A stretch of 64,000 bases of DNA, from assembly GCF_003334255.1 (NCBI RefSeq), contig NZ_QOWU01000010.1. One strand, 5' to 3'. Both the position numbers and the translations under genes were made by a program. Positions 1 through 64,000 of this stretch are shown here, piece after piece; positions within the stretch are counted from its first letter, which is position 1; each line of letters begins with the position of its first letter. The notes beneath the pieces are model-generated. The model was given only the letters and a program-made list of their open reading frames with translations. It was not told where the DNA came from and made no database searches. The DNA is from Escherichia coli (GTDB taxonomy: Bacteria > Pseudomonadota > Gammaproteobacteria > Enterobacterales > Enterobacteriaceae).

Positions 1-1656
<1,656 letters not shown>

Positions 1657-1657
<1 letters not shown>

Positions 1658-2238
1658 TACAACTTCACCAAACCACTAAAGCCCATAAAGGCCAGAGACA
1701 TAAGACCTGCGGTAATTAACGCAATGGCATTACCGCGAAAAGGTGCCGGGACATCAGCCACAGCAAGGCGTTCGCGGATGGCGGCGAAGAGCACCATCAC
1801 CAGCGAGAAACCGACAGCGGCGGAAAAACCGTACAGCGCCGACTGCAAGAAATTGTGCCCGAGATTGATATTCAGCAACGCCACGCCGAGCACTGCACAG
1901 TTGGTGGTGATAAGCGGCAAAAAAATCCCCAGCAGACGGTAAAGCACCGGGCTGGTTTTGCGCACCACCATCTCGGTGAACTGCACGACCACAGCAATCA
2001 CCAGAATAAATGCCAGGGTGCGCAGGTAAATCAGATTAAGTGGGATCAAAATCCACGTATCGATAAGCCAGGCGCAAATAGACGCCAGCGTCATCACAAA
2101 CGTTGTTGCCAGCCCCATGCCCATCGCGGTTTCCAGTTTTTTGGAAACCCCCATAAACGGACAGAGACCGAGAAACTTGACCAGTACAAAGTTATTGACC
2201 AGTACAGTTCCGACAAACAGTAACAGGTAGTCAGTCAT
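1657..2238 (-). CDS. rsxA: RsxA, membrane subunit of Rsx/Rnf complex (193 aa)
   Basis: 193-aa polytopic membrane [34 protein letters not shown]... typical of RnfA/RsxA. Confidence 0.93.
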
Positions 2239-2314
2239 TTTTCGGCCTGAAATAAAAAAGCCGCCTATTATCCGTTAATCCAGAGCAGGCGACAACAGGT
2301 TAACTGTAAGGTTA

Positions 2315-2755
2315 TTACGGATTCACAAACGTCGCTTTTACCCGCGACGAGCGTTTGAAATAGGGGACGATCAATGCGGTTGCCAACAAAGTAAACAGCA
2401 ACTGGCGAACGGCTATGCCATCTTCCACGGGTGAAAAAGCGAATGCTTTTACTGCCAGCAATACGGAAATAAGCAGCCAGATAATATAGTGTTTAGGAAC
2501 ACAACGCCGACGTTTAAAGAAAGCGATGGTCAACCACAGTGTGTAATACCACAAGGCGATAGCGGTAATAAAAGAAACGCCCCATAAGATTTGTGTCGTC
2601 AGTGCTTGTCCGCCGAGCGTTTGAAATGTTTGCGGAGAAGATAACGCAGCGGTATACAGCAACAACGCCAGCGTCGTACTCAACAGAGCGACTAAAAGCC
2701 AGGCCAACGGGCCAAGCAACCAGCCTCCAATACGTTGTGGCGTTGTGGTGGTCAT
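2315..2755 (-). CDS. ydgK: YdgK inner membrane protein (146 aa from internal Met; ORF track extends 8 codons upstream)
   Basis: Hydrophobic ORF in conserved position downstream of rsxA; start chosen at second Met (2755) to give remembered 146-aa length. Confidence 0.8.
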   Translation of the reverse strand: MTTTTPQRIGGWLLGPLAWLLVALLSTTLALLLYTAALSSPQTFQTLGGQALTTQILWGVSFITAIALWYYTLWLTIAFFKRRRCVPKHYIIWLLISVLLAVKAFAFSPVEDGIAVRQLLFTLLATALIVPYFKRSSRVKATFVNP

Positions 2756-2840
2756 AGGTTCTCCAGAATAGCGACGCAAACAGGCAAATCTAATTTTAGG
2801 GGCGTTATTATAAGGCTTTTATAACCGATCGCTACTTTCT

Positions 2841-3056
2841 TTATTGGACATAGTGCCAGACGGACTTCGGTACCTGGCCGAGGTCAAACAAACGCCCGCC
2901 AGAAACCAGCTCTGCGCGACGGTGATCGGCAGCACGATACATATTGATCAGTTCCTGATCGTCCGTCAGGGTGTAATTAAGATGGTCGTAGAGTTTTTCC
3001 AGACTTTCGAGTGAACTGATTTTGCGAAATTTTAATAAGTAGTCCTGAACAGTCAT
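2841..3056 (-). CDS. cnu: Cnu (YdgT), Hha-family nucleoid-associated protein (71 aa)
   Basis: 71-aa [53 protein letters not shown]... matches Cnu/YdgT. Confidence 0.9.
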
Positions 3057-3328
3057 AAAAGGTCCATAAAATAATTAATACCAAAGGGGTAGGTATTATT
3101 AGTGATGATAAAATTTCACCAAAAGTGAACGCTTGTGTTATTACAATAATAAGAATGCACTGATGGCAAATATTCAGGGATGAAAAACTGCTCTGAAAAG
3201 AGTAACGCGCTTTACTATCCCTGACAATCACCAACAACATCGAACAAGATAATAAATTCCTGGTTTAATATCCGACAAGTGAAAACATGCACCCGGACGG
3301 GCAGCATGTCGCTCCACAAGTGCAGAGC

Positions 3329-3454
3329 TTACTTGTGTTGTACCGAAGCACTCTGTTCAGGTGGCTGATAGTTGTCAATGTGACTCGCCACGCCAAGAAG
3401 AATGACTGAAACGACAAGAACGATCCAACCTGTTAATTCAATAAGACGATTCAT
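3329..3454 (-). CDS. blr: Blr, small membrane protein (41 aa)
   Basis: Internal Met of the 66-aa ORF gives MNRLIELTGWIVLVVSVILLGVASHIDNYQPPEQSASVQHK (41 aa), matching Blr from memory. Confidence 0.75.
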   Translation of the reverse strand: MNRLIELTGWIVLVVSVILLGVASHIDNYQPPEQSASVQHK

Positions 3455-3696
3455 TACAGCCCACATCTCTCTTGATTGATCCATTAACTTCAGGGGGTAA
3501 ATGTTACTTAGCAATAATAGCTCCAGCAAGATTTTTACTGAGGTTTTTGCGATATTTAGCTTTTGTCGTTGGAAAATTCGCTATTTTTTTGACTTAAGTT
3601 AAACAACATCCCTTATTGCTGGCAGGTTATTAAACTGTTGAGCGTGGGTAAAGGATAGTGTCAAATAGCCATCATACTTCAATGAGAGGCAATGAC

Positions 3697-4737
3697 ATGA
3701 GCGACAACATCCGTGTTGGGTTGATTGGGTATGGTTATGCGAGCAAAACCTTCCATGCGCCCCTGATTGCGGGCACGCCCGGGCTGGAACTGGCGGTAAT
3801 CTCCAGCAGTGATGAAACAAAAGTAAAAGCCGACTGGCCAACGGTTACGGTTGTCTCTGAGCCGAAGCATCTGTTTAACGATCCCAACATAGACCTGATT
3901 GTCATTCCTACACCCAACGATACCCATTTCCCGTTAGCCAAAGCGGCGCTTGAGGCGGGTAAACATGTGGTCGTTGATAAACCCTTTACCGTGACACTGT
4001 CACAAGCGCGAGAGCTGGATGCGCTGGCAAAAAGCCTGGGGCGTGTGCTGTCTGTATTCCATAACCGTCGCTGGGATAGCGATTTCTTGACGCTAAAAGG
4101 TTTACTCGCGGAAGGCGTGCTGGGTGAAGTTGCTTACTTTGAGTCTCATTTTGACCGCTTCCGTCCGCAGGTGCGCGATCGTTGGCGTGAACAGGGCGGC
4201 CCAGGCAGCGGTATCTGGTACGATTTAGCACCACATCTTCTTGATCAGGCCATTACGCTTTTTGGTTTACCGGTCAGCATGACGGTAGATTTGGCACAGT
4301 TACGGCCCGGAGCGCAGTCGACCGATTATTTCCACGCCATCTTGTCCTATCCACAGCGGCGAGTCATTTTACACGGTACCATGCTGGCAGCCGCTGAGTC
4401 AGCACGGTATATCGTGCATGGATCCCTAGGCAGTTATGTGAAATATGGCCTCGATCCACAGGAAGAACGTCTGAAAAATGGCGAGCGTCTACCGCAGGAA
4501 GACTGGGGCTACGATATGCGTGATGGCGTACTTACCCGCGTGGAAGGTGAGGAACGTGTCGAAGAAACGCTGTTGACGGTGCCTGGGAATTATCCGGCTT
4601 ACTATGCGGCTATTCGTGATGCGTTAAATGGCGATGGTGAAAATCCGGTTCCGGCAAGCCAGGCAATCCAGGTAATGGAGTTGATTGAGCTGGGCATCGA
4701 ATCCGCCAAACATCGCGCGACTTTGTGCCTTGCATGA
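3697..4737 (+). CDS. ydgJ: YdgJ, Gfo/Idh/MocA-family NAD(P)-dependent oxidoreductase (346 aa)
   Basis: Start at ATG 3697 (MSDNIRVGLIGYGYASKTFHAPLIAG..., Rossmann GxGxxG near N-terminus); ORF track start 3658 is probably an upstream in-frame extension. Confidence 0.88.
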   Translation: MSDNIRVGLIGYGYASKTFHAPLIAGTPGLELAVISSSDETKVKADWPTVTVVSEPKHLFNDPNIDLIVIPTPNDTHFPLAKAALEAGKHVVVDKPFTVTLSQARELDALAKSLGRVLSVFHNRRWDSDFLTLKGLLAEGVLGEVAYFESHFDRFRPQVRDRWREQGGPGSGIWYDLAPHLLDQAITLFGLPVSMTVDLAQLRPGAQSTDYFHAILSYPQRRVILHGTMLAAAESARYIVHGSLGSYVKYGLDPQEERLKNGERLPQEDWGYDMRDGVLTRVEGEERVEETLLTVPGNYPAYYAAIRDALNGDGENPVPASQAIQVMELIELGIESAKHRATLCLA

Positions 4738-4770
4738 AAAATGGATGGTGCATTTGCACCATCCATTTTG

Positions 4771-5772
4771 TTACTTCGCGGCGACTTTTTCTCGCAGTGC
4801 GCGTTTTTCCTCAGCGCTGAGGAAAGCCATTTCCAGACCATTAATCTGTGCCTGGCGGATTTGCTCGCGGGATAACCCAGCAGCTGGCGCGGCAACGGTA
4901 TATTCGTGAATGATATCCACTCCCTGTACGCCGGGATCGTCAGTGTTAATGCTGGCACGAATGCCATGCTCAAGGAACGTTTTCAGCGGATGTGCAGCCA
5001 GCTCTGCTACGGTGCTGGTCTGAATATTGGAGGTCAGACAGGATTCAATACCAATTTGTTGCTCGGCGAGAAAATCCATCAGCGCCCGATCTTCAATGGC
5101 TTTTACGCCATGTCCAATACGCTCCGCACCCAGTTCACGAATCGCCTGCCAGATGCTTTCCGGCCCGGCAGCTTCGCCTGCATGGACGGTAATATGCCAG
5201 CCCGCATCACGCGCGCGGTTGAAGTGAGAAAGGAACAGACTTCCCGGGAAACCAAGTTCATCACCGGCTAAATCAAGTGCGGTAATCTGGTCACGGTGGG
5301 CTAAAAAGGCCTCCAGCTCTTGCTGACAGGCGGCTTCGCCGAAGGTCCGGCTCATAATGCCGATAAGCTTCGCCTGCACACCAAAGGTGCGGCAACCTTC
5401 ACGTACGCCATCGATCACCGCTTCGACAACACCCGCTACAGGCAGCTGATGTGCCATTGCCATGTAGCCTGGTGAAAAACGCAGCTCGACATAGTGCAGG
5501 CCGTGACGGGCTGCATCTTCAATGTTTTCAAATGCCACGCGGCGACAGGCATCAAGAGAGGCGAGAACTTTAACGCCCCAGTCAAGTTTGGTCAGAAAGC
5601 TCACCAGATCGGGTTCGTTGGCAATGACCTGAACGTGGGGAATCAGTGTTTCCAGGGATTGTGCAGGAAGCGAGATATTATACTGGCGGCCAAGTTCAAG
5701 AATGGTCTGGGGACGAATGTTGCCATCAAGGTGGCGATGGATATCAGTTAATGGCAGGGTGGTATCAATCAT
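4771..5772 (-). CDS. add: Adenosine deaminase (333 aa)
   Basis: 333-aa [31 protein letters not shown]... with the HxHLDG metal-binding motif characteristic of adenosine deaminase. Confidence 0.95.
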
Positions 5773-5875
5773 GGTCGCACTCTTTTTCTGGATATAAAAG
5801 TGCGCACCATTATAAAAACAAAGCAGGGTAAAAATCCACGATTGCGCAACGATTTTTTACGTTGCGCAATTGGGG

Positions 5876-7048
5876 TTAACGAACAGCGCGGATGGCGTTA
5901 ATTAATCCAGCCACACCTTTTTCCAGTTTCGAACGTGGGCAGCCGGCATTGAGACGGACAAAACCACGACCTTCTTCACCGTAGGTATACCCCGGCATGA
6001 TCGCGACTTTTTCTTGTTCGATAAGTGCTTTTTGCAACGCGTTGTCGTCAATATTCAACGGACGTAAATCAAGCCATGCCAGATAAGTGGATTGTGGGAT
6101 CTGCCAGTTGAGTTCAGGAAACGCGGCGTTCATTTTATCTGCGATATACGTCAGGTTATCTTTCAGATAGATGCGTAAGGCATCCAGCCACGGCGCGCCT
6201 TGCTGATAGGCGGCGATATGGGCAGTTAACGCCAGTACCGAAGGGGAAGAAAGCCCATCACGGCCTTTCAGTGCCGATAAATAGGCATCGCGGCTACTGC
6301 TATTTTCTATAATCCCGTAAGCACCGGTCAGGGCGGGAATATTGAAACTTTTCGAGCCCGACGTTAGCAACGCCCAGTCTCCGCGAGCCACATTACTCCA
6401 GGGAATATGCGGCTGCTCGCCCCAAACCATATCCATATGGATTTCATCGGAAATAACCCGCACACCATGACGCTCGCACAGGTCAGCCATGATCTCCAGC
6501 TCATCGCACGTCCACACTTTCCCGGTAGGATTCTGTGGGCTACACAGGAGCATAATTTTACATTCTGGTTTCGCCAACACGGCTTCCAACTTGCCCATAT
6601 CGCAAAACCAACCATCAGCCTGCTTCTCTAAAGCAACGGGCATTACTGTGCGCTGGTTACCTTCAATGGCCTTGTAAAATGCGTCATAGGCGGGTGTGTG
6701 GATCACCACGCCTTCACCTGTTTCAGACCACTGACGAATCAGTTCTGAAACCATATAGATGACAGAAGGGCCATACACCACCGTCTGAGAATCGATGGCG
6801 GTGTAATGCTGGGTGGAAAACCAGTGGGCAATAGCCGCGAGAAACTCATCGTTTTTCCAGCGGCTGTAGCCAAATACGCCGTGCATCAGGCGCTGATTCA
6901 GCGCCTCGATAATGCAGGGGGCAGTGGCAAAATCCATGTCTGAAATCGTGAACGGTAACAGGTCAGCAGTGCCGAAACGGTCAGCGACATAATCCCACTG
7001 TGTACACCATGTGCCATGACGATCCACGACCTTTGAAAAATCGAACAT
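5876..7048 (-). CDS. malY: MalY, PLP-dependent cystathionine beta-lyase / Mal regulon modulator (390 aa)
   Basis: 390-aa ORF MFDFSKVVDRHGTWCTQWDYVADRFG... matches MalY; sits immediately downstream of malX as in the malXY operon. Confidence 0.94.
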   Translation of the reverse strand: MFDFSKVVDRHGTWCTQWDYVADRFGTADLLPFTISDMDFATAPCIIEALNQRLMHGVFGYSRWKNDEFLAAIAHWFSTQHYTAIDSQTVVYGPSVIYMVSELIRQWSETGEGVVIHTPAYDAFYKAIEGNQRTVMPVALEKQADGWFCDMGKLEAVLAKPECKIMLLCSPQNPTGKVWTCDELEIMADLCERHGVRVISDEIHMDMVWGEQPHIPWSNVARGDWALLTSGSKSFNIPALTGAYGIIENSSSRDAYLSALKGRDGLSSPSVLALTAHIAAYQQGAPWLDALRIYLKDNLTYIADKMNAAFPELNWQIPQSTYLAWLDLRPLNIDDNALQKALIEQEKVAIMPGYTYGEEGRGFVRLNAGCPRSKLEKGVAGLINAIRAVR

Positions 7049-7057
7049 ATCTTATCC

Positions 7058-9853
<2,796 letters not shown>

Positions 9854-9964
9854 TCCTCTCTTTATCTGCTATACCTGGTAGTGTCCTTTCCTCAAGGTTA
9901 ATGATAAAAAATGTGGCACACAGGCGGTGCCTTTTATTTTTACTGAAGTTCACAGGAGGTTTAT

Positions 9965-10732
9965 GTGTTTAATTCTGACAACCTGAGACTCGACGGAAAA
10001 TGCGCCATCATCACAGGTGCGGGTGCAGGTATTGGTAAAGAAATCGCCATTACATTCGCGACAGCTGGCGCATCTGTGGTGGTCAGTGATATTAACGCCG
10101 ACGCAGCTAACCATGTTGTAGACGAAATTCAACAACTGGGTGGTCAGGCATTTGCCTGCCGTTGTGATATTACTTCCGAACAGGAACTCTCTGCACTGGC
10201 AGACTTTGCTATCAGTAAGCTGGGTAAAGTTGATATTCTGGTTAACAACGCCGGTGGCGGTGGACCTAAACCGTTTGATATGCCAATGGCGGATTTTCGC
10301 CGTGCTTATGAACTGAATGTGTTTTCTTTTTTCCATCTGTCACAACTTGTTGCGCCAGAAATGGAAAAAAATGGCGGTGGCGTTATTCTGACCATCACTT
10401 CTATGGCGGCAGAAAATAAAAATATAAACATGACTTCCTATGCATCATCTAAAGCTGCGGCCAGTCATCTGGTCAGAAATATGGCGTTTGACCTGGGTGA
10501 AAAAAATATTCGGGTAAATGGCATTGCGCCGGGGGCAATATTAACCGATGCCCTGAAATCCGTTATTACACCAGAAATTGAACAAAAAATGTTACAGCAC
10601 ACGCCGATCAGACGTCTGGGCCAACCGCAAGATATTGCTAACGCAGCGCTGTTCCTTTGCTCGCCTGCTGCGAGCTGGGTAAGCGGACAAATTCTCACCG
10701 TCTCCGGTGGTGGGGTACAGGAGCTCAATTAA
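9965..10732 (+). CDS. hdhA: 7-alpha-hydroxysteroid dehydrogenase, SDR family (255 aa, GTG start)
   Basis: 255-aa ORF MFNSDNLRLDGKCAIITGAGAGIGKEIA... with SDR TGxxxGxG and Yx3K motifs; matches HdhA; preceded by AGGAGG RBS. Confidence 0.9.
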   Translation: MFNSDNLRLDGKCAIITGAGAGIGKEIAITFATAGASVVVSDINADAANHVVDEIQQLGGQAFACRCDITSEQELSALADFAISKLGKVDILVNNAGGGGPKPFDMPMADFRRAYELNVFSFFHLSQLVAPEMEKNGGGVILTITSMAAENKNINMTSYASSKAAASHLVRNMAFDLGEKNIRVNGIAPGAILTDALKSVITPEIEQKMLQHTPIRRLGQPQDIANAALFLCSPAASWVSGQILTVSGGGVQELN

Positions 10733-10826
10733 TACACTAACGGACCGGTAAACAACCGTGCGTGTTGTTTACCGGGATAAACTCATCAACGTCTCTGCTA
10801 AATAACTGGCAGCCAAATCACGGCTA

Positions 10827-10838
10827 TTGGTTAACCAA
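10827..10838. promoter_or_regulatory. Perfect palindrome TTGGTTAACCAA upstream of uidR (candidate UidR/TetR-type operator)
   Basis: 12-bp perfect palindrome about 115 bp upstream of uidR; a near-copy (TTGGTTAACTAA) lies upstream of uidA. Confidence 0.4.
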
Positions 10839-10952
10839 TTTCAGAGTGAAAAGTATACGAATAGAGTGTGCCTTCGCACTATTCAACAGCAATGATAGGC
10901 GCTCACCTGACAACGCGGTAAACTAGTTATTCACGCTAACTATAATGGTTTA

Positions 10953-11543
10953 ATGATGGATAACATGCAGACTGAAGCACAACCGACACGGACCCGGATC
11001 CTCAATGCTGCCAGAGAGATTTTTTCAGAAAATGGATTTCACAGTGCCTCGATGAAAGCCATCTGTAAATCTTGCGCCATTAGTCCCGGGACGCTCTATC
11101 ACCATTTCATCTCCAAAGAAGCCTTGATTCAGGCGATTATCTTACAGGACCAGGAGAGGGCGCTGGCCCGTTTCCGGGAACCGATTGAAGGGATTCATTT
11201 CGTTGACTATATGGTCGAGTCCATTGTCTCTCTCACCCATGAAGCCTTTGGACAACGGGCGCTGGTGGTTGAAATTATGGCGGAAGGGATGCGTAACCCA
11301 CAGGTCGCCGCCATGCTTAAAAATAAGCATATGACGATCACGGAATTTGTTGCCCAGCGGATGCGTGATGCCCAGCAAAAAGGCGAGATAAGCCCAGACA
11401 TCAACACGGCAATGACTTCACGTTTACTGCTGGATCTGACCTACGGTGTACTGGCCGATATCGAAGCGGAAGACCTGGCGCGTGAAGCGTCGTTTGCTCA
11501 GGGATTACGCGCGATGATTGGCGGTATCTTAACCGCATCCTGA
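10953..11543 (+). CDS. uidR: UidR (GusR), TetR-family repressor of the glucuronide operon (196 aa)
   Basis: 196-aa ORF with TetR-type N-terminal HTH (TRTRILNAAREIFSENGFHSASMKAICKSCAISPGTLYHHF); position upstream of uidA. Confidence 0.9.
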   Translation: MMDNMQTEAQPTRTRILNAAREIFSENGFHSASMKAICKSCAISPGTLYHHFISKEALIQAIILQDQERALARFREPIEGIHFVDYMVESIVSLTHEAFGQRALVVEIMAEGMRNPQVAAMLKNKHMTITEFVAQRMRDAQQKGEISPDINTAMTSRLLLDLTYGVLADIEAEDLAREASFAQGLRAMIGGILTAS

Positions 11544-11874
11544 TTCTCTCTCTTTTTCGGCGGGCTGGTGATAACTGTGCCCGCGTTTCATATCGTAATT
11601 TCTCTGTGCAAAAATTATCCTTCCCGGCTTCGGAGAATTCCCCCCAAAATATTCACTGTAGCCATATGTCATGAGAGTTTATCGTTCCCAATACGCTCGA
11701 ACGAACGTTCGGTTGCTTATTTTATGGCTTCTGTCAACGCTGTTTTAAAGATTAATGCGATCTATATCACGCTGTGGGTATTGCAGTTTTTGGTTTTTTG
11801 ATCGCGGTGTCAGTTCTTTTTATTTCCATTTCTCTTCCATGGGTTTCTCACAGATAACTGTGTGCAACACAGAA

Positions 11875-15115
<3,241 letters not shown>

Positions 15116-15153
15116 TATTCAATAAAAATAATCAGAACATCAAAGGTGCAACT

Positions 15154-16419
15154 ATGAGAAAAATAGTGGCCATGGCCGTTATTTGCCTGACGGCTGCCTC
15201 TGGCCTTACCTCTGCTTATGCGGCGCAACTGGCTGACGATGAAGCGGGACTACGCATCAGACTGAAAAACGAATTGCGCAGGGCGGATAAGCCCAGTGCT
15301 GGCGCGGGAAGAGATATTTACGCATGGGTACAGGGAGGATTGCTCGATTTCAATAGTGGTTATTATTCCAATATTATTGGCGTTGAAGGCGGGGCGTATT
15401 ATGTTTATAAATTAGGTGCTCGTGCTGATATGAGTACCCGGTGGTATCTTGATGGTGATAAAAGTTTTGGCTTTGCCCTGGGGGCAGTAAAAATAAAACC
15501 CAGTGAAAATAGCCTGCTTAAATTAGGTCGCTTCGGGACGGATTATAGTTATGGTAGCTTACCTTATCGTATTCCGTTAATGGCTGGCAGTTCGCAACGT
15601 ACATTACCGACAGTTTCTGAAGGAGCATTAGGTTATTGGGCTTTAACACCAAATATTGATCTGTGGGGAATGTGGCGTTCACGAGTATTTTTATGGACTG
15701 ATTCAACAACCGGTATTCGTGATGAAGGGGTGTATAACAGCCAGACGGGAAAATACGATAAACATCGCGCACGTTCTTTTTTAGCCGCCAGTTGGCATGA
15801 TGATACCAGTCGCTATTCTCTGGGGGCATCGGTACAGAAAGATGTTTCCAATCAGATACAAAGTATTCTCGAGAAAAGCATACCGCTCGACCCGAATTAT
15901 ACGTTGAAAGGGGAGTTGCTCGGCTTTTACGCGCAGCTCGAAGGTTTAAGTCGTAATACCAGCCAGCCCAATGAAACGGCGTTGGTTAGTGGACAATTGA
16001 CCTGGAATGCGCCGTGGGGAAGTGTATTTGGCAGTGGTGGTTATTTGCGCCATGCAATGAATGGTGCCGTGGTGGATACCGACATTGGCTATCCCTTTTC
16101 ATTAAGTCTTGATCGTAACCGTGAAGGAATGCAGTCCTGGCAATTGGGCGTCAACTATCGTTTAACGCCGCAATTTACGCTGACATTTGCACCGATTGTG
16201 ACTCGCGGCTATGAATCCAGTAAACGAGATGTGCGGATTGAAGGCACGGGTATCTTAGGTGGTATGAACTATCGGGTCAGCGAAGGGCCGTTACAAGGGA
16301 TGAATTTCTTTCTTGCTGCCGATAAAGGGCGGGAAAAGCGCGATGGCAGTACGCTGGGCGATCGCCTGAATTACTGGGATGTGAAAATGAGTATTCAGTA
16401 TGACTTTATGCTGAAGTAA
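15154..16419 (+). CDS. uidC: UidC (GusC), outer-membrane protein of the glucuronide operon (421 aa)
   Basis: 421-aa ORF with signal peptide (MRKIVAMAVICLTAASGLTSAYA) and beta-barrel-like C-terminus ending in F. Confidence 0.9.
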   Translation: MRKIVAMAVICLTAASGLTSAYAAQLADDEAGLRIRLKNELRRADKPSAGAGRDIYAWVQGGLLDFNSGYYSNIIGVEGGAYYVYKLGARADMSTRWYLDGDKSFGFALGAVKIKPSENSLLKLGRFGTDYSYGSLPYRIPLMAGSSQRTLPTVSEGALGYWALTPNIDLWGMWRSRVFLWTDSTTGIRDEGVYNSQTGKYDKHRARSFLAASWHDDTSRYSLGASVQKDVSNQIQSILEKSIPLDPNYTLKGELLGFYAQLEGLSRNTSQPNETALVSGQLTWNAPWGSVFGSGGYLRHAMNGAVVDTDIGYPFSLSLDRNREGMQSWQLGVNYRLTPQFTLTFAPIVTRGYESSKRDVRIEGTGILGGMNYRVSEGPLQGMNFFLAADKGREKRDGSTLGDRLNYWDVKMSIQYDFMLK

Positions 16420-16426
16420 AAAATAA

Positions 16427-16456
16427 CGCCGGAGAGAAAAATCTCCGGCGTTTCAG
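16427..16456 (+). terminator. Intrinsic terminator downstream of uidC
   Basis: Hairpin CGCCGGAGAGAAAAATCTCCGGCG followed by TTTCAG immediately after the uidC stop. Confidence 0.6.
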
Positions 16457-16483
16457 ATTGTTGACAAAGTGCGCGTTTTTTAT

Positions 16484-16580
16484 GCCGGATGCGGCGTAAA
16501 CGCCTTATCCAGCCTACAAAAACTCATAAATTCAAAGTGTTGCAGGAAAAGGTAGGCCTGATAAGCGTAGCGCATCAGGC
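16484..16580. repeat. REP/BIME elements (two inverted REP units)
   Basis: GCCGGATGCGGCGTAAACGCCTTATCC... and GTAGGCCTGATAAGCGTAGCGCATCAGGC are characteristic E. coli REP sequences in inverted orientation between convergent genes. Confidence 0.65.
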
Positions 16581-16603
16581 AATCTCTGGTTTGTTTTCAG
16601 ATG

Positions 16604-16634
16604 AAAACGCCGGAGTGAAAATTCTCCGGCGTTT
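16604..16634 (-). terminator. Intrinsic terminator downstream of ydgA
   Basis: Hairpin AAACGCCGGAGTGAAAATTCTCCGGCGTTTT with flanking T/A runs (potentially bidirectional). Confidence 0.55.
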
Positions 16635-16644
16635 TGGCCGTGAA

Positions 16645-18153
16645 TTACTGCTGCGGAATTGCCGGTACAGCCGGAACGTTAAGAGCTGGCATCGCAAACA
16701 TGCCAACAAAATCTTCTAACGACATTTTCTGCCCATTTAACGTTATCTGACCGTTAGCATATTGCAGGCTGGTGGTGATGGTATTGTCCTGCAAGGTGGT
16801 CAGACGGAACATCTGCCCCATTGCTGATGCACCTTCAACTTGCTGTTTCGCCAGTTTTTTCGCTTGATCTTCCTGATAACCTTCCAGCTTCGCTACCTGA
16901 GTCATAAACTCAGTTGCCATATCCACCGGAATGGTCAGTTTCGCATCCAGAGATTTAACCGAACGATCTACTTCCTGCGCCAGCGTTTGCGGCGCTTCTT
17001 TAGTCGTTGCCGGATCTTTCAGGAACAGCGACAGATTCAGGGCACTTTCACCCTGACTGTTTTTCCAGCTTAGCGGCGCGATAGTAATCACCGGATCGCC
17101 TTTCAGCATCAGCGGCAGGGCGCTAAAGAAGGCTTCCGTCACTTTCTCCTGATAAAGTTCGGGGTTGTTGGCAATTTCTGGCTGTGCCAGCAGCGCCTGA
17201 GTTTGCGCGTTATATTGCTGGCTAAACTGATGCCAGGCTTCACCATCAATCTGGCCGACTTTTAAAGTCAGCTTGCCGCTGCCCAGATCCTGATTCTGTA
17301 CCTTCAGGCTGTTTAGCGAGTAATCCAGTTGGCTATTGATCGTTTTACCGTCATTGACCAGATCCGATTTACCGCTGATCTCCATGCCTTCCAGCAGTGC
17401 CAGTTCTTTGCCTTCCACTGAAATGGTCATTTTTTCCAGTGACAGTTTTTGATTTCCTACACGCTCACCAAAACTTGCCAGCGTGCTGGAACCGTCGGTT
17501 TTCAGATTATTAAAGGTCAACTGCACTTTCTGGTTGTATTCGTTAACTGCGTCTATCCGACCACTTTGCGCCTCCCCGGAAAGGGAGATGGCTTTGCCGT
17601 CTCTGTCAGCATTTAACTGGAACTCGCCGCCGCTAAAGGCGACTTTTTCATCCTTTTGCTCGTAATTCAGTGGCTTGAGCGAAATATCGGAACTGGAATC
17701 ACCGCTGTAACCAATGCGCGAGTTAATCTCAAAAGGCGTTTCACCTTTTGCCATATCAAACAGTGGTTTGCTTACTTCGTTATTAACCAGCGTGGTTTGA
17801 ATTGATGCCATCGACGGGATCAGGTTCAGTTTTTTAAGCTGGGCAAGCGGGAAGGGACCATGATCAACCGATTCGTTGAAGATGACGCTCTGACCGCTTT
17901 TAATCCACGGATTTTCTTTCCCGGCAATGGGTTTCACCAACAGTTGCAACTGGCTGCTGAATACGCCGCGATGATAGTTTTGATAACTCACTTCCAGGTT
18001 GGATTCAGGAGCTGTCAGTTTGAGTTGCGCGTTCGCCTGCGCGACCATGTCTTCGAGATGGGTTTCAATCTTCTTGCCTGTATACCATGCGCCGCCTGTC
18101 CAGACTACGCCTAGCGCAACAATGACGCCTACCGCTACCAGCGATTTATTCAT
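16645..18153 (-). CDS. ydgA: YdgA, DUF945-family periplasmic/membrane-anchored protein (502 aa)
   Basis: 502-aa ORF with N-terminal signal/anchor MNKSLVAVGVIVALGVVWTGGAWYTGKK...; conserved position between uidC and manA. Confidence 0.88.
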   Translation of the reverse strand: MNKSLVAVGVIVALGVVWTGGAWYTGKKIETHLEDMVAQANAQLKLTAPESNLEVSYQNYHRGVFSSQLQLLVKPIAGKENPWIKSGQSVIFNESVDHGPFPLAQLKKLNLIPSMASIQTTLVNNEVSKPLFDMAKGETPFEINSRIGYSGDSSSDISLKPLNYEQKDEKVAFSGGEFQLNADRDGKAISLSGEAQSGRIDAVNEYNQKVQLTFNNLKTDGSSTLASFGERVGNQKLSLEKMTISVEGKELALLEGMEISGKSDLVNDGKTINSQLDYSLNSLKVQNQDLGSGKLTLKVGQIDGEAWHQFSQQYNAQTQALLAQPEIANNPELYQEKVTEAFFSALPLMLKGDPVITIAPLSWKNSQGESALNLSLFLKDPATTKEAPQTLAQEVDRSVKSLDAKLTIPVDMATEFMTQVAKLEGYQEDQAKKLAKQQVEGASAMGQMFRLTTLQDNTITTSLQYANGQITLNGQKMSLEDFVGMFAMPALNVPAVPAIPQQ

Positions 18154-18253
18154 AATGATTATCCATAAAATGAAATCAGGCGGACTGGCCGCCTGAAGGT
18201 GTTATAAGCCTTTAATAAGCTTAGCAAGAGATGTTAATTTTTTCAGTAAGCTC

Positions 18254-19429
18254 TTACAGCTTGTTGTAAACACGCGCTAAACGGCCGTGGCCTTTGACAG
18301 TCACCGGTGATTCGTTGGCGGCAATAAACGCTGATTCACCCGGTTTAAGCTGTAACTGCTGAGAACCTTTCCACAACGTTGCATCGCCTTCGACGCAGAA
18401 CAAAATGGCGGCACTCTGCTGGCTAATGGTGGTTTCTTTATCACTAAGGTCATGCAGCGAGAAGGCAAAATCATCCACTGGAATCGGGAAGTCCAGTTCT
18501 GCACCTTGTTTCACCGGCTGGGTCAACAACTGGTTAGCCGGTTTGGCTTCGAATTTCACATTGGCAACCAGTTCCGGAATATCAATGTATTTAGGCGTCA
18601 GACCCGCACGCAGCACGTTATCGGAGTTTGCCATCACTTCCAGCGCCACGCCTTGCAGGTAAGCGTGCGGTGTTTCAGCGAACAGGAACATCGCTTCGCC
18701 AGGGTTCAATTTCACCACATTCAGCAATAGCGGGGAGAACAGACCGCTGTCTTCCGGGTAAAATTCAGAAATTAAACGAATCGTTTGCCACGGTTCACCC
18801 TGCTGGCTATCGAGGGCCGATTTTAAAATCGCCAGCGCGCGGGATTTTTCTTCACCCTGCATATTCAACAGGCTGGCGAACAGTTCGCTTAAACGTTCGG
18901 CATCAGGCTGTTGTAAAAAGTGAGCAATCGCCGGATGTGCACCTGCGACCGGCTGGAGTAGGGAGACAATCTCGGAAAATTCACGAAACGCGTTCATCGC
19001 AAGGAAAGGCGTCAGCGCAAAAACCAGCTCCGGCTTGTGGTTAGGATCTTTATAGTTACGCTCGGCGGCATCCATCGGGATACCTGCGGCATTTTCTTTG
19101 GCAAAACCGATTTCAGAATTGTGTTTGTTTGGATGAACCTGAATGGAGAGTGGCTGTGCTGCGCATAATACTTTGAACAGGAAAGGCAGTTCGCCAAAGC
19201 GTTTGGCAACGGCCTCTCCGAGCAGAGTCGATTTATCACTCTCAATCACATCACGCAGTGAAACGATATCTCCGGCGGCATTCTGCACTCGTGAACTGCT
19301 TTTCGGATGTGCGCCCATCCACAGCTCGGCCATCGGCTGGCTGGACGGATTTTCCATACCATAAAGTTCAGTCAACGCCGTTTTGCTGCCCCAGGCATAG
19401 TTTTGCACTGAGTTAATGAGTTTTTGCAT
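18254..19429 (-). CDS. manA: Mannose-6-phosphate isomerase (391 aa)
   Basis: Start at Met 27 of the ORF (MQKLINSVQNYAWGSKTALTELYGMENPSS...), the class I PMI N-terminus. Confidence 0.93.
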   Translation of the reverse strand: MQKLINSVQNYAWGSKTALTELYGMENPSSQPMAELWMGAHPKSSSRVQNAAGDIVSLRDVIESDKSTLLGEAVAKRFGELPFLFKVLCAAQPLSIQVHPNKHNSEIGFAKENAAGIPMDAAERNYKDPNHKPELVFALTPFLAMNAFREFSEIVSLLQPVAGAHPAIAHFLQQPDAERLSELFASLLNMQGEEKSRALAILKSALDSQQGEPWQTIRLISEFYPEDSGLFSPLLLNVVKLNPGEAMFLFAETPHAYLQGVALEVMANSDNVLRAGLTPKYIDIPELVANVKFEAKPANQLLTQPVKQGAELDFPIPVDDFAFSLHDLSDKETTISQQSAAILFCVEGDATLWKGSQQLQLKPGESAFIAANESPVTVKGHGRLARVYNKL

Positions 19430-19627
19430 GATCAATCCCTGTTTTAATGTGGAAATTAATCCCACTATTAAAGCAAGAATCCTACGGGAAGTAACCTGGA
19501 GCCGCAAAAAGTCGTACTAGTCTCAGTTTTTGTTAAAAAAGTGTGTAGGATATTGTTACTCGCTTTTAACAGGGCAACGGAACACCCGCCCAGAGCATAA
19601 CCAAACCAGGCAGTAAGTGAGAGAACA

Positions 19628-21274
19628 ATGTCAAACAAACCCTTTCATTATCAGGCTCCTTTTCCACTCAAAAAAGATGATACTGAGTATTACCTGCTAA
19701 CCAGCGAACACGTTAGCGTATCTGAATTTGAAGGGCAGGAGATTTTGAAAGTCGCACCCGAAGCGTTAACTCTGTTGGCGCGCCAGGCGTTTCATGATGC
19801 GTCGTTCATGCTGCGTCCGGCGCACCAACAACAGGTGGCCGACATTCTGCGTGACCCGGAGGCCAGCGAAAATGATAAATATGTGGCGCTGCAATTCCTG
19901 CGTAACTCCGACATCGCGGCGAAAGGCGTTCTGCCAACCTGTCAGGATACCGGCACCGCGATTATTGTTGGTAAAAAAGGGCAGCGTGTATGGACCGGTG
20001 GTGGTGATGAAGCGGCGCTGGCGCGCGGTGTCTATAACACTTATATCGAAGATAATCTGCGCTACTCGCAAAACGCGCCGCTGGATATGTATAAAGAAGT
20101 GAATACCGGCACCAATCTGCCAGCGCAGATCGATCTTTATGCCGTTGATGGCGACGAATACAAATTCCTCTGTATCGCCAAAGGTGGTGGTTCGGCAAAC
20201 AAGACGTATCTCTATCAGGAAACCAAAGCGTTACTGACGCCGGGGAAACTGAAAAATTACCTGGTTGAGAAGATGCGCACGCTGGGTACGGCGGCCTGTC
20301 CTCCGTATCATATTGCGTTCGTTATTGGTGGAACTTCTGCAGAAACGAACCTTAAAACGGTGAAACTGGCTTCCGCGAAATACTATGATGAACTGCCAAC
20401 GGAAGGGAATGAGCACGGTCAGGCGTTCCGCGATGTGGAACTGGAAAAAGAATTGCTGATCGAAGCGCAAAATCTTGGTCTGGGTGCGCAGTTTGGTGGT
20501 AAATACTTCGCTCACGACATCCGCGTGATTCGCCTGCCACGTCACGGCGCATCCTGCCCGGTCGGTATGGGCGTCTCCTGCTCTGCTGACCGTAATATCA
20601 AAGCGAAGATCAACCGTCAGGGGATCTGGATCGAAAAACTGGAACATAATCCAGGCAAATATATCCCGGAAGAGCTGCGCAAAGCGGGAGAAGGCGAAGC
20701 GGTGCGCGTTGACCTTAACCGTCCGATGAAAGAGATCCTCGCACAGTTGTCGCAGTATCCCGTTTCTACACGCTTATCGCTTAACGGCACGATTATCGTC
20801 GGTCGTGATATTGCTCACGCCAAACTGAAAGAGCGGATGGATAACGGTGAAGGGCTGCCGCAGTACATCAAAGATCATCCGATTTACTACGCGGGTCCGG
20901 CCAAAACGCCGGAAGGTTATGCCTCCGGTTCTCTTGGCCCAACGACCGCCGGACGGATGGATTCTTATGTCGATCAACTGCAAGCGCAGGGCGGAAGTAT
21001 GATCATGCTGGCGAAAGGCAACCGCAGCCAGCAGGTGACGGATGCCTGTAAAAAACACGGCGGCTTCTACCTTGGCAGTATCGGTGGTCCGGCCGCTGTA
21101 TTGGCGCAGGGAAGTATTAAGTGCCTGGAATGTGTTGAATATCCGGAACTGGGAATGGAAGCCATCTGGAAAATTGAAGTGGAAGATTTCCCGGCGTTTA
21201 TCCTTGTGGATGATAAAGGAAATGACTTCTTCCAGCAGATACAACTCACACAATGCACCCGCTGTGTGAAATAA
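19628..21274 (+). CDS. fumA: Fumarate hydratase class I, aerobic (548 aa)
   Basis: 548-aa [44 protein letters not shown]... matches FumA; Cys-rich Fe-S fumarase. Confidence 0.95.
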
Positions 21275-21279
21275 ACAGA

Positions 21280-21304
21280 GCCGCCCTTCGGGGCGGTTTT
21301 TTTA
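21280..21304 (+). terminator. Intrinsic terminator downstream of fumA
   Basis: GC hairpin GCCGCCCTTCGGGGCGG followed by TTTTTTT. Confidence 0.7.
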
Positions 21305-21416
21305 CATGGCACGAAAGACCAAACATTTGTTATCAAATGGTAAATAATAAGTGAGCTAAAAGTTGCTTAACGAAAGCAAAACAGAAAGAAAAAATTAATC
21401 AGGTGAGGAGCAGGTC

Positions 21417-23779
<2,363 letters not shown>

Positions 23780-23821
23780 TTATAGCACAGTCGTGGTGAC
23801 TTGACCATCGTGCGCGTAGTG

Positions 23822-25123
23822 TCAGGCAGAGGTAAATTGCGGGATGTTATGCCATAACGGCCAGCTAAACGAGAAGCGGGCACCACCCAGTTCGCTGGTG
23901 TCACAATTAACCGTACCGCCCATTGCCAGTGCTATAGAGTGGACAATTGCCAGCCCCAGCCCGCAGCCGCCGGTTGAGCGATCCCGGCTGGGATCGAGGC
24001 GAACAAAAGGTTCAAAGATATGTTCGCGGTTTTCTGGGGCAATCCCTGGGCCATCATCCTCAACAATTAATGTCGCTCTATTCCCCGACAGTAGCAGGCT
24101 GGTTTCAACCGTTGAATGGCAGTACCGCAGGGCGTTATTGAGCAAATTATCCAGCACGCGCTCCATTAAGCGCATATCCAACGCCGCATAATGGCCTTGC
24201 ACGAGCGTTTTTATCCGTACCGTTTTATCGGGCGTTACTGCCTGAATATCTGCCAGATGCGTTGACAGCCACAACGGCAGGTCTGGTTCGCTAAGATGAA
24301 GCTCGTTTTGTGGGCGATCGAGTCGGGCATAAGTCAGCAGCTCTTCAATTAAAGCTTCAAGTTGACTGATATCACGATTCAACGCCTGGGATTCGGCGGC
24401 GCTCAGGTTATCGCTCATCTCCAGTCGATAACGCAGGCGCACTAACGGTGTTCGCAGTTCGTGAGCGATACCGTCAATAAGCTGTTTTTTGCTGGCAATT
24501 AAGGCGTTGATATTGTCCGCCATCTGGTTAAATGCGACGCCAAGTCGTTCAAAGCTCGAACCCTCATCAAAGTGGATACGTTCATTGAGATGCCCATCGC
24601 CAAATCGTTGCGCCGCTGCTTCCAGTTTTAACATATCCTGCCAGTGCGGACGCATCCAGATAAACACCGGAAAGGCGAGGGAAATAGCAATAAAAGCGAT
24701 CAGGGCGATATCCAGCAATCGCATCTGATGGAGATAATAAAGATAAGGAACAGGACCAACTGCCAGCACGTAGTGGCTGCGCGGGATACGCTGCAAAAAC
24801 GTGTACTGATCGTCCAGGGCGACAATTTCGCCGCCACGCAGTCGGTGCATGGAAATATCATCAAGATGGTATTTACTCAGTGGCTCGACACGCAGATCGA
24901 AAGAGAGATTTAAATCCATCTCTTTCAGAGTTTTACCCCAGTCGTGTGGGGGGATCTCACGCAATTCGCTGCGCATCAGATACAGCGAACTGTTCATCAA
25001 ATCATCCAGCGACTGTTTGCCCGCGCGTTCGGCGGTAAATTTGTACACCAGCCCAACCAGCAGAGACATCACAAGGAAGCAGACAAACAATAACAGGTAA
25101 AACTGGATAAACAGTTTTTTCAT
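23822..25123 (-). CDS. rstB: RstB sensor histidine kinase (433 aa)
   Basis: 433-aa ORF with two TM segments, HAMP, and H-box (GIAHELRTPLVRLRYRL) plus ATPase domain. Confidence 0.93.
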   Translation of the reverse strand: MKKLFIQFYLLLFVCFLVMSLLVGLVYKFTAERAGKQSLDDLMNSSLYLMRSELREIPPHDWGKTLKEMDLNLSFDLRVEPLSKYHLDDISMHRLRGGEIVALDDQYTFLQRIPRSHYVLAVGPVPYLYYLHQMRLLDIALIAFIAISLAFPVFIWMRPHWQDMLKLEAAAQRFGDGHLNERIHFDEGSSFERLGVAFNQMADNINALIASKKQLIDGIAHELRTPLVRLRYRLEMSDNLSAAESQALNRDISQLEALIEELLTYARLDRPQNELHLSEPDLPLWLSTHLADIQAVTPDKTVRIKTLVQGHYAALDMRLMERVLDNLLNNALRYCHSTVETSLLLSGNRATLIVEDDGPGIAPENREHIFEPFVRLDPSRDRSTGGCGLGLAIVHSIALAMGGTVNCDTSELGGARFSFSWPLWHNIPQFTSA

Positions 25124-25126
25124 CGC

Positions 25127-25846
25127 TTATTCCCATGCATGAGGCGCAAAAAGATAGCCTTTGTTACGCACAGTTTTAATGCGATAAGGTTCTGCGGCGT
25201 TATCGAGCAGTTTTTTTCTTAACCGCGAAATAGCCACGTCCACGCTACGATCCAGTCCGTCATAACTGACGCCGCGTAAATTTTTCAGCAATGCATCGCG
25301 GTCCATGATTTGCCCGGCATGGGTAGCTAATTCCCACAATAATTCGAAATCAGCTGTCGAGAGCGAGATTTCAGTGTTAGCCAGGGTGACTACGCGGTTG
25401 ATGGGATCGATGGTCAACGTGCCGAAATGCAGGGCTTTGTAGGGAGTCAGAGACGTTTCCTGAAGACCTTTGGTCAGTGTGGCTTGCTCATTCTGACGCA
25501 AATGCAAACGTAAACGCGCTAGCAAAACAGCAGGGGGCGTCGTTTTGAGAATATAGTCGCAGGCACCCATTTCCAGTGCCAGGATGTGGTTCATATCGCT
25601 ATCGAGAGAGGTTAGAAGAACAATCGGTCCAGACCACTTTGCGCGTAAATCACGACAAATGGTCATGCCGTCCTTGCCTGGTAGCATGATGTCGAGTAAC
25701 ACCAAATCCGGATTTTCTCGCAAAATGGTTTCTTCGGCCTGGTCGCCGCGCGGCTCTACGGTAACCTGCATATCATGTTTTGCCAGGTACGCGGCAATCA
25801 GTGAACCGACTTCCGCATCATCTTCCACAAATACGATAGTGTTCAT
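25127..25846 (-). CDS. rstA: RstA response regulator, OmpR family (239 aa)
   Basis: Start at internal Met (MNTIVFVEDDAEVGSLIAAYLAKHDMQV...); receiver domain plus winged-helix; ORF track start 25906 is an upstream extension. Confidence 0.9.
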   Translation of the reverse strand: MNTIVFVEDDAEVGSLIAAYLAKHDMQVTVEPRGDQAEETILRENPDLVLLDIMLPGKDGMTICRDLRAKWSGPIVLLTSLDSDMNHILALEMGACDYILKTTPPAVLLARLRLHLRQNEQATLTKGLQETSLTPYKALHFGTLTIDPINRVVTLANTEISLSTADFELLWELATHAGQIMDRDALLKNLRGVSYDGLDRSVDVAISRLRKKLLDNAAEPYRIKTVRNKGYLFAPHAWE

Positions 25847-25974
25847 AACATTCACGGTAGATATAAAAACGTCACAATACACCGCGCTGTTTTTACTTAC
25901 TATCAATCGTTTCTAAACAAGTTTTCATCAGGTATTCTACTGATGACTTGTTATGGAAGTGTTAAGGTAAAAAG

Positions 25975-26310
25975 ATGGGGCTGGTAATCAAAGCCGCGCT
26001 CGGTGCGCTGGTAGTGCTGTTGATTGGTGTTTTAGCAAAAACGAAAAATTATTATATCGCCGGGCTGATTCCACTTTTCCCGACCTTTGCGCTTATCGCG
26101 CATTATATTGTTGCCAGCGAACGCGGCATTGAAGCCTTACGCGCAACCATCATTTTTAGTATGTGGTCGATTATTCCCTATTTTGTTTACCTGGTGTCGC
26201 TGTGGTATTTCACCGGAATGATGCGCTTGCCCGCCGCTTTTGTTGGTTCTGTTGCGTGTTGGGGGATAAGCGCATGGGTGTTGATTATATGCTGGATAAA
26301 GCTGCATTAA
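25975..26310 (+). CDS. ydgC: YdgC, GlpM-family inner membrane protein (111 aa)
   Basis: 111-aa hydrophobic ORF MGLVIKAALGALVVLLIGVLAKTKNYYIAGLIPLFPTF... Confidence 0.88.
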   Translation: MGLVIKAALGALVVLLIGVLAKTKNYYIAGLIPLFPTFALIAHYIVASERGIEALRATIIFSMWSIIPYFVYLVSLWYFTGMMRLPAAFVGSVACWGISAWVLIICWIKLH

Positions 26311-27029
26311 CGCAGATGACGACCGCCATCAAGTGGGAAACTGCGTCCGGTGACAAAGCAACTGGTAAGTAAGTAATCGACCAGGTCGATCACTTCTTTC
26401 TCGCCAGGCGCGGTTTTCATCAGTGATTTATTCAGCGCCTGTTGTCGATATTCGGCATCATCATGTTCATTAAACAGGATCAGCGATGGCGCAATAGAAT
26501 TCACTTTCACTTCCGGTGCCAGCTTGCGGGCAAACGAGCGGGTCATATTATCCAGTGCCGCTTTGCTTGCAGCATACGCAATATGTTTGTCGCTACCGCG
26601 CTCCACCACATAATCGGTAAAGTGAATGATATCGCTGGCGGCGTGTCCGTGCCCACGCAGTAATCTTTCCAGCGCATGGTTGAGCAGGTATGGGGTATTA
26701 ACGTGGATCTGCATCATGCAAGCCAGTACGTCGGCCAGTGGCGCACCCGGTTTTTCCGCCATCCACGCACTGGCGTTATGCAAAATAGCACGCAGACCAT
26801 GGGTGCTTTTTAGTACTTCATCGGCAAACGCCATCACACCGTCGTTGGTCGAAAAATCAGCCTGAATACACTGCGCACCTGCATTAATCAGTCCATCAAT
26901 GGCTGGATAGTGTGTCCGATAGCTGACAATCACCGGTTGCTTTTGATTAATGAAATGCCATGCGAGGGCGAGGCCGATGCGACGACCTCCGCCAGTAATT
27001 AATATTGGCAAGGGCTGGGTTTTACCCAT
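26307..27029 (-). CDS. folM: FolM, dihydromonapterin reductase, SDR family (240 aa)
   Basis: 240-aa ORF MGKTQPLPILITGGGRRIGLALAWHF... SDR fold; matches FolM. Confidence 0.92.
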   Translation of the reverse strand: MGKTQPLPILITGGGRRIGLALAWHFINQKQPVIVSYRTHYPAIDGLINAGAQCIQADFSTNDGVMAFADEVLKSTHGLRAILHNASAWMAEKPGAPLADVLACMMQIHVNTPYLLNHALERLLRGHGHAASDIIHFTDYVVERGSDKHIAYAASKAALDNMTRSFARKLAPEVKVNSIAPSLILFNEHDDAEYRQQALNKSLMKTAPGEKEVIDLVDYLLTSCFVTGRSFPLDGGRHLR

Positions 27030-27065
27030 CGTTATCTCCTTTGCTATCCAACGATGGGATGAACG

Positions 27066-28448
27066 TTATCCCACCAGCATCCAGGTCGCCGGAACTGAGG
27101 CAATTAACAGCATGCCAATCAGCACCATTTCCTGACGGTTCAGTACATTATCATGGGTATGCGTTTTGCGCGCGTACAGGAAAACCAGCAGCCCCGGTGC
27201 ATACAGAACAACGGATAACAGCAAGTGCATTGGACCAGAGGCGTACAATAACCATAAGCCATAAATGCAGGCACCGACACCTACCGCTTTATGCAGTGGA
27301 CGGGTTGCGATTTTCAGCAAGAACGCGCCGACCAGGAAATAGGGCACCAGAATCATTTCTGAGGCGATGGTCAGCAACGTGTTGTAATCGGAACCGGTCA
27401 GCCAGATGAGTACCAGACAAATTTGCACGCAGATGTTGGTCAACCACAGTGAGGCGGATGGCGCAGCTTGTGCGTTCTGGCGCGCAAAAATGCGCGGGAA
27501 TGCTTTATGAGTGGCGGCCAGGAACGGTACTTCTGCTGCCATGATGGTCCAGCTTAAGTACGCGCCGCAAACGGAAACGATCAAACCGGCAGCGATGATG
27601 ATTTCGCCCCATGGTCCCATCATTTCCACCATCAGACCGGCCATTGACGGGTTACGAATTTCAGCCAGTTCAGGACGTGCCACCACACCCAGCGAAAGCA
27701 GCGTTACCAGCAAGTAAACGCCCAGAGCGGAGAGAACCGCCAGCAGTGTCGCTTTGCCAACATCACGTTTATTACGCGCACGCGCAGAAACAACCACGGC
27801 ACCTTCCACACCAATGAAAACCCACAGGGTGATCAGCATGGTGTTTTTCACCTGTTCCCAAACGGGTACGCCAAGTGCAAGTCCGGTGAAGTCGAGCTTG
27901 AAGGTATCCAGTTTGAACATCATCATCGCCAGCACAACAAACAGACCCAGCGGCAACAATTTTGCCAGTGTCGCCACCAGGTTAATGCTGGCAGCGGTTT
28001 GCACCCCGCGCAGGATCAAAAAGTGAACAATCCACAATAAAGCCGATGCACCGACTATCGATTGCCAGGTATTACCATCGCCAAACAGGCGCAATTCCGG
28101 CGTGTCCGTAAAAAAGCTTAACGCGGAAAAAACGATCACCAGATAGGAGACGTTGGCGATGACTGCGCACAGCCAGTATCCCCATGCGGAACAAAAGCCG
28201 ATTAGCTCGCCAAACCCTTCGCGGGCATAGGTAAAGATACCGCCGTCAAGTTCGGGACGAATGCGCGTGAGGATCAGCATGGCAAAGGCCAGCAATAAAA
28301 TGCCAGCGCCAGTAATACCCCAGCCGATGAGCAGTGCTGCCGGGCTGGCAACTGCCGCCATATTTTGCGGCAGACTGAAAACACCCGCGCCCAGCATTGA
28401 GCTTAATACCAGCGCGGTGAGTGCGCTCAGTCCCAGTTTCTTTTCCAT
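27066..28448 (-). CDS. ydgI: YdgI (ArcD-like) arginine:ornithine antiporter, APC family (460 aa)
   Basis: 460-aa polytopic ORF MEKKLGLSALTALVLSSMLGAGVFSLPQNMA..., APC-family signature. Confidence 0.9.
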   Translation of the reverse strand: MEKKLGLSALTALVLSSMLGAGVFSLPQNMAAVASPAALLIGWGITGAGILLLAFAMLILTRIRPELDGGIFTYAREGFGELIGFCSAWGYWLCAVIANVSYLVIVFSALSFFTDTPELRLFGDGNTWQSIVGASALLWIVHFLILRGVQTAASINLVATLAKLLPLGLFVVLAMMMFKLDTFKLDFTGLALGVPVWEQVKNTMLITLWVFIGVEGAVVVSARARNKRDVGKATLLAVLSALGVYLLVTLLSLGVVARPELAEIRNPSMAGLMVEMMGPWGEIIIAAGLIVSVCGAYLSWTIMAAEVPFLAATHKAFPRIFARQNAQAAPSASLWLTNICVQICLVLIWLTGSDYNTLLTIASEMILVPYFLVGAFLLKIATRPLHKAVGVGACIYGLWLLYASGPMHLLLSVVLYAPGLLVFLYARKTHTHDNVLNRQEMVLIGMLLIASVPATWMLVG

Positions 28449-28633
28449 CGATATCCAGTGATTAAAACGTGATAAGAAGAATAAATATTAGGGCAAAACG
28501 CATAAAAATGGAGTTTGCCACTGAAGCGCGGGATTTTACGAAGAGATGTGTCTGCATGCAATGGTCGCGGGGAAATTTGTGACTAAAAATGCGAAAGGCG
28601 GCATCAAGCCGCCTTATAGGAGTAACTGAATAG

Positions 28634-29578
28634 TTATTTATACAGATCTGCGCTGACGGTCAGGTTATTACCACGTTCCTGCCACTGGCGGGTGATGTGG
28701 TAATACTTAGCACCTTTCTTCGCGGCACGTTTCGCAACCTGATAGGAGACTTCGGTCATGTTGCCGTAGTTGCCAGAGAATTTGATGCTGTCGAACGGGA
28801 CCATCATCGCTGCGGTCGCTTTGTTCAGTTCTTCGACTTTAGTGCCATCCGGGAGCGTGACGGTGTAACGCCCGCCTTTTGATGACTGGGTTTCAAAGAA
28901 GCGACCGACTTCAGAACTTGGTGATGCGGTAGTCGCAACACCCGGGATCTCAACTTTCTTCGCGGCTTCGCCACCGGCAGCCAGAGCTGCACGTCCTGCT
29001 TCGGAATCTGCCGGGATCACATCCGGGCTCTGGACGATACGTTTCTTAGCATCTTTTTTATAGATGAATGCAGTAATACGCTGGTTGCCGCCCTGGTTGG
29101 CATCGATTTGACGAACGATGTAGAAAGAGTAGGCACCTTTCGCTTTTGCCGCTTTGGTGATGGCATCATTGACTTCTGGCTGGCTACGATAGAAGCCCTG
29201 GACGGTGACCGTGTCAAACGGTTCAATCAGAACAGCCTGATCTTTCGGCAGTTCGACAACACCGTTAATTACGCGATTACTTGTTTCTTCTGCTTTTTCA
29301 GCATCGGCTTTATAGAGGTCAGCGACCACACGCCAGTTACCGCTGTTACCAAAATCAGAAGTGTCGACAACATAAAAAGAGGCGGCACCTTCTTTATCTG
29401 CGCGACGAGAAACGGCTTTCACCGCTTCGCCAATAGCATTAAAACGACCGGTAACCACTACACGGTCAAAAGGTTTAACCGCTGCCGCTTGCTCCGGTGT
29501 CAGTTCTGTTGCTGCGTTAACGGAGAATGCCGTAGCAGAAAGCAGTGCCGACGCCAGGAGGGTGTTCTTAAGCTTCAT
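28634..29578 (-). CDS. ydgH: YdgH, DUF1471-repeat periplasmic protein (314 aa)
   Basis: 314-aa ORF with signal peptide and three repeated YdgH/BhsA/McbA-like domains. Confidence 0.9.
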   Translation of the reverse strand: MKLKNTLLASALLSATAFSVNAATELTPEQAAAVKPFDRVVVTGRFNAIGEAVKAVSRRADKEGAASFYVVDTSDFGNSGNWRVVADLYKADAEKAEETSNRVINGVVELPKDQAVLIEPFDTVTVQGFYRSQPEVNDAITKAAKAKGAYSFYIVRQIDANQGGNQRITAFIYKKDAKKRIVQSPDVIPADSEAGRAALAAGGEAAKKVEIPGVATTASPSSEVGRFFETQSSKGGRYTVTLPDGTKVEELNKATAAMMVPFDSIKFSGNYGNMTEVSYQVAKRAAKKGAKYYHITRQWQERGNNLTVSADLYK

Positions 29579-30038
29579 AAAAATAATCCTTCGCCTTGCG
29601 CAAACCAGGTACTGGTATTGTTATTAACGAGAAACGTGGCTGATTATTGCATTTAAACGGTGTAACTGTCTGCGTCATTTTTCATATCACATTCCTTAAG
29701 CCAATTTTAATCCTGCTCAAATGACCGTCTATGCTTAAAAAACAGCCGTATCAGCATCATTACTACTGAAGCAACTGAATTGTATAAGTTAATTTAATGT
29801 TAAGTAGTGATTCGTGCCGGGGCGATGTCTCGTTTTACCCGACCGTCGAAGACAATTATCAGTCTTTATCCGGCGTTCTAAGGTGTTTATCCCACTATCA
29901 CGGCTGAATCGTTAATATTTTGCGAGTTCACGCCGAAATACTGATTTTTGGCGCTAGATCACAGGCATAATTTTCAGTACGTTATAGGGCGTTTGTTACT
30001 AATTTATTTTAACGGAGTAACATTTAGCTCGTACATGA

Positions 30039-31634
<1,596 letters not shown>

Positions 31635-31641
31635 GGGGTAA

Positions 31642-33033
<1,392 letters not shown>

Positions 33034-33038
33034 CCCTG

Positions 33039-33060
33039 ACGGCCTCTGCTGAGGCCGTCA
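33039..33060. terminator. Bidirectional hairpin between convergent pntB and tqsA
   Basis: Inverted repeat GACGGCCTC-TGCT-GAGGCCGTC (9-bp stem) between the two stop codons. Confidence 0.5.
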
Positions 33061-33963
33061 CTCTTTATTGAGATCGCTTAACAGAACGGCGATGCTTTGA
33101 CCTCCCGCTGTTTGTTCAAGCGCAATTTTGACAATAATTGTCAACGGCACGGAAAGCAGCATACCCACCGGTCCTAACAACCATCCCCAAAAAATCAACG
33201 ACAAAAATACCACCAATGTGGAAAGCCCCAGCCCACGCCCCATGATACGCGGCTCCAGAATATTGCCGAAGACCAGATTAATCAGCAGATATCCCGCCAG
33301 CACCAGCAACGCTTCGTAGAAGCCATTAAACACCAGTACCTGAGCGATAGGGGGGATTGCCGCGAGGACTGAACCAATATTCGGGATGTAATTAAGCGCA
33401 AAGGCCAGCAATCCCCAGACAAAAGCGAAGCGAACATCGAGTGCGGCGAGCATCGCCCAGGCGACCAGGCCGGTGATGATGCTGATGGCTGTTTTCAGCA
33501 CCAGATAATGAGAAACACTGTCAATCGCACGTTGAATCGCCGCCATCCCTTCAACCGGACGCGCCATCATTTGCTGAAATTTTCCGGGCAATTGTGGCAC
33601 TTCGAGCAGCATAAACAGCACCGTCAGCAGCAATAAAAATATTGATGACATGGCATTAGATAACTGCGTCAATAAGTTGGTGAGCAACGTCATCGCCGCG
33701 TTCGGATCAATATAATGCGCCAGCTGGTCAACTGAGACGTCAATCCCTACGCGTTGCAACAACGGTTCAAGCGCTTGCAGCGGCGTCATAATAGAGTTGC
33801 GATATTGCGGTAACGTCCGCGTCAACTCGTTGAGCGCGGAACCCAGATAAGCTAATAGCAACACCATCGCCATCACGATGATGGTCATCAAAATCGACAC
33901 CGCCAGTACACGCGGCACACGCCAGCGGACCATGTGTTGCACCAGCGGGTTAAGAATAACAGC
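33058..33963 (-). pseudogene. tqsA: tqsA (ydgG) 3' fragment: AI-2 exporter lacking its first 45 codons because of island insertion
   Basis: Minus-strand coding sequence ...[27 protein letters not shown]... to stop matches TqsA residues 44-344; sequence 5' of 33964 is unrelated and enters an integrase gene. Confidence 0.88.
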
Positions 33964-33964
33964 A
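33956..33964. repeat. Left att core copy (ATAACAGCA) at island/tqsA junction (attL)
   Basis: Identical 9-mer at both junctions; flanking sequence on the outer sides corresponds to contiguous tqsA codons. Confidence 0.7.
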
Positions 33965-34091
33965 TTTTATCATTTAGTGTTTTTTGCTGTTTCATAATGT
34001 TTCAGGCTGTGCATTATGTTTTTGATTATCAACAGATTTGTGATTTTCCTTGTTCCAGCTTGTTTCACGTTGTAGCCCTTTGTGCAACGAT

Positions 34092-34115
34092 CGGTGTAGT
34101 CACTGGTGTAGTCAC
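34092..34115 (+). repeat. Tandem 10-bp repeat GGTGTAGTCA x2 (candidate integrase arm-type site) upstream of int
   Basis: CGGTGTAGTCACTGGTGTAGTCAC 25 bp upstream of the int start; a near-identical copy lies at 48725-48747 near the other island end. Confidence 0.5.
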
Positions 34116-34139
34116 TTTTTCGTAAAGAGGGGGTAAAAC

Positions 34140-35369
34140 GTGAGCAGAGCAATGAACAAACTGAGCGATACCTTGCTAAGGAAACTTCATGGTAAGCCAG
34201 CGGAGAAAAACACGTTTTATAGTGATGGCGGAAACCTGAGCGTGAAATATTTAACATCAGGGAAATTGACCTGGTATTTCACATACAGGGCCGGAACGGG
34301 AAGGGAGACACGACCCGAACGCATTAAGCTGGGAAGTTATCCTGATCTGAGCCTGAAAGCAGCCAGGGAAAAAGCCGCACAGTGTCGCACATGGCTGGCT
34401 GAGGGGAAAAATCCACGTCATGAGATGAATTACACCGTACAGGAAGCGTTAAAGCCCGTAACGGTTGGCGATGCGCTCACCTACTGGCTTGAGTATTACG
34501 TAAAGGAAAACCGCGTGGATTATATCGCCCTGAAAAGGCGACTTAATAATCACGTAATACAGCAGATTGGTGCTATGCCGCTGGATAAATGCGAGCTACG
34601 GCACTGGCTGGCCTGTTTTGACCAGGTGGCAAAGCGAACGCCTGTTACTGCCGGATTCGTGCTACAGGCGTGCAAACAGGCGCTTAAGTTCTGCCGTAGG
34701 CGGCGCTATGCAATCAGCAACGTTCTGGACGATCTGAACGTGGCGGACGTTGGGAAAAAACCGGATATAAGCGAACGTGTCTTAAGTAACAAAGAACTTG
34801 GCGAATTATTGCAGGCACTGGACAAAAAAATATTTTCCCCTTACTACGTCGCGTTAATCCGCCTCCTGATTGTCTTCGGAGCCAGGACGGTAGAACTGAG
34901 GCTATCGGAGATCGGGGAGTGGGATTTTACGGAAATGCTATGGACCGTTCCGAAGGAGCACAGCAAAACGAAGGTCGCAATATTCCGGCCCATACCGGAA
35001 GCGATCCTGCCGTTCGTCACGCAGCTGGTGGAGCAGAACAGGCACACGGGCTTATTGCTGGGGGAAGTGAAACAGGAGGCCAGCGTATCGCAGTATGGAA
35101 GATTAGCGCACAGGAGGCTTAATCATCCTCACTGGTCACTGCATGACATCCGGCGCACCTTTACAACCATGCTGAACGATTTAGGCGTTGATCCGCATGT
35201 CGTGGAGCAGCTTACAGGTCATCAGATGCCAGGAATGCAGCGAGTTTATAATCATTCCCGTTATCTGGATGCTAAACGCAATGCGCTGGATATGTGGATG
35301 GAGCGGTTAGGGATACTGGCGGGAACACATGAAAACGTAACCACGCTACCAGTAGCCAGAAGAAAATAA
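34140..35369 (+). CDS. int: Tyrosine integrase, P4-type (DUF4102 arm-binding N-terminal domain plus catalytic domain ending ...HDIRRTF...Y), 409 aa from GTG
   Basis: N-terminal KLSDTLLRKLHGKPAEKNTFYSDGGNLSVKYLTSGKLTWYF resembles the P4 integrase family N-terminus; C-terminal HxxRRT and downstream Tyr; GTG at 34140 has a GAGGGGG RBS (alternative ATG at 34152). Confidence 0.88.
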   Translation: MSRAMNKLSDTLLRKLHGKPAEKNTFYSDGGNLSVKYLTSGKLTWYFTYRAGTGRETRPERIKLGSYPDLSLKAAREKAAQCRTWLAEGKNPRHEMNYTVQEALKPVTVGDALTYWLEYYVKENRVDYIALKRRLNNHVIQQIGAMPLDKCELRHWLACFDQVAKRTPVTAGFVLQACKQALKFCRRRRYAISNVLDDLNVADVGKKPDISERVLSNKELGELLQALDKKIFSPYYVALIRLLIVFGARTVELRLSEIGEWDFTEMLWTVPKEHSKTKVAIFRPIPEAILPFVTQLVEQNRHTGLLLGEVKQEASVSQYGRLAHRRLNHPHWSLHDIRRTFTTMLNDLGVDPHVVEQLTGHQMPGMQRVYNHSRYLDAKRNALDMWMERLGILAGTHENVTTLPVARRK

Positions 35370-35743
35370 TTTTTTTCGTGTTTTTTCAGTATGCGCATAC
35401 TGGATATGCGAACAGATACAACATGCAACAATGAGCAACAATGCGGAACAACTACGAACAAGAGACGAAAAAGTGTACGGATTTATAAGTAGCTGATTTT
35501 TAATGTGTTACTGGTTTTTTATACACTAGCGAATCACTCTTTAAATAGCGAGAAAAAAGGCATGAAACAATATTTTATGCCTTTGTATTAACATGAATTT
35601 AAATGATTTTATCCTGATTATTCCTGTTTCTGTAAACCATACGACCTCAACATTTGCCAACTCTGAATCATCCTGACACAATCAGACACATCCCAACGCA
35701 ATAGAACACGAAATAACTCTTTAAGAAACGAAAGGGGGCAATA

Positions 35744-35932
35744 GTGTTAAGCACTGATCGGTTTATACGTGAAAAAGAATGCGAAAAGCTAACAGGCCTT
35801 AGCCGCTCATGCCGCTACCGCCTGGAAAAGGCCGGACAATTCCCATCACGTCGTAAACTTGGCGGTCGTTCCGTTGGCTGGTCTTTATCCGAGGTTCTGG
35901 CCTGGAAGGATAGCTGCAAGGCAGTTCATTAA
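35744..35932 (+). CDS. alpA: AlpA-family transcriptional regulator / excisionase-like HTH protein (62 aa, GTG start)
   Basis: LSTDRFIREKECEKLTGLSRSCRYRLEKAGQFPSRRKLGGRSVGWSLSEVLAWKDS fits the AlpA/Vis-type small HTH family; RBS AGGGGG 5 nt upstream. Confidence 0.75.
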   Translation: MLSTDRFIREKECEKLTGLSRSCRYRLEKAGQFPSRRKLGGRSVGWSLSEVLAWKDSCKAVH

Positions 35933-36432
35933 TCACGCTGGCGGCACACAGCCGCCACACATCAATCATCTGAACACAGAGCTATAACCATGAAGATTGA
36001 ATATACGCCAGAACGTGGGCGGGGATTCGTTCGCCCTGGTGAGACTGGAAAACCACAAAATTGGGGTTTTTCAGGCATAAAAAAAGCGGCCCCGAAATGG
36101 AGCCGCCTTTCTGAACAGATAACACGCTGCGCCGTTTGTGTGTGTGATCCCAAACATAAGCACGGGGATGATAGCCGCTATCAGGCTGGTGGGCAATGCA
36201 ATCAGTCTGGTTCAGTTCGTTGCCATACCTGCAATGAGCGCTTTTCCCTGTACTCTTTAAGGAATTGCTCAAGGGCAAAAGCACATGGCGCGAATCTTTC
36301 TGATTCATGCTCTATCTTTCTGCGCCGTCTTTTCCGTGCCGGTGATAATGTTTTGGTCAATTCTTTATCGGTCATTGTGTTGTCCTGCATAGCAATGCGC
36401 CGTAATACCTCACACCACGGCGCTGATAGTGA

Positions 36433-36738
36433 TTATTCTGATTCTTTGGCCTTGCGGCGCTGTAGTTCTTCACGAGCGATGGCGATAAGTTGCCCGAGTT
36501 CTTCCGTAGCTTTAATACCAATTTTTTCCACTTGCGCCAATGCATCGAGAGAAGAAATCAGAGGATTTTCACTGCTTCCTTCTGCCTGGCGGCGGGCGAT
36601 CTCCCCGCGCATGGCGGTTACTATGAATCCGGCGTTGCTTTCGCCGTCCAGTTTTACGGATTCCATGCCATCAAAAGCATCATGTGGGATACGAATTGAA
36701 ATCTGTTTTGATTTGTCGTTGATAGTGTTTTTTGCCAT
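36433..36738 (-). CDS. Hypothetical protein (101 aa), leftward-transcribed; candidate island regulator
   Basis: Start at Met 14 of the ORF, with AGGAGA RBS 7 nt upstream; the only clearly leftward gene in the island, divergent from the replication operon; function unknown. Confidence 0.5.
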   Translation of the reverse strand: MAKNTINDKSKQISIRIPHDAFDGMESVKLDGESNAGFIVTAMRGEIARRQAEGSSENPLISSLDALAQVEKIGIKATEELGQLIAIAREELQRRKAKESE

Positions 36739-36925
36739 GTGCATTCTCCTAAACAAAAGATGTGATTCAGTATACACAAAAAAGAATCACAAAAAACACT
36801 TGACCTGTGATTCAGTTGAATTTAATTTAAATCACACCTCAGTAAGAGGATGTAAACGACAACGCCCCGAACTGTTTGCGGCAGTAGCGGGGCGTCTAAC
36901 CAAACCGTTAACAGGAGTAACGATT

Positions 36926-37123
36926 ATGGCTGGAACACAGCATACCCCACGTCTGGCGCACACACAAACTGCCTTTGTGTGGCGTTTTCTGGCACTAAGT
37001 GCCGGAGAATCTCAAATCATCCACGTAACCGCCTGGACGGAACGCGAAGCGCGTAGCCGTTGCCCGTCCGGTTGTGTTGCTGTATTCGCCGCCCGTATTC
37101 GTCAGGGGGTGTGCCATGCCTGA
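36926..37123 (+). CDS. Small protein (65 aa), first gene of rightward operon; possibly Icd-like (function uncertain)
   Basis: ATG at 36926 preceded by AGGAG RBS (ACAGGAGTAACGATTATG); C-terminal part of the spurious long ORF 35990-37123; stop overlaps next gene start. Confidence 0.5.
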   Translation: MAGTQHTPRLAHTQTAFVWRFLALSAGESQIIHVTAWTEREARSRCPSGCVAVFAARIRQGVCHA

Positions 37124-37436
37124 CATGACCAATTACCAGTACCTGATTAATCCGCATTTTAACTGTGAGCATGATATTGCTAAAAAGGTTTATTCCGCTG
37201 CGGATGGGGCTACTGACAATATATCAATGGCTGTTTCGTCAATTGGTAGCCTGATGTGGTATGCGTCAGAAAATAAGGAATATGACGAAAAGGCCATGCG
37301 CATTGATATGGGTAATATTGGTTTGTTACTGGCAATGCTTGGACATTTTGATATTTCGTTACGGTGCACCATTGAAAATGCCACAGATGCATTAAATGCT
37401 ATAAAGAAAGCGAATACTGATTCAAATCGGGGATAA
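37116..37436 (+). CDS. Hypothetical protein (106 aa)
   Basis: ATG at 37116 overlapping the upstream stop (translational coupling); no recognisable motif. Confidence 0.5.
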   Translation: MPDMTNYQYLINPHFNCEHDIAKKVYSAADGATDNISMAVSSIGSLMWYASENKEYDEKAMRIDMGNIGLLLAMLGHFDISLRCTIENATDALNAIKKANTDSNRG

Positions 37437-37442
37437 ATAATC

Positions 37443-37742
37443 ATGAGAACGTATTTATCTGGCTTTACTGCCAGCGGTTATGCACACCCCAAAATTATCC
37501 CCGGCGCTATTTATCTGGATAAGAACGGTAACAGAGTAACGGTAAAAGAACTGATGTTTGACCGTGTGTATTTTATTCGTGATGGCTATTCATTTCATAG
37601 TTCGCTGAACGTGGAGATCTTTATTAGCAGATTCCGGCGGGAAATCCCGCTTTCCAGAAATAACCATGTGTCATGTATGGATGTTGATAAAAAACTACAG
37701 GAACTGAAAAACATGATTGCCGCGTGGAGAGAGCAGAAATGA
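37443..37742 (+). CDS. Hypothetical protein (99 aa)
   Basis: ORF directly upstream of and overlapping the primase gene start; no recognisable motif. Confidence 0.5.
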   Translation: MRTYLSGFTASGYAHPKIIPGAIYLDKNGNRVTVKELMFDRVYFIRDGYSFHSSLNVEIFISRFRREIPLSRNNHVSCMDVDKKLQELKNMIAAWREQK

Positions 37743-39556
37743 AAAAAGCGCCAAATTTAAAACACCAGCCGCGTGACAAAATGACGGAAGTCATCATTTT
37801 TGCGGGTAGTGATGCGTGGGCACATGCGAAGCAGTGGCAGGAACAGGACGGGCGACTGGCTGGCGATAACGTGCCACCTGTCTGGCTTGGAGAGCAACAA
37901 CTTGCCGAACTGGACAACCTGCAAATCGTACCGGACGGACGCTATCGCGTGCGTCTCTACCAGGCGGGGTTATTGCGTCCGGGGCTTGTTAATACCATCG
38001 GGCAGAAACTGGCAGCGGCAGGTGTCAGGGATGCTGATTATTACCCTGAAGGAATGCACAGCCAGAAACGGGAGAACTGGCGCGAATATCTGGAACGTGA
38101 GCGGGGAGAGCTGGCGGAAAAGAAAAAGGTAGTTGAACTGCCTGTAAAGAAAAAAGAGCGGGTAAAAGACGATAACGCTTCATCACTGGCGCTTAACCAG
38201 ATGGGAGCAAGTCAACGCGGCGAAGTTCTCCTGGCACATTATGGCGGTGAACTGGCGATTCATGCTGACTCTGACACTGTTCACTATTACAACGGCGTTG
38301 TATGGGAGCCAGTACAGGATAAAGAATTACAGCGAGCTATGGCGCAGATTTTCATTGATGCGGAGATCAGCTATTCGCAGAACGCCATTAAATCGGCGGT
38401 CGATACCATGAAGTTAAGTTTGCCTGTAATGGGGAATACAGCCCGTAACCTGATTGGATTCAGTAACGGTGTTTTTGATACCCGGACAGGCGATTTTCGG
38501 GAGCATAACAAAAACGACTGGTTGTTAATTGCCAGTGAATTACCTTTCAGCCCACCAGCAGAGGGGGAAACGCTGGCAACACATGCGCCGAATTTCTGGA
38601 AGTGGTTACGCCGTTCGGTGGCTGAGAATGACCGCAAGGCGGATCGCGTACTGGCTGCATTATTCATGGTGCTGGCGAACCGGTACGACTGGCAGTTATT
38701 CATTGAGGTAACAGGTCCAGGGGGAAGTGGTAAAAGCGTGATGGCGGAGATTTGCACCATGCTGGCGGGTAAGGCCAACACGGTATCGGCAAGCATGAAG
38801 GCGCTGGAAGATGCCAGGGAACGCGCGTTAGTGGTTGGCTTTTCGCTGATTATCATGCCGGATATGACCCGTTACGCTGGTGATGGCGCAGGAATTAAGG
38901 CCATTACAGGCGGTGACAAGGTGGCAATCGACCCGAAGCATAAAGCCCCCTACTCAACACGCATTCAGGCGGTAGTGTTGGCGGTGAACAATAACGCCAT
39001 GTCATTCAGTGACCGCAGCGGGGGGATTTCACGTCGTCGGGTGATATTCAATTTTTCGGAGGTTGTACCGGAAAACGAACGCGACCCCATGCTGGCAGAA
39101 AAAATAGAAGGAGAGCTGGCGGTTGTGATTCGCCACCTGCTTACTCGTTTTTCTGACCAGGACGCAGCTAAACGCCTGCTGTATGAGCAGCAGAAATCAG
39201 AAGAAGCTCTGGTGATAAAACGCGAGGGCGATTCGCTGGTGGACTTCTGCGGCTATCTCATGTCGTCGGTAATGTGTGATGGTCTGTTAGTGGGTAATGC
39301 CGAAATTATTCCGTTCAGTCCGCGCAGGTATCTTTATCACGCCTATCTGGCATATATGAGGGCACACGGATTCGGTAAACCTGTAACACTGACGCGCTTC
39401 GGTAAAGATATGCCGGGGGCAATGGCGGAATATGGCAGGGAGTATATGAAACGGAAAACGAAGCACGGTTTGCGTTCAAACGTGACACTGACGGAGGAAT
39501 CAGAAGACTGGATGCCATCATGTGTATCGGTCACTAATGACGATAGCAAAAATTAA
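37739..39556 (+). CDS. Primase / replication initiator with P4/D5-type NTPase domain (605 aa)
   Basis: Walker A VTGPGGSGKS and downstream Walker B-like hydrophobic-acidic stretch in the C-terminal half (P4-family primase C-terminal domain architecture); GGAGAG RBS before ATG 37739; followed by an iteron array. Confidence 0.75.
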   Translation: MKKAPNLKHQPRDKMTEVIIFAGSDAWAHAKQWQEQDGRLAGDNVPPVWLGEQQLAELDNLQIVPDGRYRVRLYQAGLLRPGLVNTIGQKLAAAGVRDADYYPEGMHSQKRENWREYLERERGELAEKKKVVELPVKKKERVKDDNASSLALNQMGASQRGEVLLAHYGGELAIHADSDTVHYYNGVVWEPVQDKELQRAMAQIFIDAEISYSQNAIKSAVDTMKLSLPVMGNTARNLIGFSNGVFDTRTGDFREHNKNDWLLIASELPFSPPAEGETLATHAPNFWKWLRRSVAENDRKADRVLAALFMVLANRYDWQLFIEVTGPGGSGKSVMAEICTMLAGKANTVSASMKALEDARERALVVGFSLIIMPDMTRYAGDGAGIKAITGGDKVAIDPKHKAPYSTRIQAVVLAVNNNAMSFSDRSGGISRRRVIFNFSEVVPENERDPMLAEKIEGELAVVIRHLLTRFSDQDAAKRLLYEQQKSEEALVIKREGDSLVDFCGYLMSSVMCDGLLVGNAEIIPFSPRRYLYHAYLAYMRAHGFGKPVTLTRFGKDMPGAMAEYGREYMKRKTKHGLRSNVTLTEESEDWMPSCVSVTNDDSKN

Positions 39557-39569
39557 ACTTATGGAATAA

Positions 39570-39792
39570 CTGTTCACCACTGTTCACCCTGTCATAAATA
39601 TCTTTTGTATCAGTATGTTATAGGGTGAACAGTTATTTATGAACTGTTCACCAAACTATTCACTGTTCACCTTTTTGATTGTTTATTGAGCTTCAAGGGT
39701 GAACAGTGGTGAATAGTTGGTGAATAGTTTTTGTGAAACTGTTCACCCCTTAACATTATGAATTAAAAGATAAAATATCAAAAGGTGAACAG
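39570..39792. repeat. Iteron array (at least 8 copies of CTGTTCACC / GGTGAACAG in both orientations): candidate island replication origin
   Basis: Copies at 39570, 39580, 39624(inv), 39644, 39663, 39698(inv), 39739, 39784(inv) plus GGTGAATAG variants at 39708 and 39718, in AT-rich DNA just after the primase gene. Confidence 0.65.
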
Positions 39793-39843
39793 GTGAAGGG
39801 TTAAAACGCAAAAATTTTAATTTACTGCTGTGAGATAAAGCCT

Positions 39844-40089
39844 ATGACAGCGAAGCACACAAAAAAATCACAATCGCACGCCCTTGATTTGACGGAACAC
39901 TGGTTAAGGGTGTCGATAAAAATCATCGACCGCAACGCCGGGGAAGGATATGCGAAAGCACATCCCGAACTGATTAGCTCATTCATGACAACGGCAGCTG
40001 CAAACTTTGCCACGCTGACAGAACGGGAGATTGCCGAAGCGGAACAGGTGACAACCATCAACGTTAAAACCGGAGAGCAGACAGCATGA
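39844..40089 (+). CDS. Hypothetical protein (81 aa)
   Basis: ORF immediately upstream of and overlapping the ssb start (ATGA overlap); weak RBS. Confidence 0.4.
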   Translation: MTAKHTKKSQSHALDLTEHWLRVSIKIIDRNAGEGYAKAHPELISSFMTTAAANFATLTEREIAEAEQVTTINVKTGEQTA

Positions 40090-40496
40090 CAGCACAGATA
40101 GCAGCTTACGGGCGGCTGGTGGACGACCCGCAGGTAAAACAGACCAGTAAGGGCACACCGATGACGCTGGCGCGTATGGCGGTATCGTTGCCATGTAGTC
40201 AGGCGCAGGATGGGCAGGCGACGTTATGGCTATCGGTCATCGCATTTGGTAAGCAGGCCGACTTCCTGGCTAAACATCAAAAAGGCGACGTTGCCAGCGT
40301 ATCCGGCACGATGCAGGTCAGCCAGTGGACCGGACAGAACGGGGAAACGCGGCAGGGTTATCAGGTTATTGCAGACAGCGTAATCAGTGCCCGTGCGGCA
40401 CGTCCTGGCGGGAACAGACGCAAAACCACAGGCACACAGGGTAATCAGCCACCAGCGGGAGGCGATGACCCTTACGGTGACGGTATTCCGTTCTGA
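40086..40496 (+). CDS. ssb: Single-stranded DNA-binding protein (136 aa)
   Basis: OB-fold-like N-terminal region, Gly/Pro/Gln-rich linker and acidic C-terminal tail ...DDPYGDGIPF, the hallmark SSB protein-interaction tail. Confidence 0.75.
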   Translation: MTAQIAAYGRLVDDPQVKQTSKGTPMTLARMAVSLPCSQAQDGQATLWLSVIAFGKQADFLAKHQKGDVASVSGTMQVSQWTGQNGETRQGYQVIADSVISARAARPGGNRRKTTGTQGNQPPAGGDDPYGDGIPF

Positions 40497-40506
40497 GGGG
40501 GTGGCG

Positions 40507-40779
40507 ATGGTACATGACCGCATAGCGGAAGAACTCGAGGCGAAAGGCTTTTACCGGAGGGCGGCGGCGCGATGGGGTGAAGTCATGCTGCTGGTGGAGA
40601 CAGACAAGGAACGGCATCAGGTTACGATGCGACGGCTGGAATGTTCCAGGAAGGCACAGAAGCCACCGGAGCCGCCGGATAACTTCGGAGACCTGAGAAA
40701 GGCAGTAGATCGCACTTATGCTGAAATGGGTATAGATGGTGTAAGCGATGAAATATGGCGTAATTACCCAGACAGCTAA
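40507..40779 (+). CDS. PerC-family-like small transcriptional activator (90 aa)
   Basis: MVHDRIAEELEAKGFYRRAAARWGEVM... resembles the conserved PerC motif (LEAxGxxRRAAxRW) as I remember it; GAGGGGG RBS. Confidence 0.5.
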   Translation: MVHDRIAEELEAKGFYRRAAARWGEVMLLVETDKERHQVTMRRLECSRKAQKPPEPPDNFGDLRKAVDRTYAEMGIDGVSDEIWRNYPDS

Positions 40780-40784
40780 TCAAC

Positions 40785-40808
40785 AGCCGGAGAAATCCGG
40801 CTTTTTTT
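40785..40808 (+). terminator. Intrinsic terminator
   Basis: AGCCGGAGAAATCCGGCT followed by TTTTTTT. Confidence 0.65.
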
Positions 40809-40903
40809 GCACCAGTTGAAACGGTATGGCGCATTACCGGGTTTTCGTCACGGTCAGGCATAGTTACTATCTGAAACAAACAGACACAACAGAGGAAAAA
40901 ACA

Positions 40904-41128
40904 ATGCCGATGAAATTTGATGAGATATTAAAACAGCGTGATAAATACCATGCTGACAACATGGAGACGATGAGCATCAATGATTACCGCGCATTCCTGG
41001 AGACGGGCGCACTGATTGAAAAGGATCAGCATGGTTTTGTGAGATGTGCTCTGTCCGGTGAAATGCTGGCGGTAAATCCTGAACAGATAGATGCATTGAT
41101 AGAATTTCTGAAAGGGATCAGGGACTGA
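40904..41128 (+). CDS. Hypothetical protein (74 aa)
   Basis: Start at internal Met with GAGGAAAAAACA-ATG RBS; followed by a terminator almost identical to the one at 40785. Confidence 0.45.
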   Translation: MPMKFDEILKQRDKYHADNMETMSINDYRAFLETGALIEKDQHGFVRCALSGEMLAVNPEQIDALIEFLKGIRD

Positions 41129-41138
41129 GCACGCATAC

Positions 41139-41160
41139 AGCCGGAGCAATCCGGCTTTTT
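41139..41160 (+). terminator. Intrinsic terminator (near-duplicate of 40785-40808)
   Basis: AGCCGGAGCAATCCGGCT followed by TTTTT. Confidence 0.65.
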
Positions 41161-41420
41161 GTCATTTTTTGTAAATTATTTGTTCGTGGTTGTTCCACGT
41201 TGTTCACTGACAGGATCGGCATATTTTACCCGAACTGAATCATGAGTATTCTCGCCCGTGGTGCCAGGACGCTGGGGCCACTTTCCCGCCTGTTAATGTG
41301 CTCGCCAATATTCATTACCAGGCGGGAAAACGATCGGTGCGATTGCTGATTTCCTTATGAAAAACGGTTGAGTTTTTGCCGCGTCCTGGAGTTCCTTACT
41401 TAACCCCAGGACTTTTTTTT

Positions 41421-42578
41421 ATGCCGAGAATAATCGAATTACGCCAGCAGAAAACCGCCATTAAAAATCAGATGCGCGACATGCTGGAGAACGCGGAAAA
41501 AGAAAACCGCAGCCTTAACGATGCAGAGGGCGCAAAATTTGACGAATTACGCGCTAAAGCTGAATCCCTCGATAAAGACATTTCCCGCCTTGAAGCCATT
41601 GCAGACGAAGAGCGCAGCAAGCCAGGTAAAAGCAGCCAGACCACTGACCCGGCAGAACTCCGCAACTACATCCTGACAGGTGAAACCCGCGCATTAAGTA
41701 CAGGCGTTCCCGCTGATGGTGGTTATACCGTTATCCCCGAACTGAACACCGAAATCATGCGAATGCTGACGGATGAATCCACCATGCGCCGCATCTGTAC
41801 CGTGAAGAAAATCAGCAGCAACGAGTTTAAGCAGCTTGTTTCCGCTGGCGGTGCGACCGTTAACCACGGTGAAGAGGGTAAGACACGCGAACAGACCAGC
41901 ACCCCGCAGATTAACGAGGTGAGCATTAAGCTGTATCCGGTCTATGCGTACCCGCGCACCACACAGGAAATCGTGGATTTTTCCGATGTGGACATCCTTT
42001 CATGGCTGACGGGTGAGATTGGCGACACCTTCACGGAAACCGAAGAAAGCGATCTGGTTGTGGGCGACGGTGACAAAAAAGCAAAAGGTTTTTTATCCGT
42101 ACCCCGTGCAGAGAAGAACGACAAAGAGCGTGATTTTGGTACGTTGCAGGTAATTAAACCTTCCGAATCTCTGGCGTGGACATCTGCGGACCCGCTGATC
42201 GACCTGAAATTTGCATTACGTAAAAAATACCGCAAAAACGCGGTCTGGGTGGTTAACTCCACGACGGCGGCAAAACTTCAGAAGGTGAAGAACGCGAACG
42301 GTGATTACATCTGGCGCGACCGTTTACAGGCGGGTGATCCTGATACGTTGCTGGGCCTTCCGGTCGAATATCTGGAGTTTATGCCTGATAACGTTATTGC
42401 CCTGGGTGACTTCAAACGCGGTTACTACATTGTTGATCACGAAACAGGTGTTCGCACCAGACCGGACAACCTCACAGAGCCGGGCTTCATCAAAATTTTC
42501 ACGCAGAAATATTTAGGCGGTGGCGTGGTGGATTCGAACGCGATCAAGATTCTGGAACTGCCACAGGACGACGATTAA
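41421..42578 (+). CDS. Major capsid protein, HK97 fold, with N-terminal coiled-coil scaffolding (delta) domain (385 aa from ATG 41421)
   Basis: N-terminal coiled-coil region (IELRQQKTAIKNQMRDMLENAEKENRSLNDAEGAKFDELRAKAESLDKDISRLEAIADEE) followed by a region typical of HK97-family capsid proteins; ORF track start 41376 is a TTG extension; strong terminator follows. Confidence 0.85.
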   Translation: MPRIIELRQQKTAIKNQMRDMLENAEKENRSLNDAEGAKFDELRAKAESLDKDISRLEAIADEERSKPGKSSQTTDPAELRNYILTGETRALSTGVPADGGYTVIPELNTEIMRMLTDESTMRRICTVKKISSNEFKQLVSAGGATVNHGEEGKTREQTSTPQINEVSIKLYPVYAYPRTTQEIVDFSDVDILSWLTGEIGDTFTETEESDLVVGDGDKKAKGFLSVPRAEKNDKERDFGTLQVIKPSESLAWTSADPLIDLKFALRKKYRKNAVWVVNSTTAAKLQKVKNANGDYIWRDRLQAGDPDTLLGLPVEYLEFMPDNVIALGDFKRGYYIVDHETGVRTRPDNLTEPGFIKIFTQKYLGGGVVDSNAIKILELPQDDD

Positions 42579-42590
42579 CAGCATACAGAA

Positions 42591-42620
42591 GGGGCTTAAA
42601 AGCCCCTTTAGTGTTTTATG
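42591..42620 (+). terminator. Intrinsic terminator after major capsid gene
   Basis: GGGGCTT-AA-AAGCCCC hairpin followed by a T-rich tract. Confidence 0.65.
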
Positions 42621-42632
42621 GGTGAAAAAATT

Positions 42633-43190
42633 ATGAAGAGTATGGAAATCCGGTCATCGGAAATCACCACCAGCGCCAGCAACACGCTTACAGGCTACGT
42701 TGTTCGCTGGGATAAGCTTTCAGAGCTGCTATGGGGGGAGTTTTACGAAAAATTCCAGCGGGGAGCGTTTACTGAATGGCTTGCGGCGGGTAATGACGTT
42801 CGCGGCCTGTATGAGCATGACCACAGCATGTTGCTGGGGCGTACCCGTTCCGGCACGCTGAAACTGGAAGAGGACGAAACAGGGTTACGCTTTGAACTGA
42901 CCCCACCGGATACCAGTACAGGGCGCGACGTTATCGAACTGGTTAAGCGTGGGGACATCTCGGGGATGAGCTTTGGCTTTCGCTCCCGTAAGGATGTATG
43001 GGATACCACAACAGATCCATGCGTGCGCACCGTGCTGGTGGCGGAACTGTACGAAATTACCGTTACATCGGTACCGGCTTACCCCGATTCCGGCGTGGAG
43101 CTGGCCCGCCGTTCCCTGTATGAGCAGCACCCCGAAAAAATGCCGCGTGCGGATAATCGCCGCTGGTGGGTGGATTTAGCGGGGGTGTGA
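42633..43190 (+). CDS. Prohead maturation protease, HK97 family (S78-like), about 186 aa
   Basis: Sequence typical of HK97-type prohead proteases (GYVVRWDKLS..., YEHDHSMLLGRTRSGTL, GDISGMSFGF); start ambiguous among ATG 42618/42633/42642. Confidence 0.8.
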   Translation: MKSMEIRSSEITTSASNTLTGYVVRWDKLSELLWGEFYEKFQRGAFTEWLAAGNDVRGLYEHDHSMLLGRTRSGTLKLEEDETGLRFELTPPDTSTGRDVIELVKRGDISGMSFGFRSRKDVWDTTTDPCVRTVLVAELYEITVTSVPAYPDSGVELARRSLYEQHPEKMPRADNRRWWVDLAGV

Positions 43191-43191
43191 T

Positions 43192-44403
43192 ATGTGGCTT
43201 TTCAGAAGAAAAAAAGAGCAGCGCAGCATGACGCTTGATGAATTTATGGCGCTGGCTGGCACATCGAACACGGGGGCGGGTGAGTACGTATCATCGGGGA
43301 CAGCGGAATCACTGCCCGCCGTCATGAACGCCGTGACGGTCATCTCTGAGGCGGTGGCTACCATGCCGTGTTACCTGTACCTGGTACGCAATGAGAAGGG
43401 GAAGGAGGCCCGCGAGTGGCTTGATTCTCATCCGGTCGATCACATCCTCAACGAGCGCCCGAACGCGTGGCAGACTCCCTACCAGTTTAAGCGAATGATG
43501 ATCCGCCACTGCCTGTTAAACGGTAATGCTTATGCGGTGATTCAGTGGGGGCGTGATGGTTTTCCGGTGGCTTTACATCCTTACCCGCCGCAGTCGGTGA
43601 ACGTGGAGCAGACAGGCGAACACAACTGGCGCTACTGCATCACTGACGCCTACACCGGAAACACCCGCAACTATTTACCGTGGGAGGTTCTCCACCTTCG
43701 TTACTCCACGGATGACGGTTTTATGGGGCGCTCACCTGTAACCATCTGCCGCGAATCGCTGGGGCTTGGGCTGGCCCAACAACGCCACGGCGCGAGCGTG
43801 ATGCGTGATGGCATGATGGCGGCAGGGGTTATCACGTCAGGCGAATGGCTGGACGGCGTGAAGGGCAAACAGGCATTAGCCGCACTGGAACGCTACAAAG
43901 GGGCCAGAAACGCCGGAAAAACGCCCATCCTTGAAGGGGGTATGAGCTATCAGCAGCTGGGCATGAGTAATCAGGATGCTGAATGGCTGGCCTCCCGTCG
44001 CTTCACCATTGAAGACATCGCCCGAATGTTCAACGTCTCGCCGATTTTTCTGCAGGAATACAGCAACAGCACCTACAGCAATTTCAGCGAGGCAAGCCGC
44101 GCATTTCTCACCATGACAATGCGCCCGTGGCTGGCGAACTTTGAGCAGCAGATAAAAAACGCCCTGCTGGTGGCCTCGCCTGTACCTGGTATCCGGTATC
44201 AGGTGGAGTTTGACAGCGCGGACCTGTTACGGGCCACACCTGGCGAACGCTTTGCCACCTATGAACGCGGCATCAAATCCGGCGTTATGTGCCCGAACGA
44301 AGCCCGCGAACGTGAAGGGCTGTCCCCGCGTGATGGTGGTGATGAGTTCAGCCAGGCATGGAAACAGGAAGTAAAAATCAGCGAGGGAGAAAAACCGGAA
44401 TGA
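43192..44403 (+). CDS. Portal protein, HK97 family (403 aa)
   Basis: Size, position and conserved portal-like core (…LLNGNAYAVIQWGRDG…, …ILEGGMSYQQLGMSNQDAEWL…); immediately follows the protease with 1-nt spacing. Confidence 0.8.
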   Translation: MWLFRRKKEQRSMTLDEFMALAGTSNTGAGEYVSSGTAESLPAVMNAVTVISEAVATMPCYLYLVRNEKGKEAREWLDSHPVDHILNERPNAWQTPYQFKRMMIRHCLLNGNAYAVIQWGRDGFPVALHPYPPQSVNVEQTGEHNWRYCITDAYTGNTRNYLPWEVLHLRYSTDDGFMGRSPVTICRESLGLGLAQQRHGASVMRDGMMAAGVITSGEWLDGVKGKQALAALERYKGARNAGKTPILEGGMSYQQLGMSNQDAEWLASRRFTIEDIARMFNVSPIFLQEYSNSTYSNFSEASRAFLTMTMRPWLANFEQQIKNALLVASPVPGIRYQVEFDSADLLRATPGERFATYERGIKSGVMCPNEAREREGLSPRDGGDEFSQAWKQEVKISEGEKPE

Positions 44404-44738
44404 ACATAGGGCGACTGCGTGACAGGGTAACGATTCAGACCCTGAAACAGACCAGGGATATAACCGGCGAAATACTCGAAACGTGGGAGGACGGTCACAC
44501 ACTCTGGGCAAGCGTGAACATGATCAGCAGCAAGGAGGCCATTTCATCGGGTGCAGAGCTGGCGATTGGTACCGTAAGGATCTGGATACGGTACCGGAAG
44601 GACATCAATGCCACCAGCCGGATAAAGGTCAGTACGGGGCCGCTGGCGGGGCGTGTACTGAATATCATCGGGCAGCCGCTGCCGGATGCCGCCAGGACAC
44701 GCCTTGAAATTCTTTGTCGTGAGGGCGCGGAAAAATGA
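44400..44738 (+). CDS. Head closure / head-tail adaptor protein (112 aa)
   Basis: MNIGRLRDRVTIQTLKQTRD... resembles the head-tail joining family; ATGA overlap with portal stop; GAGGGAGA RBS. Confidence 0.7.
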   Translation: MNIGRLRDRVTIQTLKQTRDITGEILETWEDGHTLWASVNMISSKEAISSGAELAIGTVRIWIRYRKDINATSRIKVSTGPLAGRVLNIIGQPLPDAARTRLEILCREGAEK

Positions 44739-45031
44739 CAGAAGAACTTATCACCCTGGAAGAAGTGAAACTCCATTGCCGCATCGATGGCGACGAGGAA
44801 GACCAGTTAATCAGCGGATACATCGCCGCATCGCTTGAGGCGTGCCAGATACACATAGGCAGGCGCTTTGATGACGGGCTGGAGTTCACGCCAGCCATAA
44901 AGATTGGCTGCATGATGTTTATCGCTCACCTGTATGAAAATCGCCAGATTGTCGCGGATAACGCAAAAACACGCGTACCCATGACGATTGGTGCACTCTG
45001 GACGGCTTACCGTGATGTGGGGGTGTACTGA
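44735..45031 (+). CDS. gp6-like head-tail connector protein (98 aa)
   Basis: MTEELITLEEVKLHCRIDGDEEDQLISGYIAASLEACQIHIG... resembles the gp6-like connector family N-terminus. Confidence 0.7.
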   Translation: MTEELITLEEVKLHCRIDGDEEDQLISGYIAASLEACQIHIGRRFDDGLEFTPAIKIGCMMFIAHLYENRQIVADNAKTRVPMTIGALWTAYRDVGVY

Positions 45032-45471
45032 TGCCGTGGCAACCATTAAGACGATGCACAGAACCAGGCTGTAACAGGCGCGTGAAGTCCGGCAAGTGTG
45101 AGGAGCACAGGCGGGCGGCATGGCGTGCAGAGGATGCCAGACGAGGACACCGCCGCGCGCGTGGGTACTCCAGACAGTGGGACAAATACCGCGCCATGTA
45201 TCTGAGTAAAAACCCGTTATGCGTGCGATGCCTTGAGAAGGGGATATATACGCCCGCCGTGGTGGTGGATCACATTATCCCGATTAATGGCGGTGATGAT
45301 GTTCTCTTCTGGCCCGAATGGAACCATCAGCCATTGTGCCAGGCGTGCCATAACCAGAAAACGAAATGGCTTGATCCGGCAACAAAAAGCAAGCGTGCCG
45401 CAGGTGGATTTCGTGAAGAGGAAGAACGGGCCGCTAACCGCAATAACTGGATGTATGACGCTGATGAATGA
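45031..45471 (+). CDS. HNH endonuclease (packaging-associated), 146 aa
   Basis: Cys pairs plus VVDHIIPINGGDD...NHQPLCQACHNQK (HNH motif); located immediately upstream of TerS as in HK97-like cos packaging modules. Confidence 0.85.
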   Translation: MPWQPLRRCTEPGCNRRVKSGKCEEHRRAAWRAEDARRGHRRARGYSRQWDKYRAMYLSKNPLCVRCLEKGIYTPAVVVDHIIPINGGDDVLFWPEWNHQPLCQACHNQKTKWLDPATKSKRAAGGFREEEERAANRNNWMYDADE

Positions 45472-45759
45472 GCGGGAACAAAACCGCCTTATCCGTGGAC
45501 TTATAAGGCAGCGTGACGCATGGAAGACACAGGAAACAGGGCATAAAGATAAAGCGTCAGGACGCGCAGAACGCATCACAGCGAAGCGATTAACCGACCG
45601 TGACCGCGAGGTTATGGAATGTTTCCGCAATCGCTGATGAGGCTGTATGACGGGGTGGGGGGCGTTTTCAGGACAAACCCGACCCCGCCGGGCACCGACC
45701 GCCTCCTCAAATTTTTATGCACGGGAATTTTTTGAAAAATAATCTGACGAAAAATAAGC

Positions 45760-46116
45760 ATGGCAAGACCACCGAAAGCCCCCGCCTACCTGGATGACAT
45801 CGCCGTGAAGCAGTGGCGGGAAAAATCGCGGCAGCTTGCGGAACGGGGAGACCTGACCCCCGCCGACTGGAGCAATCTGGAACTGTATTGTGTCAACTAC
45901 TCCATTTACCGGAAAGCCGTCGCAGACCTTGCGGCGCGCGGGTTCAGCATTGTTAACAGTCAGGGCGGCGAGAGCAGAAACCCCGCATTAAGCGCGAAAT
46001 CAGACGCTGAAAGGGTGATGATAAAAATGGCCTCCTTGCTCGGTTTTGACCCGATAAGCCGCCGTAAAAACCCACCGGAAACAGAAGAAGAGGACGAGCT
46101 TGACCGCCTGGAATAA
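45760..46116 (+). CDS. Terminase small subunit, P27 family (118 aa)
   Basis: Resembles P27-type TerS (AVKQWREKSRQLAERGDLTPADWSNLELYCVNYSIYRKA); overlaps TerL start. Confidence 0.8.
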   Translation: MARPPKAPAYLDDIAVKQWREKSRQLAERGDLTPADWSNLELYCVNYSIYRKAVADLAARGFSIVNSQGGESRNPALSAKSDAERVMIKMASLLGFDPISRRKNPPETEEEDELDRLE

Positions 46117-47761
46117 GTACGCAGAAGACGTAAAAACGGGCAAAATTCAGGCCTGTAAACGGTTAAAACAGGCCGTTAAACGGTACTTTTCGGACCTTAA
46201 AAGCCCCCTTTACACGTTCGATCGTGAGGTTGTGGATCGGTTTATTGCCTTTTCCAGGGTGTGCCCGCACGTAAAAGGGCCGATGCGTGGCAGACCCATT
46301 GAGCTGGAGCCGTGGCAGCAGTTCGCCTTTGCGTGCATCCTCGGCTTTAAGGTTAAGGCCACCGGACGGCGCAAATATACGAGCGCCTTTATCGAAGTGC
46401 CGCGCAAAAATGCTAAATCAACGACCGCCGCGATTCTGGCTAACTGGTTTCTGATTATGGAGAACGGTCAGCAGGATATTTACACCGCAGCGGTGAGCCG
46501 TGACCAGGCGAGGATCGTATTTGATGATGCGCGTCAGATGTGCATTTTATCCCGACCGTTACGCAGGCGGGTGAATATTCAGGCGCATAAGGTGATACAC
46601 CCGAAAACCAACAGCCTGTTAAAGCCGCTGGCAGCAAAAGCGGCAACTATCGAGGGCACAAACCCCAGTCTTTCTATCGTGGACGAATACCACCTACACC
46701 CCGACAACGGCGTATATTCTGCGCTTGAACTGGGGATGGGGGCACGTCCCGAAGGGCTGTTATTTGCCATTACCACATCGGGAAGTAACGTCGTTTCAGC
46801 CTGTAAGCAGCATTATGATTATTGCTGCCAGATCCTGGACGGCGAAGAGGTTAACGAATCGCTTTTTGTGCTGATTTACGAACTGGACGACGAAAACGAG
46901 GTTGATGATCCGGAGATGTGGATAAAGGCGAACCCTAATATCGATGTTTCCGTGGATCGTGAAAAACTGGCCTCAACCATTCAGAAAGCGCGGGGTATTC
47001 CGTCGCAATGGGTGGAGATGATGACAAAGCGATTTAATATCTGGTGTCAGGGGACTACCCCGTGGATGGGTAATGGTGCATGGGCTGAGTGTGCCGGAAC
47101 GTTCACGGAGGAAGATTTACACGGTCAGGAGTGTTACGCGGGGCTGGACTTATCATCAACCAGCGATATTTCCAGCGTGTGCTATGCCTTTCCGGTCGGT
47201 AAAACCATTATGATGATTTCCCGTCATTATCTGCCGGAGTTCCAGCTACAGAACCCCGCCAATAAAAACCGCGCTGTCTATCGTCAGTGGGCTAAAGCAG
47301 GCTGGATACGCACAACGCCTGGCGACTGCATTGATTACGACCGGATCAGAGATGACATCATGCAGGACGCGGAGAAATTTAATATCAGGCTGGTGGGCTT
47401 TGATACGTGGAACGCCACGCATCTCAGAACGCAATTACAGGGGGCAGGTTTTGAGGTGGAGCCGTTCCCGCAAACCTACCTCAGATTCAGTCCGGCGGCG
47501 AAATCGTTCGAAGTTTTTGTTAACCGCAGGGTGATTGTGCATCGTGGCGATCCGGTGTTGTCCTGGTCGATGAGTAACGTCGTGATGCAGAGTGACGCGA
47601 ACGCCAATATCAAGCCGAACAAGAAAAAATCACCGAACAAGATAGACCCGAGCGTGGCGGCGCTGATGGCGTTTGGTACATTCCAGGCAGAGCATGAGGA
47701 TTTTGCTTTTGATATAAGCGACAGCCACCGCCAGAAACTGGAAGAATTTAGCGGGGTGTAA
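46100..47761 (+). CDS. Terminase large subunit (553 aa; apparent TTG start)
   Basis: ATPase and nuclease domains in typical TerL arrangement; no in-frame ATG/GTG near the 5' end, TTG at 46100 preceded by GAGGA. Confidence 0.85.
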   Translation: MTAWNKYAEDVKTGKIQACKRLKQAVKRYFSDLKSPLYTFDREVVDRFIAFSRVCPHVKGPMRGRPIELEPWQQFAFACILGFKVKATGRRKYTSAFIEVPRKNAKSTTAAILANWFLIMENGQQDIYTAAVSRDQARIVFDDARQMCILSRPLRRRVNIQAHKVIHPKTNSLLKPLAAKAATIEGTNPSLSIVDEYHLHPDNGVYSALELGMGARPEGLLFAITTSGSNVVSACKQHYDYCCQILDGEEVNESLFVLIYELDDENEVDDPEMWIKANPNIDVSVDREKLASTIQKARGIPSQWVEMMTKRFNIWCQGTTPWMGNGAWAECAGTFTEEDLHGQECYAGLDLSSTSDISSVCYAFPVGKTIMMISRHYLPEFQLQNPANKNRAVYRQWAKAGWIRTTPGDCIDYDRIRDDIMQDAEKFNIRLVGFDTWNATHLRTQLQGAGFEVEPFPQTYLRFSPAAKSFEVFVNRRVIVHRGDPVLSWSMSNVVMQSDANANIKPNKKKSPNKIDPSVAALMAFGTFQAEHEDFAFDISDSHRQKLEEFSGV

Positions 47762-47774
47762 TGAGGTCAGCAGC

Positions 47775-48056
47775 ATGACAGAAGCCGAAATAACGGGATT
47801 AATCCGCCGCGTTGCCGGAATCAGCCAGCAGGCTGACGAACAGGCCACGCAGCCGGACAGCGTGACAGCCGAAAACTATGCGCGTGTTGTTGCTGAGGTG
47901 ATGCGCCGTGATGGTATAGAACTTAATGGCGTGGATATGCGCAACATACGAACCAGAGTTCTTGAGTTGCTGGCCTACCGTCGCCGCGTGGAGATGTATC
48001 GGGAGAAGGAGAAAATAACGTACCACTGGAAGAAGCCGGAGCGGTTGCGGCGGTAA
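47775..48056 (+). CDS. Hypothetical protein (93 aa), last gene of island
   Basis: ATG 47775 with GAGG RBS 8 nt upstream; no recognisable motif. Confidence 0.5.
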   Translation: MTEAEITGLIRRVAGISQQADEQATQPDSVTAENYARVVAEVMRRDGIELNGVDMRNIRTRVLELLAYRRRVEMYREKEKITYHWKKPERLRR

Positions 48057-48349
48057 CTGGTTGATATTCCCGACGGACCAAAAATGGGTGGCTACATCCC
48101 TCGCTTCTGAGGACTGTTAACAAGCTGCCTGAAAGACAGTCACAAACTACGAAATTTTCGCAGTTTAATTAATGATCAGCTTAATCGCTAACCCGCTGAT
48201 ATTTTCGGAAACCTCAATTTGAGGAAGTCGGCGCGGTAACTCGCTGAACTTTAAGCAAAGTGCAAAATTGCGCTTGCTGAATAATCATTATGATTACGCA
48301 GATGATTAAGGAATGACCGAAGGCGGAAATTCGCCTGTGGTTAATGGGG

Positions 48350-48462
48350 GAGTTGCAGATCTGCAACTCGACCATGAAACTACGGAAACTACCCGTAGTT
48401 TGGGTAGTAAGAGTAACACCCAGATTTTGGGTCTTACTCGTGATACCCAAATTTGGGGTATC
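48350..48462. repeat. Cluster of perfect and near-perfect palindromes in the island right arm
   Basis: Perfect 20-bp palindrome GAGTTGCAGATCTGCAACTC (48350-48369); AAACTACGG/CCGTAGTTT stem (48376-48400); nested AGTAAGA...ACCCA...TGGGT...TCTTACT (48406-48439); GATACCCAAATTTGGGGTATC (48442-48462). Confidence 0.6.
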
Positions 48463-48724
48463 AGTGGCAACCATAACGACTTTCGTTACGGTTGATGCTT
48501 TTACCCCATTGGGGGAAAGGTATTACGATAATCATAACACCTACCGAACAGGTAAAGCCCACCAGCCTGATTAACGTTTAACCGGAAAAAAATTCCGGTA
48601 GGTGGGGATCCCCATATCGACATTAACGCCCCTCATGAATTGGTGCGCTTCCCCCTGGAAAGATGATCCGCCTGTATATTTCTTGTGTCTATTTGTTCCA
48701 CGTTGTTTCATACAGTGCACCGAA

Positions 48725-48747
48725 CGGTGTAGTCACTGGTGTAGTCA
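48725..48747 (+). repeat. Tandem 10-bp repeat GGTGTAGTCA x2 (second copy of candidate arm-type site)
   Basis: CGGTGTAGTCACTGGTGTAGTCA, same orientation as 34092-34115; preceded by TTGTTCCACGTTGTT, which recurs at 41190. Confidence 0.5.
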
Positions 48748-48821
48748 TTTTGCGATTTTTGGCACTTTTTGCGGTGAAAATTATTTAATTAAATCAACGT
48801 GTTATGTGAAATAAGTTATAT

Positions 48822-48830
48822 ATAACAGCA
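48822..48830. repeat. Right att core copy (ATAACAGCA) at island/tqsA junction (attR)
   Basis: Identical to 33956-33964; followed by contiguous tqsA 5' coding sequence. Confidence 0.7.
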
Positions 48831-48958
48831 ATAAATAATGCGAGAATAAACGGCACGATGATCTCGGCGGCAAAACGGATACCGCAGAGAATAATGACCA
48901 GCATTCCCAACATAATGACGATTTTTAGGCCATTGAGCGTGATGATCGGCTTTGCCAT
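48824..48958 (-). pseudogene. tqsA: tqsA (ydgG) 5' fragment: first 45 codons with native start and RBS, separated from the rest by the island
   Basis: Minus-strand ATG at 48958 encodes [45 protein letters not shown], which joins in frame to the fragment at 33058-33963 (shared AV codons) when the island is deleted. Confidence 0.88.
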
Positions 48959-49369
48959 GCTTGTCCCCGTTTTTTCTTCCTTTGCTAATAATAATGTCTT
49001 TTTCGCTCCGTCATCATAACGAAAATCAAACCGCTCAGGTAAAGAAGTGAAAATATTTTGAGTTAATTCTTAAGCTATGATACAAATCAGGCGTGTTCAA
49101 CTACCGAGGACAATTATCATCCGCGATGACGAGAAGCAACACTGCGGATAATTGTAATATTATGGACAATTTGTTCAGGACGTTATTTTCTACATTTACC
49201 CATCTTCGTACCTCATCCACTATCTTGCTCGTAGGTGAGCAGCACTGGCGCAACGCGCTTTAGTCCTTTCTTCTGCCAAAGCTTGCGCTATGCGCGGGGC
49301 TTGACCACTTTACTTTGGTTTCGCTGAATTAAGCGAAAATTAAAATAATTCTCTTGCAGGAGAAGGACA

Positions 49370-49735
49370 ATGTATATTTATTGGATTTTATTAGGTCTGG
49401 CTATTGCTACAGAAATTACCGGTACGCTGTCAATGAAATGGGCGAGCGTCAGTGAGGGAAATGGCGGCTTTATTTTAATGCTGGTGATGATTTCTCTGTC
49501 GTATATATTTCTCTCTTTCGCCGTTAAAAAAATCGCCTTAGGCGTAGCTTATGCGCTGTGGGAAGGTATCGGTATTTTATTTATTACCTTGTTTAGCGTT
49601 TTGTTATTCGACGAAAGTTTATCGCTGATGAAAATTGCCGGGTTAACCACCCTGGTCGCCGGGATTGTGTTGATAAAATCAGGTACCCGTAAAGCGCGTA
49701 AACCTGAACTGGAGGTGAACCATGGCGCAGTTTGA
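49370..49735 (+). CDS. mdtJ: MdtJ, SMR-family spermidine exporter subunit (121 aa)
   Basis: 121-aa 4-[32 protein letters not shown]..., SMR family; AGGAGAAGGA RBS. Confidence 0.93.
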
Positions 49736-50051
49736 ATGGGTTCACGCCGCCTGGCTGGCATTGGCAATCGTGCTGGAAATCGTTGCTAACGTCTTTTTGA
49801 AATTTTCTGACGGCTTTCGTCGCAAAATATTTGGCTTGCTCTCCCTGGCGGCGGTGCTGGCTGCCTTTAGTGCGCTTTCTCAAGCCGTTAAAGGGATCGA
49901 CTTGTCTGTCGCTTATGCATTGTGGGGCGGGTTTGGTATTGCCGCCACGTTAGCCGCAGGTTGGATCTTGTTTGGTCAACGGTTAAATCGTAAAGGCTGG
50001 ATTGGCCTGGTCTTGCTGTTGGCTGGAATGATCATGGTGAAACTTGCCTGA
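49722..50051 (+). CDS. mdtI: MdtI, SMR-family spermidine exporter subunit (109 aa)
   Basis: 109-aa 4-[36 protein letters not shown]..., overlaps mdtJ end. Confidence 0.93.
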
Positions 50052-50057
50052 TGAAGA

Positions 50058-50084
50058 CGCTGCCCGCGCTGTCGGGCAGCGTTT
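50058..50084. terminator. Hairpin between convergent mdtI and ydgD
   Basis: CTGCCCG-CGCTGT-CGGGCAG stem-loop immediately after mdtI stop. Confidence 0.5.
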
Positions 50085-50089
50085 GAACA

Positions 50090-50911
50090 TTATTTTTGCG
50101 ACAGTTGATCCAGCTTGTCGCGAAAACCGGTAACAGAAATGGCCCGGTTATCGGCGCGCCAGCGATCTTTCGCGGCAGGAGCCGAACTTTGCACCCCAAT
50201 TAATTGCCAGCCGTCATCGGTATGCAACATCAGAGGCGAACCGCTGTCACCCGGCAAGGTATCGCACTGATGTGACATCACCGACGTTTGCGCCCAGCCA
50301 GTCACTTCACAGTTTTGATGACTGTACAACGTATCGAGATGATCTTCAGGGTAGCCTGCCTGAGTCACTTTACGACCTGCCGCTTTTAATGCGGCGGTAA
50401 GCGCGGCTTTATCTCCCTCAAATAACGGCAACGGCGTAATGCCAGAAGGGGGATTACGTAGCACAATCAATCCGAAGTCCCACGGCGCGGCTGCGGGAGG
50501 TACAATCCAACCATCCCCATCTGCTTTTAACCGCTTTCCCAGTGTCGGATCAACGCGGCCTTCTATGTCGTGGATCTCATAGCGCCAAAGACCTTTATTT
50601 GACACAAAACGCAGCGCCACTGCTTTATCGGCTTTACCCTTTGGAGGTGTCAATAAACAGTGTCCTGCCGTTAATGCCAGATTGGGTGCAATCAGCGTCG
50701 CCGTACATAAATTGCCGCTGGCCGTTTCCAGTTGCCCAACCGCATCCCACGGTGATTGGGTCGTGTCATTCACTGGCACACGATCATCATGACCAAAAAA
50801 CAGGGTGCTGACCTCATCGTTTGCCGATCTGGCAACGTCTGGTTTATCTGCAAACACAAAAGCAGACGTCAAACTAATTGCACCCAACACTACAGCAATG
50901 GTTGTACGCAT
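50090..50911 (-). CDS. ydgD: YdgD, trypsin-like secreted serine peptidase (273 aa)
   Basis: Signal peptide plus His (TAGHC), Asp and Ser (GDSGSPL) catalytic triad motifs of S1 peptidases. Confidence 0.9.
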
Positions 50912-51186
50912 ATCACACTCTGGTGGGTAATTATGATTATTAAAAGCAAACCCTCATAAATACTATAGACGGGACGGGATGAAAGTGGGAGTAAAATCAG
51001 ATAACTACAATCAGGAAAGATAAAAACGGGCGGCAATCAGTGCGCATAAAATAAGGATGATCAGAATGAACTCAAAGCGATAACGGCCCACCATACTACC
51101 CTCCGCTAAAGGCGGTGCTAAACGTTACCCGCTTAGCACCGTAATTTTCAGGCGCGAGGGGGCGCGCCAGCATTACTGTTGAAAAC

Positions 51187-51495
51187 TTACGCTGCGGGTT
51201 GTGCAGCAGGTTTTGCCGGTTGCTGATGGCTGTGTTTCTTGGCGTGTTTCTTCGCTGCCTGCGCTTTTTGTTCAGGGGCTTTCTGTTCAGCTTTCGTATT
51301 TTTATGATGCTTTTTAGCCGCCTGCGCTTTCTGGGCAGGTGCTGCTTTATGCTGTTTTTTATGATGTGTAGTTTTCGCCGGCGCTGCTTTGGTGGTCGTC
51401 GCAGTCGGAGCAGGTGTGGTCGTAGTCTCTGCAGCAAAGGCGGCAGAAGACAGACCCATAGCAGCGGCAACAACCAGAGCTAATACTTTTTTCAT
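51187..51495 (-). CDS. asr: Asr, acid shock protein (102 aa)
   Basis: Start at Met 10 of ORF ([21 protein letters not shown]...) with GAGGG RBS; Lys/Ala/His/Gln-rich low-complexity repeats typical of Asr. Confidence 0.88.
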
Positions 51496-51918
51496 TGTCA
51501 TACCCTCAATTTGTTTTTTCATTTAACCCCACTGCGGGGCCGTTGAAATAACTATATCCCTGGGAATGGCAGACTTCCGTGAGTGGTTGGTTTCAGCGTG
51601 TAACGATATGTACAAACGCTGAATAAATTACAGCGTTGATAATAACGTATTGTGACTTAAGGAAAATTTAGCTACCAATAATAGTAGTCTTGATCGGGTT
51701 AACTATTTTACTACTTACAAAGCAGTAGAATAACTGCGCATCAGTAATAAATGACACACAGCAAAATGAATCCGTTTATTTGGGTACTTATAATCCTGAT
51801 GACGCTAGACGCGCTGCGGGAATTGGCTGGCGCTTCGTCTATTTTAGGATGGCTATTAACGTTGGTTTGAGCTGGCAATAAGTCCGGACGGGTATTTACC
51901 GCAGTCCGGACTTATTTT

Positions 51919-53172
51919 TCAGGCGTGCAGACGACGATGCAAACGCGTCCCGACCAGCAGAGCAATGACCAGCATCAGAGCAATAAATGCGCCGACGCCG
52001 TTCCAGCCATAGTTATGCCAGAAAACACCACCCAGCGTCCCGGCAATACTCGACCCCAGATAGTAACTGAACAGATACAGCGAGGAGGCCTGGCCTTTAG
52101 CGCGTTTTGCGCGGGGGCCGATCCAGCTGCTGGCTACTGAGTGGGCTGCGAAGAATCCTGCTGAGAAGAGTAACATTCCGGCAAAGATCAGCCACAGCGA
52201 GCTGAATAAGGTCATCAGTAAACCAAACAGCATAACCCCCGTCGAAAACAACATCACTGGACCACGCCCATAGCGGGTGGTCATGGTTCCGGCTTTGGGT
52301 GAGCTCCATGTACCGGTCAAATAAGCCAGCGATAATAAGCCAACCACGGCCTGACTGACATGCCAGGGGGAGAGCATCAACCGATAGCCGATGTAATTAA
52401 ACAGCGTGACGAACGACCCCATCAGAAAAAAGCCTTCTGCGAACAATAACGGTAATCCCCGGTCACGCCAGTGCAGACGAAAGTTGATAAACAACGTCTT
52501 AGGGCGCAGCGAAGTCGGGCGAAAATGGCGTGATTCAGGGAGGATTTTCCAGAACATCAACGCCGAGGCCAGCGCGAAACAACCGATTGCCGCCAGAGCA
52601 ATTCGCCAGTTGAAAAAGTCCGTGAAGACACCGCTAATTAAGCGTCCGCTCATGCCGCCAATTGAGTTGCCGCTGATATACAACCCCATTGAAAAGGCCA
52701 CGAAACTGGGATGGATTTCCTCGCTAAGATAAGTCATGCCAACAGCTGCCACGCCACTTAACGAAAGCCCAATCAAGGCGCGCATAATCAAAATGCCGTG
52801 CCAGCTGGTCATCATTGTCGAAAGTAACGTACAAATGGAGGCCAACAGTAGCGCCGTGACCATCACTGGTTTGCGACCAATGGCATCGGATAGCGGGCCA
52901 GTAAACAGCAAACCAATAGCCAACATCGCCGTGGAAATGGACAGTGAAATACTACTGTTCGCGGGGGTTAAGCCAAACTCCTGCGAAAGCACCGGAAGGA
53001 TAGGCTGCACACAATAGAGAAGTGCAAATGTTGCCAGTCCGGCAGAGAACAGCGCCAGGGTGACGCGCATAAATTGCGGCGTACCGCGTTTAATAAATTG
53101 ATTTGGCTGAGAAATGCTTTGCTTGTCAGTGTCGCTTGCCGGAGCGCCATCAACAGTTGTAGTACGGCTCAC
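51919..53172 (-). CDS. ynfM: YnfM, MFS transporter (417 aa)
   Basis: 417-aa 12-TM MFS ORF; conserved position next to divergent LysR-type ynfL. Confidence 0.9.
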   Translation of the reverse strand: MSRTTTVDGAPASDTDKQSISQPNQFIKRGTPQFMRVTLALFSAGLATFALLYCVQPILPVLSQEFGLTPANSSISLSISTAMLAIGLLFTGPLSDAIGRKPVMVTALLLASICTLLSTMMTSWHGILIMRALIGLSLSGVAAVGMTYLSEEIHPSFVAFSMGLYISGNSIGGMSGRLISGVFTDFFNWRIALAAIGCFALASALMFWKILPESRHFRPTSLRPKTLFINFRLHWRDRGLPLLFAEGFFLMGSFVTLFNYIGYRLMLSPWHVSQAVVGLLSLAYLTGTWSSPKAGTMTTRYGRGPVMLFSTGVMLFGLLMTLFSSLWLIFAGMLLFSAGFFAAHSVASSWIGPRAKRAKGQASSLYLFSYYLGSSIAGTLGGVFWHNYGWNGVGAFIALMLVIALLVGTRLHRRLHA

Positions 53173-53278
53173 TTGAAATCCTTGCTAAATATGCCTGTAG
53201 ATCAGGCTTATACATAGGGTAGGAAAATCGAATTGTTCTGTCTAATATATTAATAATCTCAAATAAGATGTTTTAAAT

Positions 53279-54172
53279 ATGAATATTGAACTTCGTCATC
53301 TGCGTTACTTTGTTGCTGTTGCGGAAGAGCTGCATTTCGGGCGCGCCGCTGCCCGCCTGAATATTTCGCAACCGCCGCTAAGTCAGCAGATTCAGGCGCT
53401 GGAGCAACAAATTGGTGCCCGACTGCTGGCACGAACCAATCGCAGTGTATTGCTGACGGCAGCAGGAAAACAGTTTCTTGCAGATAGTCGGCAAATCCTG
53501 TCTATGGTGGATGACGCTGCCGCTCGCGCTGAAAGGCTGCATCAGGGTGAAGCGGGGGAGTTGCGCATTGGTTTTACTTCGTCGGCTCCTTTTATTCGGG
53601 CGGTGTCCGATACGTTATCGCTGTTTCGCCGTGATTATCCTGATGTCCATTTACAAACCCGCGAAATGAACACTCGCGAGCAAATCGCTCCGCTCATTGA
53701 AGGAACGCTGGATATGGGATTGCTGCGTAACACAGCGTTACCGGAGTCGCTTGAACACGCAGTCATCGTCCATGAACCGCTTATGGCGATGATCCCGCAC
53801 GATCATCCCCTGGCAAATAACCCGAATGTAACGCTGGCTGAACTGGCGAAAGAACCCTTTGTCTTTTTTGATCCGCACGTCGGGACAGGGCTGTATGACG
53901 ATATTCTCGGGCTGATGCGACGTTACCATTTGACGCCCGTCATCACTCAGGAGGTGGGCGAGGCAATGACCATCATCGGTCTGGTTTCCGCCGGTCTGGG
54001 TGTTTCAATTTTGCCTGCGTCATTTAAACGTGTTCAGCTCAACGAAATGCGCTGGGTGCCGATTGCTGAAGAGGATGCGGTTTCTGAAATGTGGTTGGTC
54101 TGGCCGAAACATCATGAACAAAGTCCGGCTGCGCGTAACTTTCGTATTCATCTGCTGAATGCTCTCAGGTGA
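53279..54172 (+). CDS. ynfL: YnfL, LysR-family transcriptional regulator (297 aa)
   Basis: N-terminal LysR HTH (MNIELRHLRYFVAVAEELHFGRAAARLNISQPPLSQQIQALE) plus substrate-binding domain. Confidence 0.92.
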   Translation: MNIELRHLRYFVAVAEELHFGRAAARLNISQPPLSQQIQALEQQIGARLLARTNRSVLLTAAGKQFLADSRQILSMVDDAAARAERLHQGEAGELRIGFTSSAPFIRAVSDTLSLFRRDYPDVHLQTREMNTREQIAPLIEGTLDMGLLRNTALPESLEHAVIVHEPLMAMIPHDHPLANNPNVTLAELAKEPFVFFDPHVGTGLYDDILGLMRRYHLTPVITQEVGEAMTIIGLVSAGLGVSILPASFKRVQLNEMRWVPIAEEDAVSEMWLVWPKHHEQSPAARNFRIHLLNALR

Positions 54173-54306
54173 GGGAAATTTCAGCGAAAAAGCCCGAAAA
54201 ATGTGCTGTTAATCACATGCCTAAGTAAAAATTTGACGACACGTATTGAAGTGCTTCACCATAGCCTACAGATTATTTCGGAGCGCGAAAATATAGGGAG
54301 TATGCG

Positions 54307-55527
54307 GTGGTTGCTGAAAACCAGCCTGGGCACATTGATCAAATAAAGCAGACCAACGCGGGCGCGGTTTATCGCCTGATTGATCAGCTTGGTCCAGTCT
54401 CGCGTATCGATCTTTCCCGTCTGGCGCAACTGGCTCCTGCCAGTATCACTAAAATTGTCCGTGAGATGCTCGAAGCACACCTGGTGCAAGAGCTGGAAAT
54501 CAAAGAAGCGGGGAACCGTGGCCGTCCGGCGGTGGGGCTGGTGGTTGAAACTGAAGCCTGGCACTATCTTTCTCTGCGCATTAGTCGCGGGGAGATTTTC
54601 CTTGCTCTGCGCGATCTGAGCAGCAAACTGGTGGTGGAAGAGTCGCAGGAACTGGCGTTAAAAGATGACTTGCCATTGCTGGATCGTATTATTTTCCATA
54701 TCGATCAGTTTTTTATCCGCCACCAGAAAAAACTTGAGCGTCTAACTTCGATTGCCATAACCTTGCCGGGAATTATTGATACGGAAAATGGTATTGTACA
54801 TCGCATGCCGTTCTACGAGGATGTAAAAGAGATGCCGCTCGGCGAGGCGCTGGAGCAGCATACCGGCGTTCCGGTTTATATTCAGCATGATATCAGCGCA
54901 TGGACGATGGCAGAGGCCTTGTTTGGTGCCTCACGCGGGGCGCGCGATGTGATTCAGGTGGTTATCGATCACAACGTGGGGGCGGGCGTCATTACCGATG
55001 GTCATCTGCTACACGCAGGCAGCAGTAGTCTCGTGGAAATAGGCCACACACAGGTCGACCCGTATGGGAAACGCTGTTATTGCGGGAATCACGGCTGCCT
55101 CGAAACCATCGCCAGCGTGGACAGTATTCTTGAGCTGGCACAGCTGCGTCTTAATCAATCCATGAGCTCGATGTTACATGGACAACCGTTAACCGTGGAC
55201 TCATTGTGTCAGGCGGCATTGCGCGGCGATCTACTGGCAAAAGACATCATTACCGGGGTGGGCGCGCATGTCGGGCGCATTCTTGCCATCATGGTGAATT
55301 TATTTAACCCACAAAAAATACTGATTGGCTCACCGTTAAGTAAAGCGGCAGATATCCTCTTCCCGGTCATCTCAGACAGCATCCGTCAGCAGGCCCTTCC
55401 TGCGTATAGTCAGCACATCAGCGTTGAGAGTACTCAGTTTTCTAACCAGGGCACGATGGCAGGCGCTGCACTGGTAAAAGACGCGATGTATAACGGTTCT
55501 TTGTTGATTCGTCTGTTGCAGGGTTAA
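54307..55527 (+). CDS. mlc: Mlc (DgsA), ROK-family global repressor of PTS genes (406 aa, GTG start)
   Basis: 406-aa ROK-family ORF MVAENQPGHIDQIKQTNAGAVYRLIDQLGPVSRIDLSRLAQ... with zinc motif HTQVDPYGKRCYCGNHGCLE. Confidence 0.93.
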   Translation: MVAENQPGHIDQIKQTNAGAVYRLIDQLGPVSRIDLSRLAQLAPASITKIVREMLEAHLVQELEIKEAGNRGRPAVGLVVETEAWHYLSLRISRGEIFLALRDLSSKLVVEESQELALKDDLPLLDRIIFHIDQFFIRHQKKLERLTSIAITLPGIIDTENGIVHRMPFYEDVKEMPLGEALEQHTGVPVYIQHDISAWTMAEALFGASRGARDVIQVVIDHNVGAGVITDGHLLHAGSSSLVEIGHTQVDPYGKRCYCGNHGCLETIASVDSILELAQLRLNQSMSSMLHGQPLTVDSLCQAALRGDLLAKDIITGVGAHVGRILAIMVNLFNPQKILIGSPLSKAADILFPVISDSIRQQALPAYSQHISVESTQFSNQGTMAGAALVKDAMYNGSLLIRLLQG

Positions 55528-55651
55528 CATTTTTTAACTGTTCTACCAAAATTTGCGCTATCTCAATTTGGGCCAGGAAAGCATAACTTAGACTTTCAAG
55601 GTTAATTATTTTCCTGGTTTATATTTGTGAAGCATAACGGTGGAGTTAGTG

Positions 55652-56347
55652 ATGCTGAAGCGTTTCTTTATTACCGGTACAGACACTTCTGTAGGGAAAA
55701 CGGTGGTTTCCCGCGCATTGCTACAAGCGTTAGCCTCCCAGGGAAAAACGGTTGCGGGATATAAACCCGTAGCGAAGGGGAGCAAAGAGACACCCGAAGG
55801 GCTGCGTAATAAAGATGCCCTGGTGTTGCAGAGTGTTTCAACCATCGAACTGCCTTATGAAGCAGTTAATCCTATCGCGTTAAGCGAAGAAGAAAGTAGC
55901 GTGGCGCACAGTTGCCCAATCAATTACACCCTCATTTCAAACGGCCTGGCAAACCTGACCGAAAAAGTCGATCATGTCGTGGTAGAAGGGACTGGCGGCT
56001 GGCGCAGTCTGATGAATGATTTGCGTCCACTCTCTGAATGGGTAGTGCAGGAACAACTGCCGGTGTTGATGGTTGTCGGTATTCAGGAAGGTTGCATTAA
56101 CCATGCACTGCTAACAGCTCAGGCGATCGCCAACGACGGGCTGCCGCTCATTGGCTGGGTGGCTAACCGAATCAACCCAGGACTGGCGCATTATGCGGAA
56201 ATCATTGATGTGCTGGGTAAAAAACTTCCGGCACCGCTCATTGGTGAACTGCCTTATCTGCCGCGCGCCGAACAGCGTGAACTGGGGCAATACATCCGCT
56301 TAGCTATGCTGCGCAGTGTGCTGGCGGTAGATAGAGTCACGGTGTAA
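55652..56347 (+). CDS. ynfK: YnfK (BioD2), dethiobiotin synthetase paralog (231 aa)
   Basis: Start at internal Met ([20 protein letters not shown]...), P-loop GTDTxVGKT typical of BioD. Confidence 0.9.
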
Positions 56348-57556
56348 CGTCCGCGAAATTACCGACGCAATTACGCAGGCAATCAATAAACCGGGGAGTA
56401 GCTGATACTCCCCGGTCATTTCACATATCATCAACGTCGACATAATCGGCGCGTGCGTGGTCGCCGCCAACAGTGTCGCCATCCCGGTCAATCCGAGTAA
56501 AAGTGTAATTTCTTCGCCATCAGGGAACCATAATCCCAGGCTACGACCATACAACATGCCAATGGCAAGACCGATAAATAGCGTCGGTGTAAAGACCCCA
56601 CCGGGTGCGCCGGAACCGCTACTCGCCAGCACGGCACACAGTTTACAAAGGAAGATCCCGGCAATGATCATTAACAGTGGTGGGGCGGTTAAAAAGGATT
56701 GTACGGTGCTATAGCCGTTGCCCCACACTGCAGGTGTGAACAGGGAAAGCAGACCCACGATCAACCCGCCTAGTGCCAGTTGCCAGGGCGGCGCAAGTTT
56801 GAGACTCACAAATCCACGATGACAGGCGTTCATTAACGTTAACAACAGTGGTCCGCACAGACCTGCCAGCACACCTGTACTGATAATCAGCGCATAGTCA
56901 CGAGCCTGAACCGTCACTGAGAGTTGTACGTTGTAGAGTAACGCGTCGCTATGATTAATCAGATTGCTAACCAGCAATGCCACGACGGCGGAAATAATCA
57001 CCGGGCCGAGAGAGGCCAACATCATAGTGCCAAACAGCACTTCGGCTATAAATAAACTGCCAGCAAGCGGGGCACGATAGGCCGCAGCCATTCCCGCCGC
57101 GGCCCCACAGGCGATCCATAATTTCCACTCCTGGCGTGGCGTAAAACGTTGGGCAAAACAGGAGGCGGCAAGGGCAGCTAAAAGAATCATCGCACCTTCG
57201 CGACCAATTGCACTGCCGCTGGTTACTACCAGCAGAGAGGCAAGCGATTTAACCAGGCTTGCTGCGTAATCGAACTGTCCATCGGTTTGCAACGCTTCCA
57301 TATAATCGGTCGGCGCATGAGGGCGTTGTTGGGTAAATTTCTGCCAGCCCATCAGCAACAAACCCGCCGCCAGTCCGCCGAGCGCCGGAGTTAGCAACCG
57401 TCGCCAGGGGGAAAGGTTTGTCGCTGCATTGACCAGACTGCCGGAGTCATTATTGAGGAACAACCACTCCAGTAGCAGCATCGCATGACGAAACCCGGCA
57501 ACGGCAAAGGCCGCGAGAATACCGACGACTGTTGCGATAAGCAGACGGCGGAACAT
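56300..57556 (-). CDS. clcB: ClcB, ClC-family voltage-gated chloride channel (418 aa)
   Basis: Start at Met 21 of ORF ([26 protein letters not shown]...); ClC motifs GSGIP-like and GxFxP; 3' end overlaps ynfK convergently. Confidence 0.88.
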
Positions 57557-57750
57557 AGTGCGCAGATCCGGATAGATGTGTAGATGATGCATGAGCAGAA
57601 ATGGGCAATGAAACACGGGCGACTATTTTGCGGCAAAAGAGGCCAGCCGCAAAAGCAGTGCGTGCTTTAAGAGATAAAAAAACGTGACACTGTAACCTAT
57701 TATTGCCGGATTGCGCGTAATCGTCACCATCCGGCAATATTACGGTGATC

Positions 57751-58365
57751 CTATCGAAACAGCGGTTTAACCGCGACAGGAATTAACAGTTGTGATTGCC
57801 ATTGCGCCAGCGTTAAGCGAGCCAGTTCACCCAGTGCACGGTAGAAAGGGTGTTCTGCTTTTTCGATAAAAACATCAAGAAAACGTGTTGACCACGGAAA
57901 AAGGTGCCATGCCAGCAATTCTTCGCATTCTGTCTGGCGACCATTCTCCGCCAACCACGCAGCCATCAACAGCAGTGAACCAAAATGATCTTCCGGTTCG
58001 TTTTGCTTCATTTCAAACTGAATGCCTTTCTCGCGCATCCACTGACGAAGTGCCAATGTTGAATCGCCAAACAGCACAGATTCGCGATCCAGCCAGACCG
58101 ACCCCCACGGCGGAGACGGCAGTGCCCACGGGCCGACAAACAAACGCTGCCAGGCCTGGGCGTGAGTCTCTTCACACTGTGTCTGAAAAGCCGTCACCAG
58201 CGGCGCTAATGACGCTTCTGGTAGAGGCCACTGAGTTTCCCAGCCGTCACTGGTGAGTACCGCAACCAGAGGTGCGGCTTCCGCACTCTCTGGAGCGTAA
58301 TAAAACAGCGCGCCCAACACGCGCGCCGCGACAGAAAAATTATCTTGCTGTGAAAAATGGGTCAT
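57751..58365 (-). CDS. dmsD: DmsD, Tat-proofreading chaperone for DMSO reductase (204 aa)
   Basis: Start at Met 4 of ORF (MTHFSQQDNFSVAARVLGALFYYAPESAE...), TorD/DmsD family. Confidence 0.9.
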   Translation of the reverse strand: MTHFSQQDNFSVAARVLGALFYYAPESAEAAPLVAVLTSDGWETQWPLPEASLAPLVTAFQTQCEETHAQAWQRLFVGPWALPSPPWGSVWLDRESVLFGDSTLALRQWMREKGIQFEMKQNEPEDHFGSLLLMAAWLAENGRQTECEELLAWHLFPWSTRFLDVFIEKAEHPFYRALGELARLTLAQWQSQLLIPVAVKPLFR

Positions 58366-58407
58366 TCCTAACATCCTGAAATGTGCGGGTTGCCCCGCAC
58401 CAATTTG

Positions 58408-59262
58408 TTAACCTGCAATAGCCATTCCTACTGTCATGTGCAGGCCATAAAAGAGCACACGCCCGATCATCTCACCGCCAAGTATGAGGATTAGCCCCAG
58501 AATAAGTCCGGCAACGTGAGGTTCACGGCGACGAATGAGCGGGCAAAGCCAGCATCCAAGACCTGCGCATAACAATACCACACGCCAGACCTGTAAGGAG
58601 GCGTAATCTGGTACCAGTGCGCTGGCTTGTTGCACGGATGAGTGAATAGACGCCAGAGACAAACCTTGCAGCACAATCACCCCGGCACAAGCGATCAGCG
58701 CCAGAACGCTAATGATGGCAAATGGTGTGGTATTAAATGTAACGCGAGCTGCCCGCAGAATTGCGGCAGCAAGTATTGGACCGCTCAACAATACCGTCAG
58801 GAAGAAAGCCAGCGTAGTGTAACCGTTATGCCAGGTTGGCACGGTGTCGATTTGATACACGCAGGTCATCATCCAGACGAAAATGACGCCGAGCGCCATG
58901 CTGAAAAGTAACCAGAGTTTCCCCAACGCTTGCGGCATTTTACCGATGACTGCCACCAGCCACCATAATCCGCCAACGGCAAAAAATATGGAACCGGCAG
59001 CAATCTCGTTACTCAGACCAGAAGCTCCGATTCGATTCAGCGAGTTAAACGCCCGCAGTGGCGATCCCAGGTGCATGACAGAGGCAATAAACCCGACGCC
59101 CATCAACAGCCAGAGGAAAAACATGCCACGGACAATACGCTGACGGTCTGCGTCATTTTTGGCGGCGAACCAGCCAATTCCGCTAACAATCAGCGCGCCT
59201 ACTACGCATTGACCCAATACGGTAAAGATAACCAGTGGCCACTCATGCCATCCATTTCCCAT
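58408..59262 (-). CDS. ynfH: YnfH, DMSO-reductase-type membrane anchor subunit (DmsC paralog), 284 aa
   Basis: Start at Met 81 of ORF (MGNGWHEWPLVIFTVLGQCVVGALIV...) with GGAGG RBS; polytopic membrane protein. Confidence 0.88.
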   Translation of the reverse strand: MGNGWHEWPLVIFTVLGQCVVGALIVSGIGWFAAKNDADRQRIVRGMFFLWLLMGVGFIASVMHLGSPLRAFNSLNRIGASGLSNEIAAGSIFFAVGGLWWLVAVIGKMPQALGKLWLLFSMALGVIFVWMMTCVYQIDTVPTWHNGYTTLAFFLTVLLSGPILAAAILRAARVTFNTTPFAIISVLALIACAGVIVLQGLSLASIHSSVQQASALVPDYASLQVWRVVLLCAGLGCWLCPLIRRREPHVAGLILGLILILGGEMIGRVLFYGLHMTVGMAIAG

Positions 59263-59263
59263 T

Positions 59264-59818
59264 TTACACTTCCTCCGGATTAGCCAGATAACCAGTGGTA
59301 TCGCCGGTCGGGCGGCTGTTGGCGTTAGGTTTGATAACGATATTGGGTTTTGTGAAATGCGCGCGCGGCAGTGGCGCGACGGCAGCAAGAGTGCCGTGCT
59401 TCTGGCGCAGCTCTTCAATTGGACCGAACTCAAGTGCACGCAGCGGGCAGGATTCGACACATATGGGTTGTTTCCCCTCGGCGACGCGCGAATAACAACC
59501 ATCGCACTTCGTCATGTGCCCTTTTTCAGCATTGTACTGTGGCGCGCCGTACGGACAAGCCATGTGGCAGTAGCGGCAGCCGATACAAACATCTTCATCA
59601 ACCACCACAAAGCCATCTTCACGCTTATGCATTGCGCCGCTGGGGCAGACTTTTGTACATGCGGGGTCATCGCAATGGTTACAGGAGATGGAGAGATAAT
59701 AAGCGAACACGTTCTGGTGCCAGACGCCATTATCTTCCTGCCAGTCGCCGCCAGCGTATTCATAAATACGGCGGAAACTGACTTCCGGGCCAAGATCTTT
59801 AAAGTTGTTGCTCACCAC
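59264..59818 (-). pseudogene. ynfG: ynfG 3' portion: 4Fe-4S subunit of DMSO-reductase paralog, N-terminal about 25 codons (first Cys cluster) replaced by prophage-derived sequence
   Basis: ORF reads MVSNNFKDLGPEVSFRRIYEYAGGDWQEDNGVW...; from KDL onward it matches DmsB/YnfG, but the conserved MTTQYGFFIDSSRCTGCKTCELACKDY N-terminus is absent and sequence upstream runs into a phage integrase gene. Confidence 0.7.
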
Positions 59819-59855
59819 TTGAAAGCGTGAGCTTAACTCATTCTAATTCAATTAC

Positions 59856-61019
59856 TTATGCTTTCTTTGCATCCTCAAAAACCTCAGGGTGGGACAAATT
59901 TGGGACATCGTCACCCAATATGTCGTCAATTTTCCTCGCGTGCTCTGTCAAATGATTAGGTGCAAGGTGTGCGTACCTACGCACCATTTCGATAGACTCC
60001 CAGCCGCCCATTTCCTGAAGTACTGACAGTGGTACACCTGACTGAATTAACCAACTGGCCCAGGTATGGCGGAGGTCATGAAAACGGAAATTTTCAATTC
60101 CTGCCCGACGACATGCTGTTAACCACGATGTGTTATAGTCCAGGCGCATCTTTCTGATGCTTGGTGTCATTGTCCCGTCAGGCCTTCTGGCAGCAGTGGT
60201 ATAAACAAACACCCAGCGGTGATGTTTGCCTATTTGATCACGCAACACCTTGCAGGCAGTGTCATTCAGTGCGACCCCAATAGCGCGGTTTGACTTACTG
60301 TCTTCAGGGTTTACCCAGGCAACACGTCGCTGCATATCGATTTGTTGCCACTCCAGATTAATAATGTTTGATCTCCTCAGGCCAGTTGCCAGTGCAAATT
60401 TAACTACAGATTTCAGGGGATCAGAACATGCATCAATGAGTCTCCTGGCTTCTTCTTTTTCCAGCCATCTCACGCGTTTGTTTTTTACGGCAGGTATTTT
60501 GATTACAGGTGCTTTTTCAAGCCATTTCCAGTCTCGCTCTGCGGCGCGCAGAATAGCCTTGATCATTGCCAGGTGTGTTGCTTTTGTTTGCGTGCTCACC
60601 GATTTAGGTATATAGGCTGGTGGTTCTTTCCCTTTTCTTAATGCAGCCTCCACCTGCAACTTCCATCTCTCCTTTGTTTTTCGGTTATACGCTTTGCTGA
60701 TAACTGAGTAGATCATTGCCTCCGATATATCCTTAATCCTTATTCCCTCGAAATGCTCAATCCAGAATGCGATTCTGGATTTATCGGAATCGATGGATTT
60801 CTTGTCGGCTTTTTCCTCAAGCCATCTCAGGCAGGCTTCTTCGAAAGTGACATCTGGCATATCCCCCAGTCTGTCTACTCGCCAGAGTTCTGCTTTTCGC
60901 TTGTCGTGCAACTCCTGAGCTTGCCGCTTGTCCTTTGTGCCAAGAGACTCCTTAATTCGCTTCCCGCCCGGGAGCGAGTACGAGGCGTACCATATTTCAC
61001 CTCTGCGGAAGAGTGACAT
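59856..61019 (-). CDS. int: Lambdoid prophage tyrosine integrase, DLP12 IntD-like (387 aa)
   Basis: [47 protein letters not shown]... closely resembles IntD as remembered; catalytic [10 protein letters not shown]...Y region present. Confidence 0.9.
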
Positions 61020-61246
61020 TTTCTTTCCTCTGTTATGCCATCACCCGCGCTCACCTGGACAGTATGCAGCGGTGAATGAAGTGCTGCAATGCAGGCTTGC
61101 CGGGTTGTGAGATAAGGTGATCTTTTACCGGAAGAATTTTTTCGGGTTGCCTGTAGTCGGCCCGTTCGTATCCAGTTAACAGCTGTTGGCCTTGATATCT
61201 TGAGAAACTTACAGGCCTCTTTGAGGGTGATACTGTGTGAATCCAT
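60875..61246 (-). CDS. xis: Excisionase-like HTH protein (start at internal Met [36 protein letters not shown]); 3' extent uncertain
   Basis: Excisionase-type HTH motif directly upstream of int; the open frame continues 145 nt into int in another frame, so the true stop or a frameshift is uncertain. Confidence 0.5.
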
Positions 61247-61280
61247 ATTTTCGCCATTAAAAACCGCCCGAAGGCGGTTG

Positions 61281-61541
61281 TCAGTTGATTGATATGCGGC
61301 GCATTTTTCGAAGGCTGGCAATATGCTTTTCCTTCTCAATTTCTGCTTTAATCATGTGTAGTTCGTTGTGATCGATTCGCTCAAATTCTGCATTAAATGC
61401 GCTAATTGAAGCGGCTCTGGTTCTCCCATCCAGCCTGCGGAAGATTACCTGCGTCAGAGTGATTTTGCAGACTTCAACCGGATAGTTGTTGGCGTCGACG
61501 AAGGACTGCCCGCGCTGGATCAGAACGAACACAGGTAGCAT
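61281..61541 (-). CDS. Hypothetical prophage protein (86 aa)
   Basis: ORF between exo and xis on the same strand; poor RBS spacing, so the call is weak. Confidence 0.3.
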   Translation of the reverse strand: MLPVFVLIQRGQSFVDANNYPVEVCKITLTQVIFRRLDGRTRAASISAFNAEFERIDHNELHMIKAEIEKEKHIASLRKMRRISIN

Positions 61542-61579
61542 TCCTTAACTGTCATATCATTTGCACCTCGTTGCTACGG

Positions 61580-62260
61580 CTATCGCCATTGCTCCCCAAA
61601 TACAAAACCAATTTCAGCCAGTGCCTCGTCCATTTTTTCGATGAACTCTGGCACCATTTCGTCAAAACCAGCCATGTATTTTTCATCCCGCTCGACCACG
61701 ACATAATGCAGGCCTTCACGCTTCATACGTGGGTCATAGTTGGCAAAGTACCAGGCATCTTTTCGCGTCGCCCACATGCTGAATTGCACCTGGGCCATGT
61801 AAGCTGATTTTATTGCCTCGAAACCACCGAGCCGGAATTTCATGAAATCCCGGGAGGTAAACGGACATTTCAGCTCAAGGCCTTTACCGTCACTGCATAA
61901 ACCATCGGGAGAGCAGGCTGTACGCATACTTTCGTCACGATAGATGATCGGGGATTCAGTAACATTCACGCCGGAAGTAAACTCAAACAGAGCTCTGGCG
62001 TCGTTCTCGTACTGTTTTCCCCATGCCAGGGCTTTGGCGTTAACTTCCGGGGCCACACCCGTGCAGACCTCAGCCAGCAGAGTGTGGAAGTAGGACATTT
62101 TCATGTCAGGCCATTTCTTTCCTGAGCGGGGTTTTGCTATCACGTTGTGAACTTCTGAAGCGGTGATGACGCCGAGCCGTAATTTGTGCCACGCATCATC
62201 CCCCTGTTCGACAGCTCTCACGTCGATCCCTGTACGTTGCAGGATAATGTCCGGTGTCAT
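61580..62260 (-). CDS. exo: Lambda-type exonuclease (Red alpha), 226 aa
   Basis: [68 protein letters not shown]... near-identical to lambda Exo as remembered. Confidence 0.95.
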
Positions 62261-63042
62261 GCTGCTACCTTCTGCTCTGTGACTTTCTGTTTCAGGAATC
62301 CAAGAACCTTCACAGCTTCAGCCTGTGTTAGTTCTGAAGATGTGTAAATGTTGCGGCGAAAAATCTGGGAACAGAGCGGCAACAGGTCGTCATCCCACGT
62401 TTTTTCCATGGAAGTAAGAAGGGCGTTAATTTCCGACATGGTTTCTTCGTTAACCGGGGTGATGTCGCGTTCCGGCTGACGTTCTGTAGTATATGCAGTA
62501 TTTTCGACAATACGCTCGGCTTCATCCTTGTCATAGAGGCCAGCAAATCCGAAGGCCAGGCGAGCACACTGAATCATGGCTTTGTGCCGTAACATCCGTT
62601 TGGGATGCGACTGCCACGGTCCGGTGATTTCTCTGCCTTCGCGGGTTTTGAATGGTGCGCGGCGACATTCATCCATCCACTCGGTAACGCAGATCGGGTG
62701 ATTGCGATCTTTGCGGTAAATCCGGCATGTACAGGACTCATTGTCCTGCTCAAAGTCCATGCCATCAAACTGCTGGTTTTCATTGATAATGCGGGACCAG
62801 CCATCAACGCCAACCACCGGAACGATGCCGTTCTGCTTGTCAGGGAAGGCGTAAATTTCTTTCGTCCAGGGATTAAGGCCGTACTGGTTGGCGACGATCA
62901 ACAATGCGATAAATTGCGCATCGCTGGCATCACCTTTAAATGCCGTCTGGCGAAGAGTGGTGATTAGTTCCTGTGGGTCGACAGAATCCATGCCGACACG
63001 TTCAGCCAGCTTCCCTGCCAGCGTTGCGAGTGCTGTACTCAT
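62257..63042 (-). CDS. bet: Lambda-type Bet (Red beta) single-strand annealing protein, 261 aa
   Basis: [66 protein letters not shown]... matches lambda Bet. Confidence 0.95.
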
Positions 63043-63047
63043 CCGTT

Positions 63048-63344
63048 TTATACCTCTGAATCAATATTAATTTGGTGACGGGCGATGGTTTCAGCCATGT
63101 AGCGGATGTGTTCTGCCATGCGTTCCTGAAAATCGACATCGTCATCAAATGCACGGGAAATAGCTTTTTTGCTGGCCCCGTGACGTTGCAGATTATCGAT
63201 GCATAGCGATTCAAACAGGTGTTGGGGCAGACCTTTTTCCAGGTCGTCTGCCAGCTCAGCTTCAGTTTCTTCACGGGCAATTTGCTGGTAGTGTCGTGCC
63301 CATGACTGCTCTTCAATGCGATCGGGGATAAGCCAGGCATTCAT
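63048..63344 (-). CDS. gam: Gam, RecBCD inhibitor (98-aa short form)
   Basis: ...[86 protein letters not shown] matches lambda Gam. Confidence 0.92.
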
Positions 63345-63835
63345 GATTTATCACCTCCGAAATTTTCAAGCCTGTTGGCAATCATGATGGCGATATCAGG
63401 GATTGCTGGCGCTGTGGCTATACATGCGGGGTTGGCGCACAAACCATAGACGGCGGCAATCACGAGCTGTCTTTTCCAGTCGAGAGTTACTGGCTCAGAA
63501 TTGGCGTCATCGCCGGACGTATCACTGCCTGGCTCGTTCTGAACAACGGTTTCGCCCTCCTGAGCGGCATCAACAGAGTTTTCCTGAATGATCTTCTCCT
63601 CAGTTTGTGCTGAGTCTTCTCCATCAGCGGCGTCATTTTCTCCAAAAGTTTCTGTGTAAGTGCTATCGCCCATTACCGCACTACAGTCAGGGCAGTTACC
63701 CCCGCCAGTCTGACCACAGACGCGGCAGTTTTTTTCCAGCTCCGGTTGCGCTACTGGCCCTGGCTGTTGCTCTTCTGACCCGTTTTGTTGCGTATCCGGG
63801 CTGTTTTGTCCCGCTTCTGGGGCAATTTGTTCCAC
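63341..63835 (-). CDS. Hypothetical acidic prophage protein with CxxC...CxxC motif (164 aa)
   Basis: ORF upstream of gam in the same operon; highly acidic, two Cys pairs (CRVCG...CPDC), hydrophobic C-terminus; not lambda Kil. Confidence 0.5.
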
Positions 63836-64000
63836 TTTGGACTGATTCTGGTCCTCAGTGTCGCGAGTCTGGATCCCCTTGAACCGCCCCGGGTTTCCTG
63901 GAGAGTGTTTTATCTGTGAACTCAGGCTGCCAGATCATCGTTTCCGATGGAAGCATAATAAGCTTTTTCTGCTTCTGCCGGAGGAGTATGGCCCAGCCTT

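What the first reader, a model, noticed from the sequence alone, without database searches (positions are those of the whole stretch)
40086..40779. Island carries its own SSB and a PerC-like regulator between replication and capsid modules
The ORF at 40086-40496 ends in the acidic SSB tail motif (DDPYGDGIPF), and the next ORF (40507-40779) carries a PerC-like motif. A PerC-like activator on a satellite could act on host or helper promoters, and a dedicated SSB suggests replication autonomy or interference with helper replication. Flanking small ORFs (37116-37436, 37443-37742, 39844-40089, 40904-41128, 47775-48056) have no recognisable function and are candidates for helper-interference or defence cargo.
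Basis: partly seen in the sequence, partly recalled or inferred. Interest (0 to 1): 0.45.

Follow-up and report, generated by a model that had tools for sequence, protein, structure and literature searches.

The report
Known satellite genes: ssb and pchE
The two ORFs are real and correctly read, but they are the already described ssb and pchE genes of a capsid-forming phage satellite (cf-PICI) that is common in E. coli, so the finding is ordinary.

Summary
ORF 40086-40496 is an SSB (Pfam PF00436, E 5.6e-17; TIGR00621 above its cut-off; C-terminus ...DGIPF). ORF 40507-40779 is a full-length PerC-family protein (PF06069, E 3.4e-45).

Both are 100% identical in protein to ECs1587 and PchE (ECs1588) of E. 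coli O157:H7 Sakai prophage-like element Sp7. Sp7 is CP-933C / OI-51, and I infer it is the prototype cf-PICI EcCIEDL933. The window carries a mosaic relative of that island (~33964-48813) inserted in tqsA.

The SSB and PerC genes were listed for OI-51 in 2012. PchE has been studied: it does not activate LEE, it represses csgD/curli, and it induces flagella. 5' RACE showed that ECs1586-ssb-pchE is one transcript. PerC-like genes are described as common in Gram-negative PICIs.

What I add:
- The pair lies directly downstream of a cluster of eight P4-type TGTTCACC iterons.
- It occurs in 722 of 5426 complete E. coli genomes, in both classical and capsid-forming PICIs.
- perC is facultative (68 of 78 loci) and sits at a recombination junction.
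- The PerC core looks ANR-like and helical, with no recognisable DNA-binding fold.
- ORF 37443-37742 is an RgdR/DUF4222 relative.

No defence-system hits. Novelty: already known. Interest is low.

The parts
33964..48813 (+). The whole satellite island (about 14.85 kb), a capsid-forming PICI of the EcCIEDL933 type inserted in tqsA. Boundaries are approximate.
   Evidence: The tqsA fragments end and begin at these points in the 99% identical annotated locus L001. Homology with Sakai Sp7 starts at 33964. Gene content is int, AlpA, Icd-like, DUF4222, primase, SSB, PerC, MCP, protease, portal, head closure, connector, HNH, TerS, TerL, with no tail or lysis genes.
37443..37742 (+). DUF4222 protein, a distant relative of the LEE/T3S regulator RgdR (ECs1581). 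It lacks the RGD motif and has PGA at that position.
   Evidence: RefSeq annotation is DUF4222. It is 29% identical over 99 aa to ECs1581 and matches phrog_285. RgdR function and the importance of the RGD motif are described in PMC3378721.
37739..39556 (+). P4-family DNA primase/replicase of the island.
   Evidence: Annotated as 'DNA primase family protein'. Only the C-terminal 143 aa are 70% identical to the Sp7 primase, so this is a different replication module from EcCIEDL933.
39571..39791 (.). Cluster of eight exact TGTTCACC repeats on both orientations (the type-I iteron of phage P4 ori/crr). This is the presumed island origin or cis-replication region, directly upstream of the ssb operon.
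   Evidence: One search found 10 copies in the 64 kb window against 2.3 expected; none of 100 shuffles reached 10, and 8 of the copies lie in these 221 bp. Inverted arrangements appear (D3, D8). That TGTTCACC is the P4 iteron comes from my own knowledge of P4.
39844..40089 (+). Small ORF (81 aa, ECs1586 homologue, phrog_1231), the first gene of the three-gene operon. Its stop overlaps the ssb start (ATGA).
   Evidence: It is 71% identical to ECs1586. It was detected upstream of ssb in 77 of 80 IMG/VR loci. Homologues occur almost only in E. coli, Shigella and Citrobacter. The AF2 model has low confidence and shows two long helices. Homology to Sp7 begins at 39904, inside this ORF.
40086..40496 (+). 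ssb: a short (136 aa) OB-fold single-stranded DNA-binding protein with a roughly 30-residue linker and a ...DDPYGDGIPF tip. It is 100% identical to ECs1587.
40507..40779 (+). pchE: a PerC-family protein (90 aa), 100% identical to PchE ECs1588 of O157 Sakai. A GAGGGGG ribosome-binding site lies upstream.
   Evidence: The AF2 model (pLDDT 87.2) is all-helical. The best fold matches are TPR-like hairpins. The ANR relationship rests.
40785..40808 (+). Intrinsic terminator-like hairpin plus T-run that ends the o39844-ssb-pchE operon.
   Evidence: 7-bp stem, 5 GC pairs, TTTTTTT tail. A 96% identical copy lies at 41137-41160 (D6).
40904..41128 (+). Small ORF (74 aa, identical to ECs1589, phrog_1957) of unknown function, bracketed by the two near-identical terminators.
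41190..41204 (+). TTGTTCCACGTTGTT motif upstream of the capsid operon. It is repeated near both island ends and in the int-alpA intergenic region. It is a candidate AlpA or Int binding site (inference only).
   Evidence: Exact copies lie at 41190 and 48693. Copies with 2 mismatches lie at 34050, 34060 and 35437 (minus strand). Sakai Sp7 has the same layout.
41421..47761 (+). Capsid and packaging module: HK97-type MCP, protease, portal, head closure, connector, HNH, TerS, TerL. It is 96-100% identical in protein to Sp7.
47775..48056 (+). Small ORF (93 aa, 87% identical to ECs1599, phrog_1561) of unknown function. It is also conserved at the right end of classical PICIs.
   Evidence: homology 47775-48068 in CFT073 and strain 2015C-3905.

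Best explanation
Coordinates 40086-40779 hold the ssb and pchE genes of a capsid-forming phage-inducible chromosomal island (cf-PICI). The island is closely related to, and mosaic with, EcCIEDL933 (Sp7 / CP-933C / OI-51 of E. coli O157:H7), and here it is inserted in tqsA.

Together with the upstream 81-aa ORF the two genes form one operon (39844-40779). The first junction is an ATGA overlap, the second is a 10-bp gap with a ribosome-binding site, and a hairpin terminator follows pchE. The operon starts immediately downstream of the island's P4-type iteron cluster.

Shown by others for the identical O157 proteins: the three genes are one transcript made in uninduced cells; its promoter activity falls on SOS induction; and PchE, when overexpressed, represses csgD/curli, raises flhDC and fliC, lowers stpA, and does not activate LEE.

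Inferred here:
1. The SSB is a replication accessory protein of the island. It would coat the ssDNA produced by the P4-type primase-helicase and use its conserved ...D(D/G)IPF tip to dock host replisome proteins.
2. PchE is not a classical DNA-binding activator. It is an ANR-like small helical protein that acts by binding host regulators (candidates are H-NS/StpA-type or AraC-type proteins), so that the resident satellite shifts its host from biofilm and adhesion towards motility.
3. pchE is facultative cargo placed at the junction between the replication and packaging modules. ssb and the upstream ORF are near-constant parts of that module.
For: - Identity: SSB 100% and PerC 100% identical to ECs1587 and PchE. 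MCP, TerS and the connector are 100% identical, and TerL is 97.8%. Nucleotide identity to Sp7 is 97.7% across 39904-48068.
- Families.
- cf-PICI gene set without tail or lysis genes.
- EcCIEDL933 is described as the prototype cf-PICI of strain EDL933 (bioRxiv 10.1101/2022.09.08.507074 and 10.1101/2025.02.11.637232).
- OI-51 is described as containing a P4 integrase, an alpha-like replication gene, an ssDNA-binding protein, PchE and structural genes (PMC3378721).
- Operon: sequence, terminator. 5' RACE found a polycistronic ECs1586-ECs1587-pchE RNA, and the promoter fusion fell about 3-fold on SOS (PMC7369912).
- PchE phenotypes: PMC6265319 and PMC7369912.
- Origin: eight TGTTCACC iterons in 39571-39791.
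- Distribution: the pair is at least 80% covered in 722 of 5426 complete E. coli genomes. It is present in the classical PICI locus of CFT073. Strain 2015C-3905 has ssb without perC, and homology there stops exactly at the ssb stop codon. Among 78 IMG/VR loci with room downstream of ssb, perC follows in 68 (28 of 28 cf, 39 of 47 classical).
- SSB: W54, F60, W88 and the IPF tip are conserved.
Against: - No experiment addresses ssb or pchE in the PICI life cycle. The cf-PICI papers I could read do not mention them.
- PchE phenotypes come mainly from plasmid overexpression. Deletion changed csgD and flhDC only about 2-fold (PMC7369912).
- The ANR relationship is below NCBIfam's curated cut-off. 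TPR-like matches are common for any short helical hairpin.
- SSB lacks the W40 and H55 equivalents of E. coli SSB, and this copy has G instead of D before IPF, so tetramer formation and partner binding are not assured.
- The promoter region of this island differs from the one mapped in O157, and the simple sigma-70 scan found no promoter.
- The equation EcCIEDL933 = CP-933C rests on strain, size and gene content, not on a coordinate statement I could read.
Confidence: 0.8

Rival explanations
1. PchE is mainly a regulator of the satellite-helper interplay and only incidentally a host regulator. It might activate or time the island's packaging operon, or act on helper-phage promoters.
For: The gene keeps a fixed position between the replication and packaging modules, in 28 of 28 cf-type and 39 of 47 classical loci. 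Several PHROG families that match its N-terminal half are labelled 'transcriptional activator'. Another PICI with a PerC-like gene affects its helper's replication, although that effect was not assigned to the PerC gene (PMC11773190).
Against: - perC is missing from about 10 of 78 islands, including at least one annotated locus whose other island genes are still present.
- AlpA is the established master activator: an alpA mutation abolishes induction and transfer (10.1101/2022.09.08.507074).
- pchE is transcribed in the uninduced state, and its expression goes down on SOS, when helpers are induced (PMC6265319, PMC7369912).
- A terminator separates it from the packaging genes.
- No DNA-binding fold was detected.
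Confidence: 0.12
2. The SSB is not primarily a replication protein of the island. It would be an interference or counter-defence factor, for example titrating host SSB partners through its IPF tail, interfering with helper replication, or masking or triggering SSB-sensing immune systems.
For: - The gene is co-transcribed with pchE in the resident, uninduced state, not only on induction (PMC7369912).
- It is only about 28% identical to host SSB and has a shortened linker.
- It has no close relatives in deposited enterobacterial phage genomes; the best phage matches are about 30-35% identical, from gut-metagenome and Gram-positive phages.
Against: - It lies next to the primase gene and the iteron cluster, the usual place for a replication accessory gene.
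- It is retained when perC is lost.
- It gave no PADLOC hit.
- No experimental hint of interference was found in the literature searched.
Confidence: 0.1
3. The genes are inert leftovers of a degraded P4-like cryptic prophage. This was the older reading of OI-51.
For: [quoted passage not shown]
Against: - EcCIEDL933 is a functional, transferable satellite (10.1101/2022.09.08.507074, 10.1101/2025.02.11.637232).
- The ORFs are intact and 100% conserved between islands at two different chromosomal sites.
- They are present in hundreds of genomes.
- pchE is transcribed and has phenotypes (PMC6265319, PMC7369912).
Confidence: 0.02

Closest known systems
ECs1587 (ssb) and ECs1588 (pchE) of prophage-like element Sp7 / CP-933C / O-island 51 of E. 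coli O157:H7 (the cf-PICI EcCIEDL933)
   Same: The proteins are 100% identical. The order is the same: small ORF, ssb, pchE, small ORF, capsid module. The packaging module is nearly identical.
   Different: - The chromosomal site differs: tqsA here, the roxA/phoQ site in O157.
- The integrase is 91% identical.
- The primase N-terminal part, the iterons and the genes between alpA and the primase are different.
- The RgdR-family gene is only 29% identical and lacks the RGD motif.
Classical Gram-negative PICI EcCICFT073 (CP073-3 of UPEC CFT073)
   Same: It has the same small-ORF, ssb, perC trio after a P4-family primase, with 93.6% nucleotide identity over 39879-40730. The int, AlpA, Icd-like and DUF4222 layout is the same.
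   Different: Its morphogenesis module is a capsid-remodelling type, without portal or TerL. Its PerC is 82 aa and diverges from pchE at the 3' end.
EcCIMP1_025, the PerC-like protein of PICI EcCIMP1 (PMC11773190)
   Same: It is a PerC-family protein carried by an E. coli PICI. It does not behave as a LEE activator, and its authors also proposed that it is ANR-like.
   Different: It is only about 40% identical according to that paper. It strongly represses LEE1, whereas PchE was reported to have no effect on LEE1 fusions. EcCIMP1 has no capsid genes.
PerC of the EPEC pEAF plasmid and PchA/B/C of EHEC lambdoid prophages
   Same: They belong to the same Pfam family (PF06069) and share the conserved N-terminal helices.
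   Different: Those proteins activate LEE1/ler. PchE (group 3) does not (PMC6265319, PMC11773190). They are carried on a plasmid or on lambdoid prophages, not on satellites.
ANR (AraC negative regulator) family, prototype Aar of EAEC
   Same: These are small proteins with three predicted helices. The conserved A-x3-E-x7-A-x3-W spacing is the same, and there are in-register HMM matches (PMC4983702). They act by protein-protein binding to AraC-type regulators and to H-NS (PMC4983702, PMC5570504).
   Different: The score is below NCBIfam's cut-off (17.9 bits against 32). PchE has about 40 extra C-terminal residues forming two more helices. No binding partner of PchE is known.
E. coli chromosomal SSB
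   Same: Both have the OB fold, conserved W54, F60 and W88 equivalents, and a C-terminal acidic tip ending in IPF.
   Different: - Identity is 28%.
- The island protein is 136 aa against 178 aa.
- Its linker is about half as long.
- The W40 and H55 equivalents are absent.
Satellite phage P4 replication system (alpha primase-helicase, ori/crr iterons)
   Same: There is a P4-family primase, followed by a cluster of TGTTCACC repeats.
   Different: To my knowledge P4 encodes no SSB and no PerC-family gene. P4 steals whole P2 capsids, whereas this island makes its own.

Membership tests
Bacterial/phage SSB (OB-fold, Pfam PF00436 / TIGR00621) | Sequence match to the SSB OB-fold profile above the curated threshold | tested here: met
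   PF00436 i-E 5.6e-17. TIGR00621 scores 57.7 bits against a cut-off of 53.95. 25 solved SSB chains match.
Bacterial/phage SSB (OB-fold, Pfam PF00436 / TIGR00621) | Flexible linker followed by an acidic C-terminal tip ending in IPF, which recruits partner proteins | tested here: met
   The sequence ends ...GGDDPYGDGIPF. Sister islands have ...YGDDIPF. Partner binding itself was not tested.
Bacterial/phage SSB (OB-fold, Pfam PF00436 / TIGR00621) | Aromatic ssDNA-stacking residues (E. coli W40, W54, F60, W88) and tetramer-interface H55 | tested here: inconclusive
   The W54, F60 and W88 equivalents are conserved. The W40 and H55 equivalents are not (the E. coli sequence was entered from memory).
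Bacterial/phage SSB (OB-fold, Pfam PF00436 / TIGR00621) | Cooperative binding to ssDNA as an oligomer | not testable with these tools
   Needs EMSA or biophysics.
PerC / Pch family (Pfam PF06069) | Full-length match to the PerC profile | tested here: met
   PF06069 i-E 3.4e-45, residues 1-89 of the 90-position model. The protein is 100% identical to PchE.
PerC / Pch family (Pfam PF06069) | Activation of LEE1/ler transcription, the function that named the family | not testable with these tools
   For the identical protein the literature reports that it is not met. Group 3 pchE is not required for ler/espA expression (PMC6265319, citing Iyoda & Watanabe 2004) and has no effect on LEE1-lacZ (PMC11773190, citing Porter 2005). 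Overexpression raised ler only 2.1-fold (PMC7369912).
ANR (AraC negative regulator) family, NCBIfam NF033650 | Score above the curated cut-off of the ANR model | tested here: not met
   17.9 bits against a cut-off of 32, E 0.0021, aligned in register 7-51 to 9-53 of 54. Short PerC relatives score up to 31.6 bits.
ANR (AraC negative regulator) family, NCBIfam NF033650 | Three-helix architecture with conserved A, E, A, W on one helical face | tested here: met
   The AF2 model has helices 5-13, 16-29 and 33-50. The nearly invariant residues A7, E11, A19 and W23 have the spacing of the ANR consensus A10, E14, A22, W26 (PMC4983702).
ANR (AraC negative regulator) family, NCBIfam NF033650 | Direct binding to AraC-family regulators and/or H-NS | not testable with these tools
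   Needs two-hybrid, pull-down or SPR assays.
Capsid-forming PICI (cf-PICI; SatelliteFinder cfPICI model) | The 11 core components: int, AlpA-type regulator, primase-replicase, capsid, protease, portal, head-tail adaptor, head-tail connector, HNH, TerS, TerL | tested here: met
   All are present in that order. The packaging proteins are 96-100% identical to those of Sp7, which I infer to be EcCIEDL933. The model is described in PMC10085698.
Capsid-forming PICI (cf-PICI; SatelliteFinder cfPICI model) | No tail or holin/lysis genes; size about 14-15 kb | tested here: met
   No such genes are annotated between 33964 and 48813 in the equivalent RefSeq loci. The island is about 14.85 kb.
Capsid-forming PICI (cf-PICI; SatelliteFinder cfPICI model) | Helper-phage-dependent induction through AlpA, assembly of its own small capsids, use of helper tails | not testable with these tools
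   Shown for EcCIEDL933 (10.1101/2022.09.08.507074, 10.1101/2025.02.11.637232), not for this copy.
Known anti-phage defence systems (PADLOC-DB v2) | Match of SSB, PerC or any of the five flanking small ORFs to a defence-system protein model | tested here: not met
   None of the 7 proteins matched any family at E up to 0.01.

The most novel reading that the evidence does not exclude
The o39844-ssb-pchE operon is a conserved 'resident-state' module of enterobacterial PICIs and cf-PICIs. PchE would work like an ANR: a protein-protein antagonist or modulator of H-NS/StpA- or AraC-type regulators, not a DNA-binding activator. Satellites found in about 13% of complete E. coli genomes would then be a widespread means of switching hosts between biofilm/adhesion and motility. 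In the same reading, the co-expressed short SSB, with its variant IPF tip, has a role beyond island replication in the uninduced cell, for instance competing for SSB-interacting host proteins or interacting with SSB-sensing immunity.
Probability: 0.2. Interest if true: 0.45.

Novelty: already known. Interest (0 to 1): 0.13.

Why it matters
The finding has little weight as a discovery. The genes, their operon, their carrier element and several PchE phenotypes are published.

It does have some practical value:
- It shows that the pchE 'virulence regulator' of EHEC is standard equipment of a mobile satellite family found in commensal and pathogenic E. coli alike. The best match here is a faecal isolate from a healthy person.
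- It shows that pchE is exchanged as a cassette at a module junction.
- It points out that nobody has yet tested what ssb, pchE and the small upstream ORF do for the satellite itself.

If PchE proves to be an ANR-like protein-binding modulator, that would unify the PerC and ANR families mechanistically.

Tried and rejected
- PADLOC scan of SSB, PerC and the five small ORFs gave no hit, so there is no support for known defence cargo.
- NCBIfam gave nothing for the five small ORFs. PHROGs placed each in a family of unknown function.
- tblastn of PchE against 50,697 phage records found only one 1.5-kb fragment at 36% identity. This PerC subgroup is therefore not a feature of deposited phage genomes. 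The SSB has only distant phage relatives, about 30-35% identical.
- A sequence search of the PDB with PchE found no significant match.
- o39844: two homologue searches, the second with a profile, found only close enterobacterial relatives. The AF2 model had pLDDT 64.5, too low for a meaningful fold search, so I ran none.
- The sigma-70 consensus scan of 39400-41500 found no promoter. The promoter region is not conserved with the O157 island where the transcription start was mapped, so the start site of this copy remains unassigned.
- Rfam (E up to 0.1) gave only two sub-threshold plant microRNA matches over 39632-39739. These are artefacts of the inverted iterons. No tRNA genes were found.
- My first reading of the 76-nt repeat 34043-34118 / 48676-48751 as the att duplication of tqsA was wrong. 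The same sequences occur in Sp7 at another chromosomal site, so they are island-internal.
- Porter et al. 2005 (PMC543544) could not be read. Its result is cited second-hand.
Full report
**1. Observation**

The two ORFs are present on the + strand exactly as described.

ORF 40086-40496 encodes 136 aa ending in GGDDPYGDGIPF. It matches:
- Pfam SSB PF00436 (i-E 5.6e-17, residues 5-99);
- NCBIfam TIGR00621, above its curated cut-off (57.7 against 53.95 bits);
- phrog_44 'single strand DNA binding protein' (1.3e-39);
- 25 solved SSB chains.

ORF 40507-40779 encodes 90 aa and matches Pfam PerC PF06069 over the whole model (1-89 of 90, i-E 3.4e-45).

RefSeq annotates the same two CDS in a 99.9% identical locus of E. 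coli G1/2, a faecal isolate from a healthy person.

**2. Context**

The annotated equivalent locus and the ORF list give this layout, left to right:
- a tqsA fragment (host);
- integrase, AlpA-type HTH, an Icd-like gene, a small ORF, and a DUF4222 gene;
- a P4-family primase (37739-39556);
- small ORF 39844-40089, then ssb, then perC;
- small ORF 40904-41128;
- HK97-type major capsid protein, prohead protease, portal, head-closure protein, head-tail connector, HNH, TerS and TerL;
- small ORF 47775-48056;
- the other tqsA fragment, then mdtJI (host).

There are no tail or lysis genes. This is the gene set that defines a capsid-forming PICI (cf-PICI) (PMC10085698; bioRxiv 10.1101/2022.09.08.507074). 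From the tqsA fragment ends and the homology limits, the island spans about 33964-48813.

**3. Identity with a known element**

Sakai prophage-like element Sp7 (NC_002695 1594711-1610171) has the same order of genes. Protein identities to the window are:

| Window protein | Sp7 protein | Identity |
|---|---|---|
| SSB | ECs1587 | 100% |
| PerC | PchE (ECs1588) | 100% |
| ORF 40904-41128 | ECs1589 | 100% |
| Major capsid protein | MCP | 100% |
| TerS | TerS | 100% |
| Head-tail connector | ECs1594 | 100% |
| TerL | TerL | 97.8% |
| ORF 47775-48056 | ECs1599 | 87% |
| ORF 39844-40089 | ECs1586 | 71% |
| Integrase | integrase | 91% |
| Primase | ECs1582 | only the C-terminal 143 aa align, at 70% |

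At the DNA level, 39904-48068 is 97.7% identical to Sp7. The region between alpA and the primase is different.

Sp7 is the same element as CP-933C / O-island 51 of EDL933 (PMC3378721). EDL933 carries the prototype cf-PICI EcCIEDL933, described as 15.4 kb with int, alpA, rep and a full capsid and packaging set but no tails (10.1101/2022.09.08.507074). I infer that these are the same element. PMC11773190 also states that EcCIEDL933 and EcCICFT073 encode the PerC-like genes tested by Porter et al. 2005.

The window therefore holds a mosaic relative of EcCIEDL933, with another replication module, at another attachment site. The same tqsA-inserted island occurs in O157, O26 and O111 strains and in commensals.

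**4. What is already published about these genes**

- Flockhart et al. [quoted passage not shown] They noted that the SSB gene is conserved in the related CFT073 and ED1a elements.
- PchE is the group 3 pch gene. It is not needed for ler/espA expression. On a plasmid it strongly represses csgD, curli and biofilm. It is expressed without induction, and its expression falls more than 6-fold on SOS induction (PMC6265319).
- Overexpression raises fliC about 20-fold and flhDC more than 2-fold, lowers stpA 2.5-fold and raises ler 2.1-fold.
- 5' RACE gave a single polycistronic RNA covering ECs1586, ECs1587 (ssb) and pchE, starting 10 nt upstream of ECs1586 (PMC7369912).
[quoted passage not shown] It shows that its own PerC-like protein represses LEE1, and it proposes an ANR-like function.

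The finding is therefore already known.

**5. Anatomy added here**

(a) Operon. The stop codon of ORF 39844-40089 overlaps the ssb start (ATGA). pchE follows ssb after 10 bp and has a GAGGGGG ribosome-binding site. A hairpin terminator follows pchE at 40785-40808. A 96% identical hairpin follows ORF 40904-41128, so that ORF is bracketed by two near-identical terminators.

(b) Origin. Eight exact TGTTCACC octamers lie in 39571-39791, between the primase gene and the operon. The whole window has 10 copies against 2.3 expected, and none of 100 shuffles reached 10. To my knowledge this is the type-I iteron of P4 ori/crr. The equivalent intergenic regions of Sp7, CFT073 and strain 2015C-3905 are not alignable and carry other repeats. 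That fits iterons matched to each primase type. It also means the promoter mapped in O157 cannot be transferred to this copy. The consensus scan found no sigma-70 promoter.

(c) Module junctions. Homology with Sp7 begins at 39904, inside the small ORF. Homology with a classical PICI that lacks perC stops exactly at the ssb stop codon (40496). Homology with the CFT073 PICI stops at 40730, inside perC. perC therefore sits at a recombination junction.

**6. Distribution**

- The ssb-perC pair is at least 80% covered at megablast level in 722 of 5426 complete E. coli genomes.
- The classical PICI locus of CFT073 has the same small-ORF, ssb, perC trio after its primase.
- A classical PICI in tqsA of strain 2015C-3905 has the small ORF and ssb but no perC.
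- Among the 80 IMG/VR loci fetched with the SSB, 78 have more than 400 bp downstream of ssb. perC follows in 68 of them (28 of 28 cf-type, 39 of 47 classical). The small upstream ORF was detected in 77 of the 80 loci.
- Deposited phage genomes lack this PerC subgroup. They hold only distant SSB relatives, about 30-35% identical.

So ssb plus the upstream ORF behave as a near-constant part of the PICI replication region. perC behaves as frequent but facultative cargo.

**7. Mechanism: SSB**

It loses the W40 and H55 equivalents. The linker is about half as long. Sister islands end in YGDDIPF, whereas this copy and the O157 copy end in YGDGIPF.

The most likely role (inference) is a replication accessory protein. 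It would coat the ssDNA generated by the island's primase-helicase at the adjacent origin and recruit host replisome and repair partners through the IPF tip.

No paper I could find tests this, so interference or counter-defence roles remain open rivals.

**8. Mechanism: PchE**

A full HMMER scan of 1.84 billion representative proteins found 102 relatives. In an alignment of 72 of them, R17 is invariant, and A7, L10, E11, G14, R18, A19, R22, W23 and C46 are nearly invariant.

PchE gives an in-register but sub-threshold hit to NCBIfam ANR_neg_reg (17.9 bits against a cut-off of 32). Nine of ten short PerC relatives do the same, up to 31.6 bits. The A7/E11/A19/W23 spacing equals the ANR consensus A10/E14/A22/W26, whose equivalents in Aar are needed for activity (PMC4983702). 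ANRs act by binding AraC-type regulators and H-NS (PMC4983702, PMC5570504).

I therefore favour an ANR-like, protein-binding mode of action on host regulators. This would explain why PchE does not behave as a LEE activator and why it has broad effects on csgD, flhDC and stpA. This step is inference. It was also proposed for EcCIMP1_025 (PMC11773190).

**9. Flanking small ORFs**

- 37443-37742 is a DUF4222 protein, 29% identical to RgdR/ECs1581. RgdR is a published positive regulator of LEE/T3S whose RGD motif matters for activity (PMC3378721). This copy has PGA in place of RGD.
- 37116-37436, 39844-40089, 40904-41128 and 47775-48056 each fall into a PHROG of unknown function. They have no NCBIfam or PADLOC match.
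- ORF 39844-40089 has homologues only in close enterobacteria. Its low-confidence model shows two helices.

Nothing supports defence cargo. Their function remains unknown.

**10. Verdict**

Novelty: already known. Interest is low. The open question is what ssb, pchE and the upstream ORF do for the satellite itself. That can be tested directly with deletions in EcCIEDL933.

Noticed in passing
window 41190-41204, 48693-48707, 34050-34074, 35437-35451 (minus strand): A 15-nt motif TTGTTCCACGTTGTT occurs exactly upstream of the capsid operon and near the right island end. Copies with 2 mismatches lie in tandem near the left end and in the int-alpA intergenic region. Sakai Sp7 has the same layout at a different chromosomal site. 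The classical PICIs examined have the end and int-alpA copies but not the mid-island one. This could be the binding site of AlpA or Int, linking excision to packaging-operon activation.
   Followed up: partly
window 39571-39791: Eight exact TGTTCACC octamers (the P4 ori/crr type-I iteron, from my own knowledge) in direct and inverted orientation lie between the primase gene and the ssb operon. Related islands with other primase types have unalignable intergenic regions with other repeats. The inverted iterons also produce spurious sub-threshold plant microRNA hits in Rfam.
   Followed up: partly
window 40783-40806 and 41137-41160: Two 24-nt, 96% identical terminator hairpins bracket the 74-aa ORF 40904-41128 (identical to ECs1589). 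This looks like a small self-contained cassette between the ssb-pchE operon and the capsid operon.
   Followed up: no
window 37443-37742: This DUF4222 protein is a distant homologue (29% identity) of RgdR/ECs1581, the OI-51 regulator of type III secretion. It has PGA where RgdR has its functionally important RGD motif (PMC3378721). The island thus carries members of two families known from EHEC virulence regulation.
   Followed up: partly
window ~33225-33963 and ~48814-48958 (minus strand): The island splits tqsA, which encodes the AI-2 transporter. RefSeq marks both pieces as partial pseudogenes in equivalent loci. The same site is used by cf-type and classical PICIs. Loss of TqsA could itself affect quorum-sensing and biofilm phenotypes and would confound island-deletion experiments.
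   Followed up: no
window 34043-34118 and 48676-48751: A 76-nt imperfect direct repeat (76% identity) lies near both island ends. It shares an exact stretch, CGGTGTAGTCACTGGTGTAGTCA. It is island-internal, because it is also present in Sp7 at another attachment site. It probably contains recombinase arm-type sites. The true att core was not determined.
   Followed up: partly
window 35990-37123 (+) and 36433-36777 (-): The 377-aa + strand ORF is probably an artefact that fuses unrelated frames. It ends in the Icd-like reading frame. On the opposite strand lies a 114-aa ORF corresponding to the 'YlcI/YnfO family protein' annotated in sister islands. Segment 36439-36887 differs from strain G1/2 but matches O157 strain PV15-279, which is another mosaic junction.
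   Followed up: no
L001 11049-11164 (window ~40748-40863): RefSeq carries a 'trigger factor, frameshifted' pseudogene call that overlaps the end of perC and its terminator. It is almost certainly an annotation artefact.
   Followed up: no

Follow-up and report, generated by a model that had tools for sequence, protein, structure and literature searches.

Introduction

Module-boundary 'linker' sequences and pervasive mosaicism in lambdoid phages are said to have been described by Juhala et al. in 2000 and by Clark et al. in 2001. The closest described analogue of the arrangement considered here comes from T4-type phages, in which the promoter and terminator stem-loop motifs of PeSL cassettes flank small non-essential ORFans (Arbiol et al. 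2010, PMC2839356; Comeau et al. 2014, PMC4122927). PeSL motifs bound indels and replacements between close relatives, and recombination of neighbouring copies has been proposed (PMC2839356); the cassettes form mini-circles (PMC2839356; PMC4122927). Among phage satellites, EcCIEDL933 is the prototype of the capsid-forming PICIs, or cf-PICIs (Alqurainy et al., bioRxiv 10.1101/2022.09.08.507074), and helper-phage induction and the production of tail-less capsids are experimental results known for EcCIEDL933 only (bioRxiv 10.1101/2022.09.08.507074). In the PICI literature perC is described as a common accessory gene and OI-51 corresponds to the EcCICFT073 kind of PICI; that literature, as searched, makes no mention of the two terminators, the small gene orf74 or the junction that are the subject here.

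How does the present locus compare? It lies in a stretch of 64,000 nucleotides of Escherichia coli DNA, referred to as the window, where two copies of a 24-nt hairpin, T1 and T2, enclose orf74. As in the PeSL system, a repeated terminator stem-loop flanks a small dispensable ORF and an indel between close relatives is bounded by the motif. However, the PeSL motif contains a strong sigma-70 promoter, whereas the 24-nt repeat has no consensus promoter alongside; PeSL copies are many per genome, whereas an island has one or two hairpins; and the T4-type phages are lytic, whereas here a satellite is involved. With the lambdoid linkers the locus has in common that short conserved sequences at gene boundaries coincide with transitions between exchanged modules, but here the boundary is a defined terminator hairpin and the partners are satellite packaging modules, of the cf-PICI HK97 type and of the OI-51/EcCICFT073 type. 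Likeness to Rho-independent terminators in general extends to the GC-rich 7-bp stem, the stable GNRA tetraloop, the 3' U-tract and the position just past a stop codon on the coding strand. What differs is that two adjacent genes use one sequence, and that it is reused at non-homologous gene ends family-wide.

The island and its genes

An island 100% identical to the window region is present in E. coli G1/2 in the tqsA insertion site, between pntB and mdtJ. The gene order, with the left part taken from the annotation of G1/2, is:

Left part: integrase, small HTH regulator, Icd-like gene, DUF4222 gene, primase, iteron field
Middle: orf81 (an 81-aa ORF), ssb, perC, T1, orf74, T2, 260-nt leader
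Right part: HK97-type capsid, protease, portal, head closure and connector proteins, HNH, TerS, TerL

The features on which the argument turns, apart from the hairpins themselves, are:

39568-39803: iteron field, the origin
40086..40496, + strand: ssb (RefSeq annotation of G1/2), part of the shared left arm and the yardstick of divergence
40507..40779, + strand: perC-family regulator, 90 aa (RefSeq annotation of the 100%-identical G1/2 region), the last gene of the orf81-ssb-perC block
40904..41128, + strand: orf74, 74 aa, PHROG 1957, the cargo of the optional unit
41421..42578, + strand: HK97-type major capsid gene (annotation and ORF list), the first packaging-module gene 3' of T2

From T2 to the start of the capsid gene at 41421 is 260 nt. 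In about 15 kb there are int, an alpA-type regulator, primase/rep with an iteron origin and then the genes from capsid to TerL; tail and lysis genes are absent from the island, as the definition of a cf-PICI requires (annotation of the G1/2 region and of EDL933). Since the PerC, orf74 and capsid proteins are identical to those of EcCIEDL933, the gene order is the same and EcCIEDL933 carries the same T1/T2 pair at the same spacing of 354 nt, the island is, on gene content, classed as a capsid-forming PICI and a close relative, or near-twin, of that prototype. The two differ in site, EcCIEDL933 being between roxA and phoQ and the island of the window in tqsA, and in their primase allele. The PerC protein, which matches PHROG 994 and transcriptional-activator PHROGs, is of the kind already noted as a frequent accessory. 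The PGAP annotation draws a pseudogene, 'trigger factor, frameshifted', across T1; it looks spurious. Many genomes hold several such islands, with up to 6 matching places per genome, and so partners for exchange are present. The 5,426 complete E. coli genomes hold about 1,500 island copies.

One hairpin in two copies

The preliminary description of this DNA had pointed to two near-identical terminator hairpins 354 bp apart, each following a small gene, and both observations are borne out. A repeat finder places the 24-nt sequence ACAGCCGGAG[A/C]AATCCGGCTTTTT on the + strand at 40783-40806 and at 41137-41160, within these features:

40783..40808, + strand: T1, with stem AGCCGGA 40785-40791, loop GAAA 40792-40795, stem TCCGGCT 40796-40802 and T-run 40802-40808
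41137..41170, + strand: T2, with stem 41139-41145, loop GCAA 41146-41149, stem 41150-41156 and T-run 41156-41160, then GTCATTTTTT

The copies, 354 nt apart from start to start, agree at 23 of 24 positions, and their identity includes 2 nt 5' of the stem, runs through the T-run and stops at 24 nt. Each stem has 7 pairs, 5 of them G-C, and a 4-nt loop, and both are among the best + strand matches of a generic terminator scan; the GNRA tetraloop is kept despite the single difference between them (GAAA vs GCAA). On RNA folding the hairpin is both the MFE and the centroid structure, at -13.2 kcal/mol for T1 and -14.4 kcal/mol for T2 (z = -3.5 and -3.2). The U-tract of T1 has 7 consecutive Ts (40802-40808), and that of T2 is interrupted (TTTTTGTCATTTTTT / UUUUUGUCAUUUUUU), with TTTTT, then G, then TCATTTTTT, i.e., TTTT-G-TCA-TTTTTT past the stem. 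T1 begins 6 nt past the stop codon of perC and T2 11 nt past that of orf74, on the same strand as the genes, and this position, just past the end of a gene and in its orientation, is the same in about 100 related loci. A stable GC-rich stem-loop, an immediate 3' U-tract and a gene-end position in sense orientation are thus all found, as looked for in an intrinsic terminator. T1 and T2 are predicted to be Rho-independent terminators and would be expected to terminate transcription in vivo.

With up to 3 mismatches allowed, the 64-kb window holds these two copies only, and none of 100 dinucleotide-preserving shuffles contained a match (0 expected by chance). Is the hairpin nevertheless a general enterobacterial repeat? 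The 5 matches among species-representative genomes are all in unrelated Firmicutes, Bacteroidales and Fibrobacter, and as the matching representatives are all unrelated and non-enterobacterial, it is not. The same 23-nt hairpin occurs in these genomes as an ordinary terminator, and in unrelated low-GC phage contigs as a gene-end hairpin; it is a simple terminator that has evolved repeatedly. Since it occurs in unrelated genomes, the sequence can arise by convergence and its identity alone is weaker evidence of descent, a caveat that applies to identity as proof of descent generally but not to two adjacent copies that recombine. No known RNA family was found at either hairpin in an Rfam search of the island at a permissive threshold. 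The only Rfam matches over the island were two sub-threshold ones to miRNA precursors, at the origin palindrome. Covariation lends the hairpin no support, as the stem is invariant and its variants are rare single disruptions, never compensatory; natural variants are seen in L120, L087, L060 and L122.

It had also been suggested that a gene together with its terminator was duplicated. This has to be given up: perC and orf74 give no BLASTP alignment, and because the two genes are unrelated and the repeat is no longer than 24 nt, the terminator alone is what is duplicated.

A unit that comes and goes

What lies between the hairpins can be treated as one segment:

40807..41160, + strand: optional 354-bp unit, consisting of the T1 tail, a 97-nt spacer, orf74 and the T2 hairpin, its frame being arbitrary within the 24-nt repeat

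In an island of O157:H16 (L002) the perC stop codon is followed by one hairpin and then by the capsid leader, the unit being cleanly absent. That single hairpin is a hybrid, with its left flank and GAAA loop from T1 and its tail from T2. A unit-bearing island of strain CAU16175 (L158) differs from L002 by 9 SNPs in 7.1 kb plus the 354-bp indel, with 4 mismatches in the left-hand 3,807 nt and 5 in the right-hand 3,313 nt, and at the indel the alignment blocks overlap by exactly the 24-nt repeat. This alignment bears the mark of a recent event in which recombination at the repeats, or between them, removed or added the unit. Another island, H95, has the flank haplotype of L002 at 100%, yet its span is 655 nt, i.e., 301 + 354 nt. 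Single-hairpin islands carry A or C as the loop base, with the tail of T2; the loop base of these alleles fits deletion and insertion alike, as both models predict the same products.

The counts come from IMG/VR and RefSeq samples that are phylogenetically non-independent: among 70 unique IMG/VR sequences, which are the hairpin loci after removal of duplicates, islands of HK97 type with and without the unit number 16 each and those of OI-51 type 16 and 22; the unit is present in 539 of 5426 complete E. coli genomes, being followed by an HK97-type leader in 216 complete genomes and by an OI-51-type leader in 360; and in an evenly spaced sample of full-length matches to the junction of perC with the HK97-type leader, 21 of 35 are single-hairpin and 14 of 35 have the extra 354 nt. 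The spacing of the hairpins is 354-355 nt in every IMG/VR locus with two copies. In a phage collection of 50,697 records the orf74 unit had no match at blastn sensitivity. That many natural islands are without the unit shows orf74 to be dispensable. The modular presence or absence for which a comparison of related islands had been called for is therefore real, with the 354-bp unit cleanly missing in many relatives of both island types. Of the cassette-like organisation that the preliminary description saw in this, the part that concerns orf74 with T2 stands, as that unit does come and go; no other unit has been shown to do so.

How old is the unit in relation to its surroundings? In the 703 nt left of T1 the window, a cf-PICI, and L003, a classical PICI, differ at 51 positions (92.7% identity), whereas in the 322 nt that begin with the T1 tail and end with the stop codon of orf74 they differ at 4 (98.8% identity), a step in density between left flank and unit for which Fisher p = 1.8e-5. 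The left flank shows its last difference at 40781, after which none follows until 40895, and the interval 40077-40496 (ssb and the last 9 nt of orf81) is 92.9% identical to L003. In 30 unique unit-bearing sequences mean pairwise identity rises from 91.5% for ssb through 96.0% for perC to 98.6% for the unit; in 138 of the 435 pairs of unit-bearing loci the identity of the unit is over 4 points higher than that of perC, and the reverse is seen in none. On these comparisons the unit appears younger than the left flank, with the step at T1. Its low divergence could partly reflect selection, but the 97-nt spacer, which is non-coding, is equally conserved (1 difference between the window and L003). 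Neighbour-joining trees, whichever flank they are built from, mix islands that bear the unit with islands that do not, and the tree of the left flank conflicts with that of the right. The events were recurrent, a single-origin clade of all unit-less islands being contradicted by the trees and by the flank-identical pair L002/L158.

The hairpin as a junction of modules

The significance of the hairpin is not confined to the edges of the unit. A scan of IMG/VR for it gave 104 loci, whose flanks were then classified. Five left flanks end in the hairpin, namely three perC alleles (...RNYPDS, ...LSKLAE and ...RNYPQK), orf74 and a homologue of orf81, and the three perC alleles have unrelated 3' ends behind all of which the hairpin is invariant. 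On its right the hairpin opens into one of four flanks, which are the orf74 spacer, the leader of the HK97 capsid, a leader belonging to a lambda-like module, and one further type. Capsid, decoration and TerS make up this lambda-like module (the type seen in L003), which from its gene content is taken to be that of the OI-51 / EcCICFT073 kind of classical PICI. Among the 20 combinations of left and right flank 12 are seen, with the stem invariant across them and the loop base taking all four values. The window and L003 are identical through the T2 stem and the first Ts, and then, inside the T2 U-tract, all similarity ends. It is at the hairpin, to the nucleotide, that the left arm which PICIs share meets one or the other of two packaging modules.

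orf74 and the region after T2

What does the cargo encode? orf74 was without a Pfam domain, a PADLOC defence model or a sequence match in the PDB. Its AF2 model is confident (pLDDT 90.6), with three helices, a small three-stranded sheet and a C-terminal helix; a Foldseek search of the PDB with the model gave nothing significant, and the matches in AFDB are uncharacterised Enterobacterales prophage proteins only, including those of strains ED1a and 042. Word-indexed protein searches returned close relatives only, and exhaustive ones about 20 clusters. Identity with RgdR, the OI-51 regulator, was considered and rejected, RgdR having 99 aa and orf74 74 aa; on grounds of position and of its 99 aa, RgdR is taken to be the DUF4222 gene at 37443-37742.

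Three divergent cf-PICIs were inspected (L149, L150 and L151), and each has a homologue of orf74 just upstream of the capsid operon. In L149 and L150 the homologue, 43% identical, fills the same slot directly after perC, without T1, and at the position of T2 there is a different hairpin with a T-run, directly before a block that is also found in the window:

41166..41205, + strand: conserved block TTTTGTAAATTATTTGTTCGTGGTTGTTCCACGTTGTTC, with TTGTTC at 41180, 41190 and 41200, in 10-bp phase

This block of about 40 nt (TTTTGTAAATTATTTGTTCGTGGTTGTTCCA.GTTGTTC) is almost invariant in L149 and L150, where the neighbouring sequence is poorly conserved, and is partly present in L151. Since divergent cf-PICIs have a different hairpin at the T2 site, what seems to be conserved is a terminator as a feature, at the end of orf74 and before the control block, and not its sequence.

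The block after T2 is probably the control region of the capsid operon. By consensus scan there is no + strand sigma-70 promoter from 40000 to 41450, a range that covers orf74 and the capsid operon. The promoter of the capsid operon would be downstream of T2 and, because no consensus sigma-70 promoter was found, may well be activator-dependent. An efficient T1 together with the lack of a consensus promoter for orf74 would leave the expression of orf74 unaccounted for. Antitermination resembling that of lambda pR'-tR' was considered for a hairpin and T8 just before the capsid ATG, but that hairpin is absent in L149 and L150. The resemblance of the origin iterons CTGTTCACC to the TTGTTC repeats is put down to coincidence, the block being kept in islands with other replication proteins and iterons.

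How the unit may move, and competing explanations

It is considered probable that T1 and T2 descend from one terminator hairpin and are two copies of what serves as a standard module boundary in the E. coli PICI family. T1 would then end the transcript of orf81-ssb-perC, and T2 would end that of orf74 and presumably shield the capsid and packaging operon from upstream read-through. Short direct repeats of such size and spacing delete readily, and in part independently of RecA. Deletion between short direct repeats was reportedly the subject of work by Albertini et al. in 1982 and by Bzymek and Lovett in 2001. Direct 24-nt repeats with this 354-bp spacing make it possible for the unit to drop out by deletion between them, whether through replication slippage or homologous crossover, which would leave one hybrid hairpin; exchange with other islands in the same cell would bring the unit back or replace it, and a hairpin common to otherwise dissimilar islands would be the joint for exchange of modules. 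That crossovers fall inside the hairpin rather than merely beside it is suggested by the matching ends, though a homology boundary alone is no proof of it, and exchanges could fall in flanking homology and preserve an old junction.

The main rival, judged unlikely, makes just that its starting point. T1 and T2 would be ordinary terminators at old junctions, and the indel and the swaps would have arisen illegitimately, once or a few times, and spread by recombination in the flanks (ssb/perC on the left, and packaging genes or the flanks of the attachment site on the right), the 24-nt repeat itself having played no particular part. There is something to be said for it: the left arm that the islands share is a much longer stretch of homology than 24 nt, a boundary of homology, once formed, is inherited, the incongruence of the left and right flank trees shows that the flanks recombine, and GC-rich GNRA hairpins as short as this, and with exactly this sequence, have arisen independently in other genomes. 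However, the ends of the indel agree with the repeat at single-nucleotide precision and deletion leaves a T1/T2 hybrid, the occurrence of loop A or C with the T2 tail in single-hairpin islands implies either more than one event or crossovers at different points in the repeat, homology stops or starts at the same hairpin for five unrelated left flanks and four right ones, and the step in identity at T1 is sharp. Chance resemblance of two independent look-alike terminators, to which the evolution of the same hairpin in unrelated bacteria might seem to lend colour, is effectively refuted: the 23/24 identity extends 2 nt past the stem and through the T-run, the two copies in 64 kb are neighbours where none is expected, and the hybrid single-hairpin alleles show T1 and T2 to behave as recombining repeats.

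Could the palindrome have been kept for a protein rather than for RNA? AGCCGGA-N4-TCCGGCT might be the operator of a dimeric regulator of the island or its helper, e.g., PerC or AlpA. Both arms are exactly conserved in about 100 loci with no compensatory changes, and the palindrome adjoins a regulator gene upstream of the capsid control block. Against this, the T-run always follows, on the coding strand only, the position is always just past a stop codon, divergent cf-PICIs replace the palindrome with a different hairpin and T-run, an identical gene-end hairpin is present in unrelated low-GC genomes that lack these regulators, and the loop base is free, as expected of a GNRA tetraloop, so that binding is a very improbable reason for its conservation. 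An integron-like cassette, with the hairpin as an attC-type site for a tyrosine recombinase, is scarcely credible. The likeness is one of an ORF with a hairpin-forming repeat and the clean loss of the unit: a layout of hairpin, gene and hairpin with a clean excision product looks superficially like a cassette array, and the island does encode a tyrosine integrase. But the hairpin is an 18-nt perfect palindrome with no extrahelical bases or core sites, as against about 57-141 nt for attC; the sole recombinase is the integrase of the island itself, which lies at a distance of 5 kb, where the island ends; the annotation shows no IntI or Pc-type arrangement; and the slot holds one cassette type only. 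As there is no attC architecture, IntI or array, the unit most likely moves by general recombination or by slippage.

Beyond the standard module boundary considered probable above, a bolder version, possible but on the whole doubted, would have the hairpin act as a recombination linker. Crossovers within its 22-24 nt would enable classical PICIs and cf-PICIs to swap packaging modules and cargo, 354-bp orf74 mini-circles would form during replication, and orf74, though dispensable, could modulate the expression of the packaging operon or the way in which the helper is exploited. If this were true, it would explain why cf-PICIs have int-alpA-rep arms identical to those of classical PICIs, and it would be the satellite counterpart of the PeSL system of T4.

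Implications

Intrinsic terminators being reused as recombination joints is a known phenomenon of which this is a fresh example, and the modular evolution involved is tidy and unsurprising. Nevertheless cf-PICIs are a recently recognised class of phage satellite whose assembly from PICI and phage parts is at issue. As the hairpin that joins packaging modules is also where a small cargo gene is gained and lost, the locus provides a handle on the shuffling of satellite modules, and orf74 and the block after T2 are candidates for control of the capsid operon.

The capsid leader

Leading from T2, the second copy of the repeated terminator hairpin (41137-41170, after orf74), to the HK97-type major capsid gene of this capsid-forming PICI (cf-PICI), the sequence contains:

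41166-41205, conserved block of about 40 nt (TTTTGTAAATTATTTGTTCGTGGTTGTTCCACGTTGTTC), directly 3′ of T2
41282-41329, strong 17-nt inverted repeat (TTTCCCGCCTGTTAATG / CATTACCAGGCGGGAAA) in the capsid leader
41383-41420, hairpin GTCCTGG...CCAGGAC with T8, immediately 5′ of the capsid ATG (41421)

What might the block be for? Its three TTGTTC motifs recur at exactly 10-bp intervals. Of the divergent cf-PICIs, L149 (3513-3552) and L150 have it almost unchanged amid adjoining sequence that is poorly conserved, and a third, L151 (5635-5680), keeps it in part. No consensus sigma-70 promoter was found near it, and on this pattern of conservation it looks like the phylogenetic footprint of a candidate regulator-binding site for the capsid operon. 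The inverted repeat is predicted to fold as RNA at -28.2 kcal/mol (z -3.1). The hairpin that abuts the capsid gene (dG -14.1) encloses the only Shine-Dalgarno-like AGGA, and could act in transcription attenuation or in masking of the ribosome-binding site; it is missing from L149 and L150. L151, which comes from a Logan assembly, has two genes on the reverse strand (4296-5602; 169 and 246 aa, neither with a Pfam match) inserted after its orf74 homologue and ahead of the capsid control block, and therefore the same inter-module gap also accepts larger accessory cargo.

Upstream genes and probable origin

Three features lie further upstream:

37443-37742, DUF4222 gene (99 aa), just upstream of the primase gene
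39568-39803, field of iterons that follows the primase gene (end 39556) and precedes orf81, an 81-aa ORF (start 39844)
40748-40863, RefSeq/PGAP 'trigger factor, frameshifted' pseudogene of many genomes, across the perC stop, T1 (the first hairpin copy) and the spacer

At least 11 iterons (CTGTTCACC / GGTGAACAG), in both orientations, make up long imperfect palindromes in the field, which is probably the island's replication origin and accounts for two sub-threshold Rfam miRNA-precursor matches at 39632-39739. The pseudogene, annotated in other genomes as a 42-aa 'hypothetical protein', looks like a spurious call; it runs across a terminator. Judged from size and position, the DUF4222 gene would match RgdR, the type III secretion regulator of OI-51 that Flockhart et al. 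(PMC3378721) describe.

The hairpin in nature

Rare natural variants that disrupt the hairpin or its tail occur in four IMG/VR loci (L120, L087, L060, L122): TCCGG>TACGG and GGCT>GGAT in T1, and an insertion (CCGGTCTTTTT) and loss of the T-tract in T2. No compensatory changes were seen in them, and they are ready-made mutants for termination assays. Is the hairpin confined to such islands? The identical 18 nt with a T-run recur in unrelated low-GC phage contigs (IMG/VR L004, L011, L065, L094, L024, L091, L092) and in genomes of Erysipelotrichaceae, Enterococcus, Fibrobacter, Bacteroidales and Clostridia (L153-L157). L092 has two copies sharing a 14-nt upstream motif, and in L004, L011, L065 and L094 the hairpin links one common upstream gene end to three different downstream sequences. 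Reuse of terminators at mosaic joints may be general.

Follow-up and report, generated by a model that had tools for sequence, protein, structure and literature searches.

Capsid-first, terminase-last order of the packaging genes in an Escherichia coli tqsA island that is very probably an EcCIEDL933-type cf-PICI

The window, a 64,000-nucleotide stretch of contig NZ_QOWU01000010.1 from Escherichia coli, carries at 41421–47761 a run of head and packaging genes that begins with the capsid gene and ends with the terminase genes. Does this order identify a satellite or a decayed prophage, is it new, and does it have a function of its own? A sequence-only reading had reported the order, treated it as a distinction from a prophage remnant and suggested that it may reflect the element's own packaging specificity.

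The island and its packaging module

Alignment with the intact K-12 tqsA showed that tqsA was interrupted by a 14.9-kb island (33965–48830) with 14,866 bp between the att cores (Table 1). Genes were assigned from PHROGs, NCBIfam and Pfam. From 41421, the capsid start, to 47761, the TerL stop, the order on the + strand was capsid, protease, portal, Hc1, Ad1, HNH, a 60-aa ORF (orf60), TerS and TerL. Domain searches left the capsid, protease and portal calls of the sequence-only reading unchanged, with scores above the curated cut-offs of an HK97-type head module, and the order stayed non-conventional. All ten module ORFs were intact and most of them abut or overlap; by their coordinates, the downstream genes overlap by 1–17 nt and are coupled in translation. 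The major capsid protein carried STGVPAD at residues 93–99 and was 100% identical to the EcCIEDL933-type protein. The orf60 was found in nearly all relatives.

Two details of the earlier description had to be corrected. TerS does not follow HNH directly, since orf60 and a 122-bp non-coding gap intervene. TerL is the final packaging gene, as had been said, but it is not placed right beside the att arm: the 93-aa ORF (orf93) follows it, and TerL and the attR core are kept apart by this ORF and ~0.77 kb of largely non-coding DNA.

Table 1. Features of the tqsA island (coordinates of the window)
Feature	Coordinates	Strand	Remarks
attL core ATAACAGCA	33956..33964	.	Island starts at 33965 inside tqsA; alignment with K-12 tqsA
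attL arm	34050..34114	+	Phased TTGTT array 34050-34083; two GGTGTAGTCA repeats 34093-34114
Tyrosine integrase (int)	34140..35369	+	91% identical to EcCIEDL933-type integrase
Five phased TTGTT repeats, int-alpA interval	35417..35461	-	Candidate AlpA autoregulation site
alpA, excisionase-type activator	35744..35932	+	Pfam Phage_AlpA, E 5.6e-18; phrog_2790
Primase/replicase (pri-rep)	37724..39556	+	phrog_864, E 1e-193
Capsid operon promoter region (predicted)	41167..41252	+	Conserved in 65 related loci
Invariant box TTTTGTAAATTATTTGT	41167-41183	+	In capsid promoter region
TTGTT array	41180-41204	+	In capsid promoter region
Capsid operon hexamers (weak)	41225-41230; 41247-41252	+	-35 TTTACC; -10 TATTCT
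Structured leader, ~165 nt	41258..41420	+	Fold z-score -4.9
Leader hairpin 1	41258-41281	+	GACG loop
Leader hairpin 2	41283-41328	+	
Leader terminal hairpin	41383-41412	+	Followed by T8 41413-41420; predicted to mask ribosome-binding site
Major capsid protein, HK97 fold	41421..42578	+	TIGR01554, E 7e-88
Terminator-like hairpin directly 3' of capsid gene	42588..42609	+	18/18 distinct intergenic variants of relatives
HK97 prohead protease	42618..43190	+	TIGR01543
HK97 portal	43192..44403	+	TIGR01537
Head closure Hc1, HK97 gp7-like	44400..44738	+	phrog_25, TIGR01563
Head-tail adaptor Ad1, HK97 gp6-like	44735..45031	+	phrog_40, TIGR01560
HNH endonuclease (packaging cofactor)	45031..45471	+	phrog_144; PF01844
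Conserved 60-aa ORF (orf60)	45455..45637	+	phrog_3173
Candidate cos region	45650..45745	.	Predicted left genome end ~45706 (CTCAAATTTTTATGC); conserved blocks, 67 variants
TerS, P27 family	45760..46116	+	TIGR01558
TerL	46100..47761	+	phrog_9, E 1.8e-179; PF03354 (ATPase), PF20441 (nuclease)
93-aa ORF (orf93), 3' of TerL	47775..48056	+	phrog_1561
attR arm	48683..48747	+	TTGTT array 48683-48707; two GGTGTAGTCA repeats 48726-48747
attR core ATAACAGCA	48822..48830	.	Island end; 9-mer identical to attL core

The properties that define cf-PICIs were taken from the Methods of bioRxiv 10.1101/2025.02.11.637232. The island size lay in the cf-PICI range of ~10–18 kb; integrase, regulation and replication modules were present (int, alpA, primase and SSB); and all eight head and packaging genes were found with strong profile matches. 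Lysis genes were lacking, as was a complete tail module: no island ORF matched tail or lysis families in profile searches of all island ORFs, and a copy with 99.8% identity has neither tail nor lysis genes in its PGAP annotation. HNH, the candidate cos and TerS were adjacent, as in HNH-dependent cos packaging of the type of Kala et al. 2014, in the passage of 10.1101/2022.09.08.507074 that cites it. The region is very probably the capsid-and-packaging operon of an EcCIEDL933-type cf-PICI integrated in tqsA.

The EcCIEDL933 island was located directly in the E. coli O157:H7 EDL933 genome for comparison. Gene content and order were equal from the SSB gene to orf93, with ~97.7% DNA identity over 8.2 kb. 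The capsid protein, TerS, adaptor and orf60 were 100% identical, followed by portal and HNH (99.3%), protease (98.9%), TerL (97.8%) and Hc1 (96.4%); overall, the module proteins shared 96–100% identity with their counterparts from the island in EDL933 and ATCC 35150. The alpA-type regulator family, the positions of the four TTGTT arrays and the cos gap were also alike. However, the island sits in tqsA, whereas EcCIEDL933 lies between roxA and phoQ; the integrases shared 91% and the orf93 products 87% identity, and the islands measured 14.9 kb here and 15.4 kb there. The replication protein was a different allele, of the DNA primase family here and a DUF927 protein in EcCIEDL933, the two being alignable over the first 144 residues only (70% identity).

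In EcCIEDL933, each of the PICI packaging genes, when mutated, stopped PICI transfer or lowered it severely without affecting that of the phage, and mutants of the phage packaging homologues had the opposite effect (10.1101/2022.09.08.507074). The suggestion of an own packaging specificity is supported through this near-identical element. Since the module proteins are 96–100% identical, helper induction via alpA, own small capsids, self-only packaging and the use of helper tails may be carried over to the tqsA island by analogy; inducibility by EcCIEDL933 helpers is assumed, since the integrase (91%), the attachment site and the primase differ. Going by published work on near-identical elements, alpA would be turned on by a lambdoid HK97-like helper phage, and AlpA would bring about excision, replication and expression of the packaging operon. 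The element's own capsid protein, protease and portal would form small capsids, its HNH–TerS–TerL complex would cut at the island cos and package island DNA, and its head-closure and adaptor proteins would dock tails made by the helper. Adaptor and connector proteins were reported to determine tail specificity, and the cos ends to be cohesive (10.1101/2025.02.11.637232).

The gene order in HK97, cf-PICIs and other relatives

The HK97 record confirmed the canonical order assumed by the sequence-only reading, TerS-TerL-portal-protease-capsid-Ad1-Hc1, followed by tail genes and with HNH closing the genome on the right. The island did not have this order. It carried capsid-protease-portal-Hc1-Ad1 upstream of HNH, each block being internally reversed relative to HK97, and had no tail genes; therefore, it is neither an HK97-like phage nor a simple remnant of one. 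All eight genes nevertheless belonged to the same protein families as those of HK97, with ~25–27% protein identity (portal, TerL) and at most 50% (Hc1). Both elements shared the HNH-dependent cos terminase, the HNH-cos-TerS-TerL adjacency on the circular map, a similar layout of the cos-region sequence and a hairpin after the capsid gene. Because HK97 has HNH-cos-TerS adjacency too, HNH beside TerS does not by itself separate satellites from phages; the difference between satellite and HK97 is the location and internal order of the head genes.

In proteobacterial cf-PICIs, a conserved order of capsid-protease-portal-connectors, then hnh-terS-terL, was described by Alqurainy et al. (bioRxiv 10.1101/2022.09.08.507074), and synteny comparison showed that the island coordinates match this organisation and differ from HK97. 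The order was kept in 80/80 IMG/VR TerL relatives, whose TerL identity went as low as 78%, and also in the loci recovered through the leader motif; the module was collinear in 413 of the 5,426 complete E. coli genomes. Element size among the relatives was constant, at ~13–17 kb. Phage homologues (≤37% identity), where inspected, kept the canonical order.

The vB_KppS-Ant clade (LR881103) and Pasteurella Pmp7/Pmp8 are cf-PICIs deposited as phages, of 10.7–16.5 kb and with the order found here. Their integrases and regulators differ from those of the island, and the repeats before the capsid promoter are subtype-specific. The enterobacterial clade of vB_KppS-Ant, possibly that of KpCIDSM30104 and EcCIGN02175, had the leader and cos blocks of the island, with proteins 38–84% identical. 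Pmp8 proteins were 24–68% identical, and Pmp8 lacked orf60 and a leader directly before the capsid gene. The satellites of PMC6092414 share the int-alpA-pri backbone, unidirectional rightward transcription and AlpA as helper-dependent activator, but unlike the island they lack capsid, portal and TerL genes and re-use helper capsid proteins.

A decayed, rearranged and immobile remnant of an HK97-like prophage, with its head and terminase genes left over by chance, would account for the absence of tail and lysis genes, and a non-canonical head order is obtainable by deletion and rearrangement. This reading is contradicted by the ten intact ORFs, mostly overlapping or abutting, by the recurrence of order and content in all 80 relatives and in the Pasteurella elements (56–68% identity in capsid, protease, portal and terminase), by the constant element size, by virion-derived records (vB_KppS-Ant and the metagenome contig L127, which starts at cos) and by the experimental mobility of the near-identical prototype EcCIEDL933; we consider it hardly credible. 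The order marks a cf-PICI and not a prophage remnant, as had been proposed from the sequence. The capsid-first, terminase-last order is real, and the sequence-only reading was right about it; it is already known, because the order is a published hallmark of cf-PICIs and this copy is near-identical to EcCIEDL933.

Non-coding signals of the module

The candidate cos could be aligned to the left ends of the HK97 and YeP1 records, and L127 (15,518 bp) began exactly at the predicted left genome end. The cos is accordingly predicted in the 122-bp gap before TerS, with a cut at ~45706, a position that rests on homology and one contig end (L127). The vB_KppS-Ant record lacked ~75 nt in the cos region; it may have been cut open near terS as a matter of convention. 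No cos-region match was found in Rfam (whole-island scan, E up to 0.1). The predicted packaged genome reads TerS-TerL-att-int-alpA-pri-...-capsid-protease-portal-Hc1-Ad1-HNH. With cos in the HNH–TerS gap, the virion map would therefore end like that of HK97 (TerS-TerL left, HNH right), the head genes having apparently been shifted to the other side and changed in internal order.

A weak promoter of its own, preceded by phased TTGTT repeats, appears to drive the capsid operon. TTGTT arrays were common to both att arms, the region upstream of alpA and the capsid promoter region, and for this reason are likely AlpA sites; alternatively, they may serve the integrase as arm sites or bind a host factor. 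AlpA is an activator that also acts on its own gene (PMC6092414), on which basis the array in the int-alpA interval, found at an equal position in the O157 island, was taken as a candidate AlpA site. No published AlpA binding motif was found in PMC11773190 or PMC6092414. An 8-mer search of the subtype-specific promoter repeats against the att arms in other subtypes was noisy, most of the loci being without arms.

Between promoter and capsid gene lies the structured leader. In the leader alignment 97% of cells were paired, and 13 pairs had compensatory changes; those of hairpin 1, like those of an alternative long-range helix, stem from a single two-clade split. A MAFFT alignment of trimmed leaders was excluded, the 3' strand of hairpin 2 being misaligned in the window subtype. 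The terminal hairpin is modelled to hide the ribosome-binding site and, in the window subtype, to form a terminator. Hairpin 1 has an apical stretch, CCAGGACGC (41264–41272), that can alternatively pair with GCGTCCTGG (41381–41389); the terminal hairpin would thereby be opened and the operon switched on. The leader had no Rfam match in the whole-island scan (E up to 0.1). That it is an undescribed cis-regulatory RNA switch before the capsid gene is a possible reading, though less likely than not.

The only Rfam hits of that scan were two spurious plant-miRNA hits on palindromic ori-like repeats (39632–39739). An HK022 put RNA or Q-dependent late leader was rejected, no resemblance being seen in the HK022 Q-S intergenic region and no match to the hairpin-1 sequence within 3 mismatches in HK022. 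Helper Q antitermination of the capsid operon is unlikely because capsids are made by alpA overexpression alone (10.1101/2025.02.11.637232). One locus with a leader and no capsid gene (L195) was a truncated remnant beside a P2-like prophage and not a second leader context. The hairpin behind the capsid gene was also present in vB_KppS-Ant and Pmp8. Promoter repeats, structured leader and post-capsid hairpin were not mentioned in the cf-PICI literature compared; among these additions, the leader RNA is possibly the only new item.

Possible reasons for the order and its meaning

The order might have no functional meaning and be a frozen accident of ancestral head-module capture, kept through linkage only. 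Firmicute cf-PICIs have the gene content and tail-stealing lifestyle of the island but arose independently according to published trees, and their operons start with portal-protease-capsid in one group and HNH-TerS-TerL in the other (10.1101/2022.09.08.507074); function therefore does not demand one order. The lambdoid prophage beside EcCIEDL933 in EDL933 has TerL-capsid-portal, so head-gene order varies in nature. Within Proteobacteria, however, the order is invariant over deep divergence and is accompanied by conserved signals that depend on position (leader before capsid, hairpin after it, cos before TerS). We regard a frozen accident as a serious possibility, only somewhat short of an even chance.

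The order might instead set an expression gradient, in which the leading capsid gene and an attenuating or stabilising hairpin would give an excess of capsid protein over protease, portal, connectors and terminase; the lower-copy genes would follow the hairpin in translationally coupled blocks. A stem-loop with a T-rich tail follows the capsid stop in all variants, the genes 3' of it overlap by 1–17 nt, and 240 capsid proteins per particle were reported, with the portal complex at a single vertex (10.1101/2025.02.11.637232). In HK97 a putative terminator occupies the equivalent place, after gp5, but the capsid gene before it does not lead the order there; moreover, the stem of the hairpin is invariant, so its structure is without proof by covariation. 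The gradient is a tentative explanation, and we lean against it more than towards it.

The gene order is a useful annotation diagnostic of cf-PICIs against prophage remnants and has been on record since 2022; to this, the tqsA copy contributes no more than one further site of integration and another allele of the primase. The candidate cos, the HK97-like genome ends and the conserved non-coding signals help to annotate and engineer cf-PICIs, and the promoter repeats, leader and post-capsid hairpin could explain how the operon is switched and balanced. Should the leader indeed be a switch, it would work together with the capsid-first order and the post-capsid hairpin as one dedicated control circuit, in which excision (AlpA at att) is tied to capsid and terminase genes being expressed in graded amounts. 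cf-PICIs matter because their spread needs phage tails only, and species barriers can be crossed.

Gene order of the island and its head and packaging module

Alignment against the intact tqsA of K-12 placed the island at 33965-48830 (14,866 bp), flanked on both sides by the 9-bp repeat ATAACAGCA. The inner arms at the two island ends were alike, each containing a pair of GGTGTAGTCA repeats as well as a phased TTGTT array. Read from its left end, the island consisted of a tyrosine integrase, alpA (identified by a Pfam Phage_AlpA match), several small ORFs, a primase, palindromic ori-like repeats, SSB and a PerC-like regulator, followed by the genes for head and packaging; no tail or lysis genes were found among the island ORFs.

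The ORF listing showed that the ORFs at 41.4-48.1 kb stood in a row on the same strand, and the genes of the module were assigned by PHROGs, NCBIfam and Pfam (Table). The sequence-only reading had claimed an order from capsid to terminase, unlike that of HK97. The ORF coordinates and the domain calls bore out this order, and synteny with the HK97 annotation showed a different arrangement. The order in HK97 was TerS, TerL, portal, protease, capsid, head-tail adaptor (Ad1), head closure (Hc1) and tail genes, and HNH lay at the right end of the genome; in the window, by contrast, both the portal-protease-capsid genes and the Ad1-Hc1 pair were reversed internally, and both head blocks lay upstream of HNH, whereas in HK97 they lay downstream of TerL. 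Two details needed correction: HNH was upstream of TerS but not directly, as orf60 and a 122-bp gap intervened, and the terminase was near the island end but not last, as orf93 and about 0.77 kb were still downstream of TerL. TerL lay at the island end because attP took, immediately downstream of TerL, the position of the portal gene in a phage.

Features of the island, with protein identities to the island copy of E. coli O157:H7 ATCC 35150
Feature	Position	Strand	Assignment or evidence	Identity to ATCC 35150 copy
Integrase				91%
Primase				70%, alignable over first 144 residues only
TTGTT array, attL arm	34050-34083			
TTGTT array, int-alpA gap, upstream of alpA	35417-35461	-		
TTGTT array, upstream of capsid promoter	41180-41204			
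HK97 major capsid protein (MCP)	41421-42578	+	PHROGs/NCBIfam/Pfam	100%
HK97 prohead protease	42618-43190	+	PHROGs/NCBIfam/Pfam	98.9%
HK97-type portal	43192-44403	+	PHROGs/NCBIfam/Pfam	99.3%
Head closure Hc1, HK97 gp7-like	44400-44738	+	PHROGs/NCBIfam/Pfam	96.4%
Head-tail adaptor Ad1, gp6-like	44735-45031	+	PHROGs/NCBIfam/Pfam	100%
HNH	45031-45471	+	PHROGs/NCBIfam/Pfam	99.3%
orf60, conserved, basic, 60 aa	45455-45637	+	phrog_3173	100%
Candidate cos, left end ~45706	45650-45745		HK97/YeP1 termini homology and L127 start	
TerS, P27 family	45760-46116	+	PHROGs/NCBIfam/Pfam	100%
TerL	46100-47761	+	PHROGs/NCBIfam/Pfam	97.8%
orf93, 93 aa	47775-48056	+	phrog_1561	87%
TTGTT array, attR arm	48683-48707			

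The repeated palindromes GGTGAACAG..CTGTTCACC at 39559-39750, immediately 3' of the primase gene, are the likely replication origin; they also caused two spurious Rfam miRNA matches. Similar TGTTCACC repeats occurred in vB_KppS-Ant, a cf-PICI deposited as a phage (locus L003, 11720-11960). Apart from the segment 36440-36886, the island was 99-99.7% identical to that of strain G6/7; this segment differed, measuring 447 bp in the window and 281 bp in G6/7, and the mechanical ORF 35990-37123 covered two distinct G6/7 genes, one for a hypothetical and one for an Icd-like protein. The region 48057-48680, which separates orf93 from the attR arm, had low GC (~44%), a number of short hairpins and a single 86-aa minus-strand ORF without support; in the O157 island, its conservation was only partial. 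This variable region is the cargo position in other cf-PICIs, and vB_KppS-Ant carried there a 765-aa gene annotated as tape measure.

Comparison with EcCIEDL933 and other elements

EcCIEDL933 of E. coli EDL933 is a 15.4-kb island with int, alpA and rep that also codes for capsid, protease, portal, head-tail connectors, HNH, TerS and TerL, without tail genes; the packaging modules of phage and PICI 'have different genetic organisations' (Alqurainy et al., bioRxiv 10.1101/2022.09.08.507074). In mutants of the PICI packaging genes, PICI transfer was abolished or severely reduced with phage transfer intact, and mutants of the phage homologues gave the reverse outcome, phage transfer being hit and PICI transfer kept (bioRxiv 10.1101/2022.09.08.507074). 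Transfer was also lowered in a mutant of the hypothetical gene '1792' (cf-PICI paper). Helper phages that mobilise EcCIEDL933 include HK106 and HK446. In the window, orf60 overlapped the 3' end of HNH, and the candidate cos site lay downstream of it.

EcCIEDL933 was located in the EDL933 genome adjoining roxA, and a full island copy with the same protein accessions in O157:H7 ATCC 35150 served as the reference for the window proteins (Table). On sequence grounds, these identities mark the window island as a close variant of EcCIEDL933 with another attachment site and another replication allele. The interpretation as a cf-PICI with its own packaging specificity, rather than a prophage remnant, was supported, the order having been published for proteobacterial cf-PICIs (bioRxiv 10.1101/2022.09.08.507074) and the experimentally studied prototype being nearly identical; the capsid-first, terminase-last finding is correct, but already known. 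Residues 93-99 of the capsid protein (STGVPAD) fitted the SxGxxAD motif at the N-terminus of the mature capsid (bioRxiv 10.1101/2025.02.11.637232). Hc1 was 50% identical to HK97 gp7, versus about 26% for portal and TerL with their HK97 counterparts; the high identity of Hc1 would fit selection to dock HK97-like helper tails.

The 6.3-kb module was collinear in 413 of the 5,426 complete E. coli genomes. Among 80 IMG/VR loci (TerL 78-100% identical), the order MCP-protease-portal-Hc1-Ad1-HNH-orf60-TerS-TerL was kept without exception wherever the locus contained the genes. Pasteurella Pmp8 had the same order, with capsid, protease, portal and terminase proteins 56-68% identical. In the phage collection, identities above 58% were confined to one 106-kb Klebsiella record and to satellite-sized records, namely vB_KppS-Ant, Pmp7, Pmp8 and a fragment from Salmonella. 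Among the phage matches with no more than 37% identity, inspection of the annotation showed the canonical order in HK97 and YeP1, and the match coordinates of several others agreed with it.

Among the GenBank 'phage' records LR881103.1, OR544138.1, OR544139.1, OR850982.1 and PQ569648.1, several with sizes of 3.8-16.5 kb are actually cf-PICIs or pieces of cf-PICIs. In the 106-kb record of Klebsiella phage P12620-1, cf-PICI TerL and capsid genes lay about 9.6 kb apart in permuted order, TerL first, which suggests that the record holds a co-assembled satellite. A lambdoid prophage near EcCIEDL933 (9209-17565 of the chromosome piece L209, EDL933 chromosome 1649209-1657565) had the order HNH, TerS, TerL, large capsid, portal, connector and head closure; therefore, capsid before portal occurs in tailed E. 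coli prophages too.

Candidate cos site and TTGTT arrays

The 122-nt gap between orf60 and TerS was strongly conserved across 67 sequence variants, with the invariant blocks GGGGTGGGGG..TTTTCAGGAC and CACC..GCC.CCTCAAATTTTTAYGCACGG..ATTTTTTTGAAAATAA. It was similar to the corresponding gap of Pmp8, and the HK97 record showed this layout across its right and left ends. When aligned, HK97 and Yersinia phage YeP1 both had their left terminus at window position 45706, which was also exactly the first base (CTCAAATTTTTACGC) of L127, a 15,518-bp metagenome contig with TerS at 61; at its far end, the distance to the capsid gene predicted the same site. The vB_KppS-Ant record, which came from induced particles, lacked about 75 nt here that were present in all its relatives, as expected of physical ends, which get poor coverage. 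From the HK97/YeP1 alignment, the L127 start and the vB_KppS-Ant gap, we infer that the packaged genome would most likely run TerS-TerL-orf93-att-int-alpA-pri-...-capsid-protease-portal-Hc1-Ad1-HNH-orf60, most likely with HK97-like ends.

The pattern TTGTT-N5-TTGTT-N5-TTGT (period 10 bp) occurred eight times in the window versus 0.05 expected, and seven of the eight matches lay at four island places, namely the attL arm, the int-alpA gap, the capsid promoter region and the attR arm. In the EcCIEDL933-type island, TTGTT arrays occupied these four places as well. Published work assigns AlpA to the excisionase family, AlpA activates its own gene (PMC6092414), and alpA overexpression alone led to EcCIEDL933 capsids (cf-PICI paper). 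Because of these properties and the presence of arrays at att, alpA and the capsid promoter, the simplest reading is that the arrays are candidate AlpA sites, through which AlpA would directly couple excision to expression of the capsid operon.

Operon anatomy and the capsid leader RNA

The module had two real gaps, of 39 nt after the capsid gene and the cos gap, and its remaining junctions abutted or overlapped by 1-17 nt. Directly 3' of the capsid stop, the 39-nt gap held a GC-rich terminator-like hairpin with a T-rich tail (42588-42609), which was kept in all 18 intergenic variants of relatives as well as in vB_KppS-Ant and Pmp8, and which was paralleled by a putative terminator after gp5 in HK97. 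In three variants of an IMG/VR clade with about 65% capsid identity, an additional ORF (~190 aa) separated this hairpin from the protease gene; on visual inspection, its sequence looks like an HNH/AP2-type homing endonuclease.

The capsid-first order may be a frozen accident, as other orders exist in Firmicute cf-PICIs, or it may set an expression gradient, in which the capsid gene would be read first from the promoter, the hairpin would attenuate transcription or stabilise the transcript, and lower-copy proteins would be made from the coupled downstream genes. A functional link of some kind is favoured by the conserved signals, which depend on position.

Upstream of the capsid gene were, in order, a putative terminator (41139-41156), the invariant box TTTTGTAAATTATTTGT, phased repeats that differed by subtype (TTGTT, three times, in the window), weak putative -35/-10 hexamers and a leader of about 165 nt (41258-41420) conserved in 65 loci. 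The leader fold had a z of -4.9 against shuffles. Its two hairpins were 97% paired over 29 distinct sequences, with compensatory changes at 13 pairs, versus 32-47% pairing in slid controls. The exact 23-mer of hairpin 1 was found in at least 119 IMG/VR loci, with the start of a capsid homologue 110-149 nt downstream in 117. The box and leader hairpins also occurred as an orphan, without a capsid gene, adjoining a P2-like prophage (820-1100 of locus L195), which looks like a truncated cf-PICI remnant.

The terminal hairpin covered the ribosome-binding site, and in the window subtype eight T came after this hairpin and led straight into the ATG. Hairpin 1 had an apical part, with the invariant GACG loop, that was complementary to a segment overlapping the terminal hairpin in its 5' arm; this alternative helix (41264-41272/41381-41389) was 97% paired, with four compensatory pairs, all from one clade split. 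The structured leader may form a switch. Rfam gave no match to the leader, and the cf-PICI papers compared here made no mention of promoters, terminators or transcription of the capsid operon. The candidate cos site is a by-product that may be new; above this and the other by-products, it is the conserved structured leader that may be new.

Follow-up and report, generated by a model that had tools for sequence, protein, structure and literature searches.

HNH-TerS-TerL modules of the HK97/SfI type are cos systems (PMC9410871; PMC11331095). Run-off sequencing of SfI virion DNA revealed a 10-nt gap, TGCCCGCCCC (PMC3636060), and HK97 DNA has 10-nt 3' overhangs, with a minimal TerS site at positions +15..+29 in which an A-tract is essential (PMC9410871; PMC11331095); interruption of this tract by two G:C pairs abolishes TerS binding. 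In HK97, TerS thus recognises specific DNA immediately past the nick, and cleavage by TerL is stimulated by HNH (PMC9410871; PMC11331095). Modules of this kind are also carried by capsid-forming PICIs (cf-PICIs). For EcCIEDL933 and KpCIDSM30104, experiments have demonstrated induction by a helper, packaging in small capsids of the island's own, and use of the helper for tails only (bioRxiv 10.1101/2022.09.08.507074; bioRxiv 10.1101/2025.02.11.637232). The capsids built by cf-PICIs take up cf-PICI DNA only, and mutually exclusive packaging has been reported for these islands (bioRxiv 10.1101/2022.09.08.507074). The DNA of cf-PICIs has cohesive ends and forms concatemers, and cohesive-end concatemers have been reported specifically for KpCIDSM30104 (bioRxiv 10.1101/2025.02.11.637232). 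In the literature that we searched, which included the founding study in its preprint form, cf-PICIs are assigned cos packaging but no location for the site.

We analysed a 64-kb stretch of Escherichia coli chromosome (hereafter "the window", meaning the whole of that stretch) that contains an EcCIEDL933-like cf-PICI of ~14.6 kb in tqsA. We estimate a probability of roughly 0.8 that positions 45652-45740 are the cos site of this island, of the HNH-dependent HK97/SfI type, at which terminase action and a pair of nicks are predicted. The element is conserved across the cf-PICI family, is homologous to mapped cos sites, and is the place where the DNA of relatives ends; the GC-rich stretch within it is very probably the packaging cut site of the island.

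A cf-PICI inserted in tqsA

The island splits tqsA in the RefSeq annotation and is bounded by direct repeats:

34043..48751, + strand: whole island, attL to attR, 14,633 bp, with direct repeats at 34043-34118 and 48676-48751

We determined the gene content of the island from the RefSeq annotation and PHROGs. All genes lie on the + strand and encode, in order, an integrase, small regulators, a primase, SSB, the major capsid protein, a prohead protease, a portal protein, a head closure protein, a head-tail adaptor, an HNH endonuclease, a small ORF, TerS, TerL and a 93-aa ORF; the same two sources gave no tail or lysis genes in the island. This architecture is the same as that published for cf-PICIs, with EcCIEDL933 as the prototype (bioRxiv 10.1101/2022.09.08.507074). 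Moreover, the size of the island lies within the range of 10-18 kb, and the island has the integrase, regulation and replication modules, by which cf-PICIs are recognised (bioRxiv 10.1101/2025.02.11.637232). As read here from genes alone, the island is by architecture a cf-PICI. The region is 100% identical to that of E. coli strain G1/2. A 401-bp stretch around the candidate site (45400-45800) is present in 489 of 5,426 complete E. coli genomes, with every copy chromosomal, and O157:H7 genomes carry it at 99% identity to the window.

Packaging genes and the intergenic region

Four genes surround or adjoin the candidate site:

45031..45471, + strand: HNH endonuclease gene, packaging accessory nuclease (PHROG 144, E 8e-45)
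45464..45637, + strand: small conserved gene, 57 aa (PGAP start 45455, 60 aa; RefSeq WP_000174068.1)
45760..46116, + strand: terS, small terminase, P27 family (TIGR01558, 60.1 bits against a cutoff of 45.6; PHROG 83)
46100..47761, + strand: terL, large terminase, HK97 type (PHROG 9, E 1.8e-179)

These genes form a single co-directional, overlapping operon, with the candidate cos between HNH and terS and with terL adjoining. HNH, TerS and TerL are each homologous to proteins of phages with mapped cos ends, TerS only on the SfV/SfI/ST64B side. Thus, the island HNH shares 39% identity with HK97 gp74 (E 2e-19) and 37% with the HNH of SfV, and the island TerL matches the structure of HK97 TerL (PDB 6Z6D, E 1.9e-42). 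The island TerS is 36% identical to the TerS of SfV, SfI and ST64B; among phages whose ends are known, the closest to it are SfV, SfI, SfII, SfIV and ST64B (36% identity). We detected no sequence similarity between the island TerS and HK97 gp1, and a sequence search of the PDB found no relative of the island TerS.

The initial annotation placed a 288-bp non-coding gap between HNH and TerS. The length is correct, since HNH ends at 45471 and TerS starts at 45760, but the gap is not non-coding: the gene at 45464-45637 takes up 60% of it, and the true intergenic region is 122 bp (45638-45759). The start of the 57-aa ORF overlaps the HNH stop (ATGAATGA), and the ORF matches PHROG 3173 end to end (E 7.5e-37). 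In at least 15 genera, this frame is open with a C-terminal RDRE..FRNR motif, and its stop lies ~15 nt upstream of the G-rich box described below. The 57-aa ORF had no match to a Pfam or NCBIfam family, and tblastn returned no homologue in bona fide phages; we term the PHROG 3173 protein Enterobacterales-specific.

The same annotation singled out a GC-rich tract at 45651-45705 as atypical of the surrounding DNA, and composition counts agree. The tract has 74.5% GC, a value reached by 25 of the ~63,900 55-nt windows (top 0.04%; mean 50.4%, sd 7.7%), with GGGGTGGGGGGCG at 45652-45664 and CCGACCCCGCCGGGCACCGACCGCCTCC at 45679-45706. It also holds the only 13-mer in the 64-kb window with at least 11 G or at least 11 C. 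The proposal that the cos lies here is supported, with a refinement: the predicted cut site is at the right edge of the tract (45696-45705), and the A/T-rich block further to the right also belongs to the signal. We divide the candidate cos into the following elements:

45652..45674, + strand: G-box GGGGTGGGGGG followed by CGTTTTCAGGAC, upstream cos element; G-box at ~-54 to -44 from the predicted top-strand nick
45675..45689, + strand: variable spacer from the G-box to the cut site (mean majority frequency 0.60 over 45675-45691)
45690..45695, + strand: left flank GGGCAC, predicted last paired nucleotides of the right genome end; predicted bottom-strand nick at 45695/45696
45696..45705, + strand: predicted cohesive end CGACCGCCTC, a 10-nt 3' overhang equivalent to cosN, in register with three references
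45706..45740, + strand: right block CTCAAATTTTTATGCACGGGAATTTTTTGAAAAAT, predicted first bases of the left genome end, holding the predicted TerS site
~45720-45734 (+15..+29), + strand: predicted TerS recognition site CACGGGAATTTTTTG, by analogy with HK97

Both conserved motifs are single-copy in the window, with 0 expected in shuffles. The window also has an extra C-rich box, CCCGACCCCGCC, at 45678-45689. Most relatives lack this box, which together with the G-box makes up an inverted repeat of 10 nt.

The element is conserved from Enterobacterales to Pasteurellaceae

To avoid circularity, we retrieved relatives by TerS protein alone. Of the 80 loci obtained, which belong to Enterobacterales, Aeromonas, Orbaceae and Pasteurellaceae, at least 76 have the G-box, the 10-mer and the A/T block upstream of terS. 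The order in the family is the G-box GGGGTGGGGG, then TTTCAGGAC or AAAAATGAC, a variable spacer of fixed length, GG[AC]AC, the C-rich 10-mer, and CTCAAATTTTTAYGCACGG..T7GAAAATAA. Three Pasteurellaceae loci had been candidates for lacking the motif; this was rejected, the motif being present in all three, 170-260 nt further upstream of terS.

We then aligned 26 loci from 24 genera, with one sequence per locus and with Erwinia and Xenorhabdus represented twice each. Over the 49 nt of 45692-45740, the majority base has a mean frequency of 0.885, as against 0.877 for the best 49-nt stretch of terS, and terS codon positions 1, 2 and 3 have frequencies of 0.844, 0.876 and 0.589, respectively; the TerS proteins of this set have a mean identity of 76%. 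Majority frequencies in the G-box core (45654-45661) are at least 0.85, and the T-tract at 45728-45734 is invariant. The last 19 nt before the terS ATG vary (0.63), as does the spacer, whose sequence is free both among E. coli variants and among genera while its length is kept. The contrast between the cos core (0.885) and both terS third positions (0.589) and the variable spacer indicates a non-coding element under strong selection, beyond an anomaly of composition. The core of the cf-PICI cos thus outdoes its own terminase gene in conservation, and its range spans Enterobacterales, Aeromonas, Orbaceae and Pasteurellaceae.

Over 171 distinct cos contexts, the consensus of the left flank is AGG[AC]AC and that of the 10-mer is C-R-M-C-C-G-C-C-Y-C. 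The 10-mer of the window, CGACCGCCTC, is the third commonest variant (20 of the 171 contexts) and differs from the commonest variants of the family at 2-3 positions.

The element aligns in register with mapped cos sites

We compared the element with phages whose DNA ends are known. The joined ends of SfV and the ST64B junction read ...GAGGGGAGGGGCGGGTCAAATC...GGAC TGCCCGCCCC (A/C)TCG..TTTTTATACCCGCGAAAAAT...ATG terS, and the HK97 genome ends in ...GGGCAGGGGGGGGGATCAAATC...ATGACCGCCGCCAAA and starts with GTTTGAATTTAACGCTAACCCGATTTTTTTAG. In a multiple alignment, 45696-45705 shares its columns with the SfI gap and with the terminal 10 nt of HK97. HK97 base 1 stands opposite 45706, and both ACGC (+12..+15) and the T-tract (+23/24..+29/30) are in register. 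In pairwise comparisons, the local score of the window against ST64B has a z of 8, and none of 2000 dinucleotide shuffles scored as high; the pairwise scores against SfV (z 1.6) and the HK97 cos (z 0.1) were not significant.

We also built a profile from the 26 aligned sequences and searched the whole genomes of HK97 and ST64B with it, in circularised form. In each genome, the best match was the phage's own cos junction, with E 2e-4 in ST64B and E 0.069 in HK97, a value that is weak alone and is followed by a next best match at 1.9. The profile places the cf-PICI 10-mer on HK97 positions -10..-1, such that the ends align base for base.

DNA of relatives ends at the element

A pattern scan of IMG/VR yielded one contig, IMGVR_UViG_3300022664_000095 (15,518 bp, metagenome), with the right block at position 2. 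This contig spans an entire cf-PICI in linear form, in the order terS, terL, int, primase, capsid, protease, portal, then further genes; it starts with CTCAAATTTTTACGCACGG (CTCAAATTTTTACGCACGGTG) and ends in ...GCAAGGCAC (...GGGGTGGGGGAGGTTTTCAGGACAAAACCCAAGCCGCAAGGCAC); its two stored pieces are identical where they overlap. Its ends are unique, with no redundancy. In each of 57 distinct relatives that are continuous across the site, GG[AC]AC and CTCAAATT are separated by exactly 10 nt, the 10-mers being CACCCGCCCC, CGCCCGCCCC, CGCCTGCCCC and others. From this spacing and the flanks of the contig, it follows that the contig lacks exactly the 10-mer at both ends, and this missing 10-mer is the one already predicted from SfI and HK97. 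Loss of the 10-mer from both ends is as expected of 3' overhangs blunted by end-repair; 5' overhangs would be filled in and hence duplicated. The evidence for exact ends comes from this one metagenome contig, whose TerS is ~84% identical to that of the island.

Phage vB_KppS-Ant (GenBank LR881103.1) was sequenced from particle DNA with a Nextera XT library after growth on K. pneumoniae DSM 30104 (PMC8006926). Its sequence is 100% identical to the island of K. pneumoniae DSM 30104, which is KpCIDSM30104, minus 69 nt spanning the site: LR881103.1 ends in ...TTTTCAGGAC and restarts 22 nt before terS, thereby bracketing the site to 69 nt. The break in vB_KppS-Ant is a line of evidence independent of the IMG/VR contig.

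Further scans gave no additional ends. The E. coli-type block was at the contig end in 0 of 82 IMG/VR contigs and internal in all 82, and two IMG/VR scans for Klebsiella/Enterobacter-type variants found no second end-anchored contig. In a metagenome scan with the 16-mer TCAAATTTTTAYGCAC, 116 of the 120 matches listed were chance matches, and none was at a contig end. IMG/VR loci anchored on TerS are uninformative on ends because nearly all are prophage regions of isolate genomes. Together, the in-register match to SfI and HK97 ends and the DNA ends of relatives support, at the level of sequence, the earlier proposal that a cos lies between HNH and TerS.

Alternative readings of the element

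If the cos lies in the same intergenic region, the nick positions, overhang length or polarity could still be different in the E. coli variant, with cutting, for example, at the box at 45678-45689 or nearer the G-box. A shift is conceivable because the 10-mer of the window departs at 2-3 positions from the commonest variants, and it would be in keeping with the presence in the window of a C-rich box (CCCGACCCCGCC) that pairs with the G-box as an inverted repeat and is missing in most relatives, as well as with the internal position of the E. coli-type block in 82 of 82 IMG/VR contigs. However, the window keeps the flanks GG[AC]AC and CTCAAATT, the 10-nt spacing between them, and the downstream block; CGACCGCCTC is itself the third commonest 10-mer of the family (20 of 171 contexts); and no part of the region is less conserved than the spacer in which the extra C-box lies. 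We therefore regard shifted nicks as unlikely. A reading of the block as mainly regulatory for terS-terL, whether as promoter, terminator or operator, with packaging starting elsewhere, draws on its A/T-richness, its high conservation, its position directly upstream of terS, and a TTGAAA hexamer within it. Yet the region has no sigma-70-like promoter on the + strand and no terminator-like site, no Rfam match and no hairpin covariation, it folds no better than shuffles (z -0.26), and it sits in a co-directional, overlapping operon. Regulation would also leave the in-register match to mapped cos ends and the contig ends unexplained, and we consider this reading very improbable.

Recognition sites beside TerS are typical of pac phages too, such that headful packaging could start near the site and generate permuted, terminally redundant DNA. 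Three observations speak against a pac site to the point of making it scarcely credible: HNH-TerS-TerL modules of the HK97/SfI type are cos systems (PMC9410871; PMC11331095), cohesive-end concatemers are reported for a cf-PICI (bioRxiv 10.1101/2025.02.11.637232), and the ends of the linear relative are unique, non-redundant and 10 nt short of closing. A cos of the lambda type was rejected on the basis of the 10-mer being absent from both ends of the relative's contig and of the P27 family of the TerS. Two RNA-level candidates were also rejected. An RNA element found no match in Rfam even at E up to 1, and single-strand folding gave a z of -0.26 against shuffles. A hairpin between the G-box and the spacer, which are complementary by eye in some lineages, showed no covariation in RNAalifold; the pairs joining the G-box to the C-box were all invariant G:C.

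A predicted packaging cycle, probably separate from that of the helper

With 45652-45740 read as a cos of the HK97/SfI type, packaging of the island can be outlined by analogy with the phages above. After excision and replication, the P27-family TerS would bind the A/T-rich block to the right of the cut, at ~45720-45734, a placement argued from HK97, whose TerS is of another sequence family. The HK97-like TerL, assisted by the gp74-like HNH, would then nick the top strand at 45705/45706 and the bottom strand at 45695/45696; the assignment of these enzymes to the nicks is likewise by analogy, and the exact positions are predictions for the island's own E. coli variant. The predicted product has 10-nt 3' overhangs, with CGACCGCCTC as the top-strand sequence. 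Packaging would begin at CTCAAATT (45706) and proceed via terS, terL, the att junction, int, the capsid genes, HNH and the small ORF, stopping at the next cos, where the motor would arrive from the G-box side. The G-box, ~50 nt upstream, would act on arrival of the motor at this terminal cos, and may have a cosQ-like or nuclease-positioning role. The unit packaged would be the whole island between two cos cuts.

In HK106 and HK446, the helper phages of EcCIEDL933, the cos is that of HK97 (96-99% identity), and the island cos differs from this HK97-type site in both the 10-mer and the bases of the TerS site. Given that the island and the helper differ in TerS family and in recognition bases, the terminase of the island is expected to act on island DNA exclusively. 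The difference in cos is consistent with separate packaging of island and helper, as judged from sequence. The idea in the initial annotation that a distinct cos explains selective packaging fits these data, the helper cos being of the HK97 type and the island TerS having no similarity to HK97 gp1. We suggest that the base-level cos supplies a concrete, testable reason why the packaging of island and helper stay separate.

The site is of a well-known kind. Its placement to the base adds coordinates and a diagnostic motif, and leaves the view of HK97-type packaging unchanged. The placement defines a cassette of ~90 bp with which any plasmid should become a substrate for packaging in cf-PICI capsids, and a DNA signature (G-box, 10-mer, CTCAAATTTTTAYGCAC...T7) with which genomes and viromes can be searched for cf-PICIs and for their ends. 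A bolder proposal, which we consider doubtful, is that the cf-PICI cos is near-universal and interchangeable across genera and, further, that the 57-aa PHROG 3173 protein is a specificity factor for the cos or the terminase. If the cos were interchangeable, an induced cf-PICI could package a co-resident or incoming cf-PICI; if the 57-aa protein were a specificity factor, it would separate island from helper packaging, as Rpp does in classical PICIs.

Comparison with known packaging systems

SfI, SfV and ST64B resemble the island in having the order HNH-cos-terS, a P27-family TerS, and a G-box, a spacer, a C-rich 10-mer and a T-rich block ...TTTTTAT.C.CG.GAA; in SfV and ST64B, GGGGAGGGGCGGG lies at the same distance as the G-box of the island. 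By contrast, the 10-mer of the island is CGACCGCCTC whereas the SfI gap is TGCCCGCCCC, and the bases of the T-rich block are GCACGGGAATTTTTT in the island as against the ACCCGCGAAAAAT type of SfI, SfV and ST64B. In contrast to SfI, SfV and ST64B, the island also has a small ORF that separates HNH from cos. The island is a 14.6-kb tail-less satellite, whereas these temperate phages are complete, with Mu-like tails and genomes of 37-40 kb.

HK97 is like the island in being of the HNH (gp74)-dependent type and in having an HK97-type TerL and a 10-nt 3' overhang, predicted in the case of the island. The HK97 G-run at -56 to -43 from the nick matches the position of the island G-box, and both have ACGC at +12..+15 and a T-tract at +24..+30 that overlaps the mapped HK97 TerS site (+15..+29). 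The two differ in the overhang (CGCCGCCAAA in HK97, CGACCGCCTC predicted in the island), in the bases contacted in HK97 (T16 and G:C21), and in spacing, with ~320 bp between HNH and the genome end in HK97.

The lambda cos (cosQ-cosN-cosB) is like that of the island in functional logic only, with a nick site, a TerS element on the first-packaged side, and an upstream termination element. Lambda has 12-nt 5' overhangs, uses gpNu1/gpA and IHF with no HNH, and its cos has no sequence similarity to that of the island. In P4, cos-type SaPIs and Rpp-PICIs, as in the island, a packaging signal borne by the satellite decides which DNA enters capsids. In those elements, the helper cos is copied or retargeted and the terminase is that of the helper (bioRxiv 10.1101/2022.09.08.507074), whereas the island has a terminase, an HNH and, as predicted here, a cos of its own.

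The island ends and a small ORF between HNH and cos

The ends of the capsid-forming PICI (cf-PICI) are marked by imperfect 76-nt direct repeats, and the island splits tqsA. Other features within the island include a pair of hairpins close to the capsid gene and a small ORF located between the HNH gene and the predicted cos site.

Features of the island (window coordinates)
34043-34118 and 48676-48751: direct repeats, 76 nt, imperfect (att sites), core CGGTGTAGTCACTGGTGTAGTCA
40783-40806 and 41137-41160: two near-identical terminator-like hairpins, ACAGCCGGAG(A/C)AATCCGGCTTTTT
45464-45637 (PGAP 45455-45637): small ORF encoding a basic protein of 57-60 aa, PHROG 3173

The two hairpins are spaced 354 nt apart, on either side of a 100-aa ORF (40826-41128) that is immediately upstream of the capsid gene. 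The PHROG 3173 protein, for which we found no Pfam or NCBIfam family, is kept in Enterobacterales cf-PICIs and has a C-terminal RDRE..FRNR motif; the distance from the stop codon of its ORF to the G-box of cos is always ~15 nt. The elements of Xenorhabdus, Photorhabdus, Citrobacter and Pasteurellaceae lack the ORF, and no homologue was detected in bona fide phages by tblastn. We suggest that the protein could be a packaging accessory.

Variation in cos sequence, copy number and position

Among the E. coli variants (loci L012-L091), the predicted cohesive end occurs as CGACCGCCTC, CGAACGCCTC or CGACCGCCCC, with differences at window positions 45699 and 45704, and the G-run, GGGGTGGGGG(G)n, also varies in length. 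Ends from different E. coli variants would be expected to anneal imperfectly, because the sequences differ inside the predicted cohesive end.

In other genera, some single genomes have multiple copies of the TerS/cos module, as seen for the Xenorhabdus loci (L099-L169), with 4-5 copies each in X. mauleonii, X. innexi, X. miraniensis and X. kozodoii, and for Pasteurellaceae bacterium Macca, whose assembly has 7 copies (L155-L161). The cos block is usually ~20-55 nt from terS. By contrast, it is 170-260 nt upstream of terS in three Pasteurellaceae loci, from Lonepinella (L153), 'Macca' (L155) and Rodentibacter (L170), due to extra sequence inserted between cos and terS.

Satellites and probable satellites among phage records

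Pasteurella phages Pmp8 (OR544139.1, L008) and Pmp7 (OR544138.1) are 10.7 and 15.3 kb in size, and combine the cf-PICI gene set with the same cos blocks (GGTGGGGGGG ... CCGCCCCCCC ... TCAAATTTTTACGCAAGGCAATTTTTT); both are probably satellites rather than phages.

'Escherichia phage ECO95 1-6-1' (OR845787.1, L003) is a 1,621-bp low-coverage contig from a phage preparation from wastewater on E. coli O157:H7 ATCC 43895. Its sequence is continuous across cos, and its segment containing HNH, the small ORF, cos and TerS has just 76% identity to the window; OR845787.1 is a cf-PICI lineage other than that of the window.

The publication on 'Escherichia phage vB_KppS-Ant' (GenBank LR881103.1, L002) classed it among filamentous ssDNA phages and placed it in a novel genus, an assignment that we reject in favour of a cf-PICI. 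Its gene content includes capsid, portal, HNH, TerS and TerL, and both the organism name and the annotation of a 'tail length tape measure protein' (2036-4333) look wrong. LR881103.1 is 100% identical to the K. pneumoniae DSM 30104/ATCC 13883 chromosome and is KpCIDSM30104, the published cf-PICI of that strain.

Follow-up and report, generated by a model that had tools for sequence, protein, structure and literature searches.

The terminase gene pair and its island

The window (the whole 64,000-nt stretch of Escherichia coli DNA analysed here, contig NZ_QOWU01000010.1) carries an hnh-terS-terL cluster at the end of an island inserted in tqsA, and the genes for the small and large terminase subunits overlap at their junction. 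The features of the island and of the junction are as follows.

34043-48751, plus strand: capsid-forming PICI (cf-PICI), about 14.7 kb long, with an imperfect 76-nt direct repeat at either end (34043-34118 and 48676-48751)
45760-46116, plus strand: terS, small terminase subunit, 118 aa, 13.3 kDa (RefSeq CDS WP_000113645.1)
46100-47761, plus strand: terL, large terminase subunit of the HK97 type, 553 aa, 62.7 kDa (RefSeq WP_032270481.1)
46055-46057, plus strand: TAA in the terL frame, the closest stop upstream of the TTG, closing the frame 15 codons ahead of it
46090-46094, plus strand: GAGGA, Shine-Dalgarno-like, formed from Glu/Asp codons of the terS tail
46100-46102, plus strand: TTG initiation codon of terL, the RefSeq CDS start, conserved as TTG in relatives
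46100-46116, plus strand: terS/terL overlap of 17 nt, read as LDRLE and stop in the terS frame and as (fM)TAWNK in the terL frame
46108-46109, plus strand: junction of a 10-nt indel, from the alignment of terS/terL junctions; its placement is ambiguous by a few nucleotides

The earlier note had placed the terL start at a TTG preceded by GAGGA and overlapping the end of terS, and a reading of the sequence bears out each of these elements: the TTG is the first start-type codon in the terL frame past the stop at 46055, GAGGA lies 5 nt ahead of it, and the overlap takes in the last 17 nt of terS up to its TAA stop (46114-46116). An in-frame scan of the 14 codons between the 46055 stop and the TTG found no ATG, GTG, TTG, CTG, ATT, ATA or ATC. 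The terL frame is +1 relative to that of terS and is open from 46058, with the first two bases of the TTG serving as the second and third bases of terS Leu114 (CTT, 46099-46101) and its third base as the first base of Asp115, within an acidic protein tail that reads ...EEEDELDRLE. The start of terL therefore lies inside the 3' end of terS on the same strand, which is the layout of a translationally coupled overlapping pair.

This arrangement is an ordinary one, and the TTG start is already present in the public RefSeq annotation of WP_032270481.1. The window is identical to the chromosome of E. coli G1/2 (NZ_CP060083.1) across the 801 bases compared (45700-46500), and the PGAP start in that chromosome and in all relatives inspected is the equivalent of TTG 46100. 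The homologous start and its 17-nt overlap are also annotated in the O157 Sakai 'prophage Sp7', in four further E. coli strains and in the induced particle vB_KppS-Ant, and 517 of the 5426 complete E. coli genomes contain the terS/terL junction. The cf-PICI preprints consulted (including bioRxiv 10.1101/2022.09.08.507074) make no mention of the terL start codon, of N-terminal sequencing of TerL, of mass spectrometry or of ribosome profiling.

Both proteins fall into known terminase families. TerS belongs to the P27 (Terminase_4) family (Pfam PF05119, E=1.5e-23) and scores 60.1 bits against the NCBIfam model TIGR01558, whose cut-off is 45.6. TerL matches PHROG 9, 'terminase large subunit' (E=1.8e-179), and contains the Pfam domains TerL_ATPase (PF03354, residues 71-242, E=5.2e-25) and TerL_nuclease (PF20441, residues 253-530, E=2.6e-49). 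Its Walker A-like motif (RKNxKS/T; R102, K103, N104, K106, S107 and T108) and Walker B-like motif (hhhhDE; D195 and E196) are invariant among 25 diverse homologues and align with RKNGKT and ILDE of HK97, so that both domains and both motifs place the protein among the HK97-type large terminases. HK97 TerL itself (6Z6D) shares the family over residues 46-540 (E=1.9e-42), with HK97 residue 15 corresponding to residue 46 of the window protein; it lacks approximately the first 31 residues of the window TerL, and overall similarity is low. As in the window, the HNH endonuclease gene of HK97, a cos-type system, adjoins terS. A search of NCBIfam with TerL returned no matching model, and hence no independent view of the N-terminus.

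By size and gene order the element is assigned to the cf-PICIs, and the terminase genes appear to be those of a capsid-forming PICI of the EcCIEDL933/Sakai Sp7 type, not of a full prophage. The RefSeq gene order runs int, HTH, icd-like, primase, ssb, perC, capsid, protease, portal, head closure, connector, HNH, terS and terL, and no tail or lysis genes are annotated among the RefSeq features between the att repeats. These repeats are 76% identical and share the core ACGGTGTAGTCACTGGTGTAGTCA, and what is left of the split tqsA is a C-terminal pseudogene adjoining pntB and, near 48815-48958, an N-terminal stub. Proteobacterial cf-PICIs have this gene organisation, the prototype being EcCIEDL933 from O157, and islands of that type, 97% identical, undergo helper-dependent induction and transfer with helper tails, as with phage HK106 (bioRxiv 10.1101/2022.09.08.507074). 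EcCIEDL933/Sakai Sp7 (ECs_1597/ECs_1598) has the same TTG, 17-nt overlap and hnh-terS-terL cluster at the island end as the window; the two junctions share 97% nucleotide identity and differ by point changes only, the window island being that in tqsA of the commensal G1/2.

Several further features of the island were observed. A conserved 93-aa ORF at 47775-48056, the sole ORF behind terL, is the last gene before attR and is matched from end to end by PHROG 1561 (E=2.9e-56); at the corresponding place the 16.5-kb relative vB_KppS-Ant (L002) has a 2.3-kb gene annotated 'tail length tape measure protein' (2036-4333), so related islands carry different cargo behind terL. Between terS and the small ORF that follows hnh lies an intergenic stretch of G-runs and C-runs at 45640-45745, GGGGTGGGGGGCG...CCCGACCCCGCCGGGCACCGACCGCCTCCTC. 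The two ends of the linear vB_KppS-Ant record fall near 45674 and 45741 of the window, about 66 nt being unmatched, and this stretch is a likely candidate for the island's cos region. Two 96% identical copies of a hairpin followed by a T-run, ACAGCCGGAG(A/C)AATCCGGCTTTTT, lie 354 nt apart at 40783-40806 and 41137-41160, just upstream of the capsid gene, and resemble a pair of intrinsic terminators placed where the early region meets the packaging operon.

Conservation of the TTG and its ribosome-binding context

The comparison of start codons covered 86 related loci (80 from species-representative genomes and six close relatives), which comprise 85 distinct sequences: a TTG class (class B) of 30 and 55 ATG sequences. 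The codon aligned to 46100 is a start codon in every locus, being TTG in 30/30 class-B sequences and ATG in the 55 others. The TTG class spans about 17 genera, namely Escherichia, Klebsiella, Citrobacter, Enterobacter, Kosakonia, Pluralibacter, Intestinirhabdus, Serratia, Pectobacterium, Erwinia, Pantoea, Winslowiella, Rosenbergiella, Yersinia, Hafnia, Frischella and Gilliamella, and the ATG sequences come from Proteus, Xenorhabdus, Photorhabdus and the Pasteurellaceae. All class-B relatives keep the overlap of terS and terL, at 17 nt or, in some, 14 nt.

The TTG class and the Proteus/Xenorhabdus class encode the same terS tail, ...EEEDELDRL. At the Leu position of its 'DE-L-DR' segment, however, the codon is CTT (or ATT) in all class-B sequences, whereas in the class with an ATGA overlap it is TTA, CTA or CTG and never NTT (24/24 distinct tails), even though neighbouring synonymous sites in the tail (GAG/GAA, CGC/CGT and CTG/TTG/CTA) vary freely. 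As NTT occurs only in the TTG class, this synonymous site of terS is fixed only where it serves as the middle base of the terL TTG.

Eight class-B relatives have an extra in-frame ATG 2-6 codons upstream of the TTG, and in these the TTG could be an internal Leu codon. Upstream in-frame ATGs in L024, L038, L058, L061, L063 and L070 (around positions 2483-2500) derive from GAT/GAG codons of the acidic terS tail, and gene callers select such codons, giving N-termini such as MRKTRLTAY and MSLTAW; islands of this kind may have two competing terL starts. A different layout was seen in Testudinibacter and Pasteurella testudinis (L074 and L079, around positions 2490-2503), where the terS TAA is followed at once by the terL ATG in the same frame (...GGG GCA TAA ATG), so that one stop codon alone parts the two genes.

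The predicted anti-Shine-Dalgarno (anti-SD) duplex upstream of the TTG in the window has an energy of -5.8 kcal/mol at 5-nt spacing, and each of the 22 distinct contexts of the TTG class (22/22) has a GGA core ahead of the TTG at a distance of 5 or 8 nt, 8 nt in most relatives. Across the TTG class the mean duplex energy is -7.1 kcal/mol, compared with -3.6 kcal/mol in the ATG-class relatives with the ATGA overlap, where the corresponding GAGGA stands 15 nt from the ATG. Local mRNA structure is predicted to be weak (-9.8 kcal/mol over 81 nt), with GAGGA only partly paired. Taken together, the duplex energies, the conserved GGA core and the weak local structure make de novo initiation at the TTG plausible, and coupling of terL to termination of terS 14-17 nt downstream is possible as well.

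Overlapping, translationally coupled terminase genes are familiar from other phages, for example lambda Nu1/A, where the gene for the small subunit terminates within the beginning of that for the large one, although the proteins belong to different families. A stricter version of such coupling would have the TTG used essentially only by ribosomes fresh from terS termination, in a termination-reinitiation that ties TerL stoichiometrically to TerS. In every class-B relative the start precedes the terS stop by 14-17 nt, which is compatible with this, as is the sister lineage with its classic ATGA coupling overlap and weak SD (the mean of -3.6 kcal/mol). We nevertheless consider strict dependence on terS termination unlikely, given that a well-placed SD is retained in every one of the 22 contexts and that the weak structure around a partly paired GAGGA presents no obvious block to a 30S subunit.

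The arrangement favoured here is a separate TerL initiated at the TTG by either of two routes. In the first, 30S subunits would bind de novo at the internal SD within the terS tail; in the second, ribosomes that finish terS a few codons downstream would keep the site unfolded and may re-initiate there, as in translational coupling.

How much TerL this would yield relative to TerS is a further matter. UUG starts about 3% of E. coli genes, and E. coli reporters started with AUG, GUG or UUG cover a range of 10-100% of the AUG level (bioRxiv 10.1101/063800), which makes a lowered TerL output from the TTG a reasonable expectation. That the rare start codon and coupling hold TerL below TerS, as the earlier note proposed, is plausible. 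The ATG of terS at 45760, on the other hand, has almost no anti-SD complementarity (-0.7 kcal/mol), and its leader (window 45740-45762) is A-rich: gacgaaaaataagc. Since terS is without an SD and the terL TTG has a predicted duplex of -5.8 kcal/mol, the TerS:TerL ratio is not readable from sequence, and TerS may not be better translated than TerL.

The TerL N-terminus and the competing start sites

Three other start-type codons lie further into the terL frame, within or at the end of the region that the TTG would add to the protein.

46100-46282, plus strand: terL codons 1-61, a conserved N-terminal helical module ahead of the ATPase domain
46232-46234, plus strand: in-frame GTG, terL codon 45; GTG in 7/30 class-B sequences and GTA, GTC or GTT in the other 23
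46259-46261, plus strand: in-frame GTG, terL codon 54; GTG in 5/30 class-B sequences, the residue varying between L, V, Y and H
46283-46285, plus strand: first in-frame ATG, terL codon 62 (the Met of 'PMRGRP'); ATG in 5/30 class-B sequences and 5/85 overall, mostly Leu in relatives

The claim that the first 60 codons of terL contain no ATG or GTG thus fails on the two GTGs, and the companion claim, that the TTG is the only plausible start, does not stand on the window sequence alone, where these GTGs compete. It does stand once conservation is considered: because residues 1-44 are conserved, the TTG is the only sensible start.

Nearly all TerL homologues from the Enterobacterales, Orbales and Pasteurellaceae have a length of 553-558 aa, and they align over their full length, with a common N-terminus of the form M-x-x-W-x-x-Y-A...G-x-I-x-A-C...R-Y...D-L...P-x-Y-x-F-D...V-x-x-F...F-S...C-P-H-V-K-G. 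Residues 1-61 stay conserved even where overall identity falls to 67-70%, and an alignment of 25 sequences has 17 invariant positions between residues 7 and 60 (Y7, A8, G14, C19, R28, Y29, D32, P36, D41, V45, F48, F51, C55, H57, V58, K59 and G60). At the DNA level, codons 7-61 vary as a coding sequence does: mean column entropy at codon positions 1, 2 and 3 is 0.44, 0.33 and 1.16 bits in the TTG class and 0.53, 0.41 and 1.20 bits across all 85 distinct sequences. The PHROG 9 and 4914 profiles align to TerL from residue 2 onward, and an AlphaFold2 model of residues 1-90 gave pLDDT values of 83-93 with helices at 3-13, 20-34 and 42-52. The full-length alignment of homologues, the third-position entropy, the predicted structure and the poor conservation of codons 62, 45 and 54 as starts all indicate that the region upstream of the first ATG is translated as part of TerL.

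These data bear directly on the proposal that TerL begins at GTG 46232, GTG 46259 or ATG 46283 and is a protein of 55.6-57.5 kDa, the upstream 44-61 codons being untranslated or fortuitously open. The three candidates are in frame, GAGG lies just ahead of GTG45, the Pfam ATPase domain begins only at residue 71, and HK97 TerL, whose N-terminus is about 31 residues shorter and which aligns only from residue 46, indicates that a shorter enzyme is compatible with function. Against this, residues 1-44 are conserved like the remainder of the protein and with a coding-type third-position pattern, the AlphaFold2 model is confident from residue 1, the PHROG profiles extend to residue 2, the candidates are start codons in only 5-7 of the 30 class-B sequences, with codon 62 mostly Leu, and the GAGG ends 2 nt from GTG45, which is too close. 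We therefore rejected GTG45, GTG54 and ATG62 and regard an internal start as the source of TerL as very unlikely, while a minor, additional short isoform is possible.

The prfB (RF2) frameshift site consists of an SD, 3 nt and CUU UGA C, and the small and large terminase subunits of HK97 are separate proteins. A programmed +1 frameshift, in which P-site tRNA-Leu would slip from CUU to UUG at 46099-46102 and produce a 666-aa, 75.3-kDa TerS-TerL fusion instead of or besides initiation, shares with prfB an SD-like element a few nucleotides upstream of CUU (GAGGA, 4 nt, CUU) and a downstream ORF in the +1 frame, here open from 46058, but we find it scarcely credible, since the likeness is superficial: CUU is followed by GAC, an ordinary Asp codon that is neither a stop nor rare or hungry, re-pairing at UUG leaves a third-position mismatch, the GGA core stands 8 nt and not 5 nt from the TTG in most class-B sequences, which suits initiation and not a stimulator at fixed distance, the terL frame is closed just 8 codons upstream in many relatives, sister lineages have terL in another relative frame (ATGA) or straight after the terS stop with both proteins intact, and the HK97 subunits are separate. 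The fusion or frameshift that the earlier note had entertained was accordingly discarded, there being neither a slow A-site codon nor a conserved, fixed SD distance.

A start of terL at TTG 46100, behind GAGGA and overlapping terS, is strongly supported by these comparisons, and a separate TerL of 553 aa started at this codon is very probably what the gene produces.

The 10-nt indel and its implications

What separates the TTG and ATGA classes at the junction is one 10-nt indel containing the ATG, with collinear, homologous flanks on both sides. In the alignment the window reads GACCGCC----------TGGAAT where Proteus and Xenorhabdus read GACCGCCTATGAACGCATGGGA; the Proteus, Xenorhabdus and Photorhabdus relatives have an extra TATGAACGCA at 46108-46109, which provides an ATG start and an ATGA stop/start overlap. 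Where the 10 nt are absent, the end of terS, (C)TT GAC CGC CTG G, is read one base later as TTG ACC GCC TGG, giving fM-T-A-W; where they are present, terL begins ATG AAC GCA TGG, giving M-N-A-W. The islands of these three genera thus resemble that of the window in the ...EEEDELDRL tail of terS and in a homologous TerL N-terminus (MNAW... versus (M)TAW...), and differ from it in the added segment, the ATG, the 4-nt ATGA overlap, the relative frame of the two genes and the 15-nt distance of GAGGA. Two short repeats that resemble each other, ACCGCCT and AACGCAT, flank the segment, a layout that replication slippage in either direction would be expected to leave.

As to the direction, a neighbour-joining tree of 74 TerL proteins, rooted on the Pasteurellaceae and computed with no support values, placed Gilliamella and Frischella first and then the enterobacterial TTG sequences beside a monophyletic ATG clade, so that the TTG class is paraphyletic and the ATGA class monophyletic. 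The paraphyly of the TTG state suggests that it may be the older one within the group and that the Proteus/Xenorhabdus ATG may be a secondary 10-nt duplication.

From the junction, its relatives and the predicted ribosome-binding energies, we infer that TTG 46100 would be decoded as fMet and TerL made as a separate protein of the cf-PICI, with the shares of de novo initiation and coupling, and any effect on the TerS:TerL ratio, as projected parts of the same picture. The arrangement is a conserved trait of the lineage, in which the 10 nt are absent relative to the ATGA sister lineage. One could go further and see in the TTG and its 14-17-nt overlap a selected expression device of the cf-PICI terminase lineage in Enterobacterales and Orbales, made or removed by slippage across an imperfect 10-nt direct repeat (ACCGCCTATG and AACGCATGG); a change from 'TTG + close SD' to 'ATG + ATGA coupling' or back would tune the proportion of TerS to TerL that the island requires for its own cos-specific packaging. 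We put this forward tentatively, as a possible but doubtful extension; if it were true, the first five codons of TerL would be overprinted on the TerS tail.

The results open no new mechanism, and what they add is comparative: a TTG that is invariant throughout its lineage, a synonymous terS site that is frozen there, and a 10-nt indel between sister lineages. Their value is mainly one of annotation hygiene, in that they bear out the start given by RefSeq for a very widespread terminase and the place of the conserved 61-residue module in the protein, which is relevant to the expression of cf-PICI TerL for biochemical and structural work. A clean genetic handle is also available in T46101C, a synonymous change in terS (CTT to CTC) that converts the terL TTG into TCG. 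The comparison also provides a small example of overprinting and of start-codon turnover in overlapping genes.
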